Below are positions 1 to 64,000 of a stretch of DNA of 64,000 nucleotides, one piece after another (within the stretch, counting starts at the first letter, position 1; each line of letters opens with the position of its first letter). This DNA comes from Candidatus Adamsella avium. Its GTDB lineage: Bacteria; Cyanobacteriota; Vampirovibrionia; Gastranaerophilales; CAJFVJ01. The position numbers and the translations under genes are program-made. A model generated the notes under the pieces. That model did not search any database and was not told where the DNA came from. It saw only the letters and a program-made list of their open reading frames with translations. Location: positions 255,090 through 319,089 of the forward strand of contig CAJFVJ010000003.1 of assembly GCA_904420445.1 (NCBI GenBank), given 5' to 3'.

Positions 1-75
1 CAGCAAGCAGCCTTTCAAAATCAACCGTATCTCTTTTTAGACCATTAAACAGAAAATATATATGTTTTTTTGATT

Positions 76-354
76 TCAATCATCAAAATAATGTTCAAAA
101 TTTCGTTCCAAACAGTTCAAAACATCACCAAATGAACTACACGAAACATTATCAAAAGGACAACTGAGTTCACCGTAGATTTTTCTTGGTTTCAAACCGG
201 CATATGTAGCTATTACTCTAGGATAACAGTTGAAACCAAGGGGAATAATTTTGTAATCCATTTTTTTATATCTGATAAATTCAGTTATTGAAAAATCAGA
301 ATAACGCCTGCGAAAATCTTTCCTCTTTTTTGAAGAAAAAATAAAGAATGACAA
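76..354 (-). pseudogene. DUF1796-like (putative papain-like cysteine peptidase family) N-terminal fragment
   Basis: 92-aa ORF in the track. The segment MDYKIIPLGFNCYPR...LSCPFD resembles, from memory, the N-terminal LGxNC...PFD block of DUF1796 proteins, which are normally over 200 aa. The ORF ends after about 60 homologous residues, and there is no convincing RBS before either Met. Confidence 0.3.
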
Positions 355-372
355 AACTTTTAAGACGGTGCG

Positions 373-394
373 ATGTATGTATGTATGTATGTAT
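373..394. repeat. (ATGT)5 tetranucleotide microsatellite
   Basis: Direct reading gives atgtatgtatgtatgtatgtat, lying just upstream (minus-strand sense) of ORF 76..354. Confidence 0.9.
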
Positions 395-517
395 CTGAGT
401 CATATATATAAAACTAATTATTTTAAAAAATCATTTTAAGAATAACAAAGTCCTCAATAATTTGTCAAATTGTACTCATCTAGTGCTCTTTTTGTATCAA
501 ATCCTGCTTTTTTGTAA

Positions 518-586
518 GAGATTCTTCGCCCTTCAGGCTCAGAATGACGTAGCCCACAAGTCCGTCACTCCGAGAGCAGTGAAGAG
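518..586. repeat. Two inverted copies of a CGTCAYTCYGAG...GAAGAR intergenic element
   Basis: The reverse complement of 518-549 reads cgtcattctgagcctgaagggcgaagaatctc, and 563-586 reads cgtcactccgagagcagtgaagag. The inner arms ctcagaatgacg and cgtcactccgag can pair at 10 of 12 positions. The patch is GC-richer than its AT-rich surroundings. Confidence 0.5.
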
Positions 587-685
587 TTTTTGACTTTCAG
601 AATGGCAGCGGGGGCATTATTTTATTTTACAAATCCCTCTGTTCAGGTTAGAGTAATAATAGTTAGAAATTTGAGAGAGAAATTT

Positions 686-1312
686 ATGAGTGTTTTGGAT
701 AAAATTTTAACTCCGATAGGTATGTGGATAGAGCATACAATCAGCGATATGGGACCTGCTGGTGTTGCTTTATTGATGGCAATAGAATCCTGCAACATCC
801 CGCTTCCAAGCGAGGCAATTCTTCCTTTTGCAGGATATCTCGTGAGCAAGGGTGTTATGTCTATTCATACGGCTGCATTTGCAGGTGCTTTCGGATGCGT
901 AATCGGTTCTGTTCCTTCTTATTTCCTCGGATATTTCGGAGGAAGACCGTTTGTTGAAAAATACGGGAAATGGTTTCTAATCAGCAAAAAAGACATCGAA
1001 CTTGCAGATAAATGGGCCGAAAAATGGGGAGATATGGCATTTTTTATATGCAGGATGCTGCCTGTTGTCAGGACATTTATTTCTCTTCCGGCAGGCATTT
1101 TGAAGGTAAATCTTCCGAAATTCCTCACACTGACCTTCCTCGGGTCTTTGATATGGAGTTATCCGCTTGTTTATGTAGGTATAAAATTCGGTGAACACAG
1201 GGAAAAATTCAGCGCAATATGGCATCAGTTTGATATTCTTATTGTTGCTGTATGCGTTTTGTTATTCGGATATTATTTGTATCACCACTTCAAGAATTTG
1301 AAAGAGTCATAA
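686..1312 (+). CDS. DedA family inner-membrane protein
   Basis: The track ORF is 590..1312. I place the start at ATG 686 (MSVLDKIL...), which follows GAGAGAGA. It is a multi-TM protein with DedA-like blocks (FAGYLVSKG, GxxGYFGGRP, CRMLPVVRTFISLPAG). The 590-685 extension runs through the repeat element. Confidence 0.85.
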   Translation: MSVLDKILTPIGMWIEHTISDMGPAGVALLMAIESCNIPLPSEAILPFAGYLVSKGVMSIHTAAFAGAFGCVIGSVPSYFLGYFGGRPFVEKYGKWFLISKKDIELADKWAEKWGDMAFFICRMLPVVRTFISLPAGILKVNLPKFLTLTFLGSLIWSYPLVYVGIKFGEHREKFSAIWHQFDILIVAVCVLLFGYYLYHHFKNLKES

Positions 1313-1329
1313 GACAACACAGATAAATA

Positions 1330-1365
1330 AAAATCCCCTCATTCATAAGATGAGGGGATTTTTAC
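1330..1365. terminator. Bidirectional rho-independent terminator (dedA / manC)
   Basis: Stem atcccctcat / atgaggggat (1333-1342 and 1350-1359), flanked by an A-run and a T-run. Confidence 0.8.
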
Positions 1366-1379
1366 TAAATCACATTAAA

Positions 1380-2807
1380 TCAGGCATTTACCCGTCCGTA
1401 CATATCCTCAAAACGAATAATATCTTCTTCCGAGATGATATCACCTTTTTGAACTTCGAGAATTTTCAGAGGTTTCTCAAAAGGATTTTGAAGGGAATGT
1501 TTTTCTTTCACAGCGATATCTATGCTATCACCAGCTTCGAGAATAAATTCTTCTTCGCCTTTAATCACCTTTGCCCGCCCTTCAAGCACGACCCAGTGCT
1601 CTGAACGGTGATTGTGCAGCTGCAAGCTGAGTTTTGCATCAGTATTAACCTGAATAACTTTTGTCAAAAATCCTTCACCTTCATTCAGAACAGTGTAATA
1701 TCCCCATGGGCGATAAACCGTTTTGTGATAAGAGCAAAGAGGGTCATCATTATCCTTCAGCTGAGAATAAATCTTTTTGACTTCCTGTGTTTTTGATTTA
1801 TCACATGCAAGGATAGCGTCTTCTGTTTCAACAATAACAACGTTTTCAAGTCCTATTGCCGATATCAGTTTTGAAGTTGAATAAAACATTGAATTCTTGC
1901 AATCAAGTTCTATTACATTTCCAGAAATATAGTTTTTGTTCGCATCTTTCTCAGACATATCATAAATACTTTCCCAAGATCCTACATCATTCCACCCGCA
2001 ATCCATAGGGAGGAGCACAATATTTTTCGAATATTCCATTACTGCATAATCTATTGAAATATTCGGCATCTTCGCATAATCATCAAATTTGACGGAAGGT
2101 GATTCAGGTTTTATAGTAAGCTTTTCAAGGACATCAACAACATCAGGAGAATATTTCTTCAGCTCATTCAGGATAGTTGACGCTTTGAACATAAATATCC
2201 CTGCGTTCCAGAAATAATTTCCGGATTCAAAATACTCTTTTGCAAGAGCATAGTCTGGTTTTTCCTTGAAGGTATCAACACGATAAGACTCTGAAACCTT
2301 TTCGTTCAAAACTTTTATATAGCCATATCCGGTATCAGGAGAAGTCGGTTTGACACCGAAGGTAACAATAAATCCCTTCTCAGCCAGTTCTGCCCCATCT
2401 GAGAGCATTTTTCTGAACTTAGCACTATCTGAGATAAAATGATCAGAAGGACAAACCAGTATAACAGGATCTTCAGAAGAATCAAAAAACTTTTGAATAA
2501 ACTTTGCTCCGAGAGCTATCGCAGGAGCAGTATTGCAGCCTACAGGCTCTACAATGAAAGAGGTATCGGATGTATTTGCCACCTGAGAGATTTGAGCTCT
2601 GACATTTGCCAGGTGTTTTATATTTGTGATGCTCAAGATATGTTCATCGGGGATAAGCCCCTTGAGGCGTTCTACAGACATTTGCAGAAGTGTTTTCTCA
2701 GAGTTATTCAGTTTCAACAGCTGTTTTGGATAAAGCTCTCTGCTCAAAGGCCAAAGTCTTGAGCCGCTCCCGCCTGCTAAGATAAGTGCGAACATATTTT
2801 TTTGCAT
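1380..2807 (-). CDS. manC: Mannose-1-phosphate guanylyltransferase / mannose-6-phosphate isomerase (bifunctional, type II PMI)
   Basis: 475 aa. It has the N-terminal nucleotidyltransferase loop LILAGGSGSRLWPLS and a C-terminal cupin block (LHNHRSEHWVVLEG). An RBS GAGGGG precedes the ATG. Confidence 0.9.
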   Translation of the reverse strand: MQKNMFALILAGGSGSRLWPLSRELYPKQLLKLNNSEKTLLQMSVERLKGLIPDEHILSITNIKHLANVRAQISQVANTSDTSFIVEPVGCNTAPAIALGAKFIQKFFDSSEDPVILVCPSDHFISDSAKFRKMLSDGAELAEKGFIVTFGVKPTSPDTGYGYIKVLNEKVSESYRVDTFKEKPDYALAKEYFESGNYFWNAGIFMFKASTILNELKKYSPDVVDVLEKLTIKPESPSVKFDDYAKMPNISIDYAVMEYSKNIVLLPMDCGWNDVGSWESIYDMSEKDANKNYISGNVIELDCKNSMFYSTSKLISAIGLENVVIVETEDAILACDKSKTQEVKKIYSQLKDNDDPLCSYHKTVYRPWGYYTVLNEGEGFLTKVIQVNTDAKLSLQLHNHRSEHWVVLEGRAKVIKGEEEFILEAGDSIDIAVKEKHSLQNPFEKPLKILEVQKGDIISEEDIIRFEDMYGRVNA

Positions 2808-2892
2808 TATTCCCCTCTTTTATAAACTCTTTGCTATATCAAAATTTTAGCATAGTTATAAAAAATTTGAGAATAATATAAATTGAAGTTAT

Positions 2893-3054
2893 TTAAAAAT
2901 TAACAAATAAAATAATTGACCCGCCGAGATAAGCGAATGCCGATAAAATTAGCCACCATTGCATTAAAGGATGCTGATTTTTCCATGCTGTCATAATAGT
3001 CACATTCTCCGTAGCTGTATAGTTATCAAGAACCGTATTTACATGTTTTTTCAT
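2893..3054 (-). CDS. Small hypothetical membrane protein (53 aa, below the ORF-track cutoff)
   Basis: Hand translation: MKKHVNTVLDNYTATENVTIMTAWKNQHPLMQWWLILSAFAYLGGSIILFVNF. An RBS AGGGGA lies 6 nt upstream. It has one C-terminal hydrophobic helix. Confidence 0.35.
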   Translation of the reverse strand: MKKHVNTVLDNYTATENVTIMTAWKNQHPLMQWWLILSAFAYLGGSIILFVNF

Positions 3055-3140
3055 AATATTCCCCTAATAAAAATCCTCTTCCTGTTTCTATTTTAGCCAT
3101 TGTGCATTTTATTTCATCATCCAGGTGGTTTAGTCCACAC

Positions 3141-3179
3141 AAAAAGACCTGTCTGAGTGTGTTTCAGGCAGGTCTTTTA
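3141..3179 (-). terminator. Rho-independent terminator after the phosphohexomutase gene
   Basis: Stem agacctgtctga / tcaggcaggtct with one mismatch, followed on the minus strand by a T-run. Confidence 0.7.
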
Positions 3180-3200
3180 TGATAAATATATTAAAATTTC

Positions 3201-5492
3201 TTAATATTTCAATGTTTGAGAGTAGTCTGGAACAACGAAGTTTTCTTCAGGCATTCCTTCATCTGACCATTTTTGATAAGTGTCCAAAGACGCTTCTTTT
3301 ACGTTGTTGTAGTAATCATCTCTGATATATTTGTTGTAGACATCGTTTCTTGAACCTGAATAGTTCGCAAGTGCATTTGCATAACGAACAATTTCATCTC
3401 TGTCATGACCGCCTCCGTAGGCTTTTGTTTTTGCATCAGTGCCTGATGGTCTGATTTCGATGAATTTATCACTGAATTTCAAATACGTGCCGTCTCCGAC
3501 AAATTTGATATCTTCAAGATTTAAGAAATCAAGCTGAGGGAAAGTGAAGTTGAGAATATTTCTGACAGCATTCATGCTCATCAGGTTTTCTCTTTTTGCC
3601 ATAGCAAGAGATAAATAGAACAAGTCATTATCGATTCTTCTTTGCTCTCCTTCTCTTTTTGCCGCTTTCAGCTTGTCTATATCCGGCTCGCTTTCGTTGT
3701 AATAAGAGATATCCTCTCTTACGTCGAATCTTGCGATAATATTATTTTTTGAGAACAACTCGCTGAGGTAATCAGCAAGGTTTAAATCATATTTCTGTAT
3801 ATGACCTACAAGAGCTGATGCAACAACAATTGCTTCAGTTGCACTCTTTTCTCTCATTGCTATAGCGATACGTCCGCTGATTGAGCGGATGAGTTCTTCA
3901 GCTCCGATAATCATACCGCCTGATTCTTCTCCGCCGAATATCATACGTGGATTAACTCCGAGGTTAATTTCTTCGCCGAAGACATCTCTAATGATAACCT
4001 CTTTTTCAGGATTTTCTGAAATTTGTTTTTCGACTTTCTTCATTATTCCGGCGATTTCTTTGAATCCGACAGGAACGTTGACAACTTTGATGCCTTCTTT
4101 TGCAGCCCATTCATCCCATGCCATAGAAGATGCTGTTGTTTTGATTATAAACCTCGGATGATTATCAAAAAGACCTTTTGCTTTGAGTTGTTTTGTCCAG
4201 AAGTCCATAATCATCAGGAATGCCTGATTTGCAGAATAAACGGCAAGCAGTCTTGTTCCGTTCAAAGGAATATATTGAATACCGAGTTTTGAAAGTTCAT
4301 TCGCTCTTTCTTTTGATTCAACCTGAACAATAGTCAATCTGTCATGGTCAGGATCAGTAATCAGAACAACCGTTCCGATAGGTTTATCTTTCAGTTTCTT
4401 TTCATAGTTCATTGTTTCGATAACAGGCATAAATACAGACCCGTCTCTGTGTTGTTTTACAACAGTAGCATCAGCAGAGTAGTCATAGAAAGTTTCTCTG
4501 CCGTCAGGATCTTTTGAATATTTTCCTATACCGTGGAAGAATGGTGATTCTTCTTTATTAAACCACTGAAATTCGTTGCTGATACCGAGTTTCATCAACA
4601 CTTTGCTGAGAGTCTTATAAGCAGACCCTCCGACATTCTCTATGATAACCCTGTTTTGTATGCTTTTGATTGATTCGAGGTTTTCTGCGTTTGCAACGCC
4701 GTTTTTCAAATAATCGACATAGAGGTCAACCCCGTTGTTCAACTGCTCCATCAGGTGTTCATCAATATATGAGCTGTCTTCTGCAGCAAGTTTAATTTCA
4801 TAAGAGCCTGTTTCTTCGACTATTGAAAAAATTTCTTTGATTTTTTCGATGAATGCCATTGACTCCTCGGGCAAATACTGGCTGCCTTGATTATTCAAGT
4901 CTTTTGTAGCATTTTTAACACTTATGCCATGGCTTGAGGTAATATATTCACCGCCAAGCAAATCAAGTTTGAATACAAGGAATGAAGCCATCCAGATAGG
5001 AATAGTATCTCTGTGCGACGGAACATGTGTTGTTATTCCCAAAGCTGCCTGAACTCTGCTTATCAAATCAAGATAGAGCTGAGAGTTGTATCTTACTTCG
5101 CAAGCTGCCAGTTTATGGAGTTCTTTATTCGGATATTTTTCTTTTGCAACAAGAGCTTTTGCAAGTGTAGCAATAATAATCCCTATTGCATTAATCGGGA
5201 ATCTTGTATCAGTAGGATAGAGAATATTCTGAGGTCCTCTGATTCCTGCAGTTGACACTCTTGCCTCTTTTTCATATTCGGCAAACCAATCAAGAAGCCC
5301 CAATCCTTCAGGGTTTTGGAACTCATCATAAGGATAGAGATATTCTTTTCTCAAAATAAAACTTATTTCATTCTTATCATCAAAATTAATAAGTTTTCTA
5401 TTCTTAATATAATCAGGTGTTTTTTGTTCGTACATATCGAACAGCATTTTTTCCAATAATTCTGTTGATTCAGTCATATAAGTTAAACTCAT
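3201..5492 (-). CDS. Alpha-D-phosphohexomutase superfamily protein (phosphomannomutase/phosphoglucomutase-like, unusually long)
   Basis: 763 aa. All four family loops can be read: TSSHG (Ser loop), DPDHDR (metal loop), GGEESGG (sugar loop) and RPSGTDAK (phosphate loop). It lies next to manC. Confidence 0.7.
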   Translation of the reverse strand: MSLTYMTESTELLEKMLFDMYEQKTPDYIKNRKLINFDDKNEISFILRKEYLYPYDEFQNPEGLGLLDWFAEYEKEARVSTAGIRGPQNILYPTDTRFPINAIGIIIATLAKALVAKEKYPNKELHKLAACEVRYNSQLYLDLISRVQAALGITTHVPSHRDTIPIWMASFLVFKLDLLGGEYITSSHGISVKNATKDLNNQGSQYLPEESMAFIEKIKEIFSIVEETGSYEIKLAAEDSSYIDEHLMEQLNNGVDLYVDYLKNGVANAENLESIKSIQNRVIIENVGGSAYKTLSKVLMKLGISNEFQWFNKEESPFFHGIGKYSKDPDGRETFYDYSADATVVKQHRDGSVFMPVIETMNYEKKLKDKPIGTVVLITDPDHDRLTIVQVESKERANELSKLGIQYIPLNGTRLLAVYSANQAFLMIMDFWTKQLKAKGLFDNHPRFIIKTTASSMAWDEWAAKEGIKVVNVPVGFKEIAGIMKKVEKQISENPEKEVIIRDVFGEEINLGVNPRMIFGGEESGGMIIGAEELIRSISGRIAIAMREKSATEAIVVASALVGHIQKYDLNLADYLSELFSKNNIIARFDVREDISYYNESEPDIDKLKAAKREGEQRRIDNDLFYLSLAMAKRENLMSMNAVRNILNFTFPQLDFLNLEDIKFVGDGTYLKFSDKFIEIRPSGTDAKTKAYGGGHDRDEIVRYANALANYSGSRNDVYNKYIRDDYYNNVKEASLDTYQKWSDEGMPEENFVVPDYSQTLKY

Positions 5493-5603
5493 TTTCTTTA
5501 CCTTTATTCTGCCTCAGTGATAATTATAACAGCAAAAAAAATAAAGTGAAGACTATATAAAACTCATATAAAATAAAGGTTTCAGCGATTTAAAACACAA
5601 AAC

Positions 5604-6401
5604 TCATGCCCGCCATTTGTCATAAGATTTCAGTTTCTTCTCTATACGGCGGAGTATCGGTTCATGTCTTTCGAGAATTTTCACATAATTATCGAGTTTT
5701 CCTAAAGAAATATCTTCTTTTTGAGAGTTCAAATTTTCTTCAAAATTTTTCTCCAAAAAAGAGTTGAATTTTTTCCTGTCTTTGACTGCCTTCTTGAGAA
5801 GGATAGGTTTTCCAAGTTCAACAAGAATTTCAGGTTTTTCGCATCTCAAAAATTCATATCTGAAAGAAAGCGGGAAGAGATTTATGCCCTCCATCTGCTG
5901 TGCGATATAAGATATCCCTGAGGCAAACGCAACAGGTCTGAAATCAGGAGGCTTTATCATCCCCTGGGGAAAAATCCACAGCGAACCTGTTTGTTCTTTG
6001 AGAAAAGAGATTACATATTTCAAAGATTTCACTGCAAGCGATGGGTTGCTCTTTGAAACAGAGAAACAGCCTATTCCAGATAAAATCGGAAAACTGCTCA
6101 AATCTTCCACCATAATTCTTATGTTTGTTTTGAAGACTTTCTGGCTGAGATAATATCCGACAGGACCGTCCCACCAACACTGATGCGGGGCATAGAAGAT
6201 GTTTGCTTTATTTTTATCCCTGAGATTATAATATCTGAGATTTTTCATCCTGATAGAGGCAAAATTGTTCTTTATCATATGCTCAAAAATATGATAAAAA
6301 GCAAATGATACAAAACGATTTACTTTTGCAGGGATAAAAGTTTTATCATTTTTGAGTATTGACGGTGGTGTGTAGTCGTATAATATTTCTGCCTGATTCA
6401 T
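5604..6401 (-). CDS. Lysophospholipid / 1-acyl-glycerol-3-phosphate acyltransferase family protein
   Basis: 265 aa. It has an HX4D motif (HQCWWD) and a downstream FPQG block typical of PlsC-type acyltransferases. Confidence 0.7.
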   Translation of the reverse strand: MNQAEILYDYTPPSILKNDKTFIPAKVNRFVSFAFYHIFEHMIKNNFASIRMKNLRYYNLRDKNKANIFYAPHQCWWDGPVGYYLSQKVFKTNIRIMVEDLSSFPILSGIGCFSVSKSNPSLAVKSLKYVISFLKEQTGSLWIFPQGMIKPPDFRPVAFASGISYIAQQMEGINLFPLSFRYEFLRCEKPEILVELGKPILLKKAVKDRKKFNSFLEKNFEENLNSQKEDISLGKLDNYVKILERHEPILRRIEKKLKSYDKWRA

Positions 6402-6542
6402 AATATATGTATACTAGAGCAATTTTGTGATTAATAAATCACACAACAAGATATAGCAGACTTAATTATTCGTAAAAAACGCCGTCTTAAATATTTCTTT
6501 ATGTATAATATTTTATTATAGGGAGAATAGGAGTATGAAAAA

Positions 6543-7649
6543 ATGAGAGGACTCAGAACAAATCTTTTTATTTTTAAATTATTCACGATATTTCTTATAC
6601 TATGCACTTTTTCTACGGGATGTGCATTTGCGCTTCCGCATCCAAAATCACCAAAAACAGTCAGAATACTCGCTCTTGACGGCGGCGGAATCAAATCAAT
6701 CATTACTCTGAAAATTCTTGATTATATTGAAACAAAAACAGGCAAAAAAACAACAGAGCTGTTTGATTTGATTTCAGGGACATCTTCAGGCGGTCTTATG
6801 TCGCTTTATTTTTCAATTCCTGATGAAAATGACCCGACAAAAAGCAAATATTCCGCAGCTGAAATTATAAAACTCGTTGAAGAGGATGCACAGACAATCT
6901 TCAAACCCCGACCATTAGCAAGAGTAATCGGCAAAAGAACTGTCCAGCTCTTCAAACCCGCATACCCGAGAAAAAATATTGAAACAGCTATGGAAAACAG
7001 ATTCAAAGACCTAAAAATGTCTGATGCTCCCGGGAATGCTCTTGTTATAAGCTTTGATACTCAGGTTACAAAACCGTTTTGTTTCAAGACATATGACAAA
7101 AAAGTCAGTCATGCTTTGATGAAAGATGCAGGAATGGCGACAAGCATATCTCCGTTTTATTTTGACCCTGTTTTGTTCAAAGATAACGAAAATAGAGAGC
7201 ACACTTTGATTGACGGAGGACTTGCAGCAAAAAACCCGTCTATGTATGCTTATACAGAGGCAAAGTTGTTATACCCCGATGCAAAAATTCTTCTTGTTTC
7301 TCTTGGAGCTGGATATCAGCAAAAAGAAAGATACAGCTATAACAGAATGCAGGGATGGGGCTTTGTCCGCTTTATACTTCCGACAATCGTCTTTATGCTT
7401 GATGGTACGGCAAACGCAAACAGCGAATACATCGAAAAGCTCACAACTTATGATAAAGATGATAAATATGTAAGGTTACAACCCGTGTATCACAAGAAAT
7501 ATGACAACTTCAACAACGAACCTGATGATACATCAAAAGATAACCTCGAAAACCTCAACAGAATAGCTGACCAGTATATACAAGATCACAGAAAAGAACT
7601 TGATGAGCTTGTCAAACTGATTGAAGAAAGCGAAAAAGAATCACTCTAA
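6543..7649 (+). CDS. Patatin-like phospholipase, probable lipoprotein
   Basis: 368 aa. It has the oxyanion loop DGGGIKS, the nucleophile elbow GTSSG and a catalytic DGG. The N-terminal signal carries a lipobox (FSTGC). Confidence 0.85.
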   Translation: MRGLRTNLFIFKLFTIFLILCTFSTGCAFALPHPKSPKTVRILALDGGGIKSIITLKILDYIETKTGKKTTELFDLISGTSSGGLMSLYFSIPDENDPTKSKYSAAEIIKLVEEDAQTIFKPRPLARVIGKRTVQLFKPAYPRKNIETAMENRFKDLKMSDAPGNALVISFDTQVTKPFCFKTYDKKVSHALMKDAGMATSISPFYFDPVLFKDNENREHTLIDGGLAAKNPSMYAYTEAKLLYPDAKILLVSLGAGYQQKERYSYNRMQGWGFVRFILPTIVFMLDGTANANSEYIEKLTTYDKDDKYVRLQPVYHKKYDNFNNEPDDTSKDNLENLNRIADQYIQDHRKELDELVKLIEESEKESL

Positions 7650-7673
7650 GATTACCGTATATTTTAGATAAAA

Positions 7674-7710
7674 AAAGAAAGAGTCCTCAAAAGCGGACTC
7701 TTTCTTTTTG
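7674..7710. terminator. Bidirectional terminator
   Basis: Stem agaaagagtcc / ggactctttct (7676-7686 and 7695-7705), with an A-run before and a T-run after. Confidence 0.8.
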
Positions 7711-7725
7711 ACTTTATTTCTTTAA

Positions 7726-8055
7726 TTAAGCTTTAGGTGTTGCTTTTGGAATAATATTTTTAATTTTGCTACCTAAATTTGACAATTTTTCAGGGATACT
7801 TGTGAAAAATTCACCGACTTTTCTTGCTGTATCACCTACAAACTTTGTAACACTTTTGAAAGTATCAGAAGCAGCAATTTGGTCTAGCAATTGTTTTGCT
7901 TTTCCGCTTTTGACCAAATAAGTACCGCCTGCAACAGCGCCGACTACAGCAACACCTGTAGCAATTTTCTTCGCTGCGGTTGAATGTTTTTTCCTTCCTT
8001 CAAAAGCAAGTGATTTGGGTTCGCATCCTGCACACTGCATTCTCGAAATATTCAT
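7726..8055 (-). CDS. Hypothetical membrane-anchored protein (N-terminal SLAFEGRKK motif, Gly/Ala-rich TM helix)
   Basis: 109 aa with an RBS GGAGG. The TM segment is ATGVAVVGAVAGGTYLV, followed by an amphipathic tail. Confidence 0.55.
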   Translation of the reverse strand: MNISRMQCAGCEPKSLAFEGRKKHSTAAKKIATGVAVVGAVAGGTYLVKSGKAKQLLDQIAASDTFKSVTKFVGDTARKVGEFFTSIPEKLSNLGSKIKNIIPKATPKA

Positions 8056-8193
8056 ATATGAGCCTCCAATTAGATAATATAACTTTTCACTTCTGAATAT
8101 ATAAATATCCTGAATTTTTAAATTTGCTTTTTTTACACCAAAAAACAGAAAATGTTACATAACTACACATAATTTTTTTGTTTCTAACTCAGT

Positions 8194-9087
8194 CTATTTA
8201 TTATACCCCAAATTTTTCAAATTGTCTTCCTTTTTTCTCCAATTTTTTTTGACTTTTACAAATAAATCGAGAAAAACTTTTCGCCCTATCATATTTTCCA
8301 GCTCAACTCTTGCGTATTCACCGATTTTTTTAATCATCTGCCCCTGTTTACCGACAACTATCAGTTTTTGAGAATCCTGTTCAACAAAAATTGTTGCCGA
8401 AATCTTGGTCAGAGTTTTTTTCTCCTCAAAGAGGTCAACTTTCACGGCAACGCTGTGAGGGATTTCGTCCTGAGTCAGCCTGAGTATCTTTTCTCTGATT
8501 ATTTCTTTGGCTATCTCCCTCATATTCTGGTCGGTAACTTCATCCTCATCATACATAGCAATGCCTTCAGGCAGTTTTGCATAAATATTTTTTATGAGGG
8601 TGTCTATATTTCTGCCTGTTTTAGCGGATACTTTTACTACAGGAATCTTCAGATTATCAAATAGCTCACGGTATGTTACAACATTCAAATCTCTCTCTGC
8701 AACGTTCTTGATGGTATCAACCTTGTTCACAACAAGAATAATCGGAATATCCGTCTGCAAAATATTTTTTGCAATCCACTTATCCCCGGCTCCTGCCGGT
8801 TCTTTCCCGTCGACCATAAACAAAATAACATCAGCATCAGGAACTGCAAGTTTTGCTTCCTCAAGAAGAAATTCACCTAGTTTATTCAACGGTTTATGAA
8901 CCCCCGGAGTGTCAACAAAAACAATCTGCCCCTTTTCTGAAGTGAAGATTCCTCTAAGTCTTTCTCTTGTTGTCTGAGCTTTATCACTTGTTATAACAAT
9001 TTTCTGCCCGACTATTTTATTCAACAGAGTTGACTTTCCGACATTCGGGCGTCCTATAATTGTTACAAAACCTGATTTATATGCCAT
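8194..9087 (-). CDS. era: GTPase Era
   Basis: 297 aa. It has the P-loop GRPNVGKSTLLN, DTPG and NKVD motifs, and a C-terminal KH domain. Confidence 0.95.
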   Translation of the reverse strand: MAYKSGFVTIIGRPNVGKSTLLNKIVGQKIVITSDKAQTTRERLRGIFTSEKGQIVFVDTPGVHKPLNKLGEFLLEEAKLAVPDADVILFMVDGKEPAGAGDKWIAKNILQTDIPIILVVNKVDTIKNVAERDLNVVTYRELFDNLKIPVVKVSAKTGRNIDTLIKNIYAKLPEGIAMYDEDEVTDQNMREIAKEIIREKILRLTQDEIPHSVAVKVDLFEEKKTLTKISATIFVEQDSQKLIVVGKQGQMIKKIGEYARVELENMIGRKVFLDLFVKVKKNWRKKEDNLKNLGYNK

Positions 9088-9099
9088 ATTTCACCTTTT

Positions 9100-9975
9100 T
9101 CAGTTAACAGAGTTAAATCTGTCATTTATGTTTTTTATTCTTTTCATGATTCTGTTTATTATTGCCTGTGCGTACTCATCGCCATCACTCAGATTGAATT
9201 TAAGCGATGATAAAAACGCAACAATATCTCTAATCTCTTTTGTTGACATCTCTGCGCTGAACGCATTCAGAGCTTTTGTTGTAACATCGAGCATATAGAG
9301 TTTTTCCATATTATTATTCGTATACTCTTCTATGTTATAGACAATATCTGATATATGTTCAAAAAACTCCGGACCTAAAGAACGGGATAACACCTCAACA
9401 GCCACCAGCTTCGGGTTTAACTCGAGGGTTTTATCTTTGATAATATCCTTCAACATCTCATCAATATAAGAAGATTTTTTAGGGAGGATATTTATAAAAC
9501 GCTGCAGCAGCCTATCTGCCAGTTTATAGTCATTATCCTGTTTGCAGGCAGATATATAAATTTTTCTAAGAACATCTATATAATACTGCCAATCCGAAGC
9601 TTCATTATCTCTTAGGGCATCAACAATGCTTTCTGATGCAAGAATAAGCCCTTCTTTATTATCAAATGTTTCGTCCATAAGATAATCATCTTTGATTGTA
9701 TTATCTATAAATTTTGCCAAGACATAATGCTTTTTCTTATTGAGAAAAATCCCTGAAATGATTGTCTTCAACGTATCTTGATAGTTCTCATCAAATAAAG
9801 CATCTTCAAGTATTTCATATAAAAACCTGTTGTCTGATTTCAATACTGCTGTCAGAACAAACTGTCTTGCAGTATGGTCACCGTCTTGGACAATCCCCTC
9901 ATTCAGCTCATTAGCCATCTCACAGAGTTTTTGAAATTTTATTTGTGCATCTTCTAATATATCTTTTTCTTGCAT
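9100..9975 (-). CDS. Hypothetical all-helical protein, co-transcribed upstream of era
   Basis: 291 aa. No recognisable motif. A 12-nt gap separates it from era. Confidence 0.6.
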   Translation of the reverse strand: MQEKDILEDAQIKFQKLCEMANELNEGIVQDGDHTARQFVLTAVLKSDNRFLYEILEDALFDENYQDTLKTIISGIFLNKKKHYVLAKFIDNTIKDDYLMDETFDNKEGLILASESIVDALRDNEASDWQYYIDVLRKIYISACKQDNDYKLADRLLQRFINILPKKSSYIDEMLKDIIKDKTLELNPKLVAVEVLSRSLGPEFFEHISDIVYNIEEYTNNNMEKLYMLDVTTKALNAFSAEMSTKEIRDIVAFLSSLKFNLSDGDEYAQAIINRIMKRIKNINDRFNSVN

Positions 9976-10067
9976 AAAAAATTTTCCTTCTTTGTAGAAT
10001 TTATTTAATTATACATAAAAAGGCATATATGAAGAATATTCATTCAACAAATTTCTAAAAATAAAGA

Positions 10068-10313
10068 CTAAGCTATTTTTTCAAAATGTAAGCCTTTTAT
10101 TCTCATGGATGTTTCAAAAGATTCATCTTCTTCATCAGGCATATCAACTTCAACAAACTGGTTGCCCAGTCCTATTCCTTCCATAATAAGTCCGTAATCA
10201 TCAGCATCTTTTGAGAGAGAAATCAAATCAGACTTATCTTCCTTATTTGTCGGAACTTCAACCCTGTATTTTCCTCTAAAAGACATCAAAGGATTTATTG
10301 CATCTATCATCAT
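10068..10313 (-). CDS. Hypothetical small acidic protein (N-terminal LMSFRGKY motif)
   Basis: 81 aa with an RBS AAGGAAGGGA. Confidence 0.5.
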   Translation of the reverse strand: MMIDAINPLMSFRGKYRVEVPTNKEDKSDLISLSKDADDYGLIMEGIGLGNQFVEVDMPDEEDESFETSMRIKGLHFEKIA

Positions 10314-10479
10314 AGCTCATCCCTTCCTTTCACGCTGAATAAAGTTTGTAAAAAAATAAATTTGCTATAAATCGTAAAATCTTAATATTTTCTTTGTTTT
10401 ATTTAATCTTTTTAATTTTAGCTCTATAATTATATCAGATATTTGAATAAATTTATATACAAAAAAGAGGGACGGAATT

Positions 10480-11859
10480 ATGGCGGAACAAATCATCGAT
10501 GATGGTCTTATACAGGAGTTAATGAACAAAAAACCAAAGCAAGGCGAAGTTGAAGAAATCCTCAATAAAGCTCTTCATATGAAAGGAATTTCTCTCGAAG
10601 AATCTGCCAAGCTGCTGAATGTTGAGGATGATGCACTTCTCGATAAAATTTTCAAAGCGGCGAAAGAACTCAAAGAGCTGATTTACGGCAAAAGAATTGT
10701 TCTTTTTGCCCCGCTGTATGCAAGCAATTATTGTTCAAACAACTGTGTCTACTGCGCTTTCAGACGTGATAACAAAGTAACAAAAAGAGTCCACCTCACT
10801 CCTGAAGAAGTTGTTGAAGAAGCAAAAGCCATAATGAAACTCGGACATAAAAGAATAGTCCTCCTGACTGGTGAAGACTACAAACTTGCAGGTCTTGACT
10901 ATATTCAGGAAATCATGGACAGAATTTATCATGAAAAAGCTTTCAAAGGCGAAATCAGACGTATTAACATCAACATAGCCCCTTTAAGCGTAGAAGACTT
11001 CAGACGTCTGAACACTTTCGGTATCGGGACCTATCAGCTCTTTCAGGAAACATACCACAAACCGACTTACATACAGGCACATCCGGCAGGTAAAAAATCG
11101 AACTACGAATGGCGTCTTGAAGCTATGGACAGAGCAATGGATGCAGGTATCAACGATGTAGGCATAGGACCTCTCTTCGGGCTTGCTGATTACAAATACG
11201 AAACTCTTGCAACACTTATGCATGCCGCTCACCTCGACAAAAAATACGGCTGCGGACCTCATACCATCTCTGTCCCGAGAATAGAGCACGCTGAAGGTGT
11301 TGCCTTCTCAGATAACCCGCCTGCTGCCATGACTGATAAAGACTTCAAAAAACTGGTCGCTGTCTTGAGATTATCCGTTCCTTATACGGGCATGATTCTA
11401 TCAACAAGAGAAACCCCTCAGCTGAGAAGAGAGCTGCTTGAACTAGGCATATCTCAGATAAGCGCCGAATCAAAAGTTAACCCGGGCGGCTACAAGGTTT
11501 ATAAAGACTGCACTGAACAATTTGAGATGGCTGACCACAGAAGTGTTTCCGAAGTAATTATGGAATTGATTGAACATGGTTATACCCCGAGTTTTTGTAC
11601 TGCCTGCTATAGAAAAGGAAGAGTCGGAAAAGACTTCATGGATCTTGCAAAACCGGGGCTAATCAAAAGATTCTGCAACTCGAATGCCCTTCTCACTTTC
11701 AGAGAGTTTCTCGATGATTATGCCCCATCTGATGTCAGAGAAGCCGGCATAAAACTAATTGAACAGCGTGTATCAGAAATAGAAGATGCAAATATACAAA
11801 AGAACGTAAGAGAAAAGCTATCTAAAATAGCCGCAGGAGAAAGGGATATCTACATCTAA
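10480..11859 (+). CDS. hydG: [FeFe]-hydrogenase maturase HydG (radical SAM tyrosine lyase)
   Basis: 459 aa. It has the radical-SAM motif CSNNCVYC and a C-terminal CTAC-X22-C motif. I counted 22 residues between the second and third Cys, which matches the HydG-specific CX2CX22C signature that ThiH lacks. Confidence 0.88.
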   Translation: MAEQIIDDGLIQELMNKKPKQGEVEEILNKALHMKGISLEESAKLLNVEDDALLDKIFKAAKELKELIYGKRIVLFAPLYASNYCSNNCVYCAFRRDNKVTKRVHLTPEEVVEEAKAIMKLGHKRIVLLTGEDYKLAGLDYIQEIMDRIYHEKAFKGEIRRININIAPLSVEDFRRLNTFGIGTYQLFQETYHKPTYIQAHPAGKKSNYEWRLEAMDRAMDAGINDVGIGPLFGLADYKYETLATLMHAAHLDKKYGCGPHTISVPRIEHAEGVAFSDNPPAAMTDKDFKKLVAVLRLSVPYTGMILSTRETPQLRRELLELGISQISAESKVNPGGYKVYKDCTEQFEMADHRSVSEVIMELIEHGYTPSFCTACYRKGRVGKDFMDLAKPGLIKRFCNSNALLTFREFLDDYAPSDVREAGIKLIEQRVSEIEDANIQKNVREKLSKIAAGERDIYI

Positions 11860-11861
11860 AT

Positions 11862-13631
11862 ATGACAAAACGCATAAAACTCTTAGATAAAAACCTATCA
11901 AACAAAATAGCAGCCGGTGAAGTAATCGAAAGGCCTTCATCTGTCGTGAAGGAACTTGTCGAAAACTCAATCGACGCAGGCGCTAAAAAAATAGAGATAA
12001 AAATCTCTAACGACTGCCGTGATATAAGAGTCGCAGACAACGGCTCAGGTATCGTCAAAGAGGATATTACGCTTGCGTTCTTAAGACACGCAACAAGCAA
12101 GATATCAACAGAAAAAGACCTCTTTGAAATATCTACTCTTGGTTTCAGAGGCGAAGCCCTTGCAAGCATTATATCAATAGCAAAACTCACCTGTATAACA
12201 AAAACCGCAGATGATGAAACAGGAACCAAGGTAGAATGTGCTGACTCTGATGTAAAAACATCTCCGATAGGCTGCGCAACAGGAACAATTATGGAAGTAA
12301 AAGACCTCTTCTACAACACTCCTGCCCGCCTGAAATTTCTCAAAACATCAAGAACAGAATATTCTCTCATCCTCGAATTAATGCAAAATCTTGCACTTGC
12401 AAACCCTTCGGTGTCTTTTACTCTTGAAAACAACGGGCATACCTCTCTCAAGACAACCGGCAGCGGAGATATTTCAACAACTCTGAGCGAAATATATTCC
12501 CCTGACCTTATGTCTGAGCTGAATAAAATTGAAAAAACAGACGAACTATCAGGGCTTAATGTTATCGGCTACACAAGCAGCCCTGAATTTGTCAGGTCAA
12601 ATAAGCGAGCTGTCTACACTTTCCTGAACAACAGAACGGTAAAATGCCCGATTATGCAAAAGGCTATCACAACAGCTTACGAAGAGATGATACCCCGGGG
12701 GAAATACCCTTTCAGTGCTGTATATCTATCAATTCCTCTTGATCAGGTCGATATCAACGTCCATCCCGCCAAAAGAGAAGTCAGATATATCAACCCGAAT
12801 CAGATTTTCAATTTCGTCTACTCAGCTGTTAAAGAAGCTCTGACTGAACTGCCGAAAGTTCAGCAGCAGGAAGAGAATGATACCGGTATTTTTGAAGAGC
12901 CTCAGCAAAAAGAAACTTTCTTTTCTTCTCCAAAAGTCTACACACCAAAGACAGATACAAGTTTTCAGCCGAGTTTCATAAACTTTAGCAAAATGAAAGA
13001 AACTTTGCCTGCTTACGTGGAACCGGCAGCAAGAATTGAAGTACAACCAGCAGACACAAAAGAGGAAGAACCTCAAACACCTTTTCGACTCATCGGACAA
13101 TATGCTAATACATATATTCTCATCGAGATGGATAACTCCCTGCAAATAATAGACCAGCATATAGCACATGAGAGATATCTCTATGAAAAACTTCTCGAAA
13201 CAAAAGACTACTCATCTCAAATACTTTTATTATCGGATATAATCGAACTAGAACCTCAGGATGTAAGTCTTATAGAACAAAATCAAGAATTACTCGAACA
13301 ATACGGATATCAAATACATATCATCAGCGATAAAGAGGTTATGTTCAAAAAAATACCTCAGATGCTTTCAAACAAAGACCAGAAATCGCTTTTGCAGGAT
13401 ATTCTCAAAGCACTTCACTCATCATTCGAAAAAGCAGGGAACGAAATTCTCATCTCAACAGCATGCCATAGCGCAATCAAAGCAAATGAGCCGCTTACCC
13501 ACAAACAGATGAGCGATTTGATTTCTCTATGGCTGACGACAAAACATCCGAAAACCTGCCCCCATGGACGTCCGATTGTCCATGTAATTCCTCATAAACA
13601 GCTTGCAGGATACTTCTTGAGAAATAATTAA
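11862..13631 (+). CDS. mutL: DNA mismatch repair protein MutL
   Basis: 589 aa with the GHKL ATPase N-terminus LSNKIAAGEVIERPSSVVKELVENSIDAG. Confidence 0.95.
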   Translation: MTKRIKLLDKNLSNKIAAGEVIERPSSVVKELVENSIDAGAKKIEIKISNDCRDIRVADNGSGIVKEDITLAFLRHATSKISTEKDLFEISTLGFRGEALASIISIAKLTCITKTADDETGTKVECADSDVKTSPIGCATGTIMEVKDLFYNTPARLKFLKTSRTEYSLILELMQNLALANPSVSFTLENNGHTSLKTTGSGDISTTLSEIYSPDLMSELNKIEKTDELSGLNVIGYTSSPEFVRSNKRAVYTFLNNRTVKCPIMQKAITTAYEEMIPRGKYPFSAVYLSIPLDQVDINVHPAKREVRYINPNQIFNFVYSAVKEALTELPKVQQQEENDTGIFEEPQQKETFFSSPKVYTPKTDTSFQPSFINFSKMKETLPAYVEPAARIEVQPADTKEEEPQTPFRLIGQYANTYILIEMDNSLQIIDQHIAHERYLYEKLLETKDYSSQILLLSDIIELEPQDVSLIEQNQELLEQYGYQIHIISDKEVMFKKIPQMLSNKDQKSLLQDILKALHSSFEKAGNEILISTACHSAIKANEPLTHKQMSDLISLWLTTKHPKTCPHGRPIVHVIPHKQLAGYFLRNN

Positions 13632-13704
13632 ACTTTTTAGGGATTAAAAGCTCAAATGCCTTATTTATAATAATTAAAAATTATTTTCGAATAAGGATAA
13701 AAAA

Positions 13705-15066
13705 ATGAGCTACGAAAACGAACATCTTGTCATAATAGGCGCAAGCGCAGCAGGCGCAAAAGCAGCCGCCAAAGCAAAAAGAGATTACCCGGGGCTGAAT
13801 ATTTCAATGTTTACAAAAGAAAAATACACCTCTTACTCTGCCTGCGGAATGCCATATTATTTGAAAGGAGAAATCAAAACACTCGAAGAACTCCTTGTCA
13901 GAACACCTGAGGAATTCAGAAAATCAGGCATAAATGTTTTTACCCATCATGAAATTCTTGATATAAACCCTGCAAAAAAAACAATCTTTGCCAAAAATCT
14001 CCAAACACAAAAAATATTCGAATATCCTTATACAAAACTGCTCATCGCAACTGGAGCAAAATCAATTACTCCGAACATAGAAGGAATAAACTACAATAAT
14101 ATATTCCAAATAAGGACTCTTCAGGATACCATAAACATCAAAAATGCAATGAAAAAAGCAAAAACAGCAGCAATCGTCGGCATAGGTTACGTCGGTCTTG
14201 AACTTGCAGAAGCTTTTACTTATCAAGGGCTGAATACAAAAATCATAGAAAAAGATTCCCACATCATGAACCATCTCGATGATGATATGAGCGACTTATT
14301 GCTTGACTACACAGAAAAAATACCTAATATACAGACCTACATAAATGCACATATAAGAAGATTTATCCCTGATAACTCGGGCAACGTAAAACAAATAGAG
14401 CTTAAAAGCGGGCATATAATCGATGTAGATATGGTAGTCATTGCAATAGGCGTGGAACCGGAATCAAAACTTGCAAATAGTATAAATCTTGAACTGGGAC
14501 CTACAGGGGCAATCAAAGTTAATGAATATATGCAGACAAGCATAAAAGACATCTTTGCTGCGGGTGACTGTACGGAAAAAACACACCTTGTAACGCAAAG
14601 ACCCGTATTTATACCTCTTGGAACAACTGCAAACAAAGAAGGGAGAATAGTAGCTCAAAACCTGTTCGAAAACAAATATCCCTTCAAAGGAGTAATAGGT
14701 GCCGCAATTACAAAATTCTATGACTTCAAAGCGGCAATAGCAGGACTTGGAGAAGAAGAGGCTGCAAAAAATAATATAAATTATAAAAGTATCGTAATCT
14801 CTGATATAGATATGTCAGGTTATATGCCTGAAGCAAAGAAAATCACAATGAAGCTCGTTTCAGCAAAAAACAGCAATCGAATTCTAGGCGCTCAAATAGT
14901 CGGAGAAGGAAATGTCACCCAAAGAATAAACGCCATTGCAACAGCAATAAGCCATGGTATGACACTCGATGATTATCTCAAAACGGATTTGCCATACGCC
15001 CCTCCCTTCTCAACATCTATCGATATAACCCTCACTGCCGCACAGCTTCTTAAAGAAAAAGTTTAA
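13705..15066 (+). CDS. FAD-dependent pyridine nucleotide-disulfide oxidoreductase (NADH oxidase / CoA-disulfide reductase type)
   Basis: 453 aa. It has the N-terminal GASAAG dinucleotide fold and a single redox Cys in the context SYSACGMPYY. Confidence 0.85.
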   Translation: MSYENEHLVIIGASAAGAKAAAKAKRDYPGLNISMFTKEKYTSYSACGMPYYLKGEIKTLEELLVRTPEEFRKSGINVFTHHEILDINPAKKTIFAKNLQTQKIFEYPYTKLLIATGAKSITPNIEGINYNNIFQIRTLQDTINIKNAMKKAKTAAIVGIGYVGLELAEAFTYQGLNTKIIEKDSHIMNHLDDDMSDLLLDYTEKIPNIQTYINAHIRRFIPDNSGNVKQIELKSGHIIDVDMVVIAIGVEPESKLANSINLELGPTGAIKVNEYMQTSIKDIFAAGDCTEKTHLVTQRPVFIPLGTTANKEGRIVAQNLFENKYPFKGVIGAAITKFYDFKAAIAGLGEEEAAKNNINYKSIVISDIDMSGYMPEAKKITMKLVSAKNSNRILGAQIVGEGNVTQRINAIATAISHGMTLDDYLKTDLPYAPPFSTSIDITLTAAQLLKEKV

Positions 15067-15128
15067 AAACAAATTTATTCCTGATAAAATTATAAATGTT
15101 TTCATAAAAGTTTTATGAGGAAAAGAAA

Positions 15129-15842
15129 ATGGCAACACTCGGATTGAATATAGATCACGTGGCAACAATCAGACAGGCAAGAGGAGGCAATGACCCTGAT
15201 CCTATAGCTGCTGCCTGCATGGCTGAACTAGCTGGAGCAGAAGCAATCACAGTCCACCTGAGAGAAGACCGCAGACATATTCAGGATAGAGATGTCAGAT
15301 TGCTCAAACAAATTTTGAAAACACGCCTCAATCTTGAGATGGCGGCAACAGAAGAAATACAAAAAATAGCTCTCGAAATACTTCCTTACAGCTGCACGCT
15401 TGTACCTGAAAAAAGACAGGAAATAACAACAGAAGGCGGACTTGATGTCGCCTCAAACCTTGAATATATGACCAAATTCACAAAAACTCTCAACGATAAA
15501 GGGATTATCGTCAGCATGTTTATAGACCCAGATTCAACCCAGATAGAAGCAAGTGCTAAAGCAGGAGCCCAATTTATCGAGCTGCATACTGGACAATACG
15601 CTGAAAAATTCAACACTCCAGATGAAGAAAAAGAACTCAACAAACTCATAGAAGCGGCAAAACTGGCAAAAAAACTCAGCCTAAAAGTCAACGCAGGACA
15701 CGGTTTGAACTACTTCAACGTAAAACCAGTAGCATCAATAGAAAACATGGTTGAGCTGAACATCGGGCACAGCATAATCTCAAAAGCAGTATTTGTAGGT
15801 CTTGATAGAGCCGTAAGAGATATGATAAGCCTTATCAAATAA
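15129..15842 (+). CDS. pdxJ: Pyridoxine 5'-phosphate synthase
   Basis: 237 aa with the PdxJ signature [17 protein letters not shown]. Confidence 0.95.
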
Positions 15843-16068
15843 ATATTTGATATATACTTGAGGCGAAATATTAAGTTATGTAAAAACAAATTTTTATCCT
15901 TATAAAATTCTGAAAAGAGGCATTTTTACAAGGATTAAGAGAAAAATACATATACATAAAAAACCAATTTTATGTTATATACTTTAAATATACTATCAAA
16001 TTTTTTCTATAACACGTTTTAAAGCATTTACGACAAATTTTGAAAAATTAAGAAGAGGGCAGTTTATA

Positions 16069-16344
16069 ATGTCGGGCGGTAGAAATTCAAAATCAATAAG
16101 CTCACTCAACGCTGAGAATAAATTGATTAAAAATATAACAGATATAAATCTCCAGCAAAACAATTCATATTTTTCAAATATGGAGAATAATGTTATATCT
16201 GATCTTGCACGCTTTGAAAAAAGCCCCTCACTCATCATAAAATCAGATATGGTCTTTGAAAAAGCACTCGAACAAGGTCAATCCTACGAAGAAGCCGTAA
16301 TAGCGCAAACTTATTTCGCTGATGAGTTCGATGTTTTTTTTTGA
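16069..16344 (+). CDS. Hypothetical protein
   Basis: 91 aa with a weak RBS AGAGGG. I prefer it to the overlapping minus-strand ORF 15996..16238, which has no RBS and an unnatural composition. Confidence 0.35.
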   Translation: MSGGRNSKSISSLNAENKLIKNITDINLQQNNSYFSNMENNVISDLARFEKSPSLIIKSDMVFEKALEQGQSYEEAVIAQTYFADEFDVFF

Positions 16345-16549
16345 AAATTTTTTCAAACGTTATATCTTTAAAAGATTTCAAAAATAAAAAACAAAAAGCT
16401 GATTAATAATATATAAACAATTATATATTATTACAAAATATTTACATTTCATTTTTGCCATAAATGCAGTAAAATAAAGCATAATGCAAATTTATTATGT
16501 ATATATTTAAAAGATTTAAATATATACTGGCAATTATTTTAAATATATC

Positions 16550-16697
16550 GTTTTTATATATACATAAAGAAAATAAAAAATCCTCCCCAAAAATTTAACC
16601 AAATAAAAAAGTTCTTAATATAGATATAATTATTAAGAAATATTACAGCAATTTTATAATGCCAAACACCTTATTCATAAAGGTTTTGGCATTTTTG
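16550..16697 (+). other. Promoter-plus-leader relic of the hairpin-protein gene cassette / candidate small RNA
   Basis: The exact 15-mer gtttttatatataca (16550-16564) recurs at 16753 and 17503. Leader-like sequence follows (ataaaaaat...tttaaccaaat), with the SD position degraded. A terminator at 16659-16697 (atgccaaacacctt / aaggttttggcat plus T-run) resembles the one after 16835..17230. Confidence 0.35.
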
Positions 16698-16834
16698 CAT
16701 TATAAATGATATATAACAGAGATATAAAATTAGCACTTTTCTAAAAGAAAAAGTTTTTATATATACAAGAGGAGTAAATTTAAATCTCACTTATCACATT
16801 TACCACATTTTAATTAGGGAAAAGGAGTTACACT

Positions 16835-17230
16835 ATGGGATACGCAATGTTTAGTTCCAGGGAAATTATGCTCGTAAGCCAGATTAATGACTTGCAGTAT
16901 AGATTGACCGAATTGACGATGAAACAACAGGATTTATCACAAATGAGCAGTGCTTACACTACACAAGCTCAAACTTACTACAACTTTACTACAGGACAGA
17001 TGGATCAGGATGCACTTGATGAAGCAATCAACAACGCATCTCCGGGAACAAATGTAAATTCTCTACAGGATCCAAACGCTACACTGCAGCAAATAAGCAA
17101 TGCTGAAAAACAAATCGAGATGGAATCAAAACGACTCCAAACTCAACTTCAAGCTAAGCAAACCGAATTAGAAGCTATTTCTCAAGGCAAAGAACAGGGC
17201 ATCAAAAACGCTACACCTAAGTACGCTTAG
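16835..17230 (+). CDS. Hypothetical helical-hairpin protein, paralog 1 (conserved MGYAMF N-terminus and EQGIKNATPKYA C-terminus)
   Basis: 131 aa with a strong SD AAAGGAG 7 nt upstream. It is about 80% identical to 17596..17991, with many synonymous differences, and has its own terminator. Confidence 0.85.
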   Translation: MGYAMFSSREIMLVSQINDLQYRLTELTMKQQDLSQMSSAYTTQAQTYYNFTTGQMDQDALDEAINNASPGTNVNSLQDPNATLQQISNAEKQIEMESKRLQTQLQAKQTELEAISQGKEQGIKNATPKYA

Positions 17231-17417
17231 TAAGAAATAACGTATAATATTTCAGGTTTATAACCGAACGTACACAACACTTATGGTTAATACCGGTTGG
17301 TTAGCAACGACCAATTCAGAGAGTTGCAAACCGGCTGCAGGTATCTGAATCACTGTTATTTCAATGTGCTCAGATGTTTAACTTCCGTACTTGATTGAAA
17401 TGTTAAGAAATGTGACA

Positions 17418-17459
17418 ATCGCCAAATATCTTGTTACACAAGAAGTTTGGCGATTTTTT
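17418..17459 (+). terminator. Rho-independent terminator of paralog 1
   Basis: Stem atcgccaaatatcttgt / acaagaagtttggcgat, followed by TTTTTT. Confidence 0.8.
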
Positions 17460-17595
17460 CGTTTTTATGGCAAACATTTTTAGCAACTTTAAAAAGTATA
17501 TTGTTTTTATATATACAAGAGATAAAAAATATCAAACCACATTTCTAAGTCACACATTTTTAACCACAAATTAATTAGAGAAAAGGAGTTACATT

Positions 17596-17991
17596 ATGGG
17601 CTACGCAATGTTTTGTTCAAGAAAGATCATGCTCGTCAACCAGATCAATGATCTTCAGTATCGTTTAACAGAATTAACGATGAAACAACAGGATTTATCA
17701 CAACTGAGCAGTGCTTACACTACACAAGCTCAATCTTATTACAACTTCACAACCGGTCAGATGGATCAAGCAGCATTAGATAAGGCTATCGCAGATTCTT
17801 CACCAAATTCTGGAGTAAACTCATTCCAGGATCCTGAAGCAAACCTCAAGAAAATAAGCAACGCAGAAAAACAAATTGAGATGGAATCAAAACGTCTTCA
17901 AACACAATTGCAAGCAAAACAAACCGAATTAGAAGCCGTTGAAAAAGGTGAAGAACAGGGCATCAAAAACGCTACACCTAAATACGCTTAA
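17596..17991 (+). CDS. Hypothetical helical-hairpin protein, paralog 2
   Basis: 131 aa. The SD and the upstream 15-mer are identical to those of paralog 1. Confidence 0.85.
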   Translation: MGYAMFCSRKIMLVNQINDLQYRLTELTMKQQDLSQLSSAYTTQAQSYYNFTTGQMDQAALDKAIADSSPNSGVNSFQDPEANLKKISNAEKQIEMESKRLQTQLQAKQTELEAVEKGEEQGIKNATPKYA

Positions 17992-18071
17992 TAAGCAGTA
18001 ATCTGAAAATAGCTGCGTACTAATTCAAAATATTGCAAAATGTGACCATAATATCTCTAAATATATAAAAA

Positions 18072-18100
18072 AGAGAATGCTATCTAGCATTCTCTTTTTC
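18072..18100. terminator. Bidirectional terminator overlapping the lgt stop codon
   Basis: Stem agagaatgc / gcattctct, with an A-run before and a T-run after. Confidence 0.7.
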
Positions 18101-18872
18101 TGTTTGTATAATATATCAAACCTGCTGAAATACATATTATAAGAATACTTATAACTGAAGCAGCGGGAACTCCGGATATATTTAAAACACTATCTATTCT
18201 TATAGACTCTATCACCAATCTTAGAGCCGAATACAATATTAAATAAGAAAAAAATATCCCTCCATCTCTCCTAGCAAACAGTTTTCTCATAATAAAGAAC
18301 AAAATCAAAAATATAACAACATCTCCGATTCCCTCATATAAAAAAGTCGGATGATATGTATCATAATCCATGTACTCAACCCTACGCTTCTCTATCGGAA
18401 TAAAAACACCCCACGGCAAATCTGTCGGTCTGCCATAAGCTTCTGAGTTGAAAAAATTCCCTATCCTTCCTATTGCCTGAGCAACAGGAAGCCCGAAAGA
18501 AACAATATCAGCATACTTCAAAAAAGACAGATTATGCTTTTTCAAAAAGATATAACCGCCCAAAATCCCGCCTAAAACAGCACCATGAATAGATAACCCT
18601 CCATTCTGTATCATAAAAACTTCAAACGGATTTTCCATATAATAGCCTGAGCACAACAGAACATAATACACCCTCGCACCGACTATTCCACAAGGAATTA
18701 TCCACAGCATAAGGTCATAGAGGGTTTCTCTCTCCAAAGAGGGATAATATTTTTTCATCACAAAAAAAGAAACAAAAAATCCTGCAACTATAGCAAGTGC
18801 AATGAATAATCCGTAATAATAAATATTTATCCCCCAAAAACTAAATAAAACATCAGAGGGAGATTGAAACAT
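18084..18872 (-). CDS. lgt: Prolipoprotein diacylglyceryl transferase
   Basis: 262 aa. It is a polytopic membrane protein with the Lgt block GRIGNFFNSEAYGRPTDLPWGV. Confidence 0.95.
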   Translation of the reverse strand: MFQSPSDVLFSFWGINIYYYGLFIALAIVAGFFVSFFVMKKYYPSLERETLYDLMLWIIPCGIVGARVYYVLLCSGYYMENPFEVFMIQNGGLSIHGAVLGGILGGYIFLKKHNLSFLKYADIVSFGLPVAQAIGRIGNFFNSEAYGRPTDLPWGVFIPIEKRRVEYMDYDTYHPTFLYEGIGDVVIFLILFFIMRKLFARRDGGIFFSYLILYSALRLVIESIRIDSVLNISGVPAASVISILIICISAGLIYYTNRKREC

Positions 18873-19517
18873 CTAATCTTCTCCTTCATCTTCTGAGTCA
18901 TCAGAGTTAACTTTTTTTATTTCTTCTTTCAAAAACGCAATCTGGTCTTTTATTTTTGAATTTTCTTTCTCATCTTTGCTCAAAGATATGTATTTTTCAT
19001 AATTTGAAATTGCATAACCATAACATGCAACAACCTCTGATTTCTTATCTCCTTCCAAAACTTCCGCACCAGATTTGTTCCCTGATAAAAAATTTTCATA
19101 ACATCTGAGTTCTTCTGTTTTTTCATTTTTCTCAGCGTTATCATCTTCTCCACCTTCTGAAGATTGAATAGCTGCCCCAATTTCTTCATATACAACCGCT
19201 GATGAATAATAGGCATCTTTCAAATTCTTATCAATAGAAATCGCTCTTTGAAGATTTTCCAAAGACTTTATATATTCACCCTTCTTATAATACGCTATCC
19301 CTAAGTTATAATAAGTCGAAGGATACCTTGGATCTAAATCATTTATAGAATTGAGGCGTTCTATCGCCTTATCATACTCTCCATTCTGCATATAACCTGC
19401 AGCTTTCTCATTCAGTGTGTTTATATCAACCTTTGACATGCATCCTGTCAAAAAAATTATGCACAGAAAACACAAAGACAAAAAAGAAATTTTCTTAAAC
19501 ATCATCAAAATCCTCAT
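18873..19517 (-). CDS. TPR-repeat lipoprotein
   Basis: 214 aa. It has a signal peptide with lipobox LTGC, TPR repeats (YYNLGIAYYKKGEY...) and an acidic tail. Its stop codon abuts the lgt start. Confidence 0.8.
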   Translation of the reverse strand: MRILMMFKKISFLSLCFLCIIFLTGCMSKVDINTLNEKAAGYMQNGEYDKAIERLNSINDLDPRYPSTYYNLGIAYYKKGEYIKSLENLQRAISIDKNLKDAYYSSAVVYEEIGAAIQSSEGGEDDNAEKNEKTEELRCYENFLSGNKSGAEVLEGDKKSEVVACYGYAISNYEKYISLSKDEKENSKIKDQIAFLKEEIKKVNSDDSEDEGED

Positions 19518-19550
19518 AAATTAATATAAAAATTATTTTATCAAAATACA

Positions 19551-19859
19551 TTACTCGAGTGAACTAGCAATCTCTTCCAGTTTTGATAATAAAACTTTTG
19601 CATCTCCCGATATTTTTATTCTCTTCTGCTTGCTCTTATCTCCTGATAATATAACTATGCAGGACTTTGCAACACGAAAAGTTTTTGACAAAAGATTTAT
19701 ACACTCCGCATTCGCACGCCCATCAACAGGCGGAGAATTGAGTTTTATCTTCAAAACGCCGTCCTCAACAGAAGAAAAAGCACTTCTTGAAGAACCTGGA
19801 CTCACCTTTATGCAAAAAATTATTCCATCATCTGTAGTTTTTATATCAATCATATTCAT
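19551..19859 (-). CDS. YggU/DUF167 family protein
   Basis: 102 aa with the pattern VSPGSSRS...LKIKLNSPPVDGRAN...GDKSKQKRIKI. Confidence 0.85.
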   Translation of the reverse strand: MNMIDIKTTDDGIIFCIKVSPGSSRSAFSSVEDGVLKIKLNSPPVDGRANAECINLLSKTFRVAKSCIVILSGDKSKQKRIKISGDAKVLLSKLEEIASSLE

Positions 19860-19933
19860 GAAACCATATTAACAGTTTGAAAAAAGAGTTATATAATTAA
19901 AATAATACTTGAAATATACAGATAATAAAAATA

Positions 19934-22168
19934 ATGAACGAAAAATTATTATACGAGAAGCTGGAAGAAAAACTCCTCTCTCAACAAAGAAAACCAGAAG
20001 ATATAGAAAAAATCAAAGAGGCATATGAAACAGCCTCAAAACACCACGCAGGACAATATCGTGTAAGCGAAGAACCCTATATAATACACCCTATAGAAGT
20101 TGCAAGGATATTAGCCGACTTACAGGCAGATACCCCGACTCTGTGTGCAGCTCTTTTGCATGATGTTCTCGAAGATACGGATACAAAACCTGAAGAAATA
20201 AAAGACAAATTCGGAGAAGAAGTTTTGAAACTCGTCAACGGAGTTACAAAACTGAGCAAAATACAATTCAAATCAAAAGAAGAACAACAATCTGAAAACT
20301 TCAGAAGAATGTTCATCGCCATGGCTCAGGATATCAGAGTGATACTCCTCAAACTAGCTGACAGACTGCATAATATGAGAACTCTCAACTACATGACGCC
20401 AGAAAAGCAAAAAAAAATTGCTGTAGAAACTCTCGAAATCTTCGCTCCTCTGGCTAACAGACTCGGAATCGGAAAAATTAAAGCTGAACTCGAAGACCTC
20501 TGTCTTCGATATATTAATCCCGAAAAATATTACGAAATAGCCCGTCTTGTTGCCCAAAGCAAAGCAGAACGGGAACTGATGGTTGAAACACTCATCGAAA
20601 AAATCCAAATCGCTCTGAAAAACGCAAAAATCAAAGCTTCAATCACAGGTCGTTCAAAACACTACTACAGCATCTACCGCAAAATGGAAAAACTCCAAAA
20701 ATCATACCACGACCTCTATGATATAACAGCAGTCAGAGTAATGGTTGATACGGAAAAAGAATGCTATGAAGTTCTAGGATTGATTCACTCCCAGTTCAAA
20801 CCAATCCCGGGGCGTTTCAAAGATTATATAGCAATGCCAAAAAATAACCTATACCGCTCATTGCATACATCAGTAGTCGGTCCGAGAGGGAAACCGATGG
20901 AAGTGCAAATAAGAACCTATGAAATGCATGAAGAAGCTGAATACGGTATCGCTGCACACTGGAAATACAAAGAATCAGGGGTATCAACTACCGCCTCAAG
21001 TGCCATGGATAAAAAATTTGCATGGCTGCGCAAACTCGTTGAGCTCGAACAAGATGTTACAAACGCAAAAGAATATGTCGATATGGTAAAAATAGACATA
21101 TTCTCAGATCAGGTTTTTGTTTTCTCGCCAAAAGGCGATGTCTATGACCTTGTTAGCGGGGCAACACCGATTGACTTTGCCTATCGTGTCCACACGGAAG
21201 TCGGACACAGAACGACAGGAGCGCTTGTTAACGGCAGAATAGTTACACTCGATACAAAACTCAACAACGGGGATATTGTCGAAATACTTACATCAAAACA
21301 CCCGAATCCCCGCCTCGACTGGTTGAATATTGTCGCCACAAATCAGGCAAAATCAAAAATAAAACACTGGTTCAGAAAAAATCAAAAAGAACAACATACA
21401 ATGGCTGGAAGAGCCTCGCTTGAACAAGAGCTTACTAAAGCTGTCTTTGATGAATACAATAAAAACGGAAAATTCCTTGAAATAGCAAAACTGCTGAATT
21501 ATCAAACGGAAGAAGACCTCTTTGCAGGGCTTGGCTATGGCGAAACAACAATCAATAAAATAATCAGCATAATAAACAAATTCAAAAAAGCAGAATCTGA
21601 AGACGGCAGCATAATCAAAACCTCAGCAAAAAAATCCGATAAAAAAGGCGATACTATCATTGGGCTTGAAGGCTTGTTATATAACATCTCAAAATGCTGC
21701 ATGCCTATCCCCGGAGAACCTATCATTGGAGTAATCACTAGAAGCAGAGGAGTCAGCGTTCATAGAATTGACTGCCAGTGTCTTGATGGAGTAGACCCTG
21801 AAAGATTAATGAAAATAAGCTGGGCAAACACAAACCCCGATAAAAAATATGAAGTTAACCTCAGAATAGAAGCCAATGACAGAATAGGACTTCTCCAGAG
21901 TATCGTAGGCAAAATAGCCGATAACAACGCAAATATTACAAGAGCAAACACAAAATCTAACGAAAAGAAATTTGCTGTAATCGAACTCGGAATAGAAATT
22001 TCTGACATAGACAGCCTCAATAAAATAATCACAGCCCTTCTCGGGCTTCCTGATGTCCTATCTGTCAAAAGAATCAGAAGCATCGCTCAGATGGGGCATA
22101 AAACAAATATAAAAATAAACAAAAACAAAAAAGTTCAAAAACAGCCTCAGAAAAAGAAGACGACCTGA
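19934..22168 (+). CDS. rel: Bifunctional (p)ppGpp synthetase/hydrolase (RelA/SpoT homolog)
   Basis: 744 aa. The domain order is an HD hydrolase (HPIEVA...LHDVLEDT), a synthetase, then TGS and ACT. Confidence 0.95.
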   Translation: MNEKLLYEKLEEKLLSQQRKPEDIEKIKEAYETASKHHAGQYRVSEEPYIIHPIEVARILADLQADTPTLCAALLHDVLEDTDTKPEEIKDKFGEEVLKLVNGVTKLSKIQFKSKEEQQSENFRRMFIAMAQDIRVILLKLADRLHNMRTLNYMTPEKQKKIAVETLEIFAPLANRLGIGKIKAELEDLCLRYINPEKYYEIARLVAQSKAERELMVETLIEKIQIALKNAKIKASITGRSKHYYSIYRKMEKLQKSYHDLYDITAVRVMVDTEKECYEVLGLIHSQFKPIPGRFKDYIAMPKNNLYRSLHTSVVGPRGKPMEVQIRTYEMHEEAEYGIAAHWKYKESGVSTTASSAMDKKFAWLRKLVELEQDVTNAKEYVDMVKIDIFSDQVFVFSPKGDVYDLVSGATPIDFAYRVHTEVGHRTTGALVNGRIVTLDTKLNNGDIVEILTSKHPNPRLDWLNIVATNQAKSKIKHWFRKNQKEQHTMAGRASLEQELTKAVFDEYNKNGKFLEIAKLLNYQTEEDLFAGLGYGETTINKIISIINKFKKAESEDGSIIKTSAKKSDKKGDTIIGLEGLLYNISKCCMPIPGEPIIGVITRSRGVSVHRIDCQCLDGVDPERLMKISWANTNPDKKYEVNLRIEANDRIGLLQSIVGKIADNNANITRANTKSNEKKFAVIELGIEISDIDSLNKIITALLGLPDVLSVKRIRSIAQMGHKTNIKINKNKKVQKQPQKKKTT

Positions 22169-22171
22169 TCC

Positions 22172-23080
22172 CTAATCTACAGATGAATTGACAACTTCTG
22201 ATTCATAGGGTTCAAGATGAATAAACACTGATACGTTATTAACCCTCTGTGCAATATGCCCTTCTATTTCATCGCAAAGGTCATGTCCTCTCTTGATTGT
22301 CAAATCTGAAGGAACAGAAAGAGTCAAATCAATCAGCTTCATCTTGCCTGCTTTTCTTGTCTTTATGTTTTTCAATTCACATATTCTATCAGGAATATAT
22401 TCTGAAACGACATCTCTTATGGCTGCTATATCTTCTTTTTTTATGGAAGCATCAAGCAGATTTGCACCGGCATTCCGGCATAAAGATATCGATGTTTTGA
22501 AAATCATCAAAGAAACCAAAATAGCTATAATAGGGTCTAATATGTTGAATCCGGTAAATTTTATCAACACTAACCCGAGCATAACACCGCCTGAGGTCAT
22601 GACATCAGTTTTCAAGTGTTCGGCATCCGCAACAAGTGCAATCGAATCACTTTTTCTGCCTATTTTCATAATATATGCGCTGATAATAAGATTTAGAAGA
22701 AAAGATATCCCCATCACAACAATGCCGACAGTCGGCTCTATCGAATGAAAATTTTTCGAAACAATCTTCTCAACAGATTCATAAACAATAAATACAGCGG
22801 CAGCAAAAATCAACAGCCCTTCAAAAAATCCCGAAAAATCCTCAAACTTCCCATGCCCGTATTGATGGTCGCTATCAGCAGGAATTGACGACTGCCTGAC
22901 AGAAAAAAACGCAAGGAAAGACGCAAGCAAATCGCTCATGGAGTGGATTGCTTCCGAAATAATACTTATGCTCCCTGATATAACACCGGCGACAAGCTTC
23001 ATCAAAATCAAAAAAGTATTTGATAAAATCGAAATAAATGCCGCAAACTGTTTATCCTTTGATTCCTGATTCATTTTCAA
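22172..23080 (-). CDS. Cation diffusion facilitator family divalent-metal efflux transporter
   Basis: 302 aa. It has six TM helices with HSMSD and HLKTD metal-site motifs, plus a C-terminal cytoplasmic domain. Confidence 0.9.
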   Translation of the reverse strand: MKMNQESKDKQFAAFISILSNTFLILMKLVAGVISGSISIISEAIHSMSDLLASFLAFFSVRQSSIPADSDHQYGHGKFEDFSGFFEGLLIFAAAVFIVYESVEKIVSKNFHSIEPTVGIVVMGISFLLNLIISAYIMKIGRKSDSIALVADAEHLKTDVMTSGGVMLGLVLIKFTGFNILDPIIAILVSLMIFKTSISLCRNAGANLLDASIKKEDIAAIRDVVSEYIPDRICELKNIKTRKAGKMKLIDLTLSVPSDLTIKRGHDLCDEIEGHIAQRVNNVSVFIHLEPYESEVVNSSVD

Positions 23081-23150
23081 CTATACCTGCTAGCTAATCA
23101 ACCAATTTTATATTATATCAAATCATAAGAAAAGAACTTTAAGTTTTTAA

Positions 23151-23184
23151 CAAGAAATAATTATTAAGTTATTGTTATTTCTTG
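23151..23184. promoter_or_regulatory. Perfect 10-bp inverted repeat in the CDF / rimI divergent promoter region
   Basis: Arms caagaaataa (23151-23160) and ttatttcttg (23175-23184) with a 14-nt spacer. No T-run follows, so it is not a terminator. Confidence 0.35.
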
Positions 23185-23218
23185 ATTTGAGAAAGCTGTA
23201 TTTATTATAATTCTTAGT

Positions 23219-23761
23219 ATGGAGAAGTTAAAAATAAAAATCAACAAAATGCGCAAAAAAGACATAAGCTCTATTATGGAAATAGAGAGGAAAGCTTATG
23301 GCACATTTCACTGGTCAGAATCAGGCTTCGAAGCGGAAATAGAAAACTCTCTCGGCAACTACTTTGTCATAAAAACAGATGACGACAGAGAAGAGTTATT
23401 AGGCTATTGCGGTTTTTGGGCAATTCTTGAAGAAGCTCATATAACAACAATCGCTGTAAAAGACACTTATAGAGGACATCACCTCGGAGAATTGCTTCTT
23501 CAGCAAATGATAGATACAGGTTATCAAAAAGACATAAAATGGTTCACACTAGAAGTGCGTATGTCAAATATAGTTGCTCAGGAATTGTATAAAAAATACG
23601 GATTTCAAAGCCTCGGGCTGAGAAAAAAATACTATCAGGACACACAGGAGGATGCTCTGATTATGTGGACTGAAAGCATCTGGAGCGAAAAATTCAAAAC
23701 AAAATATACCGAACTAAAAAATAATCTGCAAGAAAAACTTGATATAACAACAAATTTATAA
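23219..23761 (+). CDS. rimI: Ribosomal-protein-alanine N-acetyltransferase (GNAT)
   Basis: 180 aa with a GNAT core (HITTIAVKDTYRGHHLGELLL). The start could be the internal Met at 23249. Confidence 0.8.
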   Translation: MEKLKIKINKMRKKDISSIMEIERKAYGTFHWSESGFEAEIENSLGNYFVIKTDDDREELLGYCGFWAILEEAHITTIAVKDTYRGHHLGELLLQQMIDTGYQKDIKWFTLEVRMSNIVAQELYKKYGFQSLGLRKKYYQDTQEDALIMWTESIWSEKFKTKYTELKNNLQEKLDITTNL

Positions 23762-23779
23762 AAAAGAGGGAGAAGAGCG

Positions 23780-24082
23780 TTGAATAATCTGAAAAAATTT
23801 CTTATATTATCAATCATCCTGACATCTGCAATGAATATTGCAACGGCAGAAGATTTAACAAATACTGTTATAAAACCGACTGTGAAAGTAACCCGAGATA
23901 AACCGCCTCAAAATACAAACAAAGTTCTCAATGCCGAATACAGATGTGTTTATCCTGCAGGCAGCTGCATTGTCAGCATGTACGATGATAATACAAGCCG
24001 CTCTGCCAGCTGCGACTATGCGGTAAGCCCGAGAAAAGCAATAATCGATGCACTTGAAGGAAAATGCGAAAAAATAAAATAA
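23780..24082 (+). CDS. Hypothetical secreted 4-Cys protein
   Basis: 100 aa with a TTG start after AGAGGGAGAAG. The signal peptide ends ...NIATA-ED. Confidence 0.5.
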   Translation: MNNLKKFLILSIILTSAMNIATAEDLTNTVIKPTVKVTRDKPPQNTNKVLNAEYRCVYPAGSCIVSMYDDNTSRSASCDYAVSPRKAIIDALEGKCEKIK

Positions 24083-24101
24083 TCAAAGGATAACAAACAA
24101 A

Positions 24102-24782
24102 ATGAGGAAGAAGAAAAAAGGTTATCTGAGCTATGCTGATTTTCATGACCACTACCCGAAATTCAATTTGGGGACTCTCGTTGTGGCTATTTGCTGCACA
24201 TGCTTGCTGATATCCTCTTCTTTCATACAGCTCTTGCCTGGAATTGTCACAATCCCCGAGCAGTTGATTACTGACCCGATAAACTTCTTCAACAGCGGAT
24301 TTTCTCTCAAACAGTTCGCTCTCAGCTTCAACTATCTTCCTCAGGTTCCGGTAGCACTTTTCATTGGAGCATTGCTTGGACCGAGACACGGCACTTTTGC
24401 GGTAATACTCTATATACTTGTAGCCTTGTTAGGATATCCCGTTTTTTCAATGGGCGGAGGATTTAACTACATTACAAATCCGTCATTCGGATATATTATC
24501 GGCTTTATATTCGGGGCTTATATCGTCGGAAAAAATCTTGAACATAATGTTTCTACACTGTCAATTTTCTTATCTTCAGTTATCGGGGTCCTGACTATAC
24601 ACATAATCGGCATCTTATTTCTGATGTTAGCATTGTTTATACACAAAGAACTGGCTTCCTCAATTCTCGGGTACATCTGGTTATTCACAGGAATTCAATT
24701 CATCTATGACATAGCAATCAGCATAATAGCCATCTCCATTGCACGCCCTGTTCGAGGAGTACTCTGGCTTGCTATGAATTGA
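24102..24782 (+). CDS. bioY: Biotin transporter BioY
   Basis: 226 aa with the BioY block GALLGPRHG...GYPVFSMGGGFNYITNPSFGYIIGF. Confidence 0.85.
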   Translation: MRKKKKGYLSYADFHDHYPKFNLGTLVVAICCTCLLISSSFIQLLPGIVTIPEQLITDPINFFNSGFSLKQFALSFNYLPQVPVALFIGALLGPRHGTFAVILYILVALLGYPVFSMGGGFNYITNPSFGYIIGFIFGAYIVGKNLEHNVSTLSIFLSSVIGVLTIHIIGILFLMLALFIHKELASSILGYIWLFTGIQFIYDIAISIIAISIARPVRGVLWLAMN

Positions 24783-25083
24783 AATATTTTTTGTCATTGA
24801 AAAAATATAAAAGTGCATCAAGACTCTTTGGTATTTCTAACCCCAAATAAGTATAAGCTTTCGCCATCATCAAAATTAAATCATTCCAGGAATACATATC
24901 AACATAAGACGTGATAATAATATCATCGACTTTCATATAATATGTTTTCTTTATCGTATAAGTATCTTTTACGACAGCCTCTTTCATTATCTCAAAAGAT
25001 ATATTTTTCTCTTCGCAATAATCAATAAGCGGCTTAAAACAAGGATGTTCCTTATATTTATTTCTCAAATTCTGTATAGACAT
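24772..25083 (-). CDS. Hypothetical protein
   Basis: The track ORF is 24772..25110. I prefer the start at 25083 (MSIQNLRNKY), which follows GGAGGAG. Confidence 0.5.
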   Translation of the reverse strand: MSIQNLRNKYKEHPCFKPLIDYCEEKNISFEIMKEAVVKDTYTIKKTYYMKVDDIIITSYVDMYSWNDLILMMAKAYTYLGLEIPKSLDALLYFFNDKKYFNS

Positions 25084-25160
25084 AACTCCTCCTGCCTTGT
25101 TTTTCAACAAGTTATCCTATTTTATCAGTCTATACAAAGTACACCATCCTATAAGAGGGC

Positions 25161-26345
25161 TTACCGCCTGACTAATTCATCAATTAGCTCTATTGATTTG
25201 CGATGAATACTTACATTATGAACTCTGAGAATATTAATCTTCTTCGACGCCAAATAGGCACTCACGGCGAGGGTAGCTTCATCACGGGAAGAAATATCCT
25301 CTCCGGCAATTTTTTTTATAACTGATTTTCGAGAAACCCCGGCAAGCAAAGGACATCCAAGTGAAAAGAATTCGTCCATTCGTCGAATCAGTTCCAAATT
25401 TTCTTCATAAGTCTTATCAAAACCAATACCAACATCAAGAATTATATTTTTTTTATCAATACCGCATGAGAGTGCAAAATCTACCTTCTTTGCAAGCGCA
25501 AAAAATACATCATCAACGACCCCTCTTTTATACTCATGTGTTATCTGCATATTTATGGCATTTTCTGAATGCATCAACACGACAGGAACTCCATAATCAC
25601 TTATGACATCAGCCATAGATGGGTCATAAGATAACCCCGAAATATCATTTATCATATCAGCGCCTGCATCAAGCACAGCTCTCGCAGTTTTTGAGTTCCT
25701 CGTATCAACACTGATTGGAATATCATCATCAATTTGTCTTATACCCTCAATTATTGGGAGAAGACGTCTTATCTCCTCTTCCTGCTCAATCGGCTGAGCA
25801 CCGGGGCGTGTTGACTCAGCCCCTATATCAAGAATGTCGCTCTTTGCTATCAACTCTTTTGCATGCATTAAAGCAGCATCTTTCTCAAAATATTTACCGC
25901 CATCAGAAAAAGAATCAGGCGTAACATTCAATATTCCCATAAGAAAAGTCTTTTTCTCAAAATCAAACAGCTTTTTGCGAATCTTCATCGGAGCCACTTT
26001 GGGAATAATTTGTTTTTCTAGTTCAACAGCTATTTTTGATAAGGAAAAAGGCTGCTTTTTCAGCTTACCGCATATAGAAATAATCTGAGCAACACTTCCC
26101 CCCAATAAAACATCAGAAGAGTCAATTTTGCACATCAAAACATCCCGATGAACAGCGGCATCACTGCCCAGAGATAAAGCCGTCTGTTTTATAATCGTTG
26201 CCTGATAAGGTGCAAGACCGAAAATTTTGAATAAACGATAATCATACTTCTTCGACGCAGAATCAACATATCCCGAATCAAATCCGATACGAGCCATCTC
26301 TTCTTTTGAAAATCGGCTGTCTATCTGACGTATCAAAACATCCAA
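25161..26345 (-). CDS. folP: Dihydropteroate synthase with an extra N-terminal domain of about 130 aa
   Basis: 394 aa. The pterin-binding core starts at GILNVTPDSFSDGG, and the preceding 130 aa are unassigned. Confidence 0.9.
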   Translation of the reverse strand: MDVLIRQIDSRFSKEEMARIGFDSGYVDSASKKYDYRLFKIFGLAPYQATIIKQTALSLGSDAAVHRDVLMCKIDSSDVLLGGSVAQIISICGKLKKQPFSLSKIAVELEKQIIPKVAPMKIRKKLFDFEKKTFLMGILNVTPDSFSDGGKYFEKDAALMHAKELIAKSDILDIGAESTRPGAQPIEQEEEIRRLLPIIEGIRQIDDDIPISVDTRNSKTARAVLDAGADMINDISGLSYDPSMADVISDYGVPVVLMHSENAINMQITHEYKRGVVDDVFFALAKKVDFALSCGIDKKNIILDVGIGFDKTYEENLELIRRMDEFFSLGCPLLAGVSRKSVIKKIAGEDISSRDEATLAVSAYLASKKINILRVHNVSIHRKSIELIDELVRR

Positions 26346-26347
26346 AA

Positions 26348-27028
26348 CTACATAACACCTTTTTTTCTTGCTTTTACCAACTCTGCATTTATCATAGCAT
26401 AAATTTTATCGGTATTCCCCATCGACAAATCAAGGAATTTGCACCCCATAACATAAAAAGGAGCTGAATTTTCAAGATTAACCTCATGAATATAAATAGG
26501 TTTTACATGGTTATCAACCTTGATACCCTTATATTCAAAAACAACCTTGTATTCATATTTTTCGCTTATTTCTATATTCGAAACAGTCATCACTGCAATA
26601 CCGTTTGCAGACATGTTGTAGCATTTAAGCTTAAATTTCTTAAACACAGCATTTCTATAAATTATCTGAAACTCCAGAGGAAATGCAAAATCAAGACGGA
26701 CATATTCCCTTCTTTGAACTTTATTCAAAACTTCAGGAAGAGATACAAGAATTCCGTCATTTTCCGTCCCCTCAAAAACTCCGAGAACAGGCACCTCAGC
26801 GCCCCATATACCTGATTTGTTTATAAGAAGAAGCCCGACAACACCGCCGTCTTCTATCGGCAAAACATCTCCATCAGAATCATGTATCAAAGATAAAAAA
26901 ACTTTTTCATTATCACAGGCAATAACACTTGTTTCATACTGATTTTCATCATTCATATAATTTCTGAATAATGAAACCCTCTGACCTTCTTCAAAAAATG
27001 ATTTTATCTTTCTGAAATCATCTATCAT
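26348..27028 (-). CDS. PilZ domain protein (YcgR-like two-domain architecture)
   Basis: 226 aa. It has the c-di-GMP switch motifs QRREYVR and NMSANG (RxxxR ... D/NxSxxG). It sits directly upstream of folP. Confidence 0.7.
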   Translation of the reverse strand: MIDDFRKIKSFFEEGQRVSLFRNYMNDENQYETSVIACDNEKVFLSLIHDSDGDVLPIEDGGVVGLLLINKSGIWGAEVPVLGVFEGTENDGILVSLPEVLNKVQRREYVRLDFAFPLEFQIIYRNAVFKKFKLKCYNMSANGIAVMTVSNIEISEKYEYKVVFEYKGIKVDNHVKPIYIHEVNLENSAPFYVMGCKFLDLSMGNTDKIYAMINAELVKARKKGVM

Positions 27029-27159
27029 AATATCAATTACTATATAATTTCTGTAAGTTTCTTCTATTTTTTAAATTTTACTCTAATAAATATTCTTAGT
27101 CAAATTAAGTAGTTTTTTATTATACTATTATTAATAAGTATCAGGAGAAGCAAATAACT

Positions 27160-28065
27160 ATGAATATACTCACTGAAAAGAGAAATAAAAATACAAGAAA
27201 TATAGATATTGAAAATACATCAAAAATATTAGAACTTATCCACAAAGAAGACGAACTAGCCGTGGCTGCTGTTGAAAAATGCCTCAAAAATATAGAAAAA
27301 GCCGTAGATATAATCGTAACAAACTTCAATTCAGGAGGAAAACTATTCTACTTCGGAGCAGGAACAAGCGGGAGACTCGGAGTTCTTGATGCATCAGAAT
27401 GTCCGCCGACATTCGGGGTTTCTCCTCTTATGGTTCAGGGTTTTATTGCAGGCGGAGATAAAGCCTTGAGATACGCAATAGAAGGTGCCGAAGACTCTGA
27501 ACAACTCGCTGAAGAAGATTTTCAAAAAGCAAATCCCTCACCAAAAGACACAATATGCGCTATCTCTGCAAGCGGTAATGCAAAGTACCTCCTGACAATC
27601 CTGAAACTTGCCAGGAACAACCATATCAAAACCATATCAATCTCTTCAAACAAAGATGCCCTGATGAAAGAATATTCTGACTGTTTTATATGCGCAGAAA
27701 CAGGAGAAGAAGCAATCACTGGTTCTACAAGGATGAAAGCAGGCACCGCACAAAAACTAATTCTCAATATGCTCACAACAGCATCTATGATAAAAATCGG
27801 CAAGGTTTATGAAAACCTTATGATTGACGTAAAACCAACAAACATAAAGCTGAAAAAAAGGGCTGTTTCGATAGTAAGCGAGATAGCAAACGTATCTGAA
27901 GAAAACGCTCAAAAAGAACTTGAACACAATGGTTATAAAGTAAAACACGCTATCCTGAAACTAAAATATAACCTCTTTTTTGACGACGCTGATAAACTTT
28001 TAAATGATTTCAACGGGGTATTAAGAAAGGTATTTAATTACCTCGACAACAAAAATAAGATATAA
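27160..28065 (+). CDS. murQ: N-acetylmuramic acid 6-phosphate etherase
   Basis: 301 aa with an SIS domain (GGKLFYFGAGTSGRLGVLDASECPPTFG). Confidence 0.9.
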   Translation: MNILTEKRNKNTRNIDIENTSKILELIHKEDELAVAAVEKCLKNIEKAVDIIVTNFNSGGKLFYFGAGTSGRLGVLDASECPPTFGVSPLMVQGFIAGGDKALRYAIEGAEDSEQLAEEDFQKANPSPKDTICAISASGNAKYLLTILKLARNNHIKTISISSNKDALMKEYSDCFICAETGEEAITGSTRMKAGTAQKLILNMLTTASMIKIGKVYENLMIDVKPTNIKLKKRAVSIVSEIANVSEENAQKELEHNGYKVKHAILKLKYNLFFDDADKLLNDFNGVLRKVFNYLDNKNKI

Positions 28066-28073
28066 TTCTAATT

Positions 28074-29036
28074 ATGAAAGAACTGGTAATCGTAAAAAAT
28101 CTTATAAAACATTTTAATGCCTCAAAAGGTCTGTTCAAACCAAAAACAGAAACAATCTACGCTGTGAATAATATATCTTTCTCTATAAATCAAGGAGAAA
28201 CCCTCTCCCTTGTCGGAGAATCAGGCTGCGGAAAATCAACTGTCGGCAAATGCTTGATAGGTCTTGAAAAACCAACCTCCGGAGAAATCATTATTGATGG
28301 TATAAAGACAACAACATCCACAAAAAAAGATATCAAAGAACTGCGAAAAAAAGTTCAAATAATCTTCCAGAACCCTTACTCAAGCCTGAATCCCAAAATG
28401 ACCGTAGAAGAAATTCTCAAAGAACCTTTTATCATAAATACAAATTTATCCAAAACTGAAATAAAAAAAGAACTCTCAACCCTCCTCGATATTACGGGGC
28501 TTTCAACAAACTTTCTTTCCCGCTACCCGCATGAATTTTCAGGAGGTCAAAGACAAAGAATAGGCATCGCCAGAGCTCTTGCACTCCGTCCTGAATTTAT
28601 CATTGCGGATGAACCTGTAAGCGCACTTGATGTCAGCGTTCAAGCACAAATATTAAACCTTCTTCAGGATCTCAAAAAAGAACTCAAACTCACATACCTC
28701 TTCATCTCTCACGACCTTAGCGTCGTTAACTACATAAGCGACAGAATAGCAGTCATGTACCTCGGAGAAATTGTTGAAACCTCCTCTTCAGATGAAATCA
28801 TCCATCACCCCAAACACCCGTATACAAGAATATTACTCGACTCCGCGCCTCATATAAATAAATCAGGTTCAAAAAAAATTATCCTGAAAGGCGACCTGCC
28901 GAGTCCTCAAAACCTGCCTGACGGTTGCAAATTCCACACAAGATGCCCCATGGCTTTTGATAAATGCAGCTCTATAGAACCTCAGTTCAAACTTCTTGAA
29001 AACAACCACTGCGTCAAATGCCATCTCTATGGCTAA
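28074..29036 (+). CDS. Oligopeptide/dipeptide-type ABC transporter ATP-binding protein (OppF/DppF-like), orphan
   Basis: 320 aa. It has Walker A GESGCGKST, the signature FSGGQRQR and a C-terminal oligopeptide-type extension. No permease or binding protein is nearby. Confidence 0.9.
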   Translation: MKELVIVKNLIKHFNASKGLFKPKTETIYAVNNISFSINQGETLSLVGESGCGKSTVGKCLIGLEKPTSGEIIIDGIKTTTSTKKDIKELRKKVQIIFQNPYSSLNPKMTVEEILKEPFIINTNLSKTEIKKELSTLLDITGLSTNFLSRYPHEFSGGQRQRIGIARALALRPEFIIADEPVSALDVSVQAQILNLLQDLKKELKLTYLFISHDLSVVNYISDRIAVMYLGEIVETSSSDEIIHHPKHPYTRILLDSAPHINKSGSKKIILKGDLPSPQNLPDGCKFHTRCPMAFDKCSSIEPQFKLLENNHCVKCHLYG

Positions 29037-29157
29037 GGGATGAGTTTGTATCAAATTTTTAATATACAAAAAAAATCTAGCAACTTTCCTTATTTTTGTA
29101 TTTAGTAATATTAAAAATAAAAATATGTGTGTGAATACTGGACAAGGAATGCTTAAT

Positions 29158-29469
29158 ATGTCAAATTTATCAATCAGGATGCCCCAACATATTGATAAAC
29201 CCATCAACGTCATGAGCGAAAAAGCCTTAAGAGAAATGGCTTATGAAAAAGGGGCCAAAGCTCTCGAAAGCCTTGGATTACCCGGCGACCTTCTATCTCC
29301 AAACAATTTACAAAAAGCAGAATCATCATCAAAACCTATTTTAAAAAAACTTCTTACCAAAAATAATCTCTTCAACATTGGAAGAATTTCTTTTCTCGGA
29401 GCTACTGCAGCAATCCTTGCAAAATACATATATAATACTTGCCAACAATCAAATAACACGCTATCCTAA
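29158..29469 (+). CDS. Hypothetical tail-anchored membrane protein, paralog A
   Basis: The track ORF is 29125..29469. The start is moved to ATG 29158 (AAGGAA, then 8 nt), so the product begins MSNLSIRMP...INVMSEKA. This aligns with the start of 29569..29868. It has a C-terminal hydrophobic segment. Confidence 0.6.
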   Translation: MSNLSIRMPQHIDKPINVMSEKALREMAYEKGAKALESLGLPGDLLSPNNLQKAESSSKPILKKLLTKNNLFNIGRISFLGATAAILAKYIYNTCQQSNNTLS

Positions 29470-29568
29470 ATATTAAAAAATATTAATCTCTGAAAAAAAT
29501 ATAACAATTTTTTTTATGTTCGTTTTTTAAATATACATCAAATGAAAGAAATATAAGTGGAGGTAAAA

Positions 29569-29868
29569 ATGTCTGATTTAAAAATCAATTTTCCGGTTAA
29601 AGTTCCTCAAGGCTTAAATGTTATGAGCAATGAAGCAAGAACAAAGACCATCCGTGATATAGAATCAAAAGTACTTGATGATATGGGATTGCCAAAGGAT
29701 ACGTTTAGCCAAACAAAAGCTTCAAAATCTAAAGTTTCTCAATTTTTAGAAAACGTGAAAGGAAATAAAATTCTTACAAAAAGAAATGCATTGATTGCTG
29801 CAGGGGTTGCTATCGTTGGTATAGCAGCAGGTGCAATAGCAAAACATATTCACAACAAAAAAGCATAA
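29569..29868 (+). CDS. Hypothetical tail-anchored membrane protein, paralog B
   Basis: The start is ATG 29569 after GGAGG; the track's GTG at 29557 is rejected. The product reads MSDLKINFP...LNVMSNEA...MGLPKD, and ends in the TM anchor ALIAAGVAIVGIAAGAIAKHIHNKKA. Confidence 0.65.
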   Translation: MSDLKINFPVKVPQGLNVMSNEARTKTIRDIESKVLDDMGLPKDTFSQTKASKSKVSQFLENVKGNKILTKRNALIAAGVAIVGIAAGAIAKHIHNKKA

Positions 29869-29891
29869 TTAACTTTTGATAAAAAATACAA

Positions 29892-29925
29892 AAAGCAAGC
29901 TTATTTAAATAAGCTTGCTTTTTTA
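29892..29925 (+). terminator. Rho-independent terminator
   Basis: Palindrome agcaagcttattt / aaataagcttgct, followed by TTTTTT. Confidence 0.8.
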
Positions 29926-30070
29926 TTACAAAATATTAAACTCATAAATCCCCTATTCATAAGCCTTTTATAAATTTTATATACTTTTTAGGCAATCATT
30001 TTAATCAAATTGTTTTTATACAAATATAGGGTTATAGAGTTACTATTATTATTTTTATAGGGGACAAGTT

Positions 30071-31444
30071 ATGACATCAGTAAATGGTTATTCAAATTAT
30101 TCACAAACAGGCATGTATATTCCTTCTTACATGCAAACACCCGGGACAACAACCACAACAACAAACACAACAACTACAACGACTTCTGAGAAAAAAGACG
30201 GAGTAGGAATGGGAACAGTCCTTCTTGCAGGTGCCGCAATTCTTGGAGGTATAATTACCTTTAAAAACGGAGGTCTGAAGAATACCTTCAAACAAATCGG
30301 GAAATTATTCGGCAAAAACGCAGATGACGCAGCCAAAAATCTGAACCTGCTCGAAAAAGGCAAAGCTCTTCTGAAAGGGACAAATCCAAACAAAGGCACT
30401 GACGCAGTAGGAGAAGCTCTTTCTGCAGCAGCAGGGAAAACTGAAAAAGCAAAATGGTCTGAAACCCTGGGCGATATGTACAAAAGTATAAAAAATAAAT
30501 TTACAACAAAATCTAATACTGATGATATAGCTCAAGAAGCAGCAAAAAGAACAGCAAATGAACAGGCAGCAAAAGAATTTGCTGAACAAAGCCAAAAAGA
30601 ATATTTCGGCAGAGTTGACCAAACAACAGGAAAATCCGCCCAAGAAAGTGCAGCTGTTTTCGAAGCAGCAGAAAGAAAAGCCAATAAACAGGCAGCAAAA
30701 GCAGCTGCTGAACAAAGTCAGAAAGAATATTTCGGCATAGTAGACCAAACAACGGGAAAATCCGCTCAAGAAAGCGCAGCAGTATTTGAAGCAGCAGAAA
30801 GAACAGCTAATGAACAGGCAGCAAAAGAATTTGCTGAACAAAGTCAGAAAAAATATTTCGGCATAGTAGACCAAACAACGGGAAAATCCGCTCAAGAAAG
30901 CGCCGATGTATTTAAGGCTAACGATGCAAAAGTTTCTCTACAACACAATAAAGCAGATGCAAAAGAAGCAATCGCAAAATATGGAAAAGATTCTGTGGAA
31001 GGTAAAGAAGCTGCCAGAGACCTTGCTAGAATTGAAGAACTTGAAAATGCACAAAAATCAGCTGATAAAATAGCACAAGAAGCGGCAGAAAGAACAGCCA
31101 ATGAACAAGCAGCAAAAGCAGCAGCAGAACAAAGTCAGAAAGAATATTTCGGCAGAGTAGACCAAACAACAGGAAAATCAGCTAAAGAAAGTGCAGCAGT
31201 ATTTGAAGAAGCTGCCGAAAAAGCAAAAGTGTCTCTCCAACAAAGGAAAACAGAAGCAGAAGCAACAATCGCCCAATATGGCAAAGACTCTATAGAAGGT
31301 AAAGAAGCTGCCAGAGACTTAGTAAAAATAGAAAACGAACTTAAAAACTATACAACAACATCACAACCAACAAATATACAAGAAATACTTGATGAAATTG
31401 CACAGGAAGAACAAATTGCAGACTTAAGACAAGCAGGCAGATAA
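30071..31444 (+). CDS. Repeat-rich membrane-anchored protein (poly-Thr tract, Gly/Ala TM helix, 42-aa repeats)
   Basis: 457 aa. The N-terminus contains TTTTTTNTTTTTT and then the TM segment GMGTVLLAGAAILGGII. There are four copies of R(T/K)AN(E/K)QAAK..AEQSQKEYFG.VDQTTGKSAQESAAVFE and two copies of a second repeat of about 40 aa (KVSLQ...YGKDS.EGKEAARDL). Confidence 0.75.
   Translation: MTSVNGYSNYSQTGMYIPSYMQTPGTTTTTTNTTTTTTSEKKDGVGMGTVLLAGAAILGGIITFKNGGLKNTFKQIGKLFGKNADDAAKNLNLLEKGKALLKGTNPNKGTDAVGEALSAAAGKTEKAKWSETLGDMYKSIKNKFTTKSNTDDIAQEAAKRTANEQAAKEFAEQSQKEYFGRVDQTTGKSAQESAAVFEAAERKANKQAAKAAAEQSQKEYFGIVDQTTGKSAQESAAVFEAAERTANEQAAKEFAEQSQKKYFGIVDQTTGKSAQESADVFKANDAKVSLQHNKADAKEAIAKYGKDSVEGKEAARDLARIEELENAQKSADKIAQEAAERTANEQAAKAAAEQSQKEYFGRVDQTTGKSAKESAAVFEEAAEKAKVSLQQRKTEAEATIAQYGKDSIEGKEAARDLVKIENELKNYTTTSQPTNIQEILDEIAQEEQIADLRQAGR
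30548..30925 (+). repeat. Three tandem 126-bp coding repeats (a fourth dispersed copy at about 31090-31215)
   Basis: The period is 126 nt, read from recurring ...aacaggcagcaaaag...gaatatttcggc... at about 30548, 30674 and 30800. Copies 2 and 3 are nearly identical at the DNA level. Confidence 0.85.
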
Positions 31445-31460
31445 ATACAAAATACAACAA

Positions 31461-31490
31461 AAAAGCCACCTTAAAACGGTGGCTTTTTTG
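31461..31490. terminator. Bidirectional terminator
   Basis: Stem agccacc / ggtggct, flanked by an A-run and a T-run. Confidence 0.8.
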
Positions 31491-31501
31491 TTGCAATAAT
31501 C

Positions 31502-32509
31502 TCAACAACTCATAAGTTTCTTATTATCATCAACTGCCGTATACAAAACAGTATCAACGGCAGTTGTTCCTTTTTTGACAACACCGTTCACAACTATCAC
31601 ACTCTTGAGATGAACATCATCTTCTATCACCGAACCATCCCAGAGAATGCAGTTGTTCAAAGTCACATTCTTCCCGACCTTGCAGCCCCTTCCGATAATA
31701 TTACCTCCAAGGAGTTTGACATCATCACCAAGAACGCTTCCATCTCCAATAAGATGCTCATCTTCAACGCTGACGCCTATGTTGACGTGTGAGTTCAAAA
31801 TATCAATAGACGACTGGCGATACTGGGCAATTGTCCCGATATCACTCCAGTATCCGTCTATAACATAAGTATTTATCGGAATATTTTTCTCAAGCATAGA
31901 AGGAAATACATTCTTTGCAAAATCATAAAAACATCCCTGAGGTATTAACTTGAAAATATCAGACCTGAAAACATAAATTCCCGTGTTGATTAAATTGCTC
32001 TTTGCCTCTTCAACAGGAGGTTTCTCCTGAAACTCACTCACAAATCCGTCCCCGTCAACAACAACAACCCCGAAGTTGCTTGTCTTGCTGTGAGGAACAT
32101 ATGTCAAAGCCATGGTTGCAACAGCTCCGCTGCTTTCATGGGCTTCAAAAAGTTCGTCAAAGTTAATATCCGTAAGCCCATCCCCGCTCATCACAAGAAA
32201 ATTCTCTTCATCCTTGAAGAAAAATTCACATTTTTTCACTCCGCCTGCAGTACCAGAGAGAGTTTCTTCCTGAATATAAGAAAATTTTATATTTGTAGGA
32301 TTATTCTCCGTATATCTTTTCTGTATCTGTTCTGCAAGACAATATGTATTCGCTATAACTTCTTTTATACCGCATTCTTCAAGTTCTTCCATAATAAAAT
32401 CCATAAGCGGCTTGTTTGCAATAGGTATCAACGGCTTTGGAACATTTTTTGTGAGCGGATCCAACCTCGACCCGACTCCTGCAGCCATTATCATTGCTTT
32501 ATTAATCAC
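31502..32509 (-). CDS. NDP-sugar pyrophosphorylase (nucleotidyltransferase plus C-terminal left-handed beta-helix; GMPP/RmlA-like)
   Basis: 335 aa. It has the N-terminal loop MIMAAGVGSRLDPLTKNVPKPL and C-terminal hexapeptide-like repeats. Confidence 0.85.
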   Translation of the reverse strand: MINKAMIMAAGVGSRLDPLTKNVPKPLIPIANKPLMDFIMEELEECGIKEVIANTYCLAEQIQKRYTENNPTNIKFSYIQEETLSGTAGGVKKCEFFFKDEENFLVMSGDGLTDINFDELFEAHESSGAVATMALTYVPHSKTSNFGVVVVDGDGFVSEFQEKPPVEEAKSNLINTGIYVFRSDIFKLIPQGCFYDFAKNVFPSMLEKNIPINTYVIDGYWSDIGTIAQYRQSSIDILNSHVNIGVSVEDEHLIGDGSVLGDDVKLLGGNIIGRGCKVGKNVTLNNCILWDGSVIEDDVHLKSVIVVNGVVKKGTTAVDTVLYTAVDDNKKLMSC

Positions 32510-32530
32510 AGTACATTCCCCATTCGTTTT

Positions 32531-32707
32531 TTACTTAAACTCAGCCTTATTCTGGAATAACTCCTGCTGCGGTCTGTTTGAATTGAATTCTTTTTGATTA
32601 TTCTGGCTGATTTTCTCTCCGAAAAATTGCAATATTGCAATAGAAATACCTGATATAAGCAATAAGATAATGATATATTCTATTATATTGTTCGGTGTTT
32701 TTTTCAT
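32531..32707 (-). CDS. Small membrane protein with an Flp-pilin-like N-terminus (58 aa)
   Basis: The track ORF is 32531..32782. I prefer the internal ATG 32707 after AGAGGAAG. The product MKKTPNNIIEYIIILLLISGISIAILQFFGEKISQ... has an IEY-plus-hydrophobic-helix pattern like the Flp GxxxxEY motif, but it lacks the Gly. Confidence 0.35.
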   Translation of the reverse strand: MKKTPNNIIEYIIILLLISGISIAILQFFGEKISQNNQKEFNSNRPQQELFQNKAEFK

Positions 32708-32877
32708 CCGTTCTTCCTCTTTTCTGATGATATACAGAAATATCAACAATAATAAATAGCATAAAAAGATTTTATTTAGCAAAACATCATGCTATATTTT
32801 TAATATGTTTACTATAACCCGTTAAGCATAAATTTTTCAACCTTTAATTTTATTTTTGATAACAAACTGCAAAAACC

Positions 32878-33285
32878 ATGAAAAAATTGAACACAGACCC
32901 CATAAAAACAGAAAAGAGAAAACAGGATAGAATCAGGAGATACGAAAAAAAAGCGTATTACTCCTTTGCCACAATTATCCTTCTCATAGGTATCATCATC
33001 GTTTCAAGAAGTCTGTATCTTAATGTAAAAAAATATTTTACTTACAGCGAACAGCTCTCTCAGCTCGAAGAAATTCACTCTGAACAAACAGAAAGAAACG
33101 AAAAACTCAAATCAGAAATAAAACAATTCAACACCCTCGAAGGAATTGAATCTATTGCAAGAAACAAGCTAAAAATGGCTGAAGAAGATGAAGTTCTCGT
33201 AATAATCAAGAAAAATAAACCTGCTGAGGAAAAAAATAAAAAAACTAAACAAGAAAAAAGCTCCTATTTGAACGGAGCCGAATAA
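32878..33285 (+). CDS. Septum formation initiator (FtsB/DivIC family)
   Basis: 135 aa. It has a single TM helix, a coiled coil, and the family block GIESIARNKLKMAEEDEVLVI. Confidence 0.7.
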   Translation: MKKLNTDPIKTEKRKQDRIRRYEKKAYYSFATIILLIGIIIVSRSLYLNVKKYFTYSEQLSQLEEIHSEQTERNEKLKSEIKQFNTLEGIESIARNKLKMAEEDEVLVIIKKNKPAEEKNKKTKQEKSSYLNGAE

Positions 33286-33322
33286 AAAATATAAATCAGA
33301 CCTCTACAATCTCCATAGAGCG

Positions 33323-33475
33323 TTATTTGACCGCCACAAGGCGCGGAGTCATCCCCATCTCGCTCTGCAACATTTTTACATTGGCATAGGCCATTGAACG
33401 TCTTTTTTTTGCACCTCTGAGTATAAATCTTACGCCATCTGAAACATTTGATGATGGAATTTTGCTTTTGAACAT
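33323..33475 (-). CDS. Small basic hypothetical protein (50 aa, below the ORF-track cutoff)
   Basis: Hand translation: MFKSKIPSSNVSDGVRFILRGAKKRRSMAYANVKMLQSEMGMTPRLVAVK. An RBS AAGAGG lies 9 nt upstream. The segment is locally GC-richer than its flanks. Confidence 0.3.
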   Translation of the reverse strand: MFKSKIPSSNVSDGVRFILRGAKKRRSMAYANVKMLQSEMGMTPRLVAVK

Positions 33476-33680
33476 TTTACTAAACCTCTTAAAAAACGAC
33501 CGACTGTTTTTTCCTTATGAATTTTCTATCGTCACATTTTCAGAAAAACTTTAATTTAAAATACATAATAATTTTCGACAAACATCATAAACCCTTGCCA
33601 TAATTGAATATAATCGTTTTTATATTTCTTAACATTACAAAAAAATTAAAAAAAACTTAAAAAAATAAATATAAAAATAT

Positions 33681-33713
33681 ATACAGTTATATAATTTCAT
33701 AATATAACTGTAT
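33681..33713. promoter_or_regulatory. Perfect 12-bp inverted repeat (candidate operator) upstream of the flavodoxin-rubredoxin / FDP operon
   Basis: Arms atacagttatat (33681-33692) and atataactgtat (33702-33713) with a 9-nt spacer. It ends 30 nt before the ATG at 33744. Confidence 0.4.
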
Positions 33714-33743
33714 GTGTATAAATAGGTAGGTGAGGGCAAAAAG

Positions 33744-34556
33744 ATGACCAAAATAGCCATAATTTATCACAGCGGACGGGGACATACAAAAAGACTTGCA
33801 ACGGCTGTTTTAAACGGCTGCTTATCGATAAACGGTATCGAGGCAAAACTTATTGATGTCGAACATGTAAAAGAAAATATGGATTTTATCAATGAGTCCT
33901 CTGCTCTTATTTTTGGAAGCCCGACCTACATGGGGTCTGTATCAGCCCCCTTCAAGCAATTTATGGATGATACCTCAAAAATATGGCTCAAACAGGAATG
34001 GTCAAACAAACTTGCCGCAGGTTTTGTCAACTCCGGCTGGCCAAGCGGCGATAAGTTTAACACAATGCTACAGCTCTCGGTTTTTGCCGCACAACACGGG
34101 ATGATATGGGTAAACCCTGCAATAATCCCAGGAAACCTTTCAAAAGACCCGTCAAAAAAAGACATTAACAGACTAGGGAGCTTCTTAGGCGTTATGTCTA
34201 TGGCAGAGTTCAGTGCTTCCTGCGAAAAAGAACCGCCTGAAGGCGATATGCAAACAGCGGAATTACTCGGAAAAAGAGTAGCAAAAGCTGCAACTATATG
34301 GTCTAATGGGTTAAATAATACAAAAATTCAAGAGAATGATACAATGGAAACAAACTCTCAATCGGATACTACAAAAGAAGAAGGAGAAAAGAATATGAAA
34401 AAATATGTTTGTACAGTATGCAACTACGTATATGACCCTGCTGTAGGCGACCCTGATAACGGCATAGCCCCAGGCACAGCTTTTGAAGATATTCCGGAAG
34501 ACTGGGTATGCCCTCTCTGCGGTGTAGGTAAAGATCAATTTGAAGTTGAGGAATAA
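33744..34556 (+). CDS. Flavodoxin-like (WrbA-type) / rubredoxin fusion protein
   Basis: 270 aa. The N-terminus is a flavodoxin fold ([17 protein letters not shown]...FGSPTYMG). The C-terminus is a rubredoxin ([10 protein letters not shown]...WVCPLCG). Confidence 0.85.
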
Positions 34557-35731
34557 TGAAAAAGATTACTGAGAATATATTTTACTGCGGAGTCGAACAT
34601 CATGACAGAAGACTGTTCGACCAGCTTGTCCCGCTGCCATGCGGTACAACATACAACTCTTACCTTGTCAAAGGCAGTGAAAAAACAGCATTAATTGACA
34701 CAGTTTATCCTGAAAAAGCTGAAGAATTAATTAATAAGCTAAAAGAAGCAGGCATAAACAAAATAGATTATATAATCTGCAACCATGGCGAGCAGGATCA
34801 CTCCGGTTCTTTGAACGAAATTCTAGAACTCTATCCTGCTGCAACCGTCGTGACAAATGCAAAATGTAAAGAGTTTATCATGGAAATGCTCCATGTTGAT
34901 GAATCAAAATTCAAAGTAATAACTGACCAGGAAACACTATCTTTAGGCAATGTTACTCTGCAATTTTTGATATCACCATGGGTGCACTGGCCTGATACAA
35001 TGTTCACCTATGTGGTGGAAGATAAAGCCCTGTTCACAACGGACTTTCTCGGTGCTCACTACCCGACAAGCGAAAAGAATATAGACAAAAGCGGAGATAA
35101 AGAACTGACAGAAGCAGCAAAACGCTATTACGCAGAAATTATGATGCCTTTCAGATCTTTCTGCGCAAAATACGTCAAAAAAATCAGAGATTTGAACGTA
35201 AAATACCTGCTTCCAAGCCATGGACCTTACTATTCAAATCCTGACTTCATTCTTGATACTTACGAAGAATGGACATCAGATACTCCCAAAAATCTGGTCG
35301 TCATCCCGTATGTTTCTATGTATGGAAGCACTGAGCTGCTTGTTGACTACCTCAAACAATCGCTTGAAGAAAAAGGCGTCGAAGTTAAGCTCTTTGACCT
35401 CGTAAAATCAGATGTCGGAGAACTTGCTATGGAACTTGTTGATGCAGCAACCATCGTTGTCGGAACATCAATGGTTCTTGCAGGTCCTCACCCTTCGGCC
35501 ATAAACGGAGCTTATCTCATTAATGCTCTCCGCCCTAAAGCAAAATACTTCTCTGTCGTCGGTTCTTACGGCTGGGGAGGAAATATGGAAAACAAACTGG
35601 CTGAAATATTGGGCAACCTGAAAGTCGAAAAACTCGACTCTGTCATAATCAAAGGAAAACCGACAAATGATGACTTTATCAAAGTCGATGAACTGGCAGA
35701 GAAAATAGCTGAAAAACATAAATCATTATAA
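34556..35731 (+). CDS. Flavodiiron protein (FprA / rubredoxin:oxygen oxidoreductase type)
   Basis: 391 aa. It has a metallo-beta-lactamase-like diiron motif (NHGEQDHSGS) and a C-terminal flavodoxin domain. An ATGA overlap joins it to the upstream gene. Confidence 0.9.
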   Translation: MKKITENIFYCGVEHHDRRLFDQLVPLPCGTTYNSYLVKGSEKTALIDTVYPEKAEELINKLKEAGINKIDYIICNHGEQDHSGSLNEILELYPAATVVTNAKCKEFIMEMLHVDESKFKVITDQETLSLGNVTLQFLISPWVHWPDTMFTYVVEDKALFTTDFLGAHYPTSEKNIDKSGDKELTEAAKRYYAEIMMPFRSFCAKYVKKIRDLNVKYLLPSHGPYYSNPDFILDTYEEWTSDTPKNLVVIPYVSMYGSTELLVDYLKQSLEEKGVEVKLFDLVKSDVGELAMELVDAATIVVGTSMVLAGPHPSAINGAYLINALRPKAKYFSVVGSYGWGGNMENKLAEILGNLKVEKLDSVIIKGKPTNDDFIKVDELAEKIAEKHKSL

Positions 35732-35746
35732 ATTGACATTATGAAG

Positions 35747-35782
35747 CAAAAACCGGAACAGCAAATTGTTCCGGTTTTTTGT
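35747..35782 (+). terminator. Rho-independent terminator of the FDP operon
   Basis: Stem aaccggaaca / tgttccggtt, followed by a T-run. Confidence 0.8.
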
Positions 35783-35791
35783 TTACCAAAT

Positions 35792-35814
35792 AAAAAAGAC
35801 CCGATTCAGGGTCT
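35792..35814 (-). terminator. Terminator of hairpin-protein paralog 3
   Basis: The minus strand reads agaccctgaatcgggtcttttttat. Confidence 0.65.
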
Positions 35815-35889
35815 AAAAAGAGGGTTATTAATTCAGAGGATATTATCTAGAGGATATTTTTACTTAGTTATATTATTTAATGCTTGAAA

Positions 35890-36336
35890 TTATGCATACC
35901 TTGGAACTGATTGTTTAATTCCTTGTTCTTCACCTTGTTCAACAGCTTGCAGTTCCTGTTGTAATGCTGCCAATTTTGTTTCAAGTTGTTCTCTTTTCAT
36001 CTCAATTTGTTTTTCTGAATTGCTTATTTGAGCCTGAATATTCGTCAAATAAGTTTCATCAAAAACCATAGACCCCATACCATCCGTTGACATCTGAACA
36101 AATGAATACCCTGATGTCTGAGATGCAGAATCTGCTTCCATCAAAATTTGGTTTACACCGTATTTTGTCTTCTGTCCTGAATTTGCGAACTCTTGTTGAG
36201 TTACTGTACCATCACCAATTACACCGCCGAGAGAAGTCAAATCCATTTGATTCTGATAAAGTTGAGTGATTTGAAACTGCAAGTCAGAAATCTGACTGAT
36301 AATCATCAACTTTCTAGTCGTTAACATTGCATACAT
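35890..36336 (-). CDS. Hypothetical helical-hairpin protein, paralog 3 (divergent)
   Basis: 148 aa with an RBS GGAGG. It shares the N-terminal block YAMLTTRKLMIISQISDLQFQITQL and the C-terminal block SNSEKQIEM...AVEQGEEQGIKQSVPRYA with 16835 and 17596. Confidence 0.8.
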   Translation of the reverse strand: MYAMLTTRKLMIISQISDLQFQITQLYQNQMDLTSLGGVIGDGTVTQQEFANSGQKTKYGVNQILMEADSASQTSGYSFVQMSTDGMGSMVFDETYLTNIQAQISNSEKQIEMKREQLETKLAALQQELQAVEQGEEQGIKQSVPRYA

Positions 36337-36580
36337 AACCTATAACCTCCAACATATCCTTTTGAATTTTCATCTACCCTATATATTTATAAAAACAAAA
36401 ACTGTAGAGAAATTGCGTCTCCTTTTCAAAAATAGCAGAAGTACAAAATCCCTGTATAACAAGACTTTTGAGCATTTATCATTTTTTAATATTTAAAAAA
36501 TAAAGAAAAAATATAGATATAAAAAAGAAAAAATATATATATTATATATTCTAATTTTTATAAAATATTACGAAATATTA

Positions 36581-36612
36581 CAAAAGAGGACAAAGATAAA
36601 TCTTTGTCCTCC
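36581..36612 (-). terminator. Terminator of the SLH protein gene
   Basis: The minus strand reads ggaggacaaagatttatctttgtcctcttttg. Confidence 0.8.
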
Positions 36613-36633
36613 AAAAGTTTATGAAAACTTTTA

Positions 36634-38805
36634 TTATTTGCCCTGGCAGCCGAAAGAAATGGTAACTTTTTCATTCGGGTTGATGCTGGCAATCTTCATA
36701 CCTTTCGGATTGACGAGGTATGCAACTTCATCGCTTGTAATATTAAATATACCGGCTGCACCGCTGACAGCTGTTCTTGTTACGTCTATAGGAGCCATAA
36801 CCAGAGCAGTAGCAGCTTCACCGACACTTCTTGCAGAAGCGCCGAATTTACCTTGAAGAATTTCGCCGCCTGCAATACCTGTTGAGCCGACAACCTGCTC
36901 AGCAGCATTACCTGTTGCAATCAATGCACCGCCGAGAGTTCTTCCGACAGTACCCAATACCTGACCTGTAAATGAGAACGGAGCCTCAAACAGTCTTGCA
37001 ACAATATTAGGTGTTTTCTGCTGTTGAACTTCTGCACTCAATATTTGTCTTGGCAGCTCTGTTTTGCATTTTCCGTTTTGTATATCCAAGAGAGCAATTT
37101 TCATAGCACCCTGGCATTTGCCGCTTGGTCTGATTACTTCAACAACTCTGCCGTGTACTTTTGAATTGCAAGGATAATTTACACCGTTAATAGTAACCGG
37201 TTCAAGTGTTTTAGCAACAAATCTGTCGCCTACACGGTTGTTTTTGGCACTCAGCTGGTCATCAACCTTTATACATATTGTCGGAACAGTAACAACCTGC
37301 TCTTTCTGAACCATAGCCGCCTGACCTGTCGGTTCGCAGTCACATGCTGTTGTTTCAGCGGGGTCAATACCGAGAGCAATTCTTGACTGAGCAATCATTG
37401 CAGCCACATCGGCTCTTGATGCGTTTTTCTGAGGAGCAATCATATCAGGATGAGGACTGTCTTCGAGAACACCTTGTTTAAGAGCCTTGGCTACACCGAC
37501 TTTAGCCCAATCCTGTACATCGCATCCGTCTTTGTAACCTTTGAGGATTTCATCAGCGTCACATTCACTCATAGGACAATTGAATGCTTTTGAGATGGTA
37601 GTCATTGCTTCTGCTCTTGAAACGGGTTTTCTCGGGAAGAATTTGTTGTTAGGATATCCTGCCATATAACCGTTTTCAACAGATTTTATGATAGAGTCAT
37701 TTGCCCAGTTATAAGCGGGAACATCAGAAAACATACTTCTTTCACAGGATGTATCAGCCTGAAGATTGAACCCGTGCGCAATCAAACTTGCAAATTCAGC
37801 TCTTGATACGGGGACATTAGGTTTGAATGTTCTGTCAGGATAACCTGCAATAACACTCTTTGCCGTCAGCTTGTTAATATCGCAGCTTGCCCAGAAATTA
37901 TCGGGGACATCCGGAAAAACATCCATCATCGGAGCGGCAGCCCCTGTTACATTTGATGGAACAGTAATAGGTTCATAATATTTTTTCAGAACTTCTTTGC
38001 TCGATTGAGTTTTGATTGTCATAGGGCACTGAGCACCGGCAAAATTCATGGGATTGCGAGAAACACCTACACCGTTAATATCACTTCCCGCTGCGCAAGG
38101 GTCATTATAACAAGGAAGCGAGGCAGCAGCGCCTGTTATAGGCATAATTGTATCGCATCCGCAAGGAGCAGCAGCCCCTGTCATCGGAACACCGAAATCA
38201 CATCCGCAGTTCCCGGCAGAGATAACAGGCATTTGGGATAAATTACAACCGTTCCTTGAAACTTGAATGCCGTCATTTCCGCTTAATCTCATCCAGTTTG
38301 GAGTTGCAGCGGATAATGAAGTAGATCCTGCGCTAAAAATTGAAGCAGGATATGCATAAGCCTGGATGCCCTTTTCCAATTCTCCGCAAGCGCTGTTTGG
38401 ACAAACTCCGCAGGTAGGTTTTGATTTTTCGGGACATGGGTCTAAGATAGGACAAGCAGGTCCTGTTTCACAAGGGTCACAAGGATCACATGGGTCACAA
38501 TCACATGGTGCCGCAGGACAAGGGTCACATGGGTCATCACATGGATCACAATCGCATGGAGCAGCAGGACAAACAGGAACCGCAGGACAAGGATTTGCAG
38601 TTTGAAGCGGACATGCACCGCCTGTTACAACAGGCAACTCCGATTTTTTTGCAACTTCTCGAAAACCGCTTTCGAAAACTTGAGATGAACTCGGAGCGGA
38701 GAACATGCTTAAATCAGCTTCTGCTGCACCTCCGACCTGAGTTCCGGCAGTAATTAATCCCATAGAAACAATCACTGCCGCTAAAGTTAACTTTCTAAAT
38801 TTCAT
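36634..38805 (-). CDS. SLH-domain cell-envelope protein with an N-terminal Cys/Asp/Pro repeat block and a C-terminal Gly-zipper region
   Basis: 723 aa with a signal peptide (...QVGGAAEA). It has three SLH repeats (FPDVPDNFWA..., FSDVPAYNWAN..., DVQDWAKVGV...) and a PCDCDPCDDPCDPC... block. The P-x-TGAA motif occurs four times. Confidence 0.85.
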   Translation of the reverse strand: MKFRKLTLAAVIVSMGLITAGTQVGGAAEADLSMFSAPSSSQVFESGFREVAKKSELPVVTGGACPLQTANPCPAVPVCPAAPCDCDPCDDPCDPCPAAPCDCDPCDPCDPCETGPACPILDPCPEKSKPTCGVCPNSACGELEKGIQAYAYPASIFSAGSTSLSAATPNWMRLSGNDGIQVSRNGCNLSQMPVISAGNCGCDFGVPMTGAAAPCGCDTIMPITGAAASLPCYNDPCAAGSDINGVGVSRNPMNFAGAQCPMTIKTQSSKEVLKKYYEPITVPSNVTGAAAPMMDVFPDVPDNFWASCDINKLTAKSVIAGYPDRTFKPNVPVSRAEFASLIAHGFNLQADTSCERSMFSDVPAYNWANDSIIKSVENGYMAGYPNNKFFPRKPVSRAEAMTTISKAFNCPMSECDADEILKGYKDGCDVQDWAKVGVAKALKQGVLEDSPHPDMIAPQKNASRADVAAMIAQSRIALGIDPAETTACDCEPTGQAAMVQKEQVVTVPTICIKVDDQLSAKNNRVGDRFVAKTLEPVTINGVNYPCNSKVHGRVVEVIRPSGKCQGAMKIALLDIQNGKCKTELPRQILSAEVQQQKTPNIVARLFEAPFSFTGQVLGTVGRTLGGALIATGNAAEQVVGSTGIAGGEILQGKFGASARSVGEAATALVMAPIDVTRTAVSGAAGIFNITSDEVAYLVNPKGMKIASINPNEKVTISFGCQGK

Positions 38806-39097
38806 ATGTACCTCCTCTTACGTAAGAAATTCCCGGAAAAAAAATTCCGGTTATCTATCTTATTTTTTTGTTATACATTCCGTTAATATGAAATATTTGT
38901 TTTAACTGATTATTATGTTTTTTCTATCAAATAATCATTACCGGAAATGCTTATCTTCGAGGACAATTCTCTATGAAATCAAATTTGAAAAGACTCTTGA
39001 AATAAAGATTGTTAATAACCTTAAATTATTTGAATTTTCGGTTAAGCAATAATATAATTTCTAGAGAAGAGATGTTTTATTTTTTAAGGATAGTTAT

Positions 39098-39589
39098 ATG
39101 AATAAATTTAAAAAATTGTTTTTTAGCAGAATAAATTTTGTATGTCTACTGCTTTTATTTAATATAATATTCGGGTGTCTTTCTTGTTTTGCAGGAGAGC
39201 AGGATGTTGTCGTTTCGAAGTATGTCGAATATTACAAGAAAATTTTTGCAGCAAGCAATTACGAAAAATATGACAAGGTTACACAGGAATACGGTTCAAG
39301 AAACGTTTTGAGCATGACTCTTCCACCAAATGTTGATAAAAAAGTCATGAACATGTCTTATAAAAAACTTGTCAAACCTCTCTTAATACCTGACTATGAA
39401 CTTGTTTTTGAAAAAGTTACAATGAATCAAAACAAAGCGCATATGATTTTCCGTAGCAAATACAACGAAAACGTAAGGCTGTATGCAACAGGCATAAAAG
39501 AAAATACGGAGTGGAAATTCGATAAATCATATATAGTCGTCAAAGATAAGGATAACAACTTTGACCCGCTAAAGAGTGTTTCTTTTTAA
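39098..39589 (+). CDS. Hypothetical secreted protein
   Basis: 163 aa with an N-terminal signal (LLLLFNIIFGCLSCFAGE) and an RBS AAGGA. Confidence 0.5.
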   Translation: MNKFKKLFFSRINFVCLLLLFNIIFGCLSCFAGEQDVVVSKYVEYYKKIFAASNYEKYDKVTQEYGSRNVLSMTLPPNVDKKVMNMSYKKLVKPLLIPDYELVFEKVTMNQNKAHMIFRSKYNENVRLYATGIKENTEWKFDKSYIVVKDKDNNFDPLKSVSF

Positions 39590-39696
39590 GAAAAACTTTG
39601 ATTATTTAAGAGTGTTTATAGTATACTATCTCTAGAATAAAATCAGCCTATGGCATATAGAAGAAAAGCAACTAGCGGAGTTTGTTTATTATAGTT

Positions 39697-42600
39697 ATGC
39701 TGAATTTCAAATATATTAAGGAAAGAGCTTCCGCAGGCAGTTGGAGACGAGGGTATAATTATTTCAAAGAATCTCAATTGCTTGATATTTGTCGAGAAAA
39801 AAATATTGTCAAAGCGAAAGTAAAAGGCAATTTTCAAGATTTCTACAACATAGAGCTAACTTTTGATGAGGAGGGCATACACGCAAAATGTGACTGCCCG
39901 CTTGAAGAAGAATGGTGCAAGCATGCTGTTGCTGTCGGGCTTGAATCTGTCAAAAGACACTACTACGATGAATACATAACGGAAGAAACAGGAAAAACTT
40001 TTGAATACCCTGCTGAAAACCCTCCTCCGATTGAAAATTACAAATCAGCATTCAAATTTGTACTCAACCCTGATAAAAGACCGAAGTTTATCAGCATTCA
40101 AATAATCGAAAGAAAAACTCAAAAAGTTATCGATGATATAGAAGGACTTCTCAAAGCATTCATTGCTGCTCAAAAAGCTGACCCGTCTTTTGAGCTGAAT
40201 GATATACAAAGAGTCGAACTTGCCTTTGTTCAAGAATTATACAAACAGCTGAAGCCTTCGAAAAAATATCAGTGGTATGATATTCCCGTTCAAAAGTTTG
40301 AAACCTTCCTCAAATATATGAAACACCTTGAGGAGGTAATTGATTATGAATCACAAAAAAGACTTATTTTCTCTGATGATGAGTGGAAGCTTGTTCTTGC
40401 CGTGAATGTATCGGCAGTGGGTAATGTTTTGTTATCACTGCACTGGCATACGCCAAACTCAGAAGATGTTTTGCCTTTTGAAGAGGTTAAATATTTTTCA
40501 AGAACAATCAAATACGGACAGTACAAAAATCTTGTTTTCCCGACAAATGTTGCAGTGGCTATTTTGCCTCATTATCTGACAAAATCGACCTTCACTGATA
40601 TAAGAGATGCTGACGGCGGAAAATTTGTTTATGAAGAACTTCCAAAGTTGAAAAAGCTTATGGATGTTGAAATATCAGAAACACTTGAAAAACTCACCCT
40701 CTCTCAGCACCTTCCGAAAAATGTCGTAAAACTTACCTGGGATAATGAAGGAAAACTGAAAGCTTCTCTCGATTTTGACTACGACGGAATACTCGTTCCA
40801 TATAGCAAGCTCACGCAAAAAACGCCTTATGTAACGGTAAAATATCCGAAGGAAGATTTGATTTACTGGATAAAAAGAAATCTCAAGCTTGAAAAACGAG
40901 CCTATGAAATGCTTGTTGACTGCAAGTTTATCCCCATGCAGACAAATAACCTGTATCTTGATGAAGATGAAGCAATAGACTTTTTCAACTACTATATGCC
41001 GAGAGCAACCCGTGAATGGTTCTTCGAATCAGAACAGGATTTGGACTTTTTACAGCTGAGCGAGAAACCTCTTTATCTCACAGCCAAAGTTGATTTTGAC
41101 AAAAACTCGGACAGTTTTCATATCGAACTCGGAGCCAAAATAGGCAGAAACAGAGTGGATATGGAGGTGTTATATGATTATATGAGCCAGGGGAGAAAAT
41201 ATCTCTACATAAACAGAAAAGGATATGTGGAAGTTCCGACGCAAACATTATTTATGATAGGTAAAGCGCTGAGCGCTTTTGATGCAATCCAAACGGAAGA
41301 TAAAAAATATCACATAAAAACCTTCAGAGCGGGCATTATATCAGAGCTTGAAGAACTCGGTGTTGTCTTCTCCATGAGCAAAACTTTTGAAAAATTCTGG
41401 GGACAAATCAGCACATTCAATACAATGGAGCAAATAGAACTTCCAAAAGGTTTGCATGCTGACTTGAGAGAATATCAAATAAAAGGTCTTAACTGGCTGT
41501 GGTTCTTGTATTCTTACGGATTGAACGGAATACTCGCAGATGATATGGGGCTTGGGAAAACGCTCCAGGCACTTGCTATGATACAAAAAGCAAAAGAGGA
41601 AAATAAACAGAAAAAACCCGCTCTTGTCATCTGCCCTACGACAGTTGTGTTCAACTGGGAGAATGAAATCAAGAAGTTTACGCCGGACTTGAAAACACTG
41701 AATTTGACTGGCTCAACAAGAAGCAGCTTATATAAAAACATAAAATCCTCCGATATTGTCATCACTTCTTATGCAATAATCAGAAGGGATATAGAACTTC
41801 TGAAAAATCAAGAATTCAGATTTATTATCCTTGATGAAGCACAAAACATCAAAAATGCAGACTCTCAAACAGCACAGGCAACAAAACTGCTAAACGGCCA
41901 GCACAAGTTTGCCCTGTCAGGAACTCCAATCGAAAACAGACTTTCTGAACTGTGGTCTATATTCGATTTTCTCATGCCCGACTTTTTGTATGACATAAAC
42001 GAATTCAACTACCGTTTCGGCGTTCCGATTACGGAAAAAGGAGATAAAACAGTTGAATCAAGGTTGAAAAAACAAATTTATCCGTTCATACTTCGAAGGA
42101 TGAAGAGAGATGTAGCCAAAGACCTGCCTGATAAAGTTGAAAACATTGCATACTGCGAGATGACACCGGAGCAAAGAGAGTTCTATCTTGAAGTTCTTGA
42201 CAGTACAAAACAGGAAATCTTCAATAAAGCAGCAAACGGAGGTTTTGAAAAGAACAAACTCTCAATTTTTGCTGCCCTGCTGCGTCTGAGACAAATCTGC
42301 TGCCATCCCCGTCTGTTTGATAAAGATAACATCAGAGGAATAAATGAATCAGGTAAATTTGAGAAACTCAAATCAATGCTCGAAGAAATCGTTGAAGAGG
42401 GGCATAAGGTTTTGATTTTCAGCCAGTTTGTCGAGATGCTCGATATTATGAGAAGCTGGCTGCAAGAAAAAGGCATACGCCATGAATACCTCACGGGTCA
42501 GACAAAAGACAGAAAAGAAGCCGTTGAAAGATTCAATTCAACTCCGTCAATACCTATATTCCTCATAAGTCTAAAGGCAGGCGGCACGGGATTGAATTTA

Positions 42601-42864
42601 ACGGGAGCAGATTATGTCATTCACTATGACCCATGGTGGAACCCGGCTGTAGAAGACCAGGCAACGGACAGAGCTTATCGTATCGGGCAGACAAAGAAAG
42701 TCTTTGTCTATAGAATTATTACAAAAGGCACCGTAGAAGAAAAAATCCAAAAACTGAAAGAACGCAAACGAAATCTCGTTGACTCCGTCATATCAGCAGA
42801 CAGAGATATCGGAAAATCACTTACTTATGATGATTTGAAAGAAATTTTATCCCTTGATTATTGA
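39697..42864 (+). CDS. SNF2-family helicase/translocase with an N-terminal SWIM zinc finger
   Basis: The track ORF starts at TTG 39682; I prefer ATG 39697. It has a SWIM motif CDCPLEEEWCKH, helicase motifs DDMGLGKTLQ and DEAQNIKN, and the C-terminal block DPWWNPAVEDQATDRAYRIGQ. Confidence 0.9.
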   Translation: MLNFKYIKERASAGSWRRGYNYFKESQLLDICREKNIVKAKVKGNFQDFYNIELTFDEEGIHAKCDCPLEEEWCKHAVAVGLESVKRHYYDEYITEETGKTFEYPAENPPPIENYKSAFKFVLNPDKRPKFISIQIIERKTQKVIDDIEGLLKAFIAAQKADPSFELNDIQRVELAFVQELYKQLKPSKKYQWYDIPVQKFETFLKYMKHLEEVIDYESQKRLIFSDDEWKLVLAVNVSAVGNVLLSLHWHTPNSEDVLPFEEVKYFSRTIKYGQYKNLVFPTNVAVAILPHYLTKSTFTDIRDADGGKFVYEELPKLKKLMDVEISETLEKLTLSQHLPKNVVKLTWDNEGKLKASLDFDYDGILVPYSKLTQKTPYVTVKYPKEDLIYWIKRNLKLEKRAYEMLVDCKFIPMQTNNLYLDEDEAIDFFNYYMPRATREWFFESEQDLDFLQLSEKPLYLTAKVDFDKNSDSFHIELGAKIGRNRVDMEVLYDYMSQGRKYLYINRKGYVEVPTQTLFMIGKALSAFDAIQTEDKKYHIKTFRAGIISELEELGVVFSMSKTFEKFWGQISTFNTMEQIELPKGLHADLREYQIKGLNWLWFLYSYGLNGILADDMGLGKTLQALAMIQKAKEENKQKKPALVICPTTVVFNWENEIKKFTPDLKTLNLTGSTRSSLYKNIKSSDIVITSYAIIRRDIELLKNQEFRFIILDEAQNIKNADSQTAQATKLLNGQHKFALSGTPIENRLSELWSIFDFLMPDFLYDINEFNYRFGVPITEKGDKTVESRLKKQIYPFILRRMKRDVAKDLPDKVENIAYCEMTPEQREFYLEVLDSTKQEIFNKAANGGFEKNKLSIFAALLRLRQICCHPRLFDKDNIRGINESGKFEKLKSMLEEIVEEGHKVLIFSQFVEMLDIMRSWLQEKGIRHEYLTGQTKDRKEAVERFNSTPSIPIFLISLKAGGTGLNLTGADYVIHYDPWWNPAVEDQATDRAYRIGQTKKVFVYRIITKGTVEEKIQKLKERKRNLVDSVISADRDIGKSLTYDDLKEILSLDY

Positions 42865-45770
42865 ATCTCTTTGACTTCGCCTAATGATGCAAGATATTCC
42901 TTATTTGCATCAAGCGTTTTTTGACTTGCAATAATCGATATTACAGACGGCTGAGAGAGATATTTGTTTGCAATTGCTTGAATATCTTCAGGTTTTATCT
43001 CATGAATGGCTTCGATTAACTTATCCCAGTAATCCTTGCCGTAATAAGTTGCAACAGACGATGAAAGCGCATCCGCTTTGCCTGCATTTGTTTCTAATCC
43101 TGATGAAATTCTGTTCAAATAGGTCATTTTGGCATTTTCTAGTTCCTGCTCAGAAACCGGGGTCGTTCGCAACATATCAAGATGTTTTTTGAAACCGTCA
43201 AGAGATTTTTGCAAATTTTCATAACTGCTTGTTCCGTTCGTTTTATCCTGAGTGGTGCTCAAAATATCAAGAGATAACAAACCGTCGTTCGGCGCAGAGT
43301 CATAAGATGAAGAAACAGCATAGGCAAGCTTTTGAGTTTCTCTCAAGTCATTGAACAAACGAGAACTGCTGCTGCCTCCCAAAATCAAATTCATAAGCTT
43401 AAGAGCTGCAATATCTTTTACATTGCCTGTTTCATTAATATGAAAAGTCTGAGTAATATGAGCCTGATTTTTTTCTTCCGCTTCAATCAAAACTTTTGTA
43501 TTTGAAATCGGAGCAGGCGGGTCAATAGGCTTATAGAAATACGGAGTTGAGGCAACAGGCATTTGAGATAATTTGCTCAGAGCAATATTCTTGACATAAG
43601 CAGGTGCACTAACAGAAGCGCTTGCCTTTGTGCCTGTCATCAGCTCTGCATAGAATTTTTTGACATCATCAAGAGTCAATGCATCTATGTTATCCATAAT
43701 CTTTCGCATATTGTTGCTTCTCGGGTCGTCTTCCGGATACAACTCTTCAAGAACTTTATCATAAGGACTCTTCAATGAGCTTGCATAATTCATCTTGATT
43801 TGATTTTTGACTTTTTGCAAATTTTCCTCTGTAAATGCAGGATACATTAAAATTTCTTTGATAAGGTCAGAGGCAAGTGCAACTTTATCTGGTTCTGTAT
43901 TGACAATAGCAGTAAGCCCTCTTTGAGCGGCACCAAAATCAAATTTTATATTATTCAAATTAGCAATTGAATACAACTCTGATTTCGGACGCAAAGAAGA
44001 CCCTTCAGCCAGCATCCCTGATAAAACCATCGGAGCTGCAGGATTTGTATTAACAAAATTATCATGGCGATAATTCAAATCAAATGCTGCAAGCGATGTT
44101 TCATTATTTGTATTATAAAAAGCTTTAATATTATTAGGCAGATTAAACTCTTCAACACTCGATGAGATATTCTCACCGAAATTGAAATTTACTCCTCCTG
44201 AGAAATTGACGGAAGAATTTGACTGAACTGCTGCCTGCTGCTGTTGAGCCTGTTTTGCCTCTTCAGGATGAAGGACGCCTATTGATACTCTGTTCAAATC
44301 AAGATAAGAACGAGCCGCATTCATTATATCCTGCGGAGTAATGCTGTCTATAATCTTATCTAAATCACAAAAAGCCATACTGTTTGAATTTGTGATATTC
44401 CCGCCGATAAGCCTTGTTATGGACATAGAATCTTCAGCTATATTTTTCAAAGAATGTTTGAAATTATTCTTGACAATAGTCAGTTCCTGCTCTGACATGG
44501 GAACAGTCTGCATAGAATAAATTCCTTGATATATCGCCTTCAATCCTTCTTCTGTTTTATCAGGGTCAAAATTTGCACTTATCATCATAGATGTCGGTGC
44601 ATCATAATCAGAACTTACAACCTCCATATTTACTGATGCCTCTGTATTCAAAGGAGTCAGAAGTTTGCTCAGACGGGAATCATCATTCCCGACCAATGCT
44701 TCTATCAGGAGATGGGTTGCATAAGTCCCTTTTATATCATTGTTTTTAGGCCCTGCAAAAGCCATATTTACGAGAGAAGAGTCAATCATATGACTTGTCC
44801 TGTCTACTCTGACAGGATGGTCTATCGGTTTGAGTTCTTCTGTTTTCTTTAGTGCCTGATTTGATTGCTTATAAGAGTTGAATACTTTTGCAATTTTTGC
44901 AATAGCCTCATCAGGATTGACATCTCCGACAAGGACAGTTGTCATGTTATCAGGAGTGTAATACAGATTATAATAATCAACAACATCATCTCTTGTTATA
45001 TTTTGAATATTTTTGACACTGCCTCCAATCAAGTCCATACTTGAACTATTAATCTGAAACAGATTTTTCAAAATAATACTGTTAATCTCTGCGCTCGGGT
45101 CGTCTTCAAGCATCTGAATTTCCGATTCAACAGGACCTCTTTCTTTTTCAATCATCTCCTGAGAAAAAGTCGGATTCAGGAGCATATCAGAATGAATATT
45201 CAACATATTATCAAGGTCTTCAGGCTTTTGAATAACCGATTGAATATAGTAGTTTGTAGTTGCAAATCCGGTGCTTGCGTTGTATCGACCGCCGATTTCG
45301 TTGACCCTTCTGACAAACTCCCCTGGCTGCAACTTCGATGAACCGTTAAATAAGTTATGTTCAATAAAATGGCTTATGCCCCGTTTATCATCAGCTTCAT
45401 TCATCGAGCCGACTTTGACATAAGTATTTATTGTTGTCGGGCCTTTTTTGGGCATTATAATAACTTTTTGTCCGTTTGCGAGTTGATACAATTTGGCTTC
45501 GTTATGATTATAAGGAATTTTGAATGTCGCAACCTGACGGTATGGCACAGGCTGTGCAGAATTCATCGTGTTTGCACGAAGAGAAGATGTTACATCATTC
45601 GGATTTACCCACCCTGAATTTTGAGAATATTGCTGGTTTTGAACAAAATAAGGAGGATAACCGTAATTATAATATCCGGCAGCATTATTCTGAGCAGGCT
45701 GTTGATTTTGCACAAAAGCCGGTTGAAAACCTGTTTTGTTATTATATAAAAAGTTATTATTTACGACCAT
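42858..45770 (-). CDS. M16 (pitrilysin/insulinase) family zinc peptidase, double-length, with a Q/N/Y-rich N-terminus
   Basis: 970 aa. It has the inverted zinc motif HFIEH and two M16 halves joined by a Q-rich linker. No signal peptide is visible. Confidence 0.85.
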   Translation of the reverse strand: MVVNNNFLYNNKTGFQPAFVQNQQPAQNNAAGYYNYGYPPYFVQNQQYSQNSGWVNPNDVTSSLRANTMNSAQPVPYRQVATFKIPYNHNEAKLYQLANGQKVIIMPKKGPTTINTYVKVGSMNEADDKRGISHFIEHNLFNGSSKLQPGEFVRRVNEIGGRYNASTGFATTNYYIQSVIQKPEDLDNMLNIHSDMLLNPTFSQEMIEKERGPVESEIQMLEDDPSAEINSIILKNLFQINSSSMDLIGGSVKNIQNITRDDVVDYYNLYYTPDNMTTVLVGDVNPDEAIAKIAKVFNSYKQSNQALKKTEELKPIDHPVRVDRTSHMIDSSLVNMAFAGPKNNDIKGTYATHLLIEALVGNDDSRLSKLLTPLNTEASVNMEVVSSDYDAPTSMMISANFDPDKTEEGLKAIYQGIYSMQTVPMSEQELTIVKNNFKHSLKNIAEDSMSITRLIGGNITNSNSMAFCDLDKIIDSITPQDIMNAARSYLDLNRVSIGVLHPEEAKQAQQQQAAVQSNSSVNFSGGVNFNFGENISSSVEEFNLPNNIKAFYNTNNETSLAAFDLNYRHDNFVNTNPAAPMVLSGMLAEGSSLRPKSELYSIANLNNIKFDFGAAQRGLTAIVNTEPDKVALASDLIKEILMYPAFTEENLQKVKNQIKMNYASSLKSPYDKVLEELYPEDDPRSNNMRKIMDNIDALTLDDVKKFYAELMTGTKASASVSAPAYVKNIALSKLSQMPVASTPYFYKPIDPPAPISNTKVLIEAEEKNQAHITQTFHINETGNVKDIAALKLMNLILGGSSSSRLFNDLRETQKLAYAVSSSYDSAPNDGLLSLDILSTTQDKTNGTSSYENLQKSLDGFKKHLDMLRTTPVSEQELENAKMTYLNRISSGLETNAGKADALSSSVATYYGKDYWDKLIEAIHEIKPEDIQAIANKYLSQPSVISIIASQKTLDANKEYLASLGEVKEIQ

Positions 45771-45870
45771 AACTATTCCCAGAAAAAACGTTTATATTTT
45801 AAATAAAAACATAAACAACCCAAAAAATTGCTAGCCTTAACAAAAAATATATATTTAAGTTACGAAAAAA

Positions 45871-46725
45871 TTATCTCGAGGCAACACAAAGCATCTCACG
45901 GGCAACTTTAGCAGCTGCAACCGTTGAATTTGCACTTGTATCCAAAAAAGGAGATAATTCTAACATATCCATCCCTACAATATTTGAGTCAGCCAAAACT
46001 TTGAAATAACTCATCAACTCACAGAAAGAAAATCCTCCCACCTCAGGAGTTCCGGTCCCTGGAAGAACTGATGGGTCAAGGACATCCAAATCAAGTGTAA
46101 TAAATACCGGTCTGCCTTTTATACCTGAAAGAATATCTCTGAAATCTTCCGCTGATTTCACAAGAGTATTATGCTTTTTCATCAGCTCAAACTCATAAGC
46201 TTCACCGGACCTTATCCCTATTTGCGAAAGGTTATCAAATCCGATTAAATCGGCAACTTTCTTTATAACTGTAGAGTGAGAGAGAGGCTCTCCCAGATAC
46301 TCATCTCTCAAATCCGTATGAGCATCAAAGTGAACAACATACAAATCAGGATATTTTTCATAATAAGCTTTTATAGCAGGATAAGAAACAAGATGCTCTC
46401 CACCTATACCAAAATATTTTTTTCCGGCAGCGAGAACTTCTCTTGCTGCGTCATATACCATATCAAGAACTCTCCGGGTGTTTCCAAAAGGTAAGTCAAT
46501 CTCTCCTGCATCATAAAAAGATATATCTTCCAAATCTTTATTGAAATAAGGCGAATAAGTTTCTATTCCTCTTGATGCAACTCTGATTTGCTCAGGTGCA
46601 AATCTTGTTCCAGGACGAAAAGAACATGTCCCGTCAAAGGGCACCCCAATCATAATCCACTCTGAATTATTTGGAGTTTCATCAGACGCCATCCAGTTTT
46701 TTGAAATAAACGGAGTCCTAAACAT
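45871..46725 (-). CDS. speB: Agmatinase
   Basis: 284 aa with ureohydrolase Mn motifs (HFDAHTDLR, LDLDVLDP). Confidence 0.9.
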   Translation of the reverse strand: MFRTPFISKNWMASDETPNNSEWIMIGVPFDGTCSFRPGTRFAPEQIRVASRGIETYSPYFNKDLEDISFYDAGEIDLPFGNTRRVLDMVYDAAREVLAAGKKYFGIGGEHLVSYPAIKAYYEKYPDLYVVHFDAHTDLRDEYLGEPLSHSTVIKKVADLIGFDNLSQIGIRSGEAYEFELMKKHNTLVKSAEDFRDILSGIKGRPVFITLDLDVLDPSVLPGTGTPEVGGFSFCELMSYFKVLADSNIVGMDMLELSPFLDTSANSTVAAAKVAREMLCVASR

Positions 46726-47572
46726 CTTGACCTACAAGCTTTTTCACAAAATTAGGCAGAGCAAACGCCGCTTTGTGAATATCAAGATTGTACAATTTTG
46801 CCTGTTTTGCAATCTTTTGAACCCTGTCTTCGGCAATAAAGCTCAGAGGTTCTACTGTATTTGAGCAGAATGCCCAGCTCCAGTATCCTCCGGGATAAGT
46901 CGGAATAGGTCCAAGGAATGTGTTAACTTTAGGGAAAGCTTTCCTCAAAAGAGGATACATCATCTTCATCTGTCTTTGATTAACAAAAGGAGATTCAGAT
47001 TGAGCACTCATAATCCCGCCTTCTTTGAGCGCTTTGTTTACATTTGAATAAAATTCTTCCGTAAACAACCCTTCACCAGGTCCCATCGGGTCGGTTGAAT
47101 CAATCAGAATGATATCAAATGCATCTTCCTGCTGTGAAATATAGTCAATGCCATCTCTAACCTGAATGTTAACTCTCTCATCATCAAGCATTCCGGCTAT
47201 TGATGGAAGATACTTCTTGCAGGCATCTATAACCATTCCATCTATCTCGCAGAGAACAACTTCTTTAACAGTATCATGTTTCAGAACTTCTCTCACTGTA
47301 CCGCCGTCACCTCCGCCGATAACAAGAACTCTCTCTGGATTAGGATGAGAATTCATAGGAATATGAGAAATCATCTCATGATAGAAAAATTCATCCCTCT
47401 CTGTAGTCATCACAAGACCATCAAGCAACAGAACTTTTCCTAAACCCTGTGTTTCCAATATATCAATTGTTTGATATTCTGTTTTGGCACTATAGAGAAC
47501 ATTTTGAGTTTCCATAGTAACTCCAAACCCAAGCTCATTAAGCTCGGTGTATTTTAAATCCATCACACCCAT
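46718..47572 (-). CDS. speE: Spermidine synthase
   Basis: 284 aa with VLVIGGGDGGTVREVLKH. It overlaps speB by 8 nt. Confidence 0.95.
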   Translation of the reverse strand: MGVMDLKYTELNELGFGVTMETQNVLYSAKTEYQTIDILETQGLGKVLLLDGLVMTTERDEFFYHEMISHIPMNSHPNPERVLVIGGGDGGTVREVLKHDTVKEVVLCEIDGMVIDACKKYLPSIAGMLDDERVNIQVRDGIDYISQQEDAFDIILIDSTDPMGPGEGLFTEEFYSNVNKALKEGGIMSAQSESPFVNQRQMKMMYPLLRKAFPKVNTFLGPIPTYPGGYWSWAFCSNTVEPLSFIAEDRVQKIAKQAKLYNLDIHKAAFALPNFVKKLVGQDV

Positions 47573-47593
47573 CCACGTAATCCTCTGTTGATA

Positions 47594-48094
47594 CTATGAA
47601 ATCTGTTCTTTCAATTCAAACGGTTTTTCATCCACTCTGAGCATATCTTTTGAAAGAATTCCTCTCTTCAAGATAGAGAAAGAACCTTTCTTTGATGAAA
47701 ATACTTTTTTCAGATAATCATAAGCTACTTTCGGGTCGCAAGATTCTCCGCAGGTAAATAAATCTACAGCAGCATACCCCAACTCTGGCCATGTATGAAT
47801 AGCCAGGTGCGACTCGGAGATAATAACAACTCCGCTTACACCATGCGGACTGAACATATGAAAACACTTCTGAACAACTGTTGCACCGCATTTTATTGCA
47901 GCATCAGTCATATGTTTTTCAACCAAATCAACACTGTTAATAATGTTCGAATCGCAGTCAAAAAATTCTGCTAGAATATGTCTTCCTAAATATGTTCCAT
48001 GCAATTCCTTTTTATTATCGGGAAGAGCAACCTGAGGTGATAGTATCAATTTCTGTCCTCTCCATTCTTCAAGATTAATATATACACAACACAA
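47594..48094 (-). CDS. speD: S-adenosylmethionine decarboxylase proenzyme (small, pyruvoyl type)
   Basis: It has the block GVSGVVIISESHLAIHTWPE with the ES self-cleavage site. The track start is a TTG. A TTG at 48049 after GGAGAGGA is an alternative, so the 5' end is uncertain. Confidence 0.88.
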   Translation of the reverse strand: MCCVYINLEEWRGQKLILSPQVALPDNKKELHGTYLGRHILAEFFDCDSNIINSVDLVEKHMTDAAIKCGATVVQKCFHMFSPHGVSGVVIISESHLAIHTWPELGYAAVDLFTCGESCDPKVAYDYLKKVFSSKKGSFSILKRGILSKDMLRVDEKPFELKEQIS

Positions 48095-48281
48095 GTTTTT
48101 ATTAATTTTATCTCTTGTATATTACTATAAAAAATCGTCAACAACAAATTTATCACAAAATATTAAAAAATGTAACAATAAAGTTTTTTTGTGAAAATGA
48201 AAAGAACAAATTGTTTTTATTATAATATAAGCGTTTTAAATAAGTGAATAGGTATTAAGAGTATTAAAGGAGATTTCTATT

Positions 48282-48452
48282 ATGGGTAATTCAGCAATTT
48301 TCGGTATTTCTTTCGGCGCAAACACTGCAATCCCACCAAAAGAACAACAAGCAGTAGAAACAGCTGGACAAGTAGCACATCATCAACAAGCACCTGAAAC
48401 AGCTGGACAAGTAGCAAACAACCTTGGAGGTACATTAAGCCTCGCAGCTTAA
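48282..48452 (+). CDS. Unannotated 56-aa peptide (below the ORF-track cutoff)
   Basis: SD AAAGGAG lies 8 nt before the ATG. The product is MGNSAIFGISFGANTAIPPKEQQAVETAGQVAHHQQAPETAGQVANNLGGTLSLAA. It contains an exact 21-nt direct repeat (48357-48377 and 48396-48416). Confidence 0.45.
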   Translation: MGNSAIFGISFGANTAIPPKEQQAVETAGQVAHHQQAPETAGQVANNLGGTLSLAA

Positions 48453-48519
48453 TAAAAAATAAAAAATAAAAAAACAAGAAAGATAGAATGAACGGCTAAG
48501 ACTTTGGAGTGAATGAGGT

Positions 48520-48666
48520 ATGTCAAAACAAACTATTAAAAAATGTTTATTGTTATGCTGGATCGGCATGGTTATCATGATGTTCTGCGGAGCAATAAAT
48601 ACAATCAATCAAAGCAATATGGATATGACATCTCAAACAAATATTATATCGGCTTTTAACGGTTAA
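48520..48666 (+). CDS. Unannotated 48-aa hydrophobic peptide
   Basis: The product is MSKQTIKKCLLLCWIGMVIMMFCGAINTINQSNMDMTSQTNIISAFNG. GGAG/GAGG lies upstream, and the hairpin at 48673-48704 follows. Confidence 0.35.
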   Translation: MSKQTIKKCLLLCWIGMVIMMFCGAINTINQSNMDMTSQTNIISAFNG

Positions 48667-48672
48667 ACGCTT

Positions 48673-48704
48673 AAAGGCCGATTTATACTGTAAAATCGAC
48701 CTTT
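48673..48704. terminator. Hairpin between the peptide genes and the convergent protease gene
   Basis: Stem aaaggccgattt / aaatcgaccttt with one mismatch. Confidence 0.5.
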
Positions 48705-48718
48705 AATCCACTGATATA

Positions 48719-49435
48719 TTATTTTTTTGAGAGTGTCTTTTTATCCTGTATTGCAAATTTTTTTGTTGTCTGATATTCGGAAATCAAGCGCTTTGCTGCA
48801 TTCACTGGAACAGCAAAGCCTATTCCGATGTTTGATTTATTGTTATCGGGGTTATAAATTGACTGATTGATTCCTATAACCTCTCCATCCATATTAACAA
48901 GAGGTCCCCCTGAGCTGCCCGGATTTATTGCTGCATCAGTTTGAATTTTATTGCGTTCGTAGTCTATTCTGCTGATTATACCCGTTGTAAGCGTTCCGCT
49001 AAATCCAAACGGGTTGCCTATTGCCAGCACTTTTTGTCCTACTTTTACTCTTTTTGAATCACCAAGTTTTATTGTTTGCAAAGACTTTTTAGGTTCAATC
49101 TTCAAAAGAGCAAGATCATTATTCTCACCCATAACCGCCAGTAATCTGGCTTTATACTTCTCGTTATTATAAAGAGTAATGTTTATATCCTTCGTATCCT
49201 CGATAACATGGGAACTTGTCAGTATTATTCCTGATTTGTCTATTATAACTCCCGTCCCGCTTGAAACTCCATCCTCTATATCTGCATCAATAACAACAAC
49301 CGACGGTGTTATTTTTTCATAGACATCTATCGTCGCCATCTCTTCCATGGAATAAGAATATGCGGAAGAAACAACAGAAAATTGAATAACCAACATCATC
49401 ACAACAGATAATAATAATTTAACCATAGTGTGCAT
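48719..49435 (-). CDS. Trypsin-like serine protease (S1C/HtrA-like catalytic domain, no PDZ)
   Basis: 238 aa with a signal peptide. The catalytic triad contexts are TSSHVI, NDLALLKI and NPGSSGGPLV. Confidence 0.85.
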   Translation of the reverse strand: MHTMVKLLLSVVMMLVIQFSVVSSAYSYSMEEMATIDVYEKITPSVVVIDADIEDGVSSGTGVIIDKSGIILTSSHVIEDTKDINITLYNNEKYKARLLAVMGENNDLALLKIEPKKSLQTIKLGDSKRVKVGQKVLAIGNPFGFSGTLTTGIISRIDYERNKIQTDAAINPGSSGGPLVNMDGEVIGINQSIYNPDNNKSNIGIGFAVPVNAAKRLISEYQTTKKFAIQDKKTLSKK

Positions 49436-49527
49436 AAAACTCCTCTATTTCGGCAACTATATTTAAACACCACTAAAACTTTCTCACTATACCCTTTAAG
49501 TTAATACCAATCAGCTATTTATAAGAA

Positions 49528-49566
49528 AAGCAAAAAGCCCCCTAAAATTAGGAGGCTTTTTGCTTT
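49528..49566 (-). terminator. Terminator of the aminotransferase gene
   Basis: Stem agcaaaaagcc / ggctttttgct, followed on the minus strand by a T-rich run. Confidence 0.75.
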
Positions 49567-49580
49567 CTTTCAAAAATATA

Positions 49581-50837
49581 CTACTTATCAAAATAGAAGC
49601 CGTCTTCCTTCATCCTTCTGATAACTTCTCTTAAATTATCATCAGAAGCGACAAAAGACAGTCTGAAAAATCCTTCCCCGTAACGTCCGAATCCTGACCC
49701 GGGGACAAGTACAATACCTGATTTTTCAAGTATATCCTGACAGAACTCTACTGATGTCTTGTATTTTTTCGGGATAGGAAGCCAGAGATAAAAAGTAGCT
49801 TTAGGTATATTCATGGAGTCTATATCCCATCCAAGCTCTCTAAATCCGTCAGTAATAATTTTTTGTTTGATTTCGTAGTTCTTGTTGCTCTTTTCGATAT
49901 ATTCATCGCCTTCTTTTGAAACAAGAATTTCTGCCGATGCTTTCTGTATTGCCTTGAAGACGCCTGTATCAACTGTTGACTTCAACTTACCCAAAATAGA
50001 AACGGCATCAGCATTACCGCAAGCCCAGCCGACTCTCCAGCCTGTCATCGCATAAGGTTTGCTGAAGCTGTGGAATTCTATAGCAATATCCTTTGCCCCT
50101 TCTACTTCAAAAATACTATGAGGAGCTTCTTCACCTCCAAAGAACATATCAGCATAAGCAACATCGCTGACTAAGAGATAGTTGTGCTTCAAGCAAAACT
50201 CAACAACACTCTTGAGATAATCCAATGTAGCAGTAGCACCGAGTGGATTGTTCGGATAATTAACAACTACAGCCTTAACTTTATCCTTTGAAAATCCGTC
50301 TTTTTCAAGCTGAGCAAGAACTTCTTCCATATCAGGCATATAATTGTTTTCTCTGGTCAGAGGTATGGAATAAGCATATCCGCCGATTACTTTTATCTGT
50401 TCTTTATAAGAAGCATAACCAGGGTCAGGAATCATTATTATATCCTGTTCTTTTTCGTTCAAAGTAGGATTGACTATTGTTCTGAACATATTGGCAAGAC
50501 CTTCTTTTGAACCGATTAAAGAAAATACCTCTGTTTTCGGGTCAATATCAACGCCAAAACGTTTTTTCATTCTTTCTGCAACAGCTTCGAGGAAAAACAT
50601 CTCACCCTTTGTCGAGGAATAAGTGTGCATACTGTCTGTTTCCATTGCCTTTGTAAGAGCATTAATTACAAACTCAGGCGGTCTTTGAGCAGGTGCTCCC
50701 ATACTCAGCTTAATAGGAGCTCTTCCTTTCTTCGTCAGCTCAGGAGTCAATCTTGTTGTTTCTTGAGCAATCCTGAACATAATATATGTTTCAAGAGTTT
50801 TTACATAATCAGAGTAAAGTGCTTTAACATCTGCCAT
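49581..50837 (-). CDS. Class I/II PLP-dependent aminotransferase (AspC / LL-DAP aminotransferase-like)
   Basis: 418 aa with the PLP-lysine context SFSKPYAMTGWRVGW. Confidence 0.88.
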   Translation of the reverse strand: MADVKALYSDYVKTLETYIMFRIAQETTRLTPELTKKGRAPIKLSMGAPAQRPPEFVINALTKAMETDSMHTYSSTKGEMFFLEAVAERMKKRFGVDIDPKTEVFSLIGSKEGLANMFRTIVNPTLNEKEQDIIMIPDPGYASYKEQIKVIGGYAYSIPLTRENNYMPDMEEVLAQLEKDGFSKDKVKAVVVNYPNNPLGATATLDYLKSVVEFCLKHNYLLVSDVAYADMFFGGEEAPHSIFEVEGAKDIAIEFHSFSKPYAMTGWRVGWACGNADAVSILGKLKSTVDTGVFKAIQKASAEILVSKEGDEYIEKSNKNYEIKQKIITDGFRELGWDIDSMNIPKATFYLWLPIPKKYKTSVEFCQDILEKSGIVLVPGSGFGRYGEGFFRLSFVASDDNLREVIRRMKEDGFYFDK

Positions 50838-51052
50838 ACTTCTTTTACCTCACAAACTTTCACTAATATCGTCGATAAACTAATCCATACATCTAAAAAA
50901 TATCTTATTTATCAGAAAATAATCTTACCATAAGTTACGTCGATTGAATAATTTTTTTTAATTTTTTTGTGTTTTTTGTTAAAAAGAGCTTTAAAAAGGG
51001 TAAAATATAAGTTATAATCAAAAAGTTGTAATATTTCACGGAGGATGCTCAT

Positions 51053-51427
51053 ATGAGACTAAAAATTAATGGGCGTAATATCACTATTACTCAAGCTATC
51101 AAAGACTATGTAGAAGAAAAAATCGGGAGAATAGCAAACCACTATGACCAGATTATTGAAATAGAAGTTACTCTCGGAGTAATCAAAAATCCGAGTGTAG
51201 CAGAAAATCATATTACAGAAGTTACCTGCAAACTCGCAGGCGCAACAGTTTGCGTGTCTGAAGAAGCAGAATCAATGTATGCAAGTATCGACCTCGTTGC
51301 AGATAAACTCAACAGACAGGTCAAAAAACACAAAGAAAAACAACTCAAAGGCAAAACAAAAAATGATTCAATCAGAACTTCTTCTCAAGAGGAAGCTGCT
51401 GAAGCTGAAGAAGCTGTCGTTGAATAA
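51053..51427 (+). CDS. hpf: Ribosome hibernation promoting factor / RaiA family (short form with acidic tail)
   Basis: 124 aa with MRLKINGRNITITQAIKDYVEEKIGRI... and an RBS GGAGGA. Confidence 0.85.
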   Translation: MRLKINGRNITITQAIKDYVEEKIGRIANHYDQIIEIEVTLGVIKNPSVAENHITEVTCKLAGATVCVSEEAESMYASIDLVADKLNRQVKKHKEKQLKGKTKNDSIRTSSQEEAAEAEEAVVE

Positions 51428-51446
51428 ATATTTTCTAATATACAAA

Positions 51447-51482
51447 AATCGGCTCTATAATTTATAGGGTCGATTTTTTTTG
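51447..51482 (+). terminator. Rho-independent terminator after hpf
   Basis: Stem atcggctctata / tatagggtcgat (with G-U pairs), followed by T8. Confidence 0.75.
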
Positions 51483-51539
51483 CAAAAAATACTATATAAT
51501 ATATAATATCTGATATATAATTATTTATATCATTTAAAT

Positions 51540-51800
51540 ATGGAGAGCAGAATATTGTTACCGCTAATTTCAGAAGAAGTTTCAGGAAAAATTTTCGATG
51601 TTATATTCAAAGATGTGAACACATGGAGAAAATCCATGATTCACTACATCAAAGATGAAAACCCTGAAATAAATACAGCAATCATCGAAGCTGCAAACAA
51701 AACATCACTTGACCCGAAAGCTGTTGCACTAGGGGCTTATATGACATACAAACTGATAGAAGAAGCAGCCAAAGACCAGGAATTTATTATAGAAGACTAA
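51540..51800 (+). CDS. Hypothetical protein
   Basis: 86 aa with no obvious SD. Confidence 0.35.
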   Translation: MESRILLPLISEEVSGKIFDVIFKDVNTWRKSMIHYIKDENPEINTAIIEAANKTSLDPKAVALGAYMTYKLIEEAAKDQEFIIED

Positions 51801-51801
51801 C

Positions 51802-52140
51802 CTATTTTTTTGATAGTTTATCTAAAGCCGAATCTATTACTTCCCGGAAAGTTTTTCCTCTATACTCGGGAGTAACAAACATCAAACCTTTAGAAGTATT
51901 ATCAAGGAAAAATGCGCCTATATGCAAAGGCGTCTTTTTTGTGAATAAATATTCTTCATCCAATTTTCTTACGAGTTCATCACCTGATATTCGTGTCGTG
52001 CTCTGAAGATGCTCTCTCGCAGCTTTTGATATTCCTCTTGCCATTTCATCAGGCGTCAGGTCAAAAAATTGTTTCTGCATAACCTTATCTATAGGAAGCC
52101 TTCCCTTGAATGAAACATTGTTTACAGGATGAATATTCAT
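51802..52140 (-). CDS. Hypothetical protein (N-terminal NNVSFKGRL motif)
   Basis: 112 aa with an RBS AAAGGGA. Confidence 0.55.
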   Translation of the reverse strand: MNIHPVNNVSFKGRLPIDKVMQKQFFDLTPDEMARGISKAAREHLQSTTRISGDELVRKLDEEYLFTKKTPLHIGAFFLDNTSKGLMFVTPEYRGKTFREVIDSALDKLSKK

Positions 52141-52290
52141 ATATAATCCCTTTCATAAAATAAATTCTTATATTCTATATCTATAAAGAAAATTTTTTGA
52201 CATCCCATATAGATTTTTTGACTTAAAGACTTTTGGTTTCACTCAAAGTGATTAATAATATAAGGCTAAGAAGCTTTTTATATAAAAAAA

Positions 52291-52634
52291 GAGAAAGCAG
52301 CCGGTAAGCCGGGTTCTGTTTTAAACGGTCATCTATCTCGAACAGCCGTTGCCGGCTGCCTCAAGCGGTTTTTCGAAAAACGGCGGGTCACCTTAGCTTT
52401 TCTGTCAACCTTGCACTAAACCGGGGTTTACCTGGCCGATACCTCTCGATATCGCCGGTGGTCTCTTACACCACCGTTGCACCCTTACCTGTAAGCAAAC
52501 GCTCCATCGGCGGTCATCATTTCTGTGGCACTATCCTCACAGTCACCTGCACCGGACGTTATCCGGCGGTCTGCCCTCTAGTGCCCGGACTTTCCTCAGG
52601 CATCTCTGCCCGCGACCGTTCAGCTGCTTTCTCT
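52291..52634 (-). ncRNA. rnpB: RNase P RNA, bacterial type A
   Basis: The minus strand contains GAGGAAAGUCCGGGC, GGUAAGGGUGCAACGGUGGUGUAAGAGACCACC and ACAGAACCCGGCUUA. P1 is formed by GAGAAAGCAGC (5') and GCUGCUUUCUC (3'). It is a GC-rich island in AT-rich DNA. Confidence 0.92.
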
Positions 52635-52675
52635 GGTATAATTATTTCATAAGCGCATAATTTTGAGAACTCACT

Positions 52676-53350
52676 ATGAACTTTTCTAAATCTCCTCATC
52701 TTATACAAAAAATGTTCGATACTATCGCAGAGAGATATGACTTCAACAACAATCTTATATCTCTCGGGCTGCATAAAAAAATCAAAGAACTAGCAATAAA
52801 AAAACTAAAACTGAATGAAAACTCAAAAATTCTAGACTTATGTACAGGAACAGGTGATATTGCATTTTTTTTGAAAAGAAAATATCCTGACGCCTCGGTC
52901 ATAGGCATAGATTTTTCTTCTGAAATGCTAAAAATTGCAAAACAAAAAAACAACAGTGATATAAACTTCCAAAAAGCTGACTGCACAAACCTGCCTTTTG
53001 ATGATAACTCTTTTGACTTATGCACTATATCTTTCGGGCTGAGAAACATCGAAAATCAAGGCTCTGCTCTCAAAGAAATCTATAGAGTGCTGAAAAAAGG
53101 CGGAATTTTTATGCACCTTGATTTTGGGAAAAGCTCAAATTTTGCGGATAAAATTTTTGACCTCCTCGTTCCACCTATGGTCAAAATATTCTACAAAAAC
53201 TCAATCCCCTATGATTATCTGCTTGAATCAAAAAAAACTTTCAAATCACCTGATGAACTCATTAAAACTTTTGAAAACCATGGTTTCAAATTTGAAAGAA
53301 GACATGACTTTTTGTTTGGTGTAATATCCTCACAGATTATGAAAAAATGA
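52676..53350 (+). CDS. ubiE: Demethylmenaquinone / ubiquinone-menaquinone biosynthesis C-methyltransferase
   Basis: 224 aa. It has MFDTIAERYDFNNNLISLG and the SAM motif LDLCTGTGD. Confidence 0.9.
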   Translation: MNFSKSPHLIQKMFDTIAERYDFNNNLISLGLHKKIKELAIKKLKLNENSKILDLCTGTGDIAFFLKRKYPDASVIGIDFSSEMLKIAKQKNNSDINFQKADCTNLPFDDNSFDLCTISFGLRNIENQGSALKEIYRVLKKGGIFMHLDFGKSSNFADKIFDLLVPPMVKIFYKNSIPYDYLLESKKTFKSPDELIKTFENHGFKFERRHDFLFGVISSQIMKK

Positions 53351-53363
53351 AAAGGAGTAAAAT

Positions 53364-54329
53364 ATGAGAGCCGTCGAATTCAGAGATAACGAACTCAAAT
53401 TGAATAAAAACCACGAAAAACCAACCCTTGCGCCGAATGAAGCAATGGTAAGAATTAAATATGCAGGTATATGCAATACTGATATGGAACTTATCAAAGG
53501 CTATATGGGATTTAACGGTATTCTTGGACATGAATTTGTCGGCGTAGTAGAAGATGTAAACTCTGATGATAAATCTCTTATCGGCAAAAGGGTCGTCGGA
53601 GAAATAAGCGCAGGATGCAACAACTGTGAATGGTGCGCAAAAGGATTACAAAGACATTGCCCCAACAGAAAAACCATTGGTATCTGGAGAAAAGACGGCT
53701 GTATGGCTGACTACATAAACATGCCCGTAGAAACTCTCTTTGTTGTTCCTGATAACCTCAGCGATGAAGAAATAGTTCTTGTTGAACCTTTTGCTGCAGC
53801 ACTTGAAATTCTTGAGCAGCTTCATATCAAACCGATGGATAAAGTTGTCATCATGGGAGATGGAAAACTAGGACTCTCTATCGCATTTGCCCTGTCAAAA
53901 ATTCCTTGTTTTCTGACCATGGTTGGAAAACACAGCGAAAAACTGGCTATAGCAGAAAAAGAAAATGTAGACACAGTATTATTTAAAGACTTCAAAATAG
54001 AAAAAGAATATGACGTTGTAATAGAAGCAACAGGCTCAGTAAACGGCTTTGAAACAGCTCTTGCGCTGACAAAACCAAGAGGCGTTCTTGTTCTGAAAAG
54101 TACCGTTGCTGCTGATAAACCGCTGAATCTTGCACCTGTAGTAATCGATGAGATAACAGTCTTAGGTTCCCGCTGCGGTCAGTTCAAACCGGCAATCAAC
54201 TATCTTTCAAAAAATAAAACAGGCATAAAATCAATGGTATCAAAAATTTTCAAAGCTGATGATGCTCTGGAGGCGTTTGAATATGCAAAACAAAAAGGCG
54301 TTCTCAAAGTCCTAATCGACTTTTCATAA
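53364..54329 (+). CDS. Zinc-dependent medium-chain alcohol dehydrogenase family protein
   Basis: 321 aa. It has GICNTDMELIKG...GHEFVG and a structural-zinc Cys cluster (CNNCEWCAKGLQRHC). Confidence 0.85.
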   Translation: MRAVEFRDNELKLNKNHEKPTLAPNEAMVRIKYAGICNTDMELIKGYMGFNGILGHEFVGVVEDVNSDDKSLIGKRVVGEISAGCNNCEWCAKGLQRHCPNRKTIGIWRKDGCMADYINMPVETLFVVPDNLSDEEIVLVEPFAAALEILEQLHIKPMDKVVIMGDGKLGLSIAFALSKIPCFLTMVGKHSEKLAIAEKENVDTVLFKDFKIEKEYDVVIEATGSVNGFETALALTKPRGVLVLKSTVAADKPLNLAPVVIDEITVLGSRCGQFKPAINYLSKNKTGIKSMVSKIFKADDALEAFEYAKQKGVLKVLIDFS

Positions 54330-54366
54330 GAGTATTAAAGACTTTATCATTTTTTGAAAAAATCTC

Positions 54367-54425
54367 TTGACAAAATGTTAGTTATGCCTTACATTTATTA
54401 TATAAATTGTTAGTCCGAACTAACA
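54367..54425 (+). promoter_or_regulatory. Candidate sigma70-type promoter plus TGTTAGT palindrome
   Basis: TTGACA (54367-54372), a 17-nt spacer, then TACATT (54390-54395). TGTTAGT lies at 54376-54382. The perfect palindrome TGTTAGT-ccga-ACTAACA lies at 54408-54425. Confidence 0.35.
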
Positions 54426-54439
54426 TAAAGGATAAAAGA

Positions 54440-54577
54440 ATGACCTGCTCTTTTATTAAAGAAATCGATGAGTACATAAAAAAATATGAAGCTCTTTTGC
54501 TCTCATCAAAGAATATGAGCCTCAAACATATTTGCAAATCCTGCAATAAAAAATCTCCTGATGACGATAAAAACTAA
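54440..54577 (+). CDS. Unannotated 45-aa Lys-rich peptide with CxxC
   Basis: The product is MTCSFIKEIDEYIKKYEALLLSSKNMSLKHICKSCNKKSPDDDKN. An RBS AAGGA precedes it, and it has its own hairpin terminator (ctgccg / cggcag plus T-run, about 54629-54655). Confidence 0.3.
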   Translation: MTCSFIKEIDEYIKKYEALLLSSKNMSLKHICKSCNKKSPDDDKN

Positions 54578-54658
54578 TCCAACCTAAACAAATATCGTCG
54601 ATTAACCATAATCCATTACATTTTGATCTGCCGATAAAAACGGCAGTTTTTATTTTTA

Positions 54659-54856
54659 TCACAAACTGATGGACTCTGATGAAGAGTTGAACGATTGTTT
54701 TATCAAATTACTCAGTTTTGAAATTTTTTCATAAATTTCTCTGCACTCGCTGCAGTGTTCGAGGTGTTTCTTTATCCTCAAACTCATTTCATAGTCAAGC
54801 TCTTCATCAAAATACTCATGCATTCTGCTCTGTATATATTCACATTCTGTATTCAT
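54659..54856 (-). CDS. Short zf-HC2 anti-sigma factor (65 aa, no TM segment)
   Basis: The track ORF is 54659..54913. I prefer ATG 54856 after AAGGAG. It has the HLEHCSEC motif (Hx3Cx2C) and lies 10 nt downstream of the ECF sigma gene. Confidence 0.6.
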   Translation of the reverse strand: MNTECEYIQSRMHEYFDEELDYEMSLRIKKHLEHCSECREIYEKISKLSNLIKQSFNSSSESISL

Positions 54857-54866
54857 AACTATCTCC

Positions 54867-55487
54867 TTATTGCAAATAATCTTTGAGTTTTGTTTGCAGC
54901 TTTTGTCTTGCACGTGCTATGCGTGATTTTACGGTTCCGACGGAAGCACCGGTCGCACTTGCTATTTCATCATAAGAAAATCCCTGCAGCTCTCTAAGCA
55001 TAATAACAGCCCTGTATGGTTCCTCGAGTTCTGATATTGCCCGTCTGATTATACGTTTCATTTCAGAATTTTCACTGCATTTATCAGGAGAATCTTTGGG
55101 GCATTCCAACTCTTTTTCGGTTTTTGAACTTTCTTCTTCCTCAGAAAAAAAAGAATCAAGCGAAACAGTATTCAGCTTTCGTCTTTTTTTTCTCAGCTCA
55201 TCAAAGAATATATTTGTTATAATCTGGCTCAACCAGCTCTGAAAACGCCGCGGATTTTTCAAATTTTTCAAAGAACGGGCAACTCTAAGCATTACATCCT
55301 GCATAAGGTCTTTTATGTTTTCATTCTGAGGGTCAAGTTGATATAGACGCATATATATATAGTTTTCATGACGTCTGATTAACTCCTCCATAGCAAGATT
55401 ATCTCCTCTTTGTGCATTTATAACCAAATCAGAGGTATCAGAGTTTTTATACTTATTTTTTTGAAAATATTCTCTCGGATTTTTCAT
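54867..55487 (-). CDS. ECF-type RNA polymerase sigma-70 family factor
   Basis: 206 aa. It has region 2 (...ELIRRHENYIYMRLYQL...) and a region 4 HTH (LRELQGFSYDEIASATGASVGTVKSRIARAR). Confidence 0.85.
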   Translation of the reverse strand: MKNPREYFQKNKYKNSDTSDLVINAQRGDNLAMEELIRRHENYIYMRLYQLDPQNENIKDLMQDVMLRVARSLKNLKNPRRFQSWLSQIITNIFFDELRKKRRKLNTVSLDSFFSEEEESSKTEKELECPKDSPDKCSENSEMKRIIRRAISELEEPYRAVIMLRELQGFSYDEIASATGASVGTVKSRIARARQKLQTKLKDYLQ

Positions 55488-55550
55488 GACATTCGTATTT
55501 TTTAAGCTCCATTCAAAAATAAGCCCAAAGTAATTTATCAGAAAGCATCT

Positions 55551-56180
55551 TTGTTATATAATCACTCAGGTATAAATGATTTTTCAAAAAACAAAATGCA
55601 CAACAACAAACTAAAACAACTTATTCTCAAAAATAAAAATCTATATCTGACAATATCTTCAGATAAAGTGGAAAATGACAACGATTTTCTAAACGCAGTT
55701 GCCTCGGCATTGAACAACGGAGTGCAAATAATTCAGCTGAAAGATAAACACTCCTCGCCAAAAAGAATTGTAGAACTGGGAAGAAAACTCAGAGAACTGA
55801 CTTCCTTGTTTGACGCCCTGTTTTTCATAAACGGAAGAGCTGATATAGCCTATGCTCTTGATACTGACGGAATCCATCTTGAAGAAGACGACCTGTGCAT
55901 TCATACGGTTAGGACAATCCTTGGAAACAACAAAATAGCCGGAATATCTGCAAAAAATTCTCAGCAACTTTCAGAAGCAATAAAAGAAAACGCAGACTAT
56001 ATAACCATCTCAGATAACCTGATTGATAAAATACCTCTACTCAAAATGCCGTATTTTTTAGAACCTGATAACATAGAGAATCTTAATCTTTTGATAAAAC
56101 AGGGCATAAGACGCTTTGCCCTAAATGAAGATATCCTGAAAACCAATCCTGATATTCTTCAGAAACTCAGACAAAATTGA
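55551..56180 (+). CDS. thiE: Thiamine-phosphate synthase family protein (ThiE/TenI-like)
   Basis: 209 aa with VQIIQLKDKH...FFINGRADIAYALDTDGIHLEEDD. The track start is a TTG, and ATG 55596 is an alternative. Confidence 0.7.
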   Translation: MLYNHSGINDFSKNKMHNNKLKQLILKNKNLYLTISSDKVENDNDFLNAVASALNNGVQIIQLKDKHSSPKRIVELGRKLRELTSLFDALFFINGRADIAYALDTDGIHLEEDDLCIHTVRTILGNNKIAGISAKNSQQLSEAIKENADYITISDNLIDKIPLLKMPYFLEPDNIENLNLLIKQGIRRFALNEDILKTNPDILQKLRQN

Positions 56181-56838
56181 AAGTATCACAAGATAAATCA
56201 TCTTTATGAAAATCAGTTCCGCCGGTTTTCAGCAGGCTGTATTTTTCAGCCAGTTTTTTGATATTCTCGCAATCATAAAACTTGATAATCCGTCTGTGAC
56301 GCCTATAAGGATAATACACCTCTATACCCTCCAAGCCGTAAGATATAAGACGTTTGATAGTATTGTCCATATTAAAAGTCCACATACAGCATGGATGGGC
56401 AACAACAGCCATGCCTCCTGCTTTTTTGATTGCCTGAATAACTCTTTTGGCACTTCTTCTCGGGAAAATACGTATGATATCATATTCTGTTGAGCACTTA
56501 TGATGAGCATAGAGTTTTTTGAGTTCTTCACACTCAAAATCCACATCATACCCGAGAATATGCATAAAAACATACCCGTCCCAGCAGTCAAATTCAATAC
56601 CTTTAACAATCTTGATATCTTTATCTTCGAGGTCTATTTCATCATAAGCCCTCATTGTATTATGGTCAGTAATCGATATCATTCTCAAACCGTTCGCCTT
56701 CGCCTGAGCAACAATTTCTTTCGGACTCAGCATACCATCAGAAGCACAGGAGTGCAGATGCAGATTGACTCTTGAAAAAAACTCTTCCTCTGATATATTT
56801 TCCAAAAAATTTTTCATAAGCTTATAATCTTCCATCAA
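56167..56838 (-). CDS. PHP-domain metal-dependent phosphoesterase
   Basis: 223 aa with VNLHLHSCASDG...ISITDHNT. Confidence 0.85.
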   Translation of the reverse strand: MMEDYKLMKNFLENISEEEFFSRVNLHLHSCASDGMLSPKEIVAQAKANGLRMISITDHNTMRAYDEIDLEDKDIKIVKGIEFDCWDGYVFMHILGYDVDFECEELKKLYAHHKCSTEYDIIRIFPRRSAKRVIQAIKKAGGMAVVAHPCCMWTFNMDNTIKRLISYGLEGIEVYYPYRRHRRIIKFYDCENIKKLAEKYSLLKTGGTDFHKDDLSCDTFNFV

Positions 56839-57586
56839 GCCAGTTAAGAATTTCCGTTTTTATCTCGGGCTTGCTCTTATAGAGCAAAATACCTGAACCG
56901 CTGCTAGGATAAACTACTTCCCTGTATTCTCCCTGTGCTATTTTTGAAATCTTATCAACAGCGGCAACAGAAAGCCTGTCATTTTCGCCGGCTATTGCAA
57001 AAACAGGTCTGTCACCGTAGTCAACCAGCTTCAGCAATATGCTCTCCCCGTAAAATTTTTCTGCAGGAGATATCATCACAATAGTTTTGATTTGATATTT
57101 TCTCATCGCTGCGCTCATCGCTGCCGTGTTTGCACCGAGTCCTGAACCGATAATAGCAATCCTCGATAAATCAAGCTGCTTATAGTTTCTTAAATTATCA
57201 ATCCCGAGAACAACATCTTTCGGATATTTTCTGAAAATATCAGCATTAAAATTCTGCCAGTAACGTTTTTGCATTTTTCTGTTATAAATACTCTGCCCAT
57301 GCCCTCTCAGGTCAATTGTCAAAACAGCATAGCCTTTTGAAGCGAGATTATAAGGAAATTTTCCCCAGTTTTTCTGAGTTCCGCCAAGAGAATGGAGCAA
57401 TATTACAACAGGTAATTTTTCTTTTGATTTCGGAATAAACAAATTGCCTTTTATAATCATCCCATCATCAGTATTATATTCAACAGGAAGACTTTTCATC
57501 TTTGAAGCTTTTGCCCCGTAAGCCTCCGTATAAACAAAACACCCTAAAAATATAATCAAAAAATATACTAAAAATTTCTTAAACAC
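56822..57586 (-). CDS. Secreted alpha/beta hydrolase
   Basis: 254 aa with a signal peptide. It has the HSLGG oxyanion region and the GSGLGAN nucleophile elbow. Confidence 0.75.
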   Translation of the reverse strand: MFKKFLVYFLIIFLGCFVYTEAYGAKASKMKSLPVEYNTDDGMIIKGNLFIPKSKEKLPVVILLHSLGGTQKNWGKFPYNLASKGYAVLTIDLRGHGQSIYNRKMQKRYWQNFNADIFRKYPKDVVLGIDNLRNYKQLDLSRIAIIGSGLGANTAAMSAAMRKYQIKTIVMISPAEKFYGESILLKLVDYGDRPVFAIAGENDRLSVAAVDKISKIAQGEYREVVYPSSGSGILLYKSKPEIKTEILNWLDGRL

Positions 57587-57717
57587 GATTCATCTCTTTC
57601 AGTCAAAATTTTTCTTATTTATATTATCAGAATACAAACTCTTTTGCATCCATCAATAAATAGAATTTGATATATAACCGTATTATTTATATAATTTTTT
57701 GAGAAACGGAGAAGTTA

Positions 57718-58443
57718 ATGGAAAAAGATATAATAGGATTCTACGGATACCCTGACCCTCAGATATTTCAGCAGATAATAGAACAAAACAAAGATTGCGA
57801 AATCATAGACCTTGATGTCGACTACAACGCACCTGATGCAGGAATACTTCCTGAAGCCTACTGCGTCATAATCAAAAATATAATTAACAATTCAATAAAT
57901 CTGAAAAACCGTCTGAGATATATCCTCGCATCTGTCGGAGAAGAAAAATGCAACTCCGGGATGTTTGCCTCCATCATTCTGAAAGAACACGGACTTAATG
58001 TTATACAAACAAAATACGAGAAGTATCCGGATATTACATACCCCACCCCTGTTTCAAAAAGCAATCTGCCGCTTGCTGATAAAATAAACGCAATAACAGA
58101 AGGTATCTACAAACCCTGCACAAAAAAACTGACAGAAACAAAACCCACCATAGGCTTCTGGGGGGTGCCTCCGAATGACTTTAGAATATTGGAACTCTTC
58201 CCCGATACAACCCATGTCTATGGCTGGTTGAGATGTGTCGAGGCAAAAAGACCTGCTGACCTGGAGCTTGAAATGCAAATAGACAGAGATGTACCGACAG
58301 TCTTTTTCTCTCAAACTTTTTGCGGTAAAATGCAATTGGCAAAATACCTTGCCGATAAATACAACGGTCTTTACATCGACATCGATGACAAAACAAACAG
58401 ATCAGCCATTGCAAAAGTGGAAGCATTCATAAACCTGAGATAA
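57718..58443 (+). CDS. Half-size 2-hydroxyacyl-CoA dehydratase / BcrBC-like (HGD-D family-like) protein
   Basis: 241 aa with six Cys. The blocks IGFWGVPPNDFRILELF...WLRCVE and VFFSQTFCGKMQLAKYLADKYNGLYIDIDD resemble, from memory, the C-terminal half of HgdA/B-type subunits. It ends 4 nt upstream of the activase gene. Confidence 0.4.
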   Translation: MEKDIIGFYGYPDPQIFQQIIEQNKDCEIIDLDVDYNAPDAGILPEAYCVIIKNIINNSINLKNRLRYILASVGEEKCNSGMFASIILKEHGLNVIQTKYEKYPDITYPTPVSKSNLPLADKINAITEGIYKPCTKKLTETKPTIGFWGVPPNDFRILELFPDTTHVYGWLRCVEAKRPADLELEMQIDRDVPTVFFSQTFCGKMQLAKYLADKYNGLYIDIDDKTNRSAIAKVEAFINLR

Positions 58444-58447
58444 AACA

Positions 58448-59185
58448 ATGACAGAATACTATCTTGACGCAGGAACAACCTGGAGCAAACTGCTCGAACT
58501 TGATGCAGAAGAACAAAACCTATGTTTGGACGCAAAATATCTGATTGAAAAAAACAAAGTATTCAAGGATAAAAACAACAAAACAAGAACAGGCTGCCTC
58601 TACCTCTTCCCGTCAAAACTGCTAAAAAACCTTGACATCAAAATAGACGGTGCAACAGGACATATGGTCAAAAATATGCTCAAAGACAAATCAGGATACC
58701 TGAACGAAATTCTTGCACTCGCCTACGGCTCAAAGAAAAAATTCGGGGACTGCGAAAACAGAGTTATCCTCGATATAGGCAGCAGGGATGCAAAATGGAT
58801 AAAATTCAAGAATAATAAATATCAAGACCTAGACTGGAACGGCTCCTGCGCAAGTGCAACGGGCGCAACAATCGAAATGCTCTGCAAATTTTATAATATA
58901 AACACTGATACCCTCCCTGATGTCGATGAAAAACATTCTGTTACCTGCGGTGTCTTCGGTATGGAGAGAATCATGGATGATATTGCAAACGATGTTTCCC
59001 CTGAGATAAGTATCTCAAAATATATACATGGAATTGCCTACAACATGTGGAATTTCACATCAAGAGAAAAAGAAATTTATCTCTCAGGAGGATTATGTCT
59101 GAACAAATGCTTCATTAAACACCTCGAAAAATATTGCAAGGTTCACCCGCTCGGAAGAAACATGCTTATACTGGGTCTTTTTTAA
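58448..59185 (+). CDS. BcrAD/BadFG/HgdC-type ATPase (ATP-dependent electron-transfer activase)
   Basis: 245 aa. It can be aligned by eye to HgdC: YYLDAGTTWSK (phosphate 1), ILDIGSRDAKWI (phosphate 2), the cluster Cys contexts WNGSCASATG and VTCGVFGMERI, and YLSGGLCLN (adenosine). Confidence 0.7.
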   Translation: MTEYYLDAGTTWSKLLELDAEEQNLCLDAKYLIEKNKVFKDKNNKTRTGCLYLFPSKLLKNLDIKIDGATGHMVKNMLKDKSGYLNEILALAYGSKKKFGDCENRVILDIGSRDAKWIKFKNNKYQDLDWNGSCASATGATIEMLCKFYNINTDTLPDVDEKHSVTCGVFGMERIMDDIANDVSPEISISKYIHGIAYNMWNFTSREKEIYLSGGLCLNKCFIKHLEKYCKVHPLGRNMLILGLF

Positions 59186-59242
59186 AAAAATAAAAAGTGA
59201 TATAATTAAACCTATAATCATAGAAACAGGAGATTTCAGGGT

Positions 59243-59611
59243 ATGTCAAAGGCAATTAACTGGCCTGAAAAATATGCGGAAGAAATTTTGAAAGAAAATA
59301 AAAACGAAATCAAAATCGCCATAAGACTCGGTACGCTCTATGATGAGAATGAATATTACAAACAGGATGACATCGTAGATATCAGAACAGGCGATAAAAT
59401 ATTGCGAAAAGCCCAAATCGCATGCCCGACCAAAACAACAAAAATCAAAAACATCGCAACCTCAGACTTATACAGGCTTAAAGGCGATTTGCACTCAAAT
59501 GACTCTATTGTCAAATTCCTCACTGATACATATAATAAAAAAGTGGATGAAGAAACAACAATCACGATAATAACCTACAAAAACCTTGATATTGTAGAGG
59601 AAGAGACATAA
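59243..59611 (+). CDS. Hypothetical protein, possibly ASCH/PUA-like
   Basis: 122 aa. The pattern of short beta-rich blocks (IKIAIRLGT...DDIVDIRTGDKILRKAQI...TITIITYKNL) is reminiscent of ASCH domains. The call is weak. Confidence 0.35.
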   Translation: MSKAINWPEKYAEEILKENKNEIKIAIRLGTLYDENEYYKQDDIVDIRTGDKILRKAQIACPTKTTKIKNIATSDLYRLKGDLHSNDSIVKFLTDTYNKKVDEETTITIITYKNLDIVEEET

Positions 59612-59738
59612 ATTAATTTTTGTAAATATTAATGTATTTGAAGGAAATTATCAAAACAAATTTTATTTTATAATAGTGAACAAATAAATGTACTACCATA
59701 TATTTCAAAAAACAATCATAAACAGGGGTTAAGGTAAT

Positions 59739-60032
59739 ATGAAGAAACAGCAAAAATTCAAATTCATCAACAACATCAAAGAACTCGGACCACGATTGAA
59801 GTGGATACTGTTCTCTGAAATGCAGGACTACAAAATCAATTCAAAATACATTGATATGATTTGTCCCGAGCCTGAGAACAAATCACAAAAAACTCAATCC
59901 GATATGCTCGAAGAGATGGTAAAACAAACTCTTATCAAAGAATTTTCCCCTGAAATTCAAAAAATGAAATCTTACAATCTTCTTGTTGATGCAGTTGTTC
60001 ACAATCTCAAGAAAAAATCTCTTGAAGACTAA
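59739..60032 (+). CDS. Hypothetical protein
   Basis: 97 aa with a weak RBS. The terminator at 60064-60099 (aaaagtgtatc / gatacactttt) follows. Confidence 0.4.
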   Translation: MKKQQKFKFINNIKELGPRLKWILFSEMQDYKINSKYIDMICPEPENKSQKTQSDMLEEMVKQTLIKEFSPEIQKMKSYNLLVDAVVHNLKKKSLED

Positions 60033-60153
60033 AATAACATCGAACCCCAATATGAATAAAAATAAAAAAGTGTATCTATCAAAATGATACACTTTTTTAT
60101 TATGTACAAATAGGAATAAAGTGGGTTTAATCCCACAGCCTCTGACATCTAAA

Positions 60154-60178
60154 CTGTAATAGGAAACTATTACAGGAG
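60154..60178 (+). promoter_or_regulatory. Candidate RNA thermometer (SD-sequestering hairpin) in the hsp20 leader
   Basis: A perfect 9-bp stem ctgtaatag (60154-60162) / ctattacag (60167-60175) with a GAAA loop. The 3' arm overlaps the SD AGGAG (60174-60178), and the ATG is at 60186. Confidence 0.4.
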
Positions 60179-60185
60179 ATAATCT

Positions 60186-60647
60186 ATGGTCAACCTAATC
60201 AAACACACCAAAAGAGATAACTATATGCATACACTGCAAGAGGAGATGAACAACCTCATTGAAAGTGTCTTCTCAGACTTCAGACCGTCAGAAAAAATGA
60301 CATCTGATATCAAACAAATCTGGCGTCCTTCAATCGAAATGTCAGAAGCTGACAACACCTACAAAATCAAAGCCCAGCTCCCGGGGTTAAATAAAGAAGA
60401 TATCGATATTGAACTGGGCAAAGATTACCTGACACTGAAAGGTTCTAAAGAATATAAAAAAGAACATGAAAACGAAAATCTCTACAGAAGCGAATTTGTC
60501 TACGGTGATTTTCTAAGAACAATCTCTTTCCCGACAGATGTCGATACTGAACATGCTCAAGCCTGCTACAAAAACGGAATCCTTACAATAAATATCCCAA
60601 AAACAACAAAAGAAGAAGAAACAAGAAAACTTGAAATAAAAGACTAA
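60186..60647 (+). CDS. Hsp20/alpha-crystallin family small heat-shock protein
   Basis: 153 aa with an alpha-crystallin domain (WRPSIEMSEADNTYKIKAQLPGLNKEDIDIEL...GILTINIPK). Confidence 0.9.
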   Translation: MVNLIKHTKRDNYMHTLQEEMNNLIESVFSDFRPSEKMTSDIKQIWRPSIEMSEADNTYKIKAQLPGLNKEDIDIELGKDYLTLKGSKEYKKEHENENLYRSEFVYGDFLRTISFPTDVDTEHAQACYKNGILTINIPKTTKEEETRKLEIKD

Positions 60648-60665
60648 AACTTTCTTGTTTATCTG

Positions 60666-60711
60666 AAAAAAAGAGATACCTGTTTGATGTACTCAGGTAT
60701 CTCTTTTTTTA
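60666..60711. terminator. Bidirectional terminator (hsp20 / metalloprotease)
   Basis: Stem agagatacctg / caggtatctct, flanked by A7 and T7. Confidence 0.85.
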
Positions 60712-60724
60712 TTCTCAATTTTTC

Positions 60725-61393
60725 TTATACAGGCACTCCTGCCCCCAAGAGCAAATTATGTTTGCCAAGAATGTCCATAAAGCTTATCATATCATGAGAT
60801 TTTTTTCTCGATGAAGGCAGAACATAATTTTCCAATCTGAGAAATAAATCTTCATCACTCATTCCGACAGGGAATGTATATAATATTTTGAGTACGGTCA
60901 TATCTCTTTCTGTCGGTTCATCAGAAGATGAAAAAGGATTCATAACATCCTCTTTATCATCACTGTGACCAAGTCCCAAAATATGCCCGAACTCATGAAG
61001 AATAAGAGAGTATAACTCTTTCTTATCTACCGGAGTATTCAAAAACTCAGACCCGATACCAAAAGTCATTGTCATCGACCTGAGCCTGCCGTTTGATACA
61101 CTATCACAATCAGAAACTCCGCAGAGCAAAGAAACATTCTGACGCCATCTCACAATGACATCGGCATCTTTTTGAACATCAACAATATTCAAAATCACAC
61201 GCCCTTTCGAAGCGGTATTCCAAGAATCAACAGCTTTCTTGATAAGCTTTTTGCTCTCTGCATTAGATAAACCTCTTATCCCAAGCTTCATCGGCATAAT
61301 AAAAATATTTACAGACGGCTTGTCCCATCTTCTGATACGTCTGTTGTACAAAGAATCCTTAATGTAATTTTTAATATTTTTGTTCATGTCCAA
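60725..61393 (-). CDS. Matrixin-like (M10 family) zinc metalloprotease
   Basis: 222 aa with HEFGHILGLGHSDDKEDVMNP (HExxHxxGxxH plus Met-turn). Confidence 0.8.
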   Translation of the reverse strand: MDMNKNIKNYIKDSLYNRRIRRWDKPSVNIFIMPMKLGIRGLSNAESKKLIKKAVDSWNTASKGRVILNIVDVQKDADVIVRWRQNVSLLCGVSDCDSVSNGRLRSMTMTFGIGSEFLNTPVDKKELYSLILHEFGHILGLGHSDDKEDVMNPFSSSDEPTERDMTVLKILYTFPVGMSDEDLFLRLENYVLPSSRKKSHDMISFMDILGKHNLLLGAGVPV

Positions 61394-61505
61394 CCTGTGC
61401 TCCTCGGAATTATTGCCACTAAAATCTTATACCCAGATTTTCATGTTTTATAACACTTTTATAAAAAGTTGTTATAATAACATTTTTTTTTTATAATTAT
61501 GAATT

Positions 61506-62303
61506 ATGAAAACAGAATGGATAAAAGAAACTCTTACATATAAAATATTCAAAATCATAAAAGAATCCCAATATGAGCTGTTTGAAACACTCGCTGGAAT
61601 AGGAGAAAACTTTTATCTCGTAATAAGAAACATCTTCAAAGTTAACCCGAAAGAAATACTCACTCAGGCATCAAGATTCGGTATAGACTCACTGCCTCTT
61701 GTTATAATCATCGTTTGTTTATCAACAATGATTATATCATTGCAGGTTTCTGAAAAAATGGTTGAACAGGGGGCAAAAGATTATATAGGCACGCTGATTA
61801 CCCTGATTACAATAAGAGAAATGGCACCGATTATGGGAAGCTTTGCCGTAATATCTATGATAGGCTCATCTATGGCGTCAGAAATAGCAACAATGAAAGT
61901 TACATCTCAGGTCGACGCAATCAAAGTAATGAAAATCAACCCCGTCACTTATCTCATAACTCCAAAAGTTATAGCAGGATTTGTTATTATGCCTTCGGTA
62001 ATTCTTATTTCTGCATTTATCGGCATTTTGAGCAGCTACATATCAGTAATCCTTACAACTGATATGTCTTTTCAATCCTTCCTTGACTCTGTATGGCTCG
62101 GGCTGTTTGAAAAAGACCTGTGGGCAATGAACCTGAAATCAGCCGTATTCGGTGGAATGATAGCGCTTATCAGTTCGTCAATCGGTTATAAAACAACAGG
62201 CGGGGCTATAGATGTAGGTATTGCAACGACAAATGCGGTCGTATGGTCTTTCACAAGCGTGGTTATTGCCGATTTCTTCATATCATACTTGTTTTTCTAC
62301 TAA
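61506..62303 (+). CDS. mlaE: MlaE-family ABC transporter permease
   Basis: 265 aa. It is a polytopic permease with the MlaE pattern (...RFGIDSLPLVIII...REMAPIM...). Confidence 0.88.
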   Translation: MKTEWIKETLTYKIFKIIKESQYELFETLAGIGENFYLVIRNIFKVNPKEILTQASRFGIDSLPLVIIIVCLSTMIISLQVSEKMVEQGAKDYIGTLITLITIREMAPIMGSFAVISMIGSSMASEIATMKVTSQVDAIKVMKINPVTYLITPKVIAGFVIMPSVILISAFIGILSSYISVILTTDMSFQSFLDSVWLGLFEKDLWAMNLKSAVFGGMIALISSSIGYKTTGGAIDVGIATTNAVVWSFTSVVIADFFISYLFFY

Positions 62304-62313
62304 GGATAGGACA

Positions 62314-63030
62314 ATGATTAAATTCGAAAACGTATCAAAAAAATATGACGATAAAATTATCCTCGATAATGTTTCCTTCACTGTAGCAGACAGCGAAACA
62401 CTTGCAATCATAGGCTTCAGCGGAACAGGCAAAAGCACCGTTCTCAGGATTATCAGCAAGCTGACAGAGGCTGACTCGGGAAATATTATCCTCAGCAACG
62501 ATGATATCGGTATGGTATTCCAATACTCAGCCCTATTTGATTCGCTAAACATCTATGAAAACGTTGCCTTCGCTTATCATGAAAGACCTGACCTCAAAAA
62601 AGAATATAAAGAATCACAACTCAAACAAATCGTCGCAGAAAATTTGAGAATGGTCGGCTTGCAGAATATCGAAGACCTTTACCCCAGCGAACTATCAGGC
62701 GGGATGCAAAAACGTGTCAGCTTTGCACGGGCAATTATCACACGCCCGAGCATAATGCTCTATGATGAACCGACAGCAGGTCTTGACCCTGTATCATCAA
62801 CTGTTATCGAAGATTATATCGTAAGACTCAAAAACGAGCTGAAAACATCTTCAATCGTTGTCACCCACCAGATGTCAACAATAACAAGAACAGCTGACAG
62901 AGTGATTATGCTCTATCAGGGAAAAATTGTCTGGGAAGGAACACCTCAAGAACTTCTTAAGGCCGATAACCCTTATACGCACCAGTTTGTATATGCAACA
63001 AAAGAAGGTCCTATGACTACATCAGCATGA
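62314..63030 (+). CDS. mlaF: MlaF-type ABC transporter ATP-binding protein
   Basis: The track ORF is 62221..63030. I place the start at ATG 62314 (MIKFENVSKKY) after AAGGATAGG. It has Walker A GFSGTGKST and the signature LSGGMQKR. Confidence 0.9.
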   Translation: MIKFENVSKKYDDKIILDNVSFTVADSETLAIIGFSGTGKSTVLRIISKLTEADSGNIILSNDDIGMVFQYSALFDSLNIYENVAFAYHERPDLKKEYKESQLKQIVAENLRMVGLQNIEDLYPSELSGGMQKRVSFARAIITRPSIMLYDEPTAGLDPVSSTVIEDYIVRLKNELKTSSIVVTHQMSTITRTADRVIMLYQGKIVWEGTPQELLKADNPYTHQFVYATKEGPMTTSA

Positions 63031-63110
63031 AAAACACTATAAAAACATTATTTGTTTTTGTATTGATTTCGGGTAAAATAAAACTTAAATTAGAGGATTA
63101 TAAATAATAA

Positions 63111-64000
63111 TGAAAATAGCTTCTTCAATAAAAGTCGGATTACTCACAATAATAGCTCTGTTCATCCTCGTTGGGACAATCAACTGGCTCAAAGGACGTT
63201 CTGTTTCGCAGGGAGAAAGAATAGAAGTCAGTTTTGAGGATGTTTCTGGACTTAGAGCAGGGGCTGCCGTTCAAATTATGGGCTTAAGAGTCGGACAAAT
63301 TGAAGAAATAACACCGATTATAAACGGCGCAGACAGCTATATAAAAGTAAAATTTGTAATCACAGAACCAAATGTATCTATACCTTATGCCTCGATAATC
63401 TCTATCCAGCAATCAGGTATCATCGGAGAAAAATTCCTCGAAATTACTCCTCCGAAAATAAAAACAGTCTATTTTTCAAAACAAAACGACAATATCTCTT
63501 TGAAAAAAGGCTCAAAAGTTCAAATTTTCTGGAATGATGAATATATCACGGTCGGTGATGTTAAATCTGTCGAAACAATCGACGTTCGAAGCCTTTCTGA
63601 ATACGAAAAATTCGAACTCCAAACACCTTATGCCTACAAAATTGATTTTATGGTTGACAAAGTAGGAGTAGTGCTCCCATTTGAACTCCAAACGGAAATT
63701 AAAAACGGCAACCTTATCCTTATTGCCAAAAATGACTCATCAATCTATGTTTCAAACCTGAACAACAAATATACCGTTGTAGAACCAATCAGAATAAGCG
63801 ACTTTATCGACGTACAGTTTGAAGCGGCAAAATCATTCAATTCTATTAACGCAAAAATCAACACATTGCTGACAGATGAAGTAATCGCTGACCTTCAAAA
63901 AACCCTTGTTAACCTCCAAAAAGTTTCAAGCTCGGCTAATGCAACCTTTGATAATGCAAATATGCTGATAGAATCCTCAAGAAAAGATATCAACGAAATA
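63111..64000 (+). CDS. mlaD: MlaD/MCE-domain protein (3' end beyond the window)
   Basis: It is absent from the ORF track because it has no stop inside the window. ATG 63111 follows AGAGGA. It has an N-terminal TM helix and then the MCE block FEDVSGLRAGAAVQIMGLRVGQIEEI...GIIGEKFLEITPP. The frame is open to base 64000. Confidence 0.8.

Follow-up and report, generated by a model that had tools for sequence, protein, structure and literature searches.

Two adjacent genes, A and B, in the genome of an uncultured gut Melainabacterium (Candidatus Gastranaerophilales) encode paralogous basic proteins which, judging from their sequences, are probably anchored in the membrane by one C-terminal helix. 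B is most likely a C-tail-anchored inner-membrane protein on these predictions, since there is no N-terminal signal and its sole hydrophobic segment is C-terminal; the anchor of A appears weaker than that of B, and marginal. The overall account that we propose, to which we give an even chance of being right, is of a lineage-specific pair made from one transcript, with B tail-anchored and A held in the membrane by a partner, the two acting as a membrane-tethered adaptor pair. Both would be fast-evolving, mostly helical proteins of about 100 amino acids. The data show the paralogy, both start codons, the constraint on coding, the hydrophobic segments, the narrow distribution, the synteny and the mosaic of alleles; insertion into the membrane, its orientation, the association of A with B and any tie to the repeat protein are inferred from these. 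The features of the locus are collected in Table 1, where positions are those of the window, i.e. the whole 64,000-nucleotide stretch of DNA that was analysed.

Table 1. Features of the A/B locus and the adjacent repeat-protein gene
Feature	Position	Strand	Description
Gene A	29158..29469	+	ORF including stop; 103-aa basic protein (net charge +6); paralogy to B; dN/dS
SD-like AAGGAA of gene A	29144..29149	+	8 nt before ATG 29158; kept in L001 and L003
C-terminal hydrophobic segment of A	29368..29433	+	Residues 71-92, LFNIGRISFLGATAAILAKYIY; hydrophobicity scores, conservation
A-B spacer	29470..29568	+	99 nt; AT-rich, without terminator, almost invariant between lineages
Gene B (allele B1)	29569..29868	+	ORF including stop; 99-aa basic protein (net charge +9); paralogy to A
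GGAGG Shine-Dalgarno of gene B	29559..29563	+	5 nt before ATG 29569; kept in both B alleles
Predicted tail-anchor transmembrane helix of B	29788..29841	+	A74-A91, ALIAAGVAIVGIAAGAIA; hydrophobicity; followed by basic tail KHIHNKKA
Strong intrinsic terminator hairpin	29890..29923	.	15-bp stem then T-run, 3' of B; kept in L001, L003 and L006
High-identity island	29450..30200	.	96-100% nucleotide identity to lineages otherwise at 85-90% (sliding-window identity, alignments)
Repeat protein	30071..31444	+	ORF, 457 aa; Thr-rich N-terminus; Gly/Ala-rich helix at residues 46-65 as N-proximal anchor

This is a modest and fairly ordinary lineage-restricted gene pair, and what it offers in practice is confined to corrected start codons and an improved annotation of Gastranaerophilales genomes. 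If the proteins are membrane-anchored as predicted, the small number of bacterial proteins known to have a C-tail anchor would nevertheless gain a further family of independent sequence, from an uncultured gut phylum whose cell biology has hardly been studied by experiment. With an invariant anchor combined with recombining cytoplasmic domains, the pair would then be a natural test case for the part that a tail anchor plays besides tethering, and for the evolution of small orphan membrane proteins.

Paralogy, start codons and transcription

The coordinates, reading frames and peptides quoted in the earlier note are all correct, and its claim that A and B are paralogs which align from their first residue is borne out by BLASTP (32% identity over 98 aa, E 2e-13) and by phmmer (1.6e-12), so that at the sequence level the paralogy is well beyond chance. 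The columns that are invariant across both paralogs (T67, K68, N70, A84, A88, K89, I91 and N93) flank and line the C-terminal helix, and the anchor together with its flanking motifs, LTK[RN]N...AK[YH]I[YH]N, forms the most conserved part of each protein. AlphaFold2 models based on the family alignments, at a confidence (pLDDT 50-54) too low to bear on the fold, predict one long helix in each, spanning residues 71-101 in A and 71-98 in B. In A (pLDDT 49.6) this helix is preceded by a disordered N-terminus, a helix at residues 21-38 and a GLPGD linker, and in B (pLDDT 54.0) by helices at residues 21-39 and 54-65.

The downstream start codons that had been proposed for both genes hold up. In L004, an 80%-identical relative, a TAA lying eight codons 5' of the gene A ATG (MSSIIS...) closes the frame, and the ATG is preceded by the SD-like sequence AAGAGAAG; in comparison with P0001 there are three amino-acid differences in the 11 codons upstream of the ATG, against 100% identity over the next 103 residues. 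For gene B, the alternative GTG at 29557 is out of frame in the B2 allele of L001 (GTGGAGGTAATATGA), which identifies GGAGG as the Shine-Dalgarno sequence and ATG 29569 as the start.

The two genes had also been thought to have a promoter region each, a view that the present analysis does not bear out: a consensus scan of the + strand found no promoter-like site in either spacer, and no terminator was found between A and B. The genes look like one operon, and a single A-B transcript would probably end at the strong hairpin 3' of B. An Rfam scan of positions 28500-30600 gave sub-threshold matches only, to the terminator hairpin, and these reflect the hairpin alone.

The C-terminal helices

Sliding hydrophobicity scans revealed no N-terminal signal in either protein and a single hydrophobic segment in each, at the C-terminus, as is found in tail-anchored proteins, which have no signal peptide and no other hydrophobic segment. 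Within the last 30 or so residues, where a tail anchor should lie, B offers 18 uncharged, Gly/Ala-rich residues which stop eight residues short of the C-terminal end, with a mean Eisenberg hydrophobicity <H> of 0.84 (0.81 for the proven tail anchor of E. coli YqjD), a Hessa sum of -0.58 and a low hydrophobic moment of 0.10. The corresponding segment of A has only 12 uncharged residues (I77-A88), lying between position 76, where members differ in having R, K or E and the charge varies in sign, and the invariant K89. The segment has an <H> of 0.53-0.60 and an additive Hessa sum of +1.1 to +2.6, and a polar tail of 14 residues follows the helix. It is also, with the motif FLG..AAILAKYIYNTC, the most conserved stretch of A, being kept in P0009, the L004 orthologue, which is 51% identical overall. 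On these simple hydrophobicity scales, from which membrane insertion is read here, the earlier proposal of a single C-terminal anchoring helix is convincing for B but marginal for A.

Work on E. coli has shown that a tail-anchored protein needs far less hydrophobicity for insertion than an internal transmembrane segment does (PMC6794478), and the modest hydrophobicity of A is therefore compatible with anchoring. The values for A are of a size at which a partner helix is usually required, which suggests that A packs against B or another helix, and it would probably be held in the membrane through small-residue (Gly/Ala) faces. The helix of B leaves the ribosome only at termination, so its insertion would be post-translational, by analogy with the tail-anchored proteins of E. 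coli. In this arrangement the N-terminal domain of B, of about 70 residues, would face the cytoplasm, and the eight-residue basic tail would lie at or beyond the outer leaflet; the helix is flanked on both sides by basic residues (KILTKRN... and ...KHIHNKKA), so the positive-inside rule by itself leaves the orientation undecided.

In YtxH- and GvpP-type proteins, amphipathic helices come after an N-terminal helix that is rich in Gly and Ala. The earlier note drew attention to similar anchors in two other proteins of the window, encoded at 7726-8055 (minus strand) and by the adjacent repeat-protein gene. The resemblance stands as one of composition, a Gly/Ala-rich helix followed by Lys, which we take to resemble the N-terminal motif of YtxH. 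Homology of these proteins to A and B was rejected, BLASTP and phmmer giving no significant similarity, and their helices are N-proximal (residues ~32-48 in the 7726-8055 protein) whereas those of A and B are C-terminal. The sole tool support for a YtxH/GvpP likeness is a weak match of the 7726-8055 protein to NCBIfam GvpT/GvpP (E 0.03), and there is no Pfam match.

It is against this background that the C-terminal helices could be read as non-transmembrane, serving in glycine-zipper-like oligomerisation or peripheral membrane binding in soluble stress or LEA/YtxH-like proteins. We regard this reading as unlikely. The segment of A is short and broken by a charged residue, Ala/Gly-rich helices are just moderately hydrophobic, and a Gly/Ala-rich segment followed by Y/F-x-K occurs N-proximally in the 7726-8055 protein, the repeat protein and both proteins in the corresponding slot of the distant relative L009, a pattern that recalls the YtxH/GvpP type. 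The length, hydrophobicity and low moment of the B segment, however, are typical of a membrane-spanning and not of an amphipathic helix, charged residues lie on both sides of the segment as in a membrane span, and Pfam gave no match to YtxH or any glycine-zipper family.

Distribution of the family

For the distribution of the family, profile searches had been suggested, and these place it in one narrow clade. A profile search of 5.8 billion proteins and a full HMMER search of 1.84 billion representatives returned fewer than 10 clusters, all from a single genus-level clade of Candidatus Gastranaerophilales, and scans of GTDB species genomes and JGI metagenomes found nothing beyond it. Two long proteins at E~3e-4 in the 1.84-billion HMMER search look like low-complexity matching, each being matched in several stretches and one at profile positions 65-89 only. 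Pfam, NCBIfam, PHROG and PADLOC had no match above threshold for A, B, two divergent homologues or the repeat protein, and neither the family profile nor the repeat protein had a significant match among PDB sequences. A six-frame hmmsearch found no third member within the window. The family is a true orphan, new in sequence and known in architecture.

Comparison with known tail-anchored proteins

The closest architectural parallel is provided by YqjD, ElaB and YgaM (DUF883; PF05957/PF19029, IPR010279), the C-tail-anchored ribosome-hibernation proteins of E. coli. The earlier remark that bacterial tail-anchored proteins are rare is overstated, as this class alone has >9,000 members (bioRxiv 10.1101/2024.08.16.608256). 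In agreement with what is predicted for A and B, these proteins are of ~100 aa, have no signal peptide, a helical cytoplasmic N-terminal part and just one transmembrane helix, which contains Gly, lies at the very C-terminal end and has basic residues behind it, and occur as several paralogs per genome at 30-40% identity; the anchors of B and YqjD are alike in hydrophobicity. A and B differ in being more basic, in their hypervariable N-domains, in being encoded by adjacent genes and in coming from a phylum with no reported DUF883, Melainabacteria and Cyanobacteria being absent from the phyla listed (bioRxiv 10.1101/2024.08.16.608256). Homology was rejected: Pfam hmmscan gave no DUF883 match for A or B (E<=1) or for P0006 and P0009 (E<=10), and hhalign of the A/B family alignment against an alignment of E. 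coli YqjD and ElaB returned a probability of 0.9%. DUF883 proteins are marked by a conserved helix-breaking Pro, with Trp next to it, where the transmembrane helix begins, and by RR/RK at the terminus (bioRxiv 10.1101/2024.08.16.608256). Both features are absent from A and B, which instead carry the invariant T-K-[RN]-N ahead of the helix and K-[HY]-I-[HY]-N behind it.

A and B might still be functional analogues of these proteins, i.e. stress or stationary-phase proteins whose basic N-domain tethers and silences ribosomes at the membrane, but we hold this analogy to be improbable. Size (99-103 aa against 101 aa), predicted layout, paralog pattern (32% identity for A/B against 34-42% among the E. 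coli paralogs), the nearly identical hydrophobicity of the B and YqjD anchors and the strongly basic character of both proteins (+6 and +9) all agree with it, and in a group for which DUF883 is not listed an analogue could fill the niche. Against this stand the missing sequence and profile similarity and the absent Pro-Trp and RR/RK signatures; moreover, one would not expect hypervariable, recombining N-domains in a protein whose binding site, the ribosomal tunnel exit, is conserved.

With generic tail-anchored proteins, such as E. coli DjlC and Flk and the synthetic TAMPs of PMC6794478, which combine an N-in cytoplasmic domain with a moderately hydrophobic C-terminal transmembrane domain, A and B would share the architectural class only, without sequence relationship. 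Moderate hydrophobicity can be enough for such domains to insert post-translationally, the threshold being low (PMC6794478). Only one Pfam model scored for B, that of CwsA (PF10814; E 0.009, residues 20-96), a mycobacterial small membrane protein of cell-wall synthesis which likewise is small, with a C-terminal transmembrane helix. Membership was rejected, as the 16.7 bits fall far below the gathering threshold of 26.7 and A, P0006 and P0009 have no match; richness in Ala and the transmembrane helix probably account for the hit.

Allelic variation and the adjacent repeat protein

Both B and the repeat protein occur in strongly divergent allelic forms, which are exchanged between lineages by recombination. 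Gene B, whose family members are P0002, P0003 and P0006-P0008, has two very different alleles, B1 and B2 (64% identity, dN/dS 0.54), bounded by near-identical DNA; the divergent B cassette in L001 and L006 is the sole interruption of the high-identity island. A chimeric B (P0003, L006) has recombined at the shared motif MSNEAR, and an identical B1 allele is found in lineages whose flanking genes differ at dS ~0.55. The last 33 residues of B are identical among alleles whose N-terminal parts share only 23-56%, and the predicted transmembrane helix is identical in every B allele. In the repeat protein, which has a coiled-coil-like C-terminal part built on 126-nt tandem repeats, the C-terminal repeats are replaced in L003.

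That the anchors and their flanks are the most conserved parts, with variable, recombining alleles in the cytoplasmic domains, suggests that the helices are specific interaction elements and not passive anchors, although a tract of recent recombination, and not selection on the helices, may account for the high conservation of the DNA that codes for the anchors. Our working model is that A and B would form a membrane-tethered adaptor pair, possibly together with the adjacent N-anchored coiled-coil repeat protein, whose homologues occur in the same lineage only and which is a possible partner of both.

The order of an ABC-ATPase gene, two genes for small membrane proteins and a repeat-protein homologue is kept in L001, L003, L006 and the more distant L009, whose PilZ neighbour is 61% identical and whose repeat-protein homologue lies in the same position (E 1e-10 to 1e-12). 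Its retention in L009 makes a linked three-gene unit plausible, but in so narrow a clade synteny is weak evidence of functional linkage. The probable B counterpart in L009 has 64 residues after the helix and an extra N-proximal hydrophobic segment, so tail-anchoring is not conserved in the wider group. By hhalign and BLASTP the L009 slot proteins have no significant similarity to A or B, save one short match directly after the helix, noted post hoc (LAKLIQNKKA against IAKHIHNKKA, 7/10), which is suggestive.

The dedicated module that had been proposed finds some support in a gene order that recurs in L009, whereas the alleles of B and of the repeat protein assort independently between strains, which argues against tight co-evolution of their variable parts; nothing supports the envelope or cytoskeletal role assigned to it. 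A more ambitious version, which we consider distinctly unlikely, would have A, B and the repeat protein form a Melainabacteria-specific membrane complex built on three near-invariant Gly/Ala-rich helices, with the cytoplasm-facing B N-domain and repeat array swapped as allelic cassettes from species to species. It would then be a variable-specificity membrane module of a kind not described before, or a non-homologous replacement for the ribosome tethering by DUF883 in a phylum without that family.

The same mosaic could be that of a conflict or variable-specificity system, in which B, with or without A, would be a membrane-active effector (holin, toxin or immunity-type protein) with a diversifying specificity domain. 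The two alleles within near-identical DNA, the chimera, the spread of an identical B1 across diverged lineages and the replaced alleles of the neighbouring repeat protein are as expected from such a system, and a glycine-rich transmembrane helix with a basic tail is found in many holins and small toxins. We give this explanation little chance, because PADLOC had no match and all PHROG matches were at E>=0.004 and to unrelated families, and because housekeeping genes flank the locus, whose place in the chromosome is the same in all relatives, and no mobile-element genes lie nearby. An ATG-to-ATA change of the start codon in L006 and a truncated variant, P0005, further suggest that B is dispensable and not addictive, and dN/dS is <1 in all comparisons at the locus.

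For gene A, dN/dS against orthologues is 0.24-0.34, at dS up to 1.6, which marks it as a real coding gene under purifying selection. That the ORFs are spurious or non-functional, and their similarity the remnant of a duplicated non-coding segment, is barely credible and already largely refuted: the proteins are small and belong to no database family, AlphaFold confidence is low and the surrounding DNA is AT-rich, but A is open in at least three species-level lineages and B in several alleles, dN/dS stays far under 1, the spacing of the conserved SD motifs is right, a terminator follows B, and the A/B protein similarity (E 2e-13) is greater than the DNA would give.

Paralogy and start codons

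The earlier note had placed both genes and quoted their peptides correctly, and its observation that the two adjacent genes, A and B, align from their first residue once their starts are corrected is borne out: the products, of 103 aa (A) and 99 aa (B), are 32% identical across 98 residues (E 2e-13; phmmer 1.6e-12). A six-frame profile search of the window found no third copy. Both corrected starts, ATG 29158 for A and ATG 29569 for B, hold up against relatives. In gene A of the related locus L004, a TAA shuts the frame eight codons 5' of the ATG and AAGAGAAG lies just ahead of it; in the window, AAGGAA stands 8 nt 5' of the A start, and comparison with the homologue P0001 gives three residue differences in the 11 upstream codons, followed by 103 identical residues. 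Gene B has GGAGG 5 nt 5' of its ATG, and in the alternative B allele (related loci L001 and L006) GTG is out of frame and GGAGG and the subsequent ATG are kept, the latter as ATA in L006. These corrected start codons are a useful annotation result.

Coordinates of genes and other features, in window positions unless another locus is named
Feature	Position	Strand	Source or remark
Gene with Gly/Ala-rich helix	7726-8055	minus	109 aa; helix at residues ~32-48
PilZ-like gene	26348-27028	minus	ORF table; 226 aa
folP		minus	ORF table
murQ	27160-28065	+	ORF table
OppF-type ABC ATPase	28074-29036	+	ORF table
A	29158-29469	+	103 aa
Anchor segment of A	29368-29433	+	
B	29569-29868	+	99 aa
Dimorphic gene B	29569-29790; L001 8001-8288; L006 5400-5698		allele comparison
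High-identity island	about 29450-30200		
B-repeat protein spacer	29869-30070		200 nt
Terminator hairpin	29890-29923		
Repeat protein	30071-31444	+	ORF table; 457 aa
Repeat protein helix	about 30206-30265	+	residues 46-65
Tandem units of 126 nt	30536-30964	+	3-3.4 units
Nucleotidyl-transferase		minus	ORF table, after repeat protein
L003 repeat protein	L003 6911-7954		
L009 genes of 187 and 143 aa	L009 728-1754	minus	

C-terminal anchors, topology and transcription

The earlier interpretation holds in part: the proposed tail anchor fits the architecture of B and is marginal for A. Scoring used the Kyte–Doolittle, Eisenberg and Hessa scales. B has 18 uncharged residues, ALIAAGVAIVGIAAGAIA, between N73 and K92, after which HIHNKKA completes the protein; the best 17-mer has an additive Hessa-scale sum of -0.58, and the stretch has a hydrophobic moment of 0.10 and an Eisenberg mean hydrophobicity of 0.84, practically equal to the 0.81 of the E. 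coli YqjD tail anchor, which is established by experiment. The A stretch is weaker (mean hydrophobicity 0.53-0.60, Hessa sum +1.1 to +2.6), and position 76 within it is R, K or E depending on the member and K89 is invariant, leaving 12 uncharged residues. In E. coli, a transmembrane domain needs far less hydrophobicity to insert when it is C-terminal than when it is internal (PMC6794478), so A may be anchored nonetheless, perhaps only in association with a partner helix. Hydrophobicity scans found no second hydrophobic segment in either protein. The AlphaFold2 models are of low confidence (pLDDT 49.6 for A and 54.0 for B) and concur in an unstructured stretch at residues 1-20, a helix at 21-39, a GLPxD linker and one long C-terminal helix.

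Separate promoter regions for the two genes, as earlier suggested, found no backing: a consensus scan gave no plus-strand promoter site in either spacer, no terminator-like element separates the genes, and a hairpin with a 15-bp stem and a T-run follows B. A single transcript for A and B is the simplest reading. Across lineages the spacer that separates B from the repeat protein is near-invariant, and the roughly 145 nt of conserved AT-rich sequence past the hairpin, which had no Rfam match above threshold, may serve as a promoter or as an element of the 5' UTR.

The reading that we favour, and to which we would give an even chance, is that A and B are small basic inner-membrane proteins made from one transcript, in which the N-terminal domain would lie in the cytoplasm and the C-terminal helix would anchor it. 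The helices, which are the best-conserved parts, would probably make specific helix–helix contacts, possibly between A and B and with the adjacent N-anchored coiled-coil protein. That they are instead non-membrane oligomerisation or peripheral helices, of the kind found in YtxH-like stress proteins, seems unlikely beside the anchor-like values of B, and is the best of the alternatives.

Comparison with DUF883 proteins

Bacterial tail-anchored proteins had been called rare; those of this size are in fact a class already known and widespread. The closest known analogues of A and B are YqjD, ElaB and YgaM (DUF883), tail-anchored proteins of about 100 aa in which basic residues come after a Gly-rich transmembrane helix; E. 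coli has three paralogs, 34-42% identical, that tether and inactivate ribosomes (bioRxiv 10.1101/2024.08.16.608256). Membership of that family was rejected, since profile comparison with YqjD and ElaB of E. coli MG1655 gave an hhalign probability of 0.9% and both defining motifs, Pro-Trp ahead of the transmembrane helix and terminal RR/RK, are missing; A and B instead have invariant TK[RN]N and K[HY]I[HY]N in common. They have the architecture of the class and possibly its logic, and we consider it improbable that they are a non-homologous analogue of the ribosome-tethering proteins.

Distribution

Among 5.8 billion proteins, a profile search recovered eight clusters of the A/B family, and full HMMER against 1.84 billion representatives added a fragment and one divergent A-type member (P0009, from L004, 51% identical). 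Scanning gave one locus in 185,579 species genomes and two in JGI metagenomes; the sole genome at species level that contains a relative is a MAG of Candidatus Gastranaerophilales, in Melainabacteria. One metagenome contig (L005, JGI/ENA) is 98.8% identical to the window, whose G+C is 36.6%, across 10.3 kb. Pfam, NCBIfam, PHROGs, PADLOC and the PDB sequences yielded no match above threshold. A and B form a new sequence family of known architecture whose distribution is very narrow, just as narrow as that of the repeat protein. The neighbouring protein of 226 aa is YcgR-like, a divergent member of the PilZ proteins (PilZ 20.5 bits, PilZNR 17.4 bits, each slightly under its gathering score) and is also lineage-restricted, with only five clusters among the 5.8 billion proteins.

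Allele mosaic

The most unusual feature of the locus is its mosaic of alleles. Flanking genes of the window lineage differ from those of L001, L003 and L006 at dS ~0.55, and gene B is identical to that of L003 except for one codon. In L001 the first two thirds of B are replaced (64% identity): B1, the window allele, starts MSDLKINFP and B2 starts MKVNSVDKA, with identical flanks and an identical final 33 residues. L006 and the homologue P0003 are B chimeras joined at the common MSNEAR motif, and P0005 is a frameshifted B variant without anchor. In the repeat protein, a Thr-rich tract, the Gly/Ala helix and a basic segment, together the first ~120 residues, are kept. The window, L001 and L006 share one type of C-terminal repeat; in L003 the array is swapped for an unrelated two-copy repeat (52% overall identity). 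B alleles and repeat-protein alleles assort independently.

Compared by sliding window with L001, L003 and L006, the locus contains an island, broken only by the B cassette, where nucleotide identity is 96-100% against a background of 85-90%. The island begins just 3' of the A anchor segment, takes in the A 3' end, both spacers, the B anchor and, in the repeat protein gene, the ~45 initial codons for the Thr-rich N-terminus, and stops slightly short of that protein's helix. Either recent inter-lineage recombination or strong constraint on conserved segments and regulatory DNA fits. The cassettes suggest a variable conflict-type membrane effector, but neither the context nor defence or phage models support this, and we rate it as poorly as the ribosome-tethering analogue.

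For A, dN/dS is 0.24-0.34 (dS up to 1.6) and for B1 versus B2 it is 0.54, against 0.06-0.07 for the murQ and ABC neighbours, so A and B are real, fast-evolving genes under purifying selection; this coding constraint largely excludes spurious ORFs, which are very improbable indeed.

Other Gly/Ala-rich helix proteins and the L009 slot

The likeness drawn earlier between the A/B helices and those of the 7726-8055 product and the repeat protein holds in composition; neither protein has sequence similarity to A or B, and both helices are N-proximal, which rules them out as tail anchors. The 7726-8055 product carries LVKSGKAKQ directly after its helix and is reminiscent of YtxH/GvpP-type proteins; it has no Pfam match, and among tool results only an NCBIfam GvpT/GvpP match, which is weak (E 0.03), supports the likeness.

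L001, L003 and L006 have the ABC gene, A, B and the repeat protein in the same order as the window, and a three-gene unit of A, B and the repeat protein is plausible; nothing indicates the envelope or cytoskeletal role that the earlier note attached to such a module. In L009, a more distant relative whose PilZ neighbour is 61% identical, two small genes (187 and 143 aa) come after the ABC gene, and next to them lies a clear homologue matching the N-terminal domain of the repeat protein (E 1e-10 to 1e-12). Each small protein has two Gly/Ala-rich, hairpin-like hydrophobic segments and no significant similarity to A or B. The 187-aa protein has LAKLIQNKKA after its second helix, where B ends in IAKHIHNKKA, and continues into a 64-residue acidic tail. 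This gene order, with unalike proteins and such a tail, means that the slot is conserved while its occupants diverge past recognition, and that tail-anchoring as such is not conserved.

The N-proximal segments of the L009 slot proteins end in Y/F-x-K, as do those of the 7726-8055 product and the repeat protein. There are hints here of a wider, fast-evolving and lineage-specific group of Gly/Ala-helix proteins.

Follow-up and report, generated by a model that had tools for sequence, protein, structure and literature searches.

The 64-kb stretch of DNA analysed here (the window) carries three paralogous genes, p1, p2, and p3, for small proteins of a hairpin type. The subject of this report is p3, which lies on the minus strand directly downstream of a gene for an SLH protein. 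The features on which the argument depends are the following.

35890..36336, minus strand: p3 coding sequence (the third paralog), ATG start, 148 aa, with a predicted N-helix at residues ~2-41, a subfamily-specific centre at ~42-93, and a C-helix at ~94-143
36346..36350, minus strand: p3 Shine-Dalgarno sequence GGAGG, 9 nt 5' of the ATG at 36336, read directly from the sequence
36386..36416, minus strand: bipartite element of p3, GCAATTT-N13-GTTTTTATAAA
35797..35814, minus strand: intrinsic-terminator-like hairpin and T-run downstream of p3
36634..38805, minus strand: SLH gene upstream of p3, 723 aa
36585..36612, minus strand: terminator-like hairpin with a 12-bp stem, after the SLH gene and before the p3 promoter
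16835..17230, plus strand: p1, 131 aa, located by tblastn
17596..17991, plus strand: p2, 131 aa, located by tblastn, a tandem duplicate of p1 (83% identical)
16733..16763, plus strand: element of p1, GCACTTT-N13-GTTTTTATATA
17483..17513, plus strand: element of p2, GCAACTT-N13-GTTTTTATATA
29992..30022, plus strand: copy of the element before the gene for a 457-aa membrane-anchored repeat protein (30071..31444)

The original prediction described p3 as a 148-residue copy that keeps the terminal blocks of its paralogs, and the open reading frame agrees with this description in both respects. The protein matches the hairpin-family HMM over the full length of the profile (E 9.6e-37), carries both terminal motifs, a heptad helix opening with (M)(G)YAxFxxRK and another closing with I-x-x-[ST]-P-[KR]-[YF], together with the conserved C-terminal tail S/T-P-K/R-Y-A, and is preceded by the upstream element. 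It is not a pseudogene in its relatives: its orthologs (99, 93, 86, and 68% identity) share its length of 148 aa, and dN/dS values well below 1 also back its intactness. These results support p3 as a real, intact, divergent paralog. It is probably a functional member of the family. To judge from its sequence signals, p3 would form a monocistronic unit with its own bipartite promoter, GGAGG ribosome-binding site, and terminator.

A tblastn search with the p3 product found exactly two further copies in the window, p1 and p2, at 34-39% identity (E 1e-22 to 1e-24), with the similarity confined to the first ~35 and the last ~45 residues. The 17 additional residues that had been claimed for p3 are confirmed (148 versus 131 aa), as is a Gly/Ser/Thr-rich centre (~37% by hand count). 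The claim that this centre is completely different stands insofar as the centres of p1 and p2 do not align to it, but it is not unique to p3: the element I.DG.VT..EF, which reads I-G-D-G-T-V-T-Q-Q-E-F in p3 and is absent from p1 and p2, is found in about 34 of the 165 representatives of the family. The closest relative of p3 outside its own lineage (P0028) is only 34% identical. The canonical EF-hand loop is the 12-residue pattern D-x-[DN]-x-[DNS]-G-x-[IV]-x-x-x-E. An EF-hand was considered for the p3 core and rejected, as the core motif fits loop positions 5, 6, 8, and 12 only and positions 1 and 3 are nonacidic; no EF-hand Pfam match was found in p1-p3 or among 71 members of the family.

The three window genes belong to a sizeable family. 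An 11-sequence HMMER profile searched against 1.84 billion cluster representatives (50% identity clusters) recovered at least 348 clusters with E≤1e-3, of which 109 had E≤1e-10; almost every match was 100-230 aa long and aligned from residue 1 to the C-terminus. The centre varies from ~40 to ~280 residues in length, and one member (P0109) reaches 364 aa. A scan with a degenerate pattern, covering one genome of each species, found the p3 locus at 99% identity in CALUSR010000004.1, which belongs to a Candidatus Gastranaerophilales MAG, and more distant copies in gut MAGs from rabbit, roe deer, sheep, and mouse. The exact p3 protein is encoded on many contigs, some longer than 1 Mb. So far, the family is seen only in Gastranaerophilales/Melainabacteria MAGs and in unclassified low-GC gut or environmental contigs. 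A phage origin was considered and rejected, with no tblastn match among 50,697 phage records.

All family members are named only "hypothetical protein." Pfam scans of the three paralogs and of 71 diverse members gave nothing above threshold, only sub-threshold coiled-coil noise (SPAM, Spc24, Prefoldin_2, and JetC/SMC-like), and scans of NCBIfam, PHROGs, and PADLOC gave no significant match. The best hit of a sequence profile search of the PDB was the LXG domain (E 0.043), followed by M protein, keratin, and designed coils, none of them significant; Foldseek against the PDB returned nothing better than E 0.13. Literature searches on Gastranaerophilales and coiled-coil proteins, flagella, or pili turned up no account of this family.

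The original prediction held that only the termini are retained across the paralogs, and it proposed a family-wide alignment as the check. In an alignment of 123 sequences (120 full-length representatives plus p1, p2, and p3), the termini are indeed far more conserved than the core: p3 positions 1-33 carry mostly 2-4 bits and positions 104-148 carry 2-4 bits, versus mostly <1 bit, with many gaps, at positions 44-103. The N-terminal consensus is M-G-Y-A-L-F-x-A-R-K-L-x-L, then I-N (p3 residues 16-17) and L (p3 residue 33). The C-terminal consensus is E-x-x-I-E, then K-x-L-E-T-Q-L, then E-L-E-x-V-E-K-A-E-x-x-A-I, then T-P-K-Y.

The interpretation attached to this pattern, that the termini are intermolecular assembly surfaces, is not supported by the covariation analysis. 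The strongest covariation couples the two terminal segments to each other, in antiparallel register. We computed APC-corrected mutual information, independently of AlphaFold, from the family-HMM alignment of 162 family sequences less than 80% identical to one another. The strongest long-range couplings are K9-E136, L26-I111, Y2-I140, A3-I140, I16-L125, L26-R115, G37-I104, L19-L125, and D42-Q101, and 22 of the top 30 long-range pairs fall on the antiparallel diagonal (i+j = 138-151) against a background of 14% (binomial P 3e-13). The resulting ladder runs from residues 2/140 to ~51/97. AlphaFold2 models based on the family alignments agree, with helices at 2-41 and 94-143 in p3 (pLDDT 69, pTM 0.55) and at 2-53 and 80-126 in p1 (pLDDT 71); confidence is moderate overall and low in the centre of both models (pLDDT <50 at 57-61 and 74-85 in p3). 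The two terminal segments are thus shown by covariation to pair antiparallel with each other, so their conservation is explained first by the building of a hairpin stem. The modelled fold class is either an antiparallel coiled-coil hairpin or an antiparallel dimer, and the covariation fits both.

If the hairpin form is taken, the N-terminal ~40 residues, (M)G-Y-A-x-F-x-x-R-K followed by heptads, would zip onto the C-terminal ~45, a run of heptads ending in E-x-x-I-x-x-S/T-P-K-Y. Both chain ends would then meet at one end of a rod, with the variable centre at the opposite end. The meeting end would hold the salt-bridge-like pair K9-E136 and the contacts of Y2 and A3 with I140, and it would carry the near-invariant residues R8/K9, I140, P145, and K/R146-Y147.

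The variable centre had been proposed to be a display loop. We compared the p3 gene at the codon level with those of its orthologs L001 (99% protein identity), L009 (86%), and L021 (68%), taking residues 34-103 as the core, with dN and dS corrected by the JC method and pN given as a p-distance.

L001: dN 0.003, dS 0.28; pN 0.000 in the termini and 0.006 in the core
L009: dN 0.070, dS 1.12; pN 0.075 in the termini and 0.058 in the core
L021: dN 0.231, dS 1.28; pN 0.200 in the termini and 0.198 in the core

Among the p3 orthologs, constraint on the core equals that on the termini. The dN/dS values across these three comparisons are ~0.01-0.18, which shows purifying selection on the whole protein, and none of the three orthologs differs from p3 by an indel, down to 68% identity. 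This equal constraint, together with the lack of indels, argues that the core is a paralog-specific module and not a hypervariable loop. On this evidence, the core diverged after an old duplication and has been kept since, so that each paralog has a specialised tip module of its own. Nor is surface display supported by localisation signals, since no signal peptide, lipobox, or transmembrane segment is visible by eye in the ~170 members inspected; the hairpin proteins would seem to be cytoplasmic.

The position of p3 was correctly described. It lies directly downstream of a genuine SLH gene (Pfam SLH E 1.5e-23, with matches to Sap SLH structures), on the same strand and with its own promoter element and terminator. 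The SLH protein has an N-terminal signal-peptide-like segment, by eye, in addition to its SLH domains. Gene order around p3 is conserved over a short range only. The order SLH gene, p3, flavodiiron gene holds in the same species; it appears to be kept around the 86% ortholog, where a partial, unannotated open reading frame occupies the SLH position; and at the 68% ortholog, on a 1.2-kb contig, the downstream flavodiiron gene and the promoter are present as far as the contig reaches. The proposed check of synteny between the SLH gene and p3 therefore came out positive for close relatives and negative for other subfamilies, which occupy unrelated housekeeping contexts.

p1/p2 and their single-copy ortholog (L008): flanked by pdxJ and lgt
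family member at L015: flanked by rnpA and pgi
family member at L017: flanked by a radical-SAM gene and arsB
family member at L019: flanked by a pilT-like ATPase gene and a ferredoxin gene
family member at L022: upstream of a MatE gene

In the loci examined, SLH genes never stand beside these other subfamilies. A functional link between p3 and the SLH protein, as originally suggested, is thus not borne out: the two genes are predicted to be separate transcription units, and they are adjacent only in the same species and one 86% ortholog. The terminator between the genes and the varied neighbourhoods elsewhere indicate that the adjacency is incidental.

An upstream motif common to p3 and the repeat-protein gene at 30071 had been pointed out, and it is there: the 23-nt motif TTGTTTTTATAAATATATAGGGT (36376..36398, minus strand), made up of the 3' half of the bipartite element and ATATAGGGT, recurs with 2 mismatches at 30010..30032 on the plus strand, which gives 2 matches in the window against 0.01 expected. 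The window also holds 8 near-matches to the element against 0.36 expected (one-mismatch pattern), or 7 against 0.42 (3-mismatch pattern); the good copies belong to the three paralogs and the gene at 30071, with an extra copy at 16530. Aligned upstream regions from distant MAGs all read GCAA(T/C)TT, exactly 13 nt, and then (G/T)TTTTTATA(T/A/C)A, and in every family promoter aligned GTTTTT begins 20 nt after the G of GCAA, with the same register in L003-L006, L008, L021, and L022. The sequence ATATAGGGT, downstream of the fixed element, is more likely a start-site or leader sequence, because its register differs between subfamilies (10 versus 11 nt).

By eye, housekeeping promoters look different. 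The rpmH gene at L015 has a TTGATT/TATAAT pair, several housekeeping genes of the window have TATAAT-like or extended -10 hexamers instead of the element, and the fusA promoter at L019 is less clear than that of rpmH. Set against the TTGACA/TATAAT-like or extended -10 hexamers of these housekeeping genes, the element GCAATTT-N13-GTTTTTATATA points to a separate, noncanonical promoter class, predicted as a promoter from its conservation, intergenic position, and orientation. Other readings of the element were tried and set aside. A canonical sigma70 match before p3 that overlaps the element (TTGAAA-17-TACAGT, 36429..36401) uses N13 spacer bases that are not conserved in the family. Sigma-B-like (GTTT..GGGTA), cyanobacterial SigF-like (TAGGC..GGTAA), sigma-54, ECF, sporulation-sigma, and T7-like readings, compared by hand with the consensus sequences, fail on spacing or lack key bases. 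Rfam matched only RNase P RNA across the whole window, and no tRNAs were found; a candidate sRNA lies at 16566..16702.

In metagenome contigs, the strict 18-base pattern occurs at no fewer than 120 loci, almost all at 30-40% GC. Among the matches listed, about 6 of 122 sites precede a hairpin-family gene, and most of the others precede mutually unrelated orphan open reading frames, several of which have, by eye, a bitopic or tail-anchored membrane topology. Ten such orphans were scanned, and none reached a Pfam cutoff; two gave marginal or sub-threshold EF-hand matches. An open reading frame of at least 80 aa starts within 200 nt downstream at 63 of the 89 listed sites with two flanks (median, 44 nt; quartiles, 28-67), and one in the opposite direction is found at 41 of the 89; roughly a third of the listed metagenome sites lie inside long open reading frames and may be chance matches. 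The survey shows a promoter class, predicted from sequence, that is common to hairpin genes and other orphan genes.

What might these proteins do? We consider the structural and evolutionary description of the family as a whole probable, although some doubt attaches to it. An adaptor or scaffold function is one that we put forward tentatively, as a possibility with the odds against it. The invariant composite end formed from both termini would, from its conservation, be a common working surface, used to dock a conserved partner or for self-association end to end or in bundles, and the paralog-specific tip modules would diversify what is recruited. The conserved terminal residues could also serve folding alone. 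The hairpins would then act as adaptors or scaffolds within a set of lineage-specific orphan proteins, most of them membrane-anchored, whose shared promoter defines a programme presumably under an alternative sigma factor or an activator. A broader reading, which we regard as doubtful, makes this an orphan-gene programme of Melainabacteria as such, with an undescribed promoter class and a dedicated sigma factor or activator. The programme would comprise dozens of orphan proteins, many of them membrane-anchored, and the hairpins, as its most conserved members, would serve as modular adaptors or subunits in a new assembly, either cytoskeletal or associated with the envelope, with a common terminal docking end and a paralog-specific tip.

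Four other explanations have to be weighed against the adaptor reading. The first inherits the original prediction: the termini would be the intermolecular assembly surfaces of an envelope-associated oligomer working alongside the adjacent SLH protein, and the core its displayed, variable loop. The excess conservation of the termini across the family, the possibility of hetero-oligomers among the three paralogs, and the place of p3 297 nt downstream of the SLH gene, in an order kept in the 86% ortholog, would all suit this idea, but the terminal segments covary with each other, the p3-lineage core is constrained like the termini and free of indels, export and membrane signals are not seen by eye, a strong terminator separates the genes, and other subfamilies stand elsewhere. 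We therefore think it unlikely. We hold a role in membrane stress or remodelling to be improbable as well. Here the proteins would resemble the PspA/Vipp1/ESCRT-III hairpins or general-stress hydrophilins, and an alternative sigma promoter of the stress type would drive them along with membrane-anchored orphan proteins. The N-termini of Vipp1 and PspA are MGLFDR and MGIFSR. The family N-terminus MGYALF..RK bears a superficial resemblance to these; Vipp1 is among the weak Foldseek matches; the promoter class differs from that of housekeeping genes; and the genes that it precedes include some for tail-anchored or bitopic membrane proteins and one for a hydrophilic protein rich in repeats. The family profile, however, aligned with E. 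coli PspA at an hhalign probability of only 0.2%, no PspA_IM30 Pfam match was obtained, and the N-terminal hydrophobic positions covary with the C-helix, which means that they are buried in the hairpin and not available for membrane insertion.

It is also conceivable, if distinctly unlikely, that the family supplies subunits of an extracellular or periplasmic filament like flagellin D0, the T3SS needle, or EspA, exported by the flagellar type III route, with the terminal helices as the polymer core and the centre as an exposed variable domain. Conserved heptad helices at both ends of a centre of ~40 to ~280 aa, as in flagellins, a composition rich in Ala/Asn/Gln/Ser/Thr and poor in Cys/Trp/His, also as in flagellins (by eye), and several paralogs per genome that seem to be transcribed singly, each between a promoter and a terminator of its own, would all suit such subunits; IpaD, FliT-FliD, and flagellin cores are among the weak top Foldseek matches, and flagellar gene sets, whether partial or complete, occur in Gastranaerophilales (PMC5877343). 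Yet the structural matches are all nonsignificant (E≥0.13), most members, at 127-150 aa, are half the size of the smallest flagellins, and the strictly conserved N-terminus is unlike a degenerate, disordered export signal. Neither Flagellin_N (PF00669), Flagellin_C (PF00700), nor Flg_bb_rod matched p1-p3 at E≤1, and no flagellin or axial-protein domain is among the 25 commonest Pfam families listed for the 71 members scanned at E≤0.01. The sigma-28 consensus is TAAA-N15-GCCGATAA, and the promoter is unlike it; no flagellar gene or flagellar gene cluster occurs in any neighbourhood examined, where the neighbours are housekeeping genes. Very unlikely, in our view, is a cytoplasmic stalk or chaperone subunit of the FliJ, InvI(SpaM), V1-D, or prefoldin type. 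Its appeal lies in an antiparallel hairpin of 130-150 aa with both termini at one end, in SPAM (PF02090) and Prefoldin_2 being among the commonest sub-threshold matches (4 and 3 of 71 members, best E ~1e-4), in a TIGR02473 FliJ match to p1 at E 0.13, and in prefoldin and V1 stalk subunits among the weak Foldseek matches. These matches fall far below curated cutoffs and involve different members each time, and hhalign against Salmonella FliJ gave a probability of 0.65%. Prefoldin assembles through conserved beta-hairpins at its centre, whereas the centre of the hairpin family is what varies; the genes, moreover, are scattered and multicopy and lie outside fliHIJ or ATPase operons.

Melainabacteria are an uncultured, nonphotosynthetic sister group of the Cyanobacteria, common in animal guts, and to our knowledge their cell biology and gene regulation are almost entirely undescribed. 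At present, the hairpin family explains no known phenotype. Our results nonetheless define a sizeable family with a clean architecture that is missing from Pfam, NCBIfam, and PHROGs, and the covariation reveals a structural role for its conserved termini, which makes it a candidate for structural and localisation studies. A by-product is the conserved, noncanonical promoter class, predicted here to mark many lineage-specific orphan genes, which offers a handle for finding the regulon and its sigma factor or activator.

By every membership test that we ran, the family belongs to none of the known systems that it resembles. Filament proteins (FliC, PrgI, EspA, and the IpaD hairpin) share with it the antiparallel, conserved terminal heptad helices, the middle of variable length, the several paralogs, and apparently strong promoters and terminators of their own. 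The family is much shorter, has no detectable sequence homology or significant structural homology to them, and differs in its strictly conserved N-terminus, in lacking a secretion or flagellar context and a sigma-28-like promoter, and in an ortholog core under the same purifying selection as the termini. PspA, Vipp1, and ESCRT-III proteins share the helical-hairpin core and the MG-aromatic N-terminus, whereas our proteins have half their length, lack helices alpha4-alpha5, and do not match PF04012. FliJ, InvI(SpaM), V1-ATPase subunit D, and prefoldin beta also form antiparallel coiled-coil hairpins, 110-150 aa long, whose two termini lie at the same end; the family is set apart from them by its conservation pattern, its gene context, and the inconsistency of its sub-threshold Pfam matches. 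Membership in FliJ/SpaM (PF02050/PF02090) was rejected on a best SPAM E of 1.2e-4, below cutoff, and a TIGR02473 score of 12.7 bits against a cutoff of 50; prefoldin (PF01920/PF02996) was rejected on sub-threshold matches and a centre that is the least conserved part of the family (<1 bit). A WXG100/LXG type VII substrate was likewise rejected, as the best LXG match is weak (E 0.043) and the variable centre has no conserved turn motif such as W-x-G or L-x-G; no T7SS genes occur in the loci examined. The same holds for a Braun-lipoprotein-like or SLH-associated tether: the N-termini, MGYA.F..RK, have no h-region or lipobox by eye, and p1-p3 have no SLH match.

The hubs PopZ and DivIVA are small cytoplasmic proteins with conserved terminal helices for interaction or oligomerisation and a lineage-variable middle. 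The likeness to the hairpin family is architectural only, with no homology: the termini of PopZ are not known to pair as a hairpin, whereas those of the hairpin family pair with each other, and the hairpin family, unlike PopZ and DivIVA, is restricted to Melainabacteria-type genomes. We class it as a new family built on a common type of fold, that of the small coiled-coil hairpin protein.

A bipartite element, GCAATTT-N13-GTTTTTATATA, keeps a fixed register in all of its copies in the window, at family-gene loci from other MAGs (L003-L008, L015, L017, L019, L021, L022) and at metagenome-contig loci that were matched by the element pattern (L023-L142). On sequence grounds, this element would define a promoter class separate from that of housekeeping genes, which carry TTGACA/TATAAT promoters. 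Among the matches listed, dozens of unrelated orphan genes lie behind it in low-GC metagenome contigs, at a median element-to-ATG distance of 44 nt, and many orphan genes behind it encode membrane-anchored proteins. It would seem to mark an undescribed regulon of Melainabacteria under an alternative sigma factor or an activator.

Bipartite element copies, associated genes and RNA features in the window
16530-16560 (+), element copy
16733-16763, element copy
17483-17513, element copy
29992-30022, element copy
36386-36416 (-), element copy
16530-16702 (+), candidate small-RNA region, including the promoter element
29125-29469 (+), gene for a 114-aa protein
29557-29868 (+), gene for a 103-aa protein
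30071-31444 (+), gene for a 457-aa protein, in the promoter class of the hairpin genes
52289-52631 (-), full-length bacterial class A RNase P RNA (Rfam, 267.9 bits)

The copy at 16530-16560 has no ORF behind it. It is followed instead by a stretch of ~135 nt (minimum free energy of -22.1 kcal/mol, z = -3.2) that carries a single-stranded, anti-Shine-Dalgarno-like UCCUCCCC motif, a stem-loop and a terminator hairpin with a U-run. No Rfam match to this stretch was found; it is a candidate small RNA directly 5' of p1, the first of the two 131-aa hairpin-family paralogs. The ~230 nt 3' of p1 (17231-17465, +) are relatively GC-rich and are closed by a terminator-like hairpin (~17419-17462) 5' of the promoter of p2, the second paralog. 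This region had no Rfam match at the gathering threshold; it may represent either an extended, structured 3' UTR or an RNA that has gone unrecognized. The RNase P RNA was the sole Rfam hit in the window, where no tRNA genes were found.

The 457-aa protein has a Thr-run at its N terminus, a single TM-like segment (residues ~47 to 65, by eye) and a tandem repeat of 126 bp (42 aa) present in 3 to 3.4 copies at 83 to 89% identity; nothing passed in Pfam, NCBIfam or PHROG. Directly 5' of its gene are those for the paralogous-looking 114- and 103-aa proteins, both with C-terminal TM-like anchors (by eye) and both preceded by degenerate forms of the bipartite element.

In the 723-aa product of the SLH gene, the upstream neighbor of the 148-aa hairpin paralog (p3), the SLH domains lie mid-protein rather than N-terminally. 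The N-terminal region (encoded within 38440-38620, -) is low-complexity and Cys/Asp/Pro-rich (CDCDPCDDPCDPC...), and a 51-bp tandem repeat at 38470-38572 encodes this Cys/Asp/Pro-rich part. In a distant MAG (L019, 1619-3359), a PilT-like T2SSE ATPase gene is immediately followed by the family gene, an arrangement seen only once.

Two unrelated orphan proteins encoded by the downstream ORFs of metagenome-contig loci L025 and L035, in the same promoter class as p3, gave EF-hand Pfam hits that were marginal or subthreshold (best E value of 5.9e-6, 26.0 bits versus a cutoff of 25.9). The core of p3 itself contains the motif I-x-D-G-x-V-T-x-x-E-F (residues 40 to 50, ~36187-36219, -), which resembles the latter half of an EF-hand loop.

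Follow-up and report, generated by a model that had tools for sequence, protein, structure and literature searches.

A triple-SLH protein of Gastranaerophilales with a conserved C-terminal module, and its possible role as a non-porin strut between cell wall and outer membrane

How the outer membrane is tethered to the cell is a central question for the evolution of diderm and monoderm envelopes in the Terrabacteria. To our knowledge, the only SLH-based tethers recognised so far are the SLH-porins (OmpM/SlpA) and Thermotoga Omp-alpha. In the Terrabacteria that have two membranes, Melainabacteria included, outer-membrane tethering based on SLH domains and CsaB is the rule (10.1101/2021.05.31.446380; PMC9388160), and OmpM homologues have been reported in Melainabacteria. 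A different set of envelope proteins, the glycine-zipper 2TM lipoproteins SlyB, YfgH and YiaD, are stabilisers embedded in the outer membrane, and in YiaD the zipper is joined to an OmpA C-terminal domain (10.64898/2025.12.22.696046).

Here we describe an SLH protein encoded in a 64-kb window, by which we mean the whole stretch of DNA that was analysed. The OmpM/SlpA tethers consist of one N-terminal trimerising SLH repeat, a coiled coil and a C-terminal porin barrel, whereas the window protein has three central repeats and neither of the other two elements; it also carries about 300 aa on the N-terminal side of its SLH domain that the tethers lack. The protein is order-wide and single-copy in the Gastranaerophilales, non-photosynthetic cyanobacterial relatives of the gut, and provides a first functional handle on this uncultured gut lineage.

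The gene, the N-terminal stalk and the SLH domain

The gene is complete (36634..38805, minus strand): a single ORF with an ATG start encodes a 723-aa precursor, identical to HIZ28984.1 from 'Candidatus Adamsella sp.'. A strong ribosome-binding site, AAGAGGAGG (38811..38819, minus strand), was read directly from the sequence, with the ATG 5 nt downstream. An intrinsic terminator, a 12-bp stem followed by a T run (36585..36612, minus strand), lies directly 3' of the stop codon, and the gene is therefore monocistronic. The flanking genes in the 64-kb window are housekeeping genes, and no conserved functional neighbour or partner gene was found in 80 related loci. Operon and synteny clues to function were dropped for these reasons. 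Both MlaE and Lgt are encoded in the window, which supports a diderm envelope for the host; no match to PS_pyruv_trans (CsaB) was found among the scanned ORFs of the window, nor did its 64 kb show any dsb gene.

The precursor starts with a Sec signal peptide (aa 1-30, MKFRKLTLAAVIVSMGLITAGTQVGGAAEA; 38716..38805, minus strand), in agreement with the initial annotation of this DNA, and the hydropathy maximum of the protein (Kyte-Doolittle) falls within it, centred at aa 15. It carries an A-x-A site, and the cleavage position was assigned by the A-x-A rule. A lipobox or other N-terminal lipid anchor is absent, the signal peptide ending in ...GGAAEA without a Cys.

A low-complexity block rich in Cys, Pro and Asp follows (aa 63-140; 38386..38619, minus strand), which AF2 models as disordered. 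The Cys/Asp/Pro sequence is present as it had been quoted, with 18 of the 38 Cys of the whole protein, 19 Pro and 10 Asp, and the Cys are densely clustered (five CxxC and two CxC upstream of the YAYP motif). The short DNA repeats said to encode it were recovered by TRF as a 9-bp repeat, TCACAAGGG on the plus strand (38468-38500), and as a 51-bp unit repeated 2.1 times in tandem, with 9-bp sub-repeats (38470..38572, no strand assigned, 85% matches). The latter encodes a duplicated PAAPCDCDPCD(D)PCDPC unit.

Is the block a general feature of the protein? The initial annotation had named the absence of the CDPC block from orthologues as grounds for giving up its reading, and such an absence is not what we see. 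Orthologues do share a Cys/Pro-rich block, with a median of 15 Cys ahead of the YAYP motif, and in 120 of them some six Cys positions reach 90% conservation or more. What they do not keep is the CDPC repeat in its literal form. Comparing block length between strains, a suggestion of the same annotation, we find that length varies and that strain-level indels are confined to the block, at the tandem DNA repeat. It is the least conserved part of the protein. Whole subfamilies that keep the SLH domain and the C-terminal core have just 0-6 N-terminal Cys, and the block is therefore accessory and not part of the functional core. It is a fast-evolving stalk, an envelope feature that is encoded by repeats, evolves rapidly and varies between strains. 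Judging by its residues, the stalk may be knotted by disulfides or may bind metal.

The middle region (aa 141-296; 37918..38385, minus strand) is conserved and mostly unstructured; over the whole protein, half of the residues are predicted by AF2 to be disordered. The region hosts an invariant (Q)AYAYP motif (aa 148-153), a confidently modelled beta-hairpin (aa 262-280, AF2) and TG-A-A-A-P motifs at aa 209, 224 and 287. The four P-x-TG(G/A)A motifs counted earlier are all found, starting at aa 61, 209, 224 and 287, and further copies at aa 114 and 493 raise the number of TG-x-A motifs to six. Among 5000 composition shuffles the mean is 0.13 and no shuffle exceeds 3, and the other ORFs of the window contain a single copy in approximately 36,000 residues. 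A sortase (LPXTG) reading of P-x-TG-A was rejected, as all copies lie inside the protein and none has a hydrophobic tail behind it. The P-x-T-G-A-A-A-P motifs may instead be likened to the Ala/Pro-rich acceptor sites of PglL-type O-glycosylation, with their Thr as candidate glycan sites.

The SLH domain (aa 297-480; 37366..37917, minus strand) is a bona fide three-repeat domain with an Arg in the TRAE-type motif of each repeat, so both the assignment to SLH envelope proteins and the count of three repeats in mid-protein hold. It matches Pfam SLH (PF00395) with 82.9 bits (E 1.5e-23, cutoff 20.8), and is modelled by AF2 with pLDDT >90. Using Foldseek, the model matches the SLH domain of Bacillus anthracis Sap (3pyw; E 5.7e-8, TMt 0.79, 178 residues) as well as SpaA-SLH, including complexes with pyruvylated ManNAc. 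A PDB profile search with the whole family returns the SLH domains of Sap, OmpM and SlpA, and these over the SLH part only. The motifs are SRAE (aa 334-337), SRAE (aa 396-399) and SRAD (aa 463-466); in 120 orthologues R335, E337 and R464 do not vary, and R397 is kept at 90% or more.

The C-terminal module and its relatives

For the C-terminal 240 aa, AF2 predicts about ten short strands and three helices, with two of the strands closing the fold. A beta domain (aa 497-600; 37006..37317, minus strand; pLDDT 85-97), in which the strands are short and charged residues abundant, is followed by three Gly/Ala/Ser-rich helices of moderate AF2 confidence (aa 601-678; 36772..37005, minus strand; pLDDT 47-72). 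The closing strands, at about aa 696-698 and 713-718 (pLDDT ~90), and the tail complete the module (aa 679-723; 36637..36771, minus strand). The initial annotation had described a Gly-rich C-terminal stretch instead of a porin barrel and had advised a structure prediction; the AF2 model obtained here is indeed a small beta domain with helices and not a porin barrel. No coiled coil is predicted between the SLH domain and the module.

The C-terminus is the most strongly conserved part of the protein. Across 120 close orthologues G614, G618, R622, G625 and N633 never vary, and G621 and E636 are kept at 90% or more. F718 and G719 of the C-terminal tail are invariant too; the short subfamilies end in ...x-I-x-F. 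The three helices have mean Kyte-Doolittle values of 0.57-0.80, against 1.5-1.7 in the small relatives described below, with 2-4 charges each and the conserved R622, N633 and E636. The segment is amphipathic and not classically transmembrane.

Searches of Pfam, NCBIfam and PDB gave no match to the module, and the window protein matches neither the Pfam TrbI model nor a Pfam glycine-zipper model, the latter even at E<=1. Structural comparison with the PDB yielded no significant neighbour, the best being a Dot/Icm T4SS chain (E 0.07, rmsd 15 A), and a PDB profile search with the C-terminal family returned no hit above chance level. In particular, no porin family or structure matched the C-terminus in Pfam, NCBIfam or the PDB profile and structure searches.

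[quoted passage not shown] Searching with the full-length alignment, we count 445 relatives among species representatives, and the best 80 of these 445 all belong to Gastranaerophilales/Melainabacteria-type gut MAGs. Of 43 representative clusters whose C-terminal module is complete, 38 also have the SLH domain, while N-terminal Cys range from 0 to 49; the module always lies at the C-terminus. What the family conserves as its core is the SLH domain plus the 240-aa C-terminal module. In a set of 1.8 billion representative proteins the module defines an unnamed domain family of 88 clusters at 50% identity, and the clusters of its relatives are annotated as 'hypothetical protein' only. A match of the entire architecture to a described SLH-porin or S-layer family, which would have gone against the initial annotation, was not seen in Pfam, NCBIfam, PDB or the literature, and literature searches on SLH with glycine zippers, or on SLH in Gastranaerophilales, found nothing relevant.

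Small glycine-zipper proteins with the same beta domain exist in other phyla, one of them from an Acidobacteriota MAG. They are ~160-200 aa long, with a signal peptide, a TrbI/VirB10-like half-barrel and a 2TM glycine zipper. Profile comparison firmly shows that the C-terminal module is homologous to them: hhalign gives 99.4% (E 1.4e-21) for an alignment that covers the beta domain and enters the first part of the zipper, and 99% (E 8e-18) in a second comparison. Members of the small family score above the Pfam cutoffs for Gly-zipper_YMGG, Gly-zipper_Omp and the glycine zipper 2TM domain (P0246, P0244 and P0268 pass PF05433/PF13441/PF13488), others reach Pfam TrbI (PF03743) at 7e-6 to 7e-5 (23-26 bits, below the cutoff of 35), and one, P0202, has a lipobox. 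The three-helix segment of the window protein (aa 601-678) is the glycine-zipper-derived part. The TM-like zippers of the small homologues, and the one lipoprotein among them, point to a membrane-associated ancestry of the C-terminal module.

The onward link from the small family to VirB10 is weaker and may be read as suggestive. The small family aligns with the VirB10 C-terminal domain at 71% and a score of 37.4, where 21 reversed or shuffled controls score 7.8-15.5; this similarity is sub-threshold, covers ~87 columns and includes the first half of the barrel only. Compared with VirB10 directly, the window family reaches a non-significant 0.9%, and a merged profile 10.6%. In a PDB profile search the only hit of the small family was to a Dot/Icm OmpA-family protein, in its glycine-zipper stretch (E 0.08).

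Candidate roles in the envelope

We tentatively favour, at somewhat below an even chance, the view that this is a secreted structural protein that acts, in the diderm envelope of its host, a Gastranaerophilales (Melainabacteria) bacterium, as a non-porin strut from wall to outer membrane. The SLH domain would dock onto a pyruvylated secondary cell-wall polymer on the peptidoglycan, while the Gly/Ala-rich helical insertion of the beta domain would touch the outer membrane on its inner side, or outer-membrane proteins, probably as an oligomer. The protein might then function like Escherichia coli YiaD, with SLH replacing the OmpA-type domain as wall binder. The N-terminal Cys/Pro stalk would be an accessory extension, rigidified or cross-linked between chains by disulfides or thiolate-bound metal. 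In favour of the strut are the SLH domain, its near-constant pairing with the C-terminal module, the homology of that module to the small zipper proteins, the signs of a diderm host, the gene's own RBS and terminator, and its wide distribution in the order. Against it stand the low hydrophobicity and the charges of the three helices, their moderate AF2 confidence, the lack of hits of the window protein to Pfam glycine-zipper or TrbI models, the lack of a significant PDB neighbour for the module, and a gene neighbourhood that points to no partner. If the outer membrane is indeed contacted, this would be a new architectural solution for SLH-based tethering.

A wall-bound periplasmic scaffold that does not contact the outer membrane, whose C-terminal module is a soluble unit for oligomerisation or ligand binding and whose Cys/Pro stalks build a mesh, is possible though on balance unlikely. 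Such a scaffold agrees with amphipathic, charged helices that conserve polar residues, with a charged beta domain of short strands, and with the missing lipobox; the TM-like glycine zippers of the small homologues, one of them a lipoprotein, and the aromatic residue that ends the short subfamilies (...I-x-F) speak against it. If instead the N-terminal block is what matters, the protein could be a wall-anchored metal-binding or redox-buffering protein, with a metallothionein-like block (for Zn, Cu, Cd or thiol redox) and the remainder as its anchor. The 18 Cys in 78 residues with five CxxC, two CxC and many Asp, and the six or so Cys positions kept at 90% or more, invite this idea, which we consider improbable: conservation is strongest at the C-terminus, the block is the least conserved and length-variable part, with indels between strains, and subfamilies that retain the SLH domain and the C-terminal module have almost no Cys in it.

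Two further roles fare worse. A self-assembling, SLH-anchored surface array as in Bacillus and Paenibacillus is suggested by the database name and by three-repeat SLH domains being typical of Gram-positive S-layer proteins (Sap, SpaA). It is nonetheless very unlikely, given that the host belongs to a diderm lineage (the window encodes MlaE and Lgt, and the literature reports OmpM homologues in Melainabacteria), which therefore places the SLH ligand beneath the outer membrane, that PDB profile and Foldseek searches find no similarity to any S-layer assembly domain, and that AF2 models half of the protein as disordered. Least probable of all, and effectively refuted, is a divergent OmpM/SlpA-type SLH-porin with a C-terminal outer-membrane beta-barrel. 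The AF2 model of the 240 residues consists of ~10 short strands plus three helices, with no barrel and no coiled coil, no porin family or structure is matched, and the SLH domain is central and triple instead of N-terminal and single; the one hint of a porin, a weak match to the iron-uptake porin model por_somb of NCBIfam (21 bits against a cutoff of 100), is confined to the SLH segment.

The strut reading can be extended in a more speculative direction, which we regard as doubtful. The Gastranaerophilales, and possibly other Vampirovibrionia, might use a second, non-porin class of connector between outer membrane and wall, which would combine a triple SLH domain with a VirB10-like beta domain. 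Its zipper-derived helices, related to the T4SS antenna and to zippers of the SlyB/YiaD type, would assemble as oligomers in or on the outer membrane, and disulfide-stapled stalks would join the struts into a covalent mesh.

Comparison with known systems

Close parallels are the OmpM/SlpA tethers (Veillonella OmpM, Deinococcus SlpA, cyanobacterial Slr1841/SomA). Like the window protein they are secreted envelope proteins of diderm Terrabacteria, their SLH domains have TRAE-type motifs and presumably bind a pyruvylated polymer, and a connection between wall and outer membrane has been proposed for them, as we propose it here.

For the dense Cys block there are parallels elsewhere. The IgG3 hinge, CPRCPEPKSCDTPPPCPRCP, and chlamydial OmcA/OmcB are extracytoplasmic proteins with dense CP/CxxC repeats, and by analogy of composition, without homology, they suggest that the stalks may be stapled between chains by disulfides.

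YiaD, as well as SlyB and YfgH, illustrates the pairing of a glycine zipper with a wall-binding domain, and the window protein combines zipper-type helices with SLH. It differs from these lipoproteins in having no lipid anchor, in carrying SLH in place of OmpA_C, and in its zipper, which lies within a beta domain, forms three amphipathic helices and matches no Pfam model. The C-terminal domain of TrbI/VirB10, a barrel whose helical antenna extends to the outer membrane, has the same order of strands, helical insertion and closing strands, whereas the window gene and its relatives (neighbours in 80 loci) have no T4SS or conjugation gene context. Finally, Thermotoga Omp-alpha differs in its single N-terminal SLH, long coiled coil and one hydrophobic helix, and has no sequence relationship to the window protein, but it does exemplify a helix-based, non-barrel route by which an SLH protein reaches the outer membrane (PMC9388160).

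An SLH-domain protein of gut Gastranaerophilales

The gene at 36634-38805 (-) is a single ORF encoding a 723-aa protein, in which all of the features listed by the initial annotation are present. It is preceded by a strong Shine-Dalgarno sequence (AAGAGGAGG, 38811-38819) and has its own intrinsic terminator with a 12-bp stem (36585-36612) immediately past the stop codon, therefore it forms a stand-alone transcription unit. The proposed signal peptide corresponds to a hydrophobic N-terminus, the highest Kyte-Doolittle window of the whole protein.

SLH is the sole Pfam domain recognised (82.9 bits, cutoff 20.8) and no NCBIfam model scores above its cutoff. In an AlphaFold2 model built from 120 orthologues, residues 1-250 are essentially disordered, save for short strands near 131-149; these are followed by a confident beta-hairpin (262-280), the SLH unit (297-480, pLDDT >90), a confident beta domain (497-593), three helices of lower confidence (601-678) and two closing strands (about 696-718). 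The SLH unit, initially described as three repeats in mid-protein, can be superposed on its three-repeat counterpart in B. anthracis Sap (3pyw; E 5.7e-8, TMt 0.79), and also matches that of P. alvei SpaA, including its complexes with pyruvylated ManNAc. All three repeats keep a TRAE-type motif (SRAE, SRAE, SRAD); R335, E337 and R464 never vary among orthologues, and R397 is at least 90% conserved. The protein belongs to the SLH-domain proteins, displaying every feature of that group that could be tested.

It has the same sequence as HIZ28984.1 from 'Candidatus Adamsella sp.' and is carried by many gut-metagenome contigs. The best 120 of 347 matching proteins (E<=0.001) are 591-764 aa long and 41-83% identical, with query coverage mostly of 99-100% and at least 83% in all. 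With each GTDB species represented by one genome, a scan yielded 445 relatives; the top 80 are without exception from gut MAGs of Gastranaerophilales, Melainabacteria or 'Cyanobacteria bacterium', a few of them under evidently wrong labels. Full-length orthologues at nine loci carry the labels 'uncultured Muribaculaceae' or 'Methanomethylophilaceae archaeon'; these assemblies are likely mislabelled or mis-binned.

Each orthologous locus has a single copy of the gene, with no paralogue in the 64-kb window, which is ordinary chromosome, and no functionally meaningful conservation of the gene neighbourhood. The two small flanking ORFs, of 148 aa (35890-36336, -) and 163 aa (39098-39589, +), lack Pfam matches; the latter has an N-terminal hydrophobic segment that ends in ...FGCLSCFA. 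Among 80 orthologous loci both are confined to the same species, and they are therefore lineage-specific. Beyond the second lies a 1060-aa SNF2-family helicase with a SNF2_assoc N-terminal region and a TTG start (39682-42864, +), which also adjoins the SLH gene at two orthologous loci. On the other side (33744-35731, +) a rubredoxin/flavodoxin-type protein neighbours a flavodiiron (FprA-like) protein, a pairing typical of anaerobes and used for O2/NO detoxification. A polyamine cluster about 7 kb away (45871-48094, -; AdoMet decarboxylase, spermidine synthase and an arginase-family protein, agmatinase or arginase) is noteworthy because the SLH domain of Negativicutes OmpM binds polyamine-modified peptidoglycan; the cluster is not kept at distant orthologous loci. 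The prolipoprotein diacylglyceryl transferase Lgt (18084-18872, -) and the outer-membrane lipid-asymmetry permease MlaE (61506-62303, +) fit a diderm envelope that contains lipoproteins. Pfam gave no match at E<=1e-5 for five sizeable ORFs: 30071-31444 (+), 9100-9975 (-), 57718-58443 (+), 16835-17230 (+) and 17596-17991 (+).

The Cys/Pro block and the TG-x-A motifs

The quoted Cys/Asp/Pro stretch was found at residues 63-140, which hold 18 of the protein's 38 Cys, together with 19 Pro and 10 Asp. Its short degenerate repeats were recovered by TRF as a 9-bp unit (38468-38500) and a 51-bp unit present 2.1 times (38470-38572), the latter a duplicated 17-aa unit, PAAPCDCDPCDxPCDPC. The expectation that orthologues share this block holds in part. 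Orthologues have a similar block ahead of their invariant (Q)AYAYP motif (median 15 Cys), and at about six positions Cys is at least 90% conserved (C65, C79, C89, C106, C118 and C124); however, its sequence and length differ throughout, and subfamilies of 465-483 aa have just 1-6 N-terminal Cys, while retaining the AYA(Y/H)P motif, SLH and the C-terminal module.

The suggested comparison of block length among strains was made on 15 near-identical variants. All their indels fall inside the block (deletion of D90, insertion of PCD/PCA at position 110, deletion of CPAVPV at 73-78), and point differences also cluster in the N-terminal 140 residues. Judged from sequence, the block is a repeat-driven, fast-evolving accessory stalk, because strain indels are confined to it and the Cys-poor subfamilies keep the rest of the protein.

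Four P-x-TG(G/A)A motifs occur as claimed, at residues 61, 209, 224 and 287. The relaxed form TG-x-A adds copies at 114 and 493, making six, against a mean of 0.13 and a maximum of 3 in 5000 composition-preserving shuffles, and one copy in about 36,000 residues of the other window ORFs. These motifs adjoin cysteines or domain boundaries, i.e. ahead of SLH and of the C-terminal module; those at 224 and 287 are nearly invariant.

Relatives of the C-terminal module

The C-terminal module (about 240 aa: beta domain, three helices and closing strands) is the most strongly conserved part of the family, with no sequence match in Pfam, NCBIfam or PDB. Only 88 clusters matched at E<=0.001 when 1.84 billion representative proteins were searched exhaustively with HMMER, and the module always lay at the C-terminus. 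SLH is also present in 38 of the 43 clusters with a complete module, therefore the two together are the conserved family core.

The weakest matches are signal-peptide proteins of about 200 aa, in which a beta domain is followed by a hydrophobic glycine zipper, one with a lipobox. Profile-profile comparison links our family to this small family (99.4% probability, E 1.4e-21; 99%, E 8e-18 with an enlarged alignment of 82 sequences). Some small-family members score above the Pfam cutoffs of Gly-zipper_YMGG, Gly-zipper_Omp or the glycine zipper 2TM domain; others match TrbI positions 1-84 below the Pfam cutoff (E 7e-6 to 7e-5). Against VirB10/TrbI C-terminal domains from ten plasmids the small family reaches 71% probability (P 3.7e-5, score 37.4, 87 columns), whereas reversed and column-shuffled VirB10 controls score only 7.8-15.5; our family compared directly with VirB10 gives a non-significant 0.9%. 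These two-step profile comparisons make kinship with 'TrbI-like half-barrel + glycine zipper' proteins secure, and a distant kinship with VirB10 itself only plausible.

Among distant relatives, one protein of 1096 aa carries about eight tandem copies of the central portion of the beta domain (query residues 43-90) plus DUF7863, therefore this domain can occur as repeats outside the SLH context. Two small-family relatives have two tandem units of beta domain and zipper. A Foldseek search of PDB with a separate model of residues 485-723 (pLDDT 76.5) gave no significant neighbour; the top hit, a Legionella Dot/Icm chain (E 0.07, rmsd 15 A), is not counted as evidence. A conserved 'GNAAE' stretch in helix 2 (36820-36909, residues 633-662) has weak alignment similarity to the alpha-repeat region of VCX1, a vacuolar Ca2+/H+ exchanger (4k1c, E 0.2). 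It holds N633 and E636, invariant or nearly so, and the similarity is probably chance.

A possible wall-to-membrane strut and known systems

We tentatively propose that the protein is a non-porin strut joining wall and outer membrane. Its well-supported steps are secretion through Sec and the predicted non-covalent attachment of SLH to pyruvylated wall polymer; the C-terminal module would then reach the outer membrane. The Gly-zipper reading of the C-terminus is supported by its homology to the small relatives, whose zipper has the hydrophobicity of a transmembrane segment (KD19 1.5-1.7). A monomeric transmembrane hairpin is unlikely because the three helices of our protein are less hydrophobic (mean Kyte-Doolittle 0.57-0.80), carry 2-4 charges each and have polar residues that are conserved in close orthologues (R622 and N633 without exception, E636 to at least 90%). 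The module may instead associate with the membrane peripherally or as an oligomer, bind outer-membrane proteins or form a purely soluble bundle.

The strongest alternative is a periplasmic scaffold that is bound to the wall and does not touch the outer membrane; it would share the SLH anchor and suit a soluble bundle, and given the kinship with zipper proteins we consider it somewhat less likely than the strut. Being secreted and rich in CP/CxxC, the stalk may serve for disulfide stapling or thiolate metal binding, and the Cys-poor subfamilies keep the remaining domains; a primarily metal-binding role seems improbable. An S-layer array, for which the Sap-like SLH unit might speak, is very improbable. 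A porin is hardly credible: the module is modelled as short strands and three helices, closed by two further strands, in line with the initial annotation, which saw no recognisable porin barrel.

The annotation did not recognise this combination, and our literature search found no paper joining SLH with a glycine zipper or describing the family. SLH anchoring is of a known kind; what is new is an SLH-anchored envelope protein that combines a variable Cys/Pro stalk with a conserved and so far undescribed partner module. The protein is conserved order-wide, and its putative function bears on outer-membrane tethering in Terrabacteria.

The defining combination in OmpM/SlpA is SLH with a beta-barrel (10.1101/2021.05.31.446380; PMC9388160); our protein has neither barrel nor coiled coil and a different SLH arrangement, and membership is rejected. 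Formal membership also fails for glycine-zipper lipoproteins (no Pfam match, lipobox or hydrophobicity) and for TrbI (sub-threshold similarity, no T4SS gene context), although the module is homologous to proteins bearing the features of both. An analogue of the proposed strut is E. coli YiaD, in which a glycine-zipper segment of the outer membrane is joined to a peptidoglycan-binding domain of the OmpA type (10.64898/2025.12.22.696046); wall binding by the OmpA-type domain in YiaD would here be replaced by SLH.
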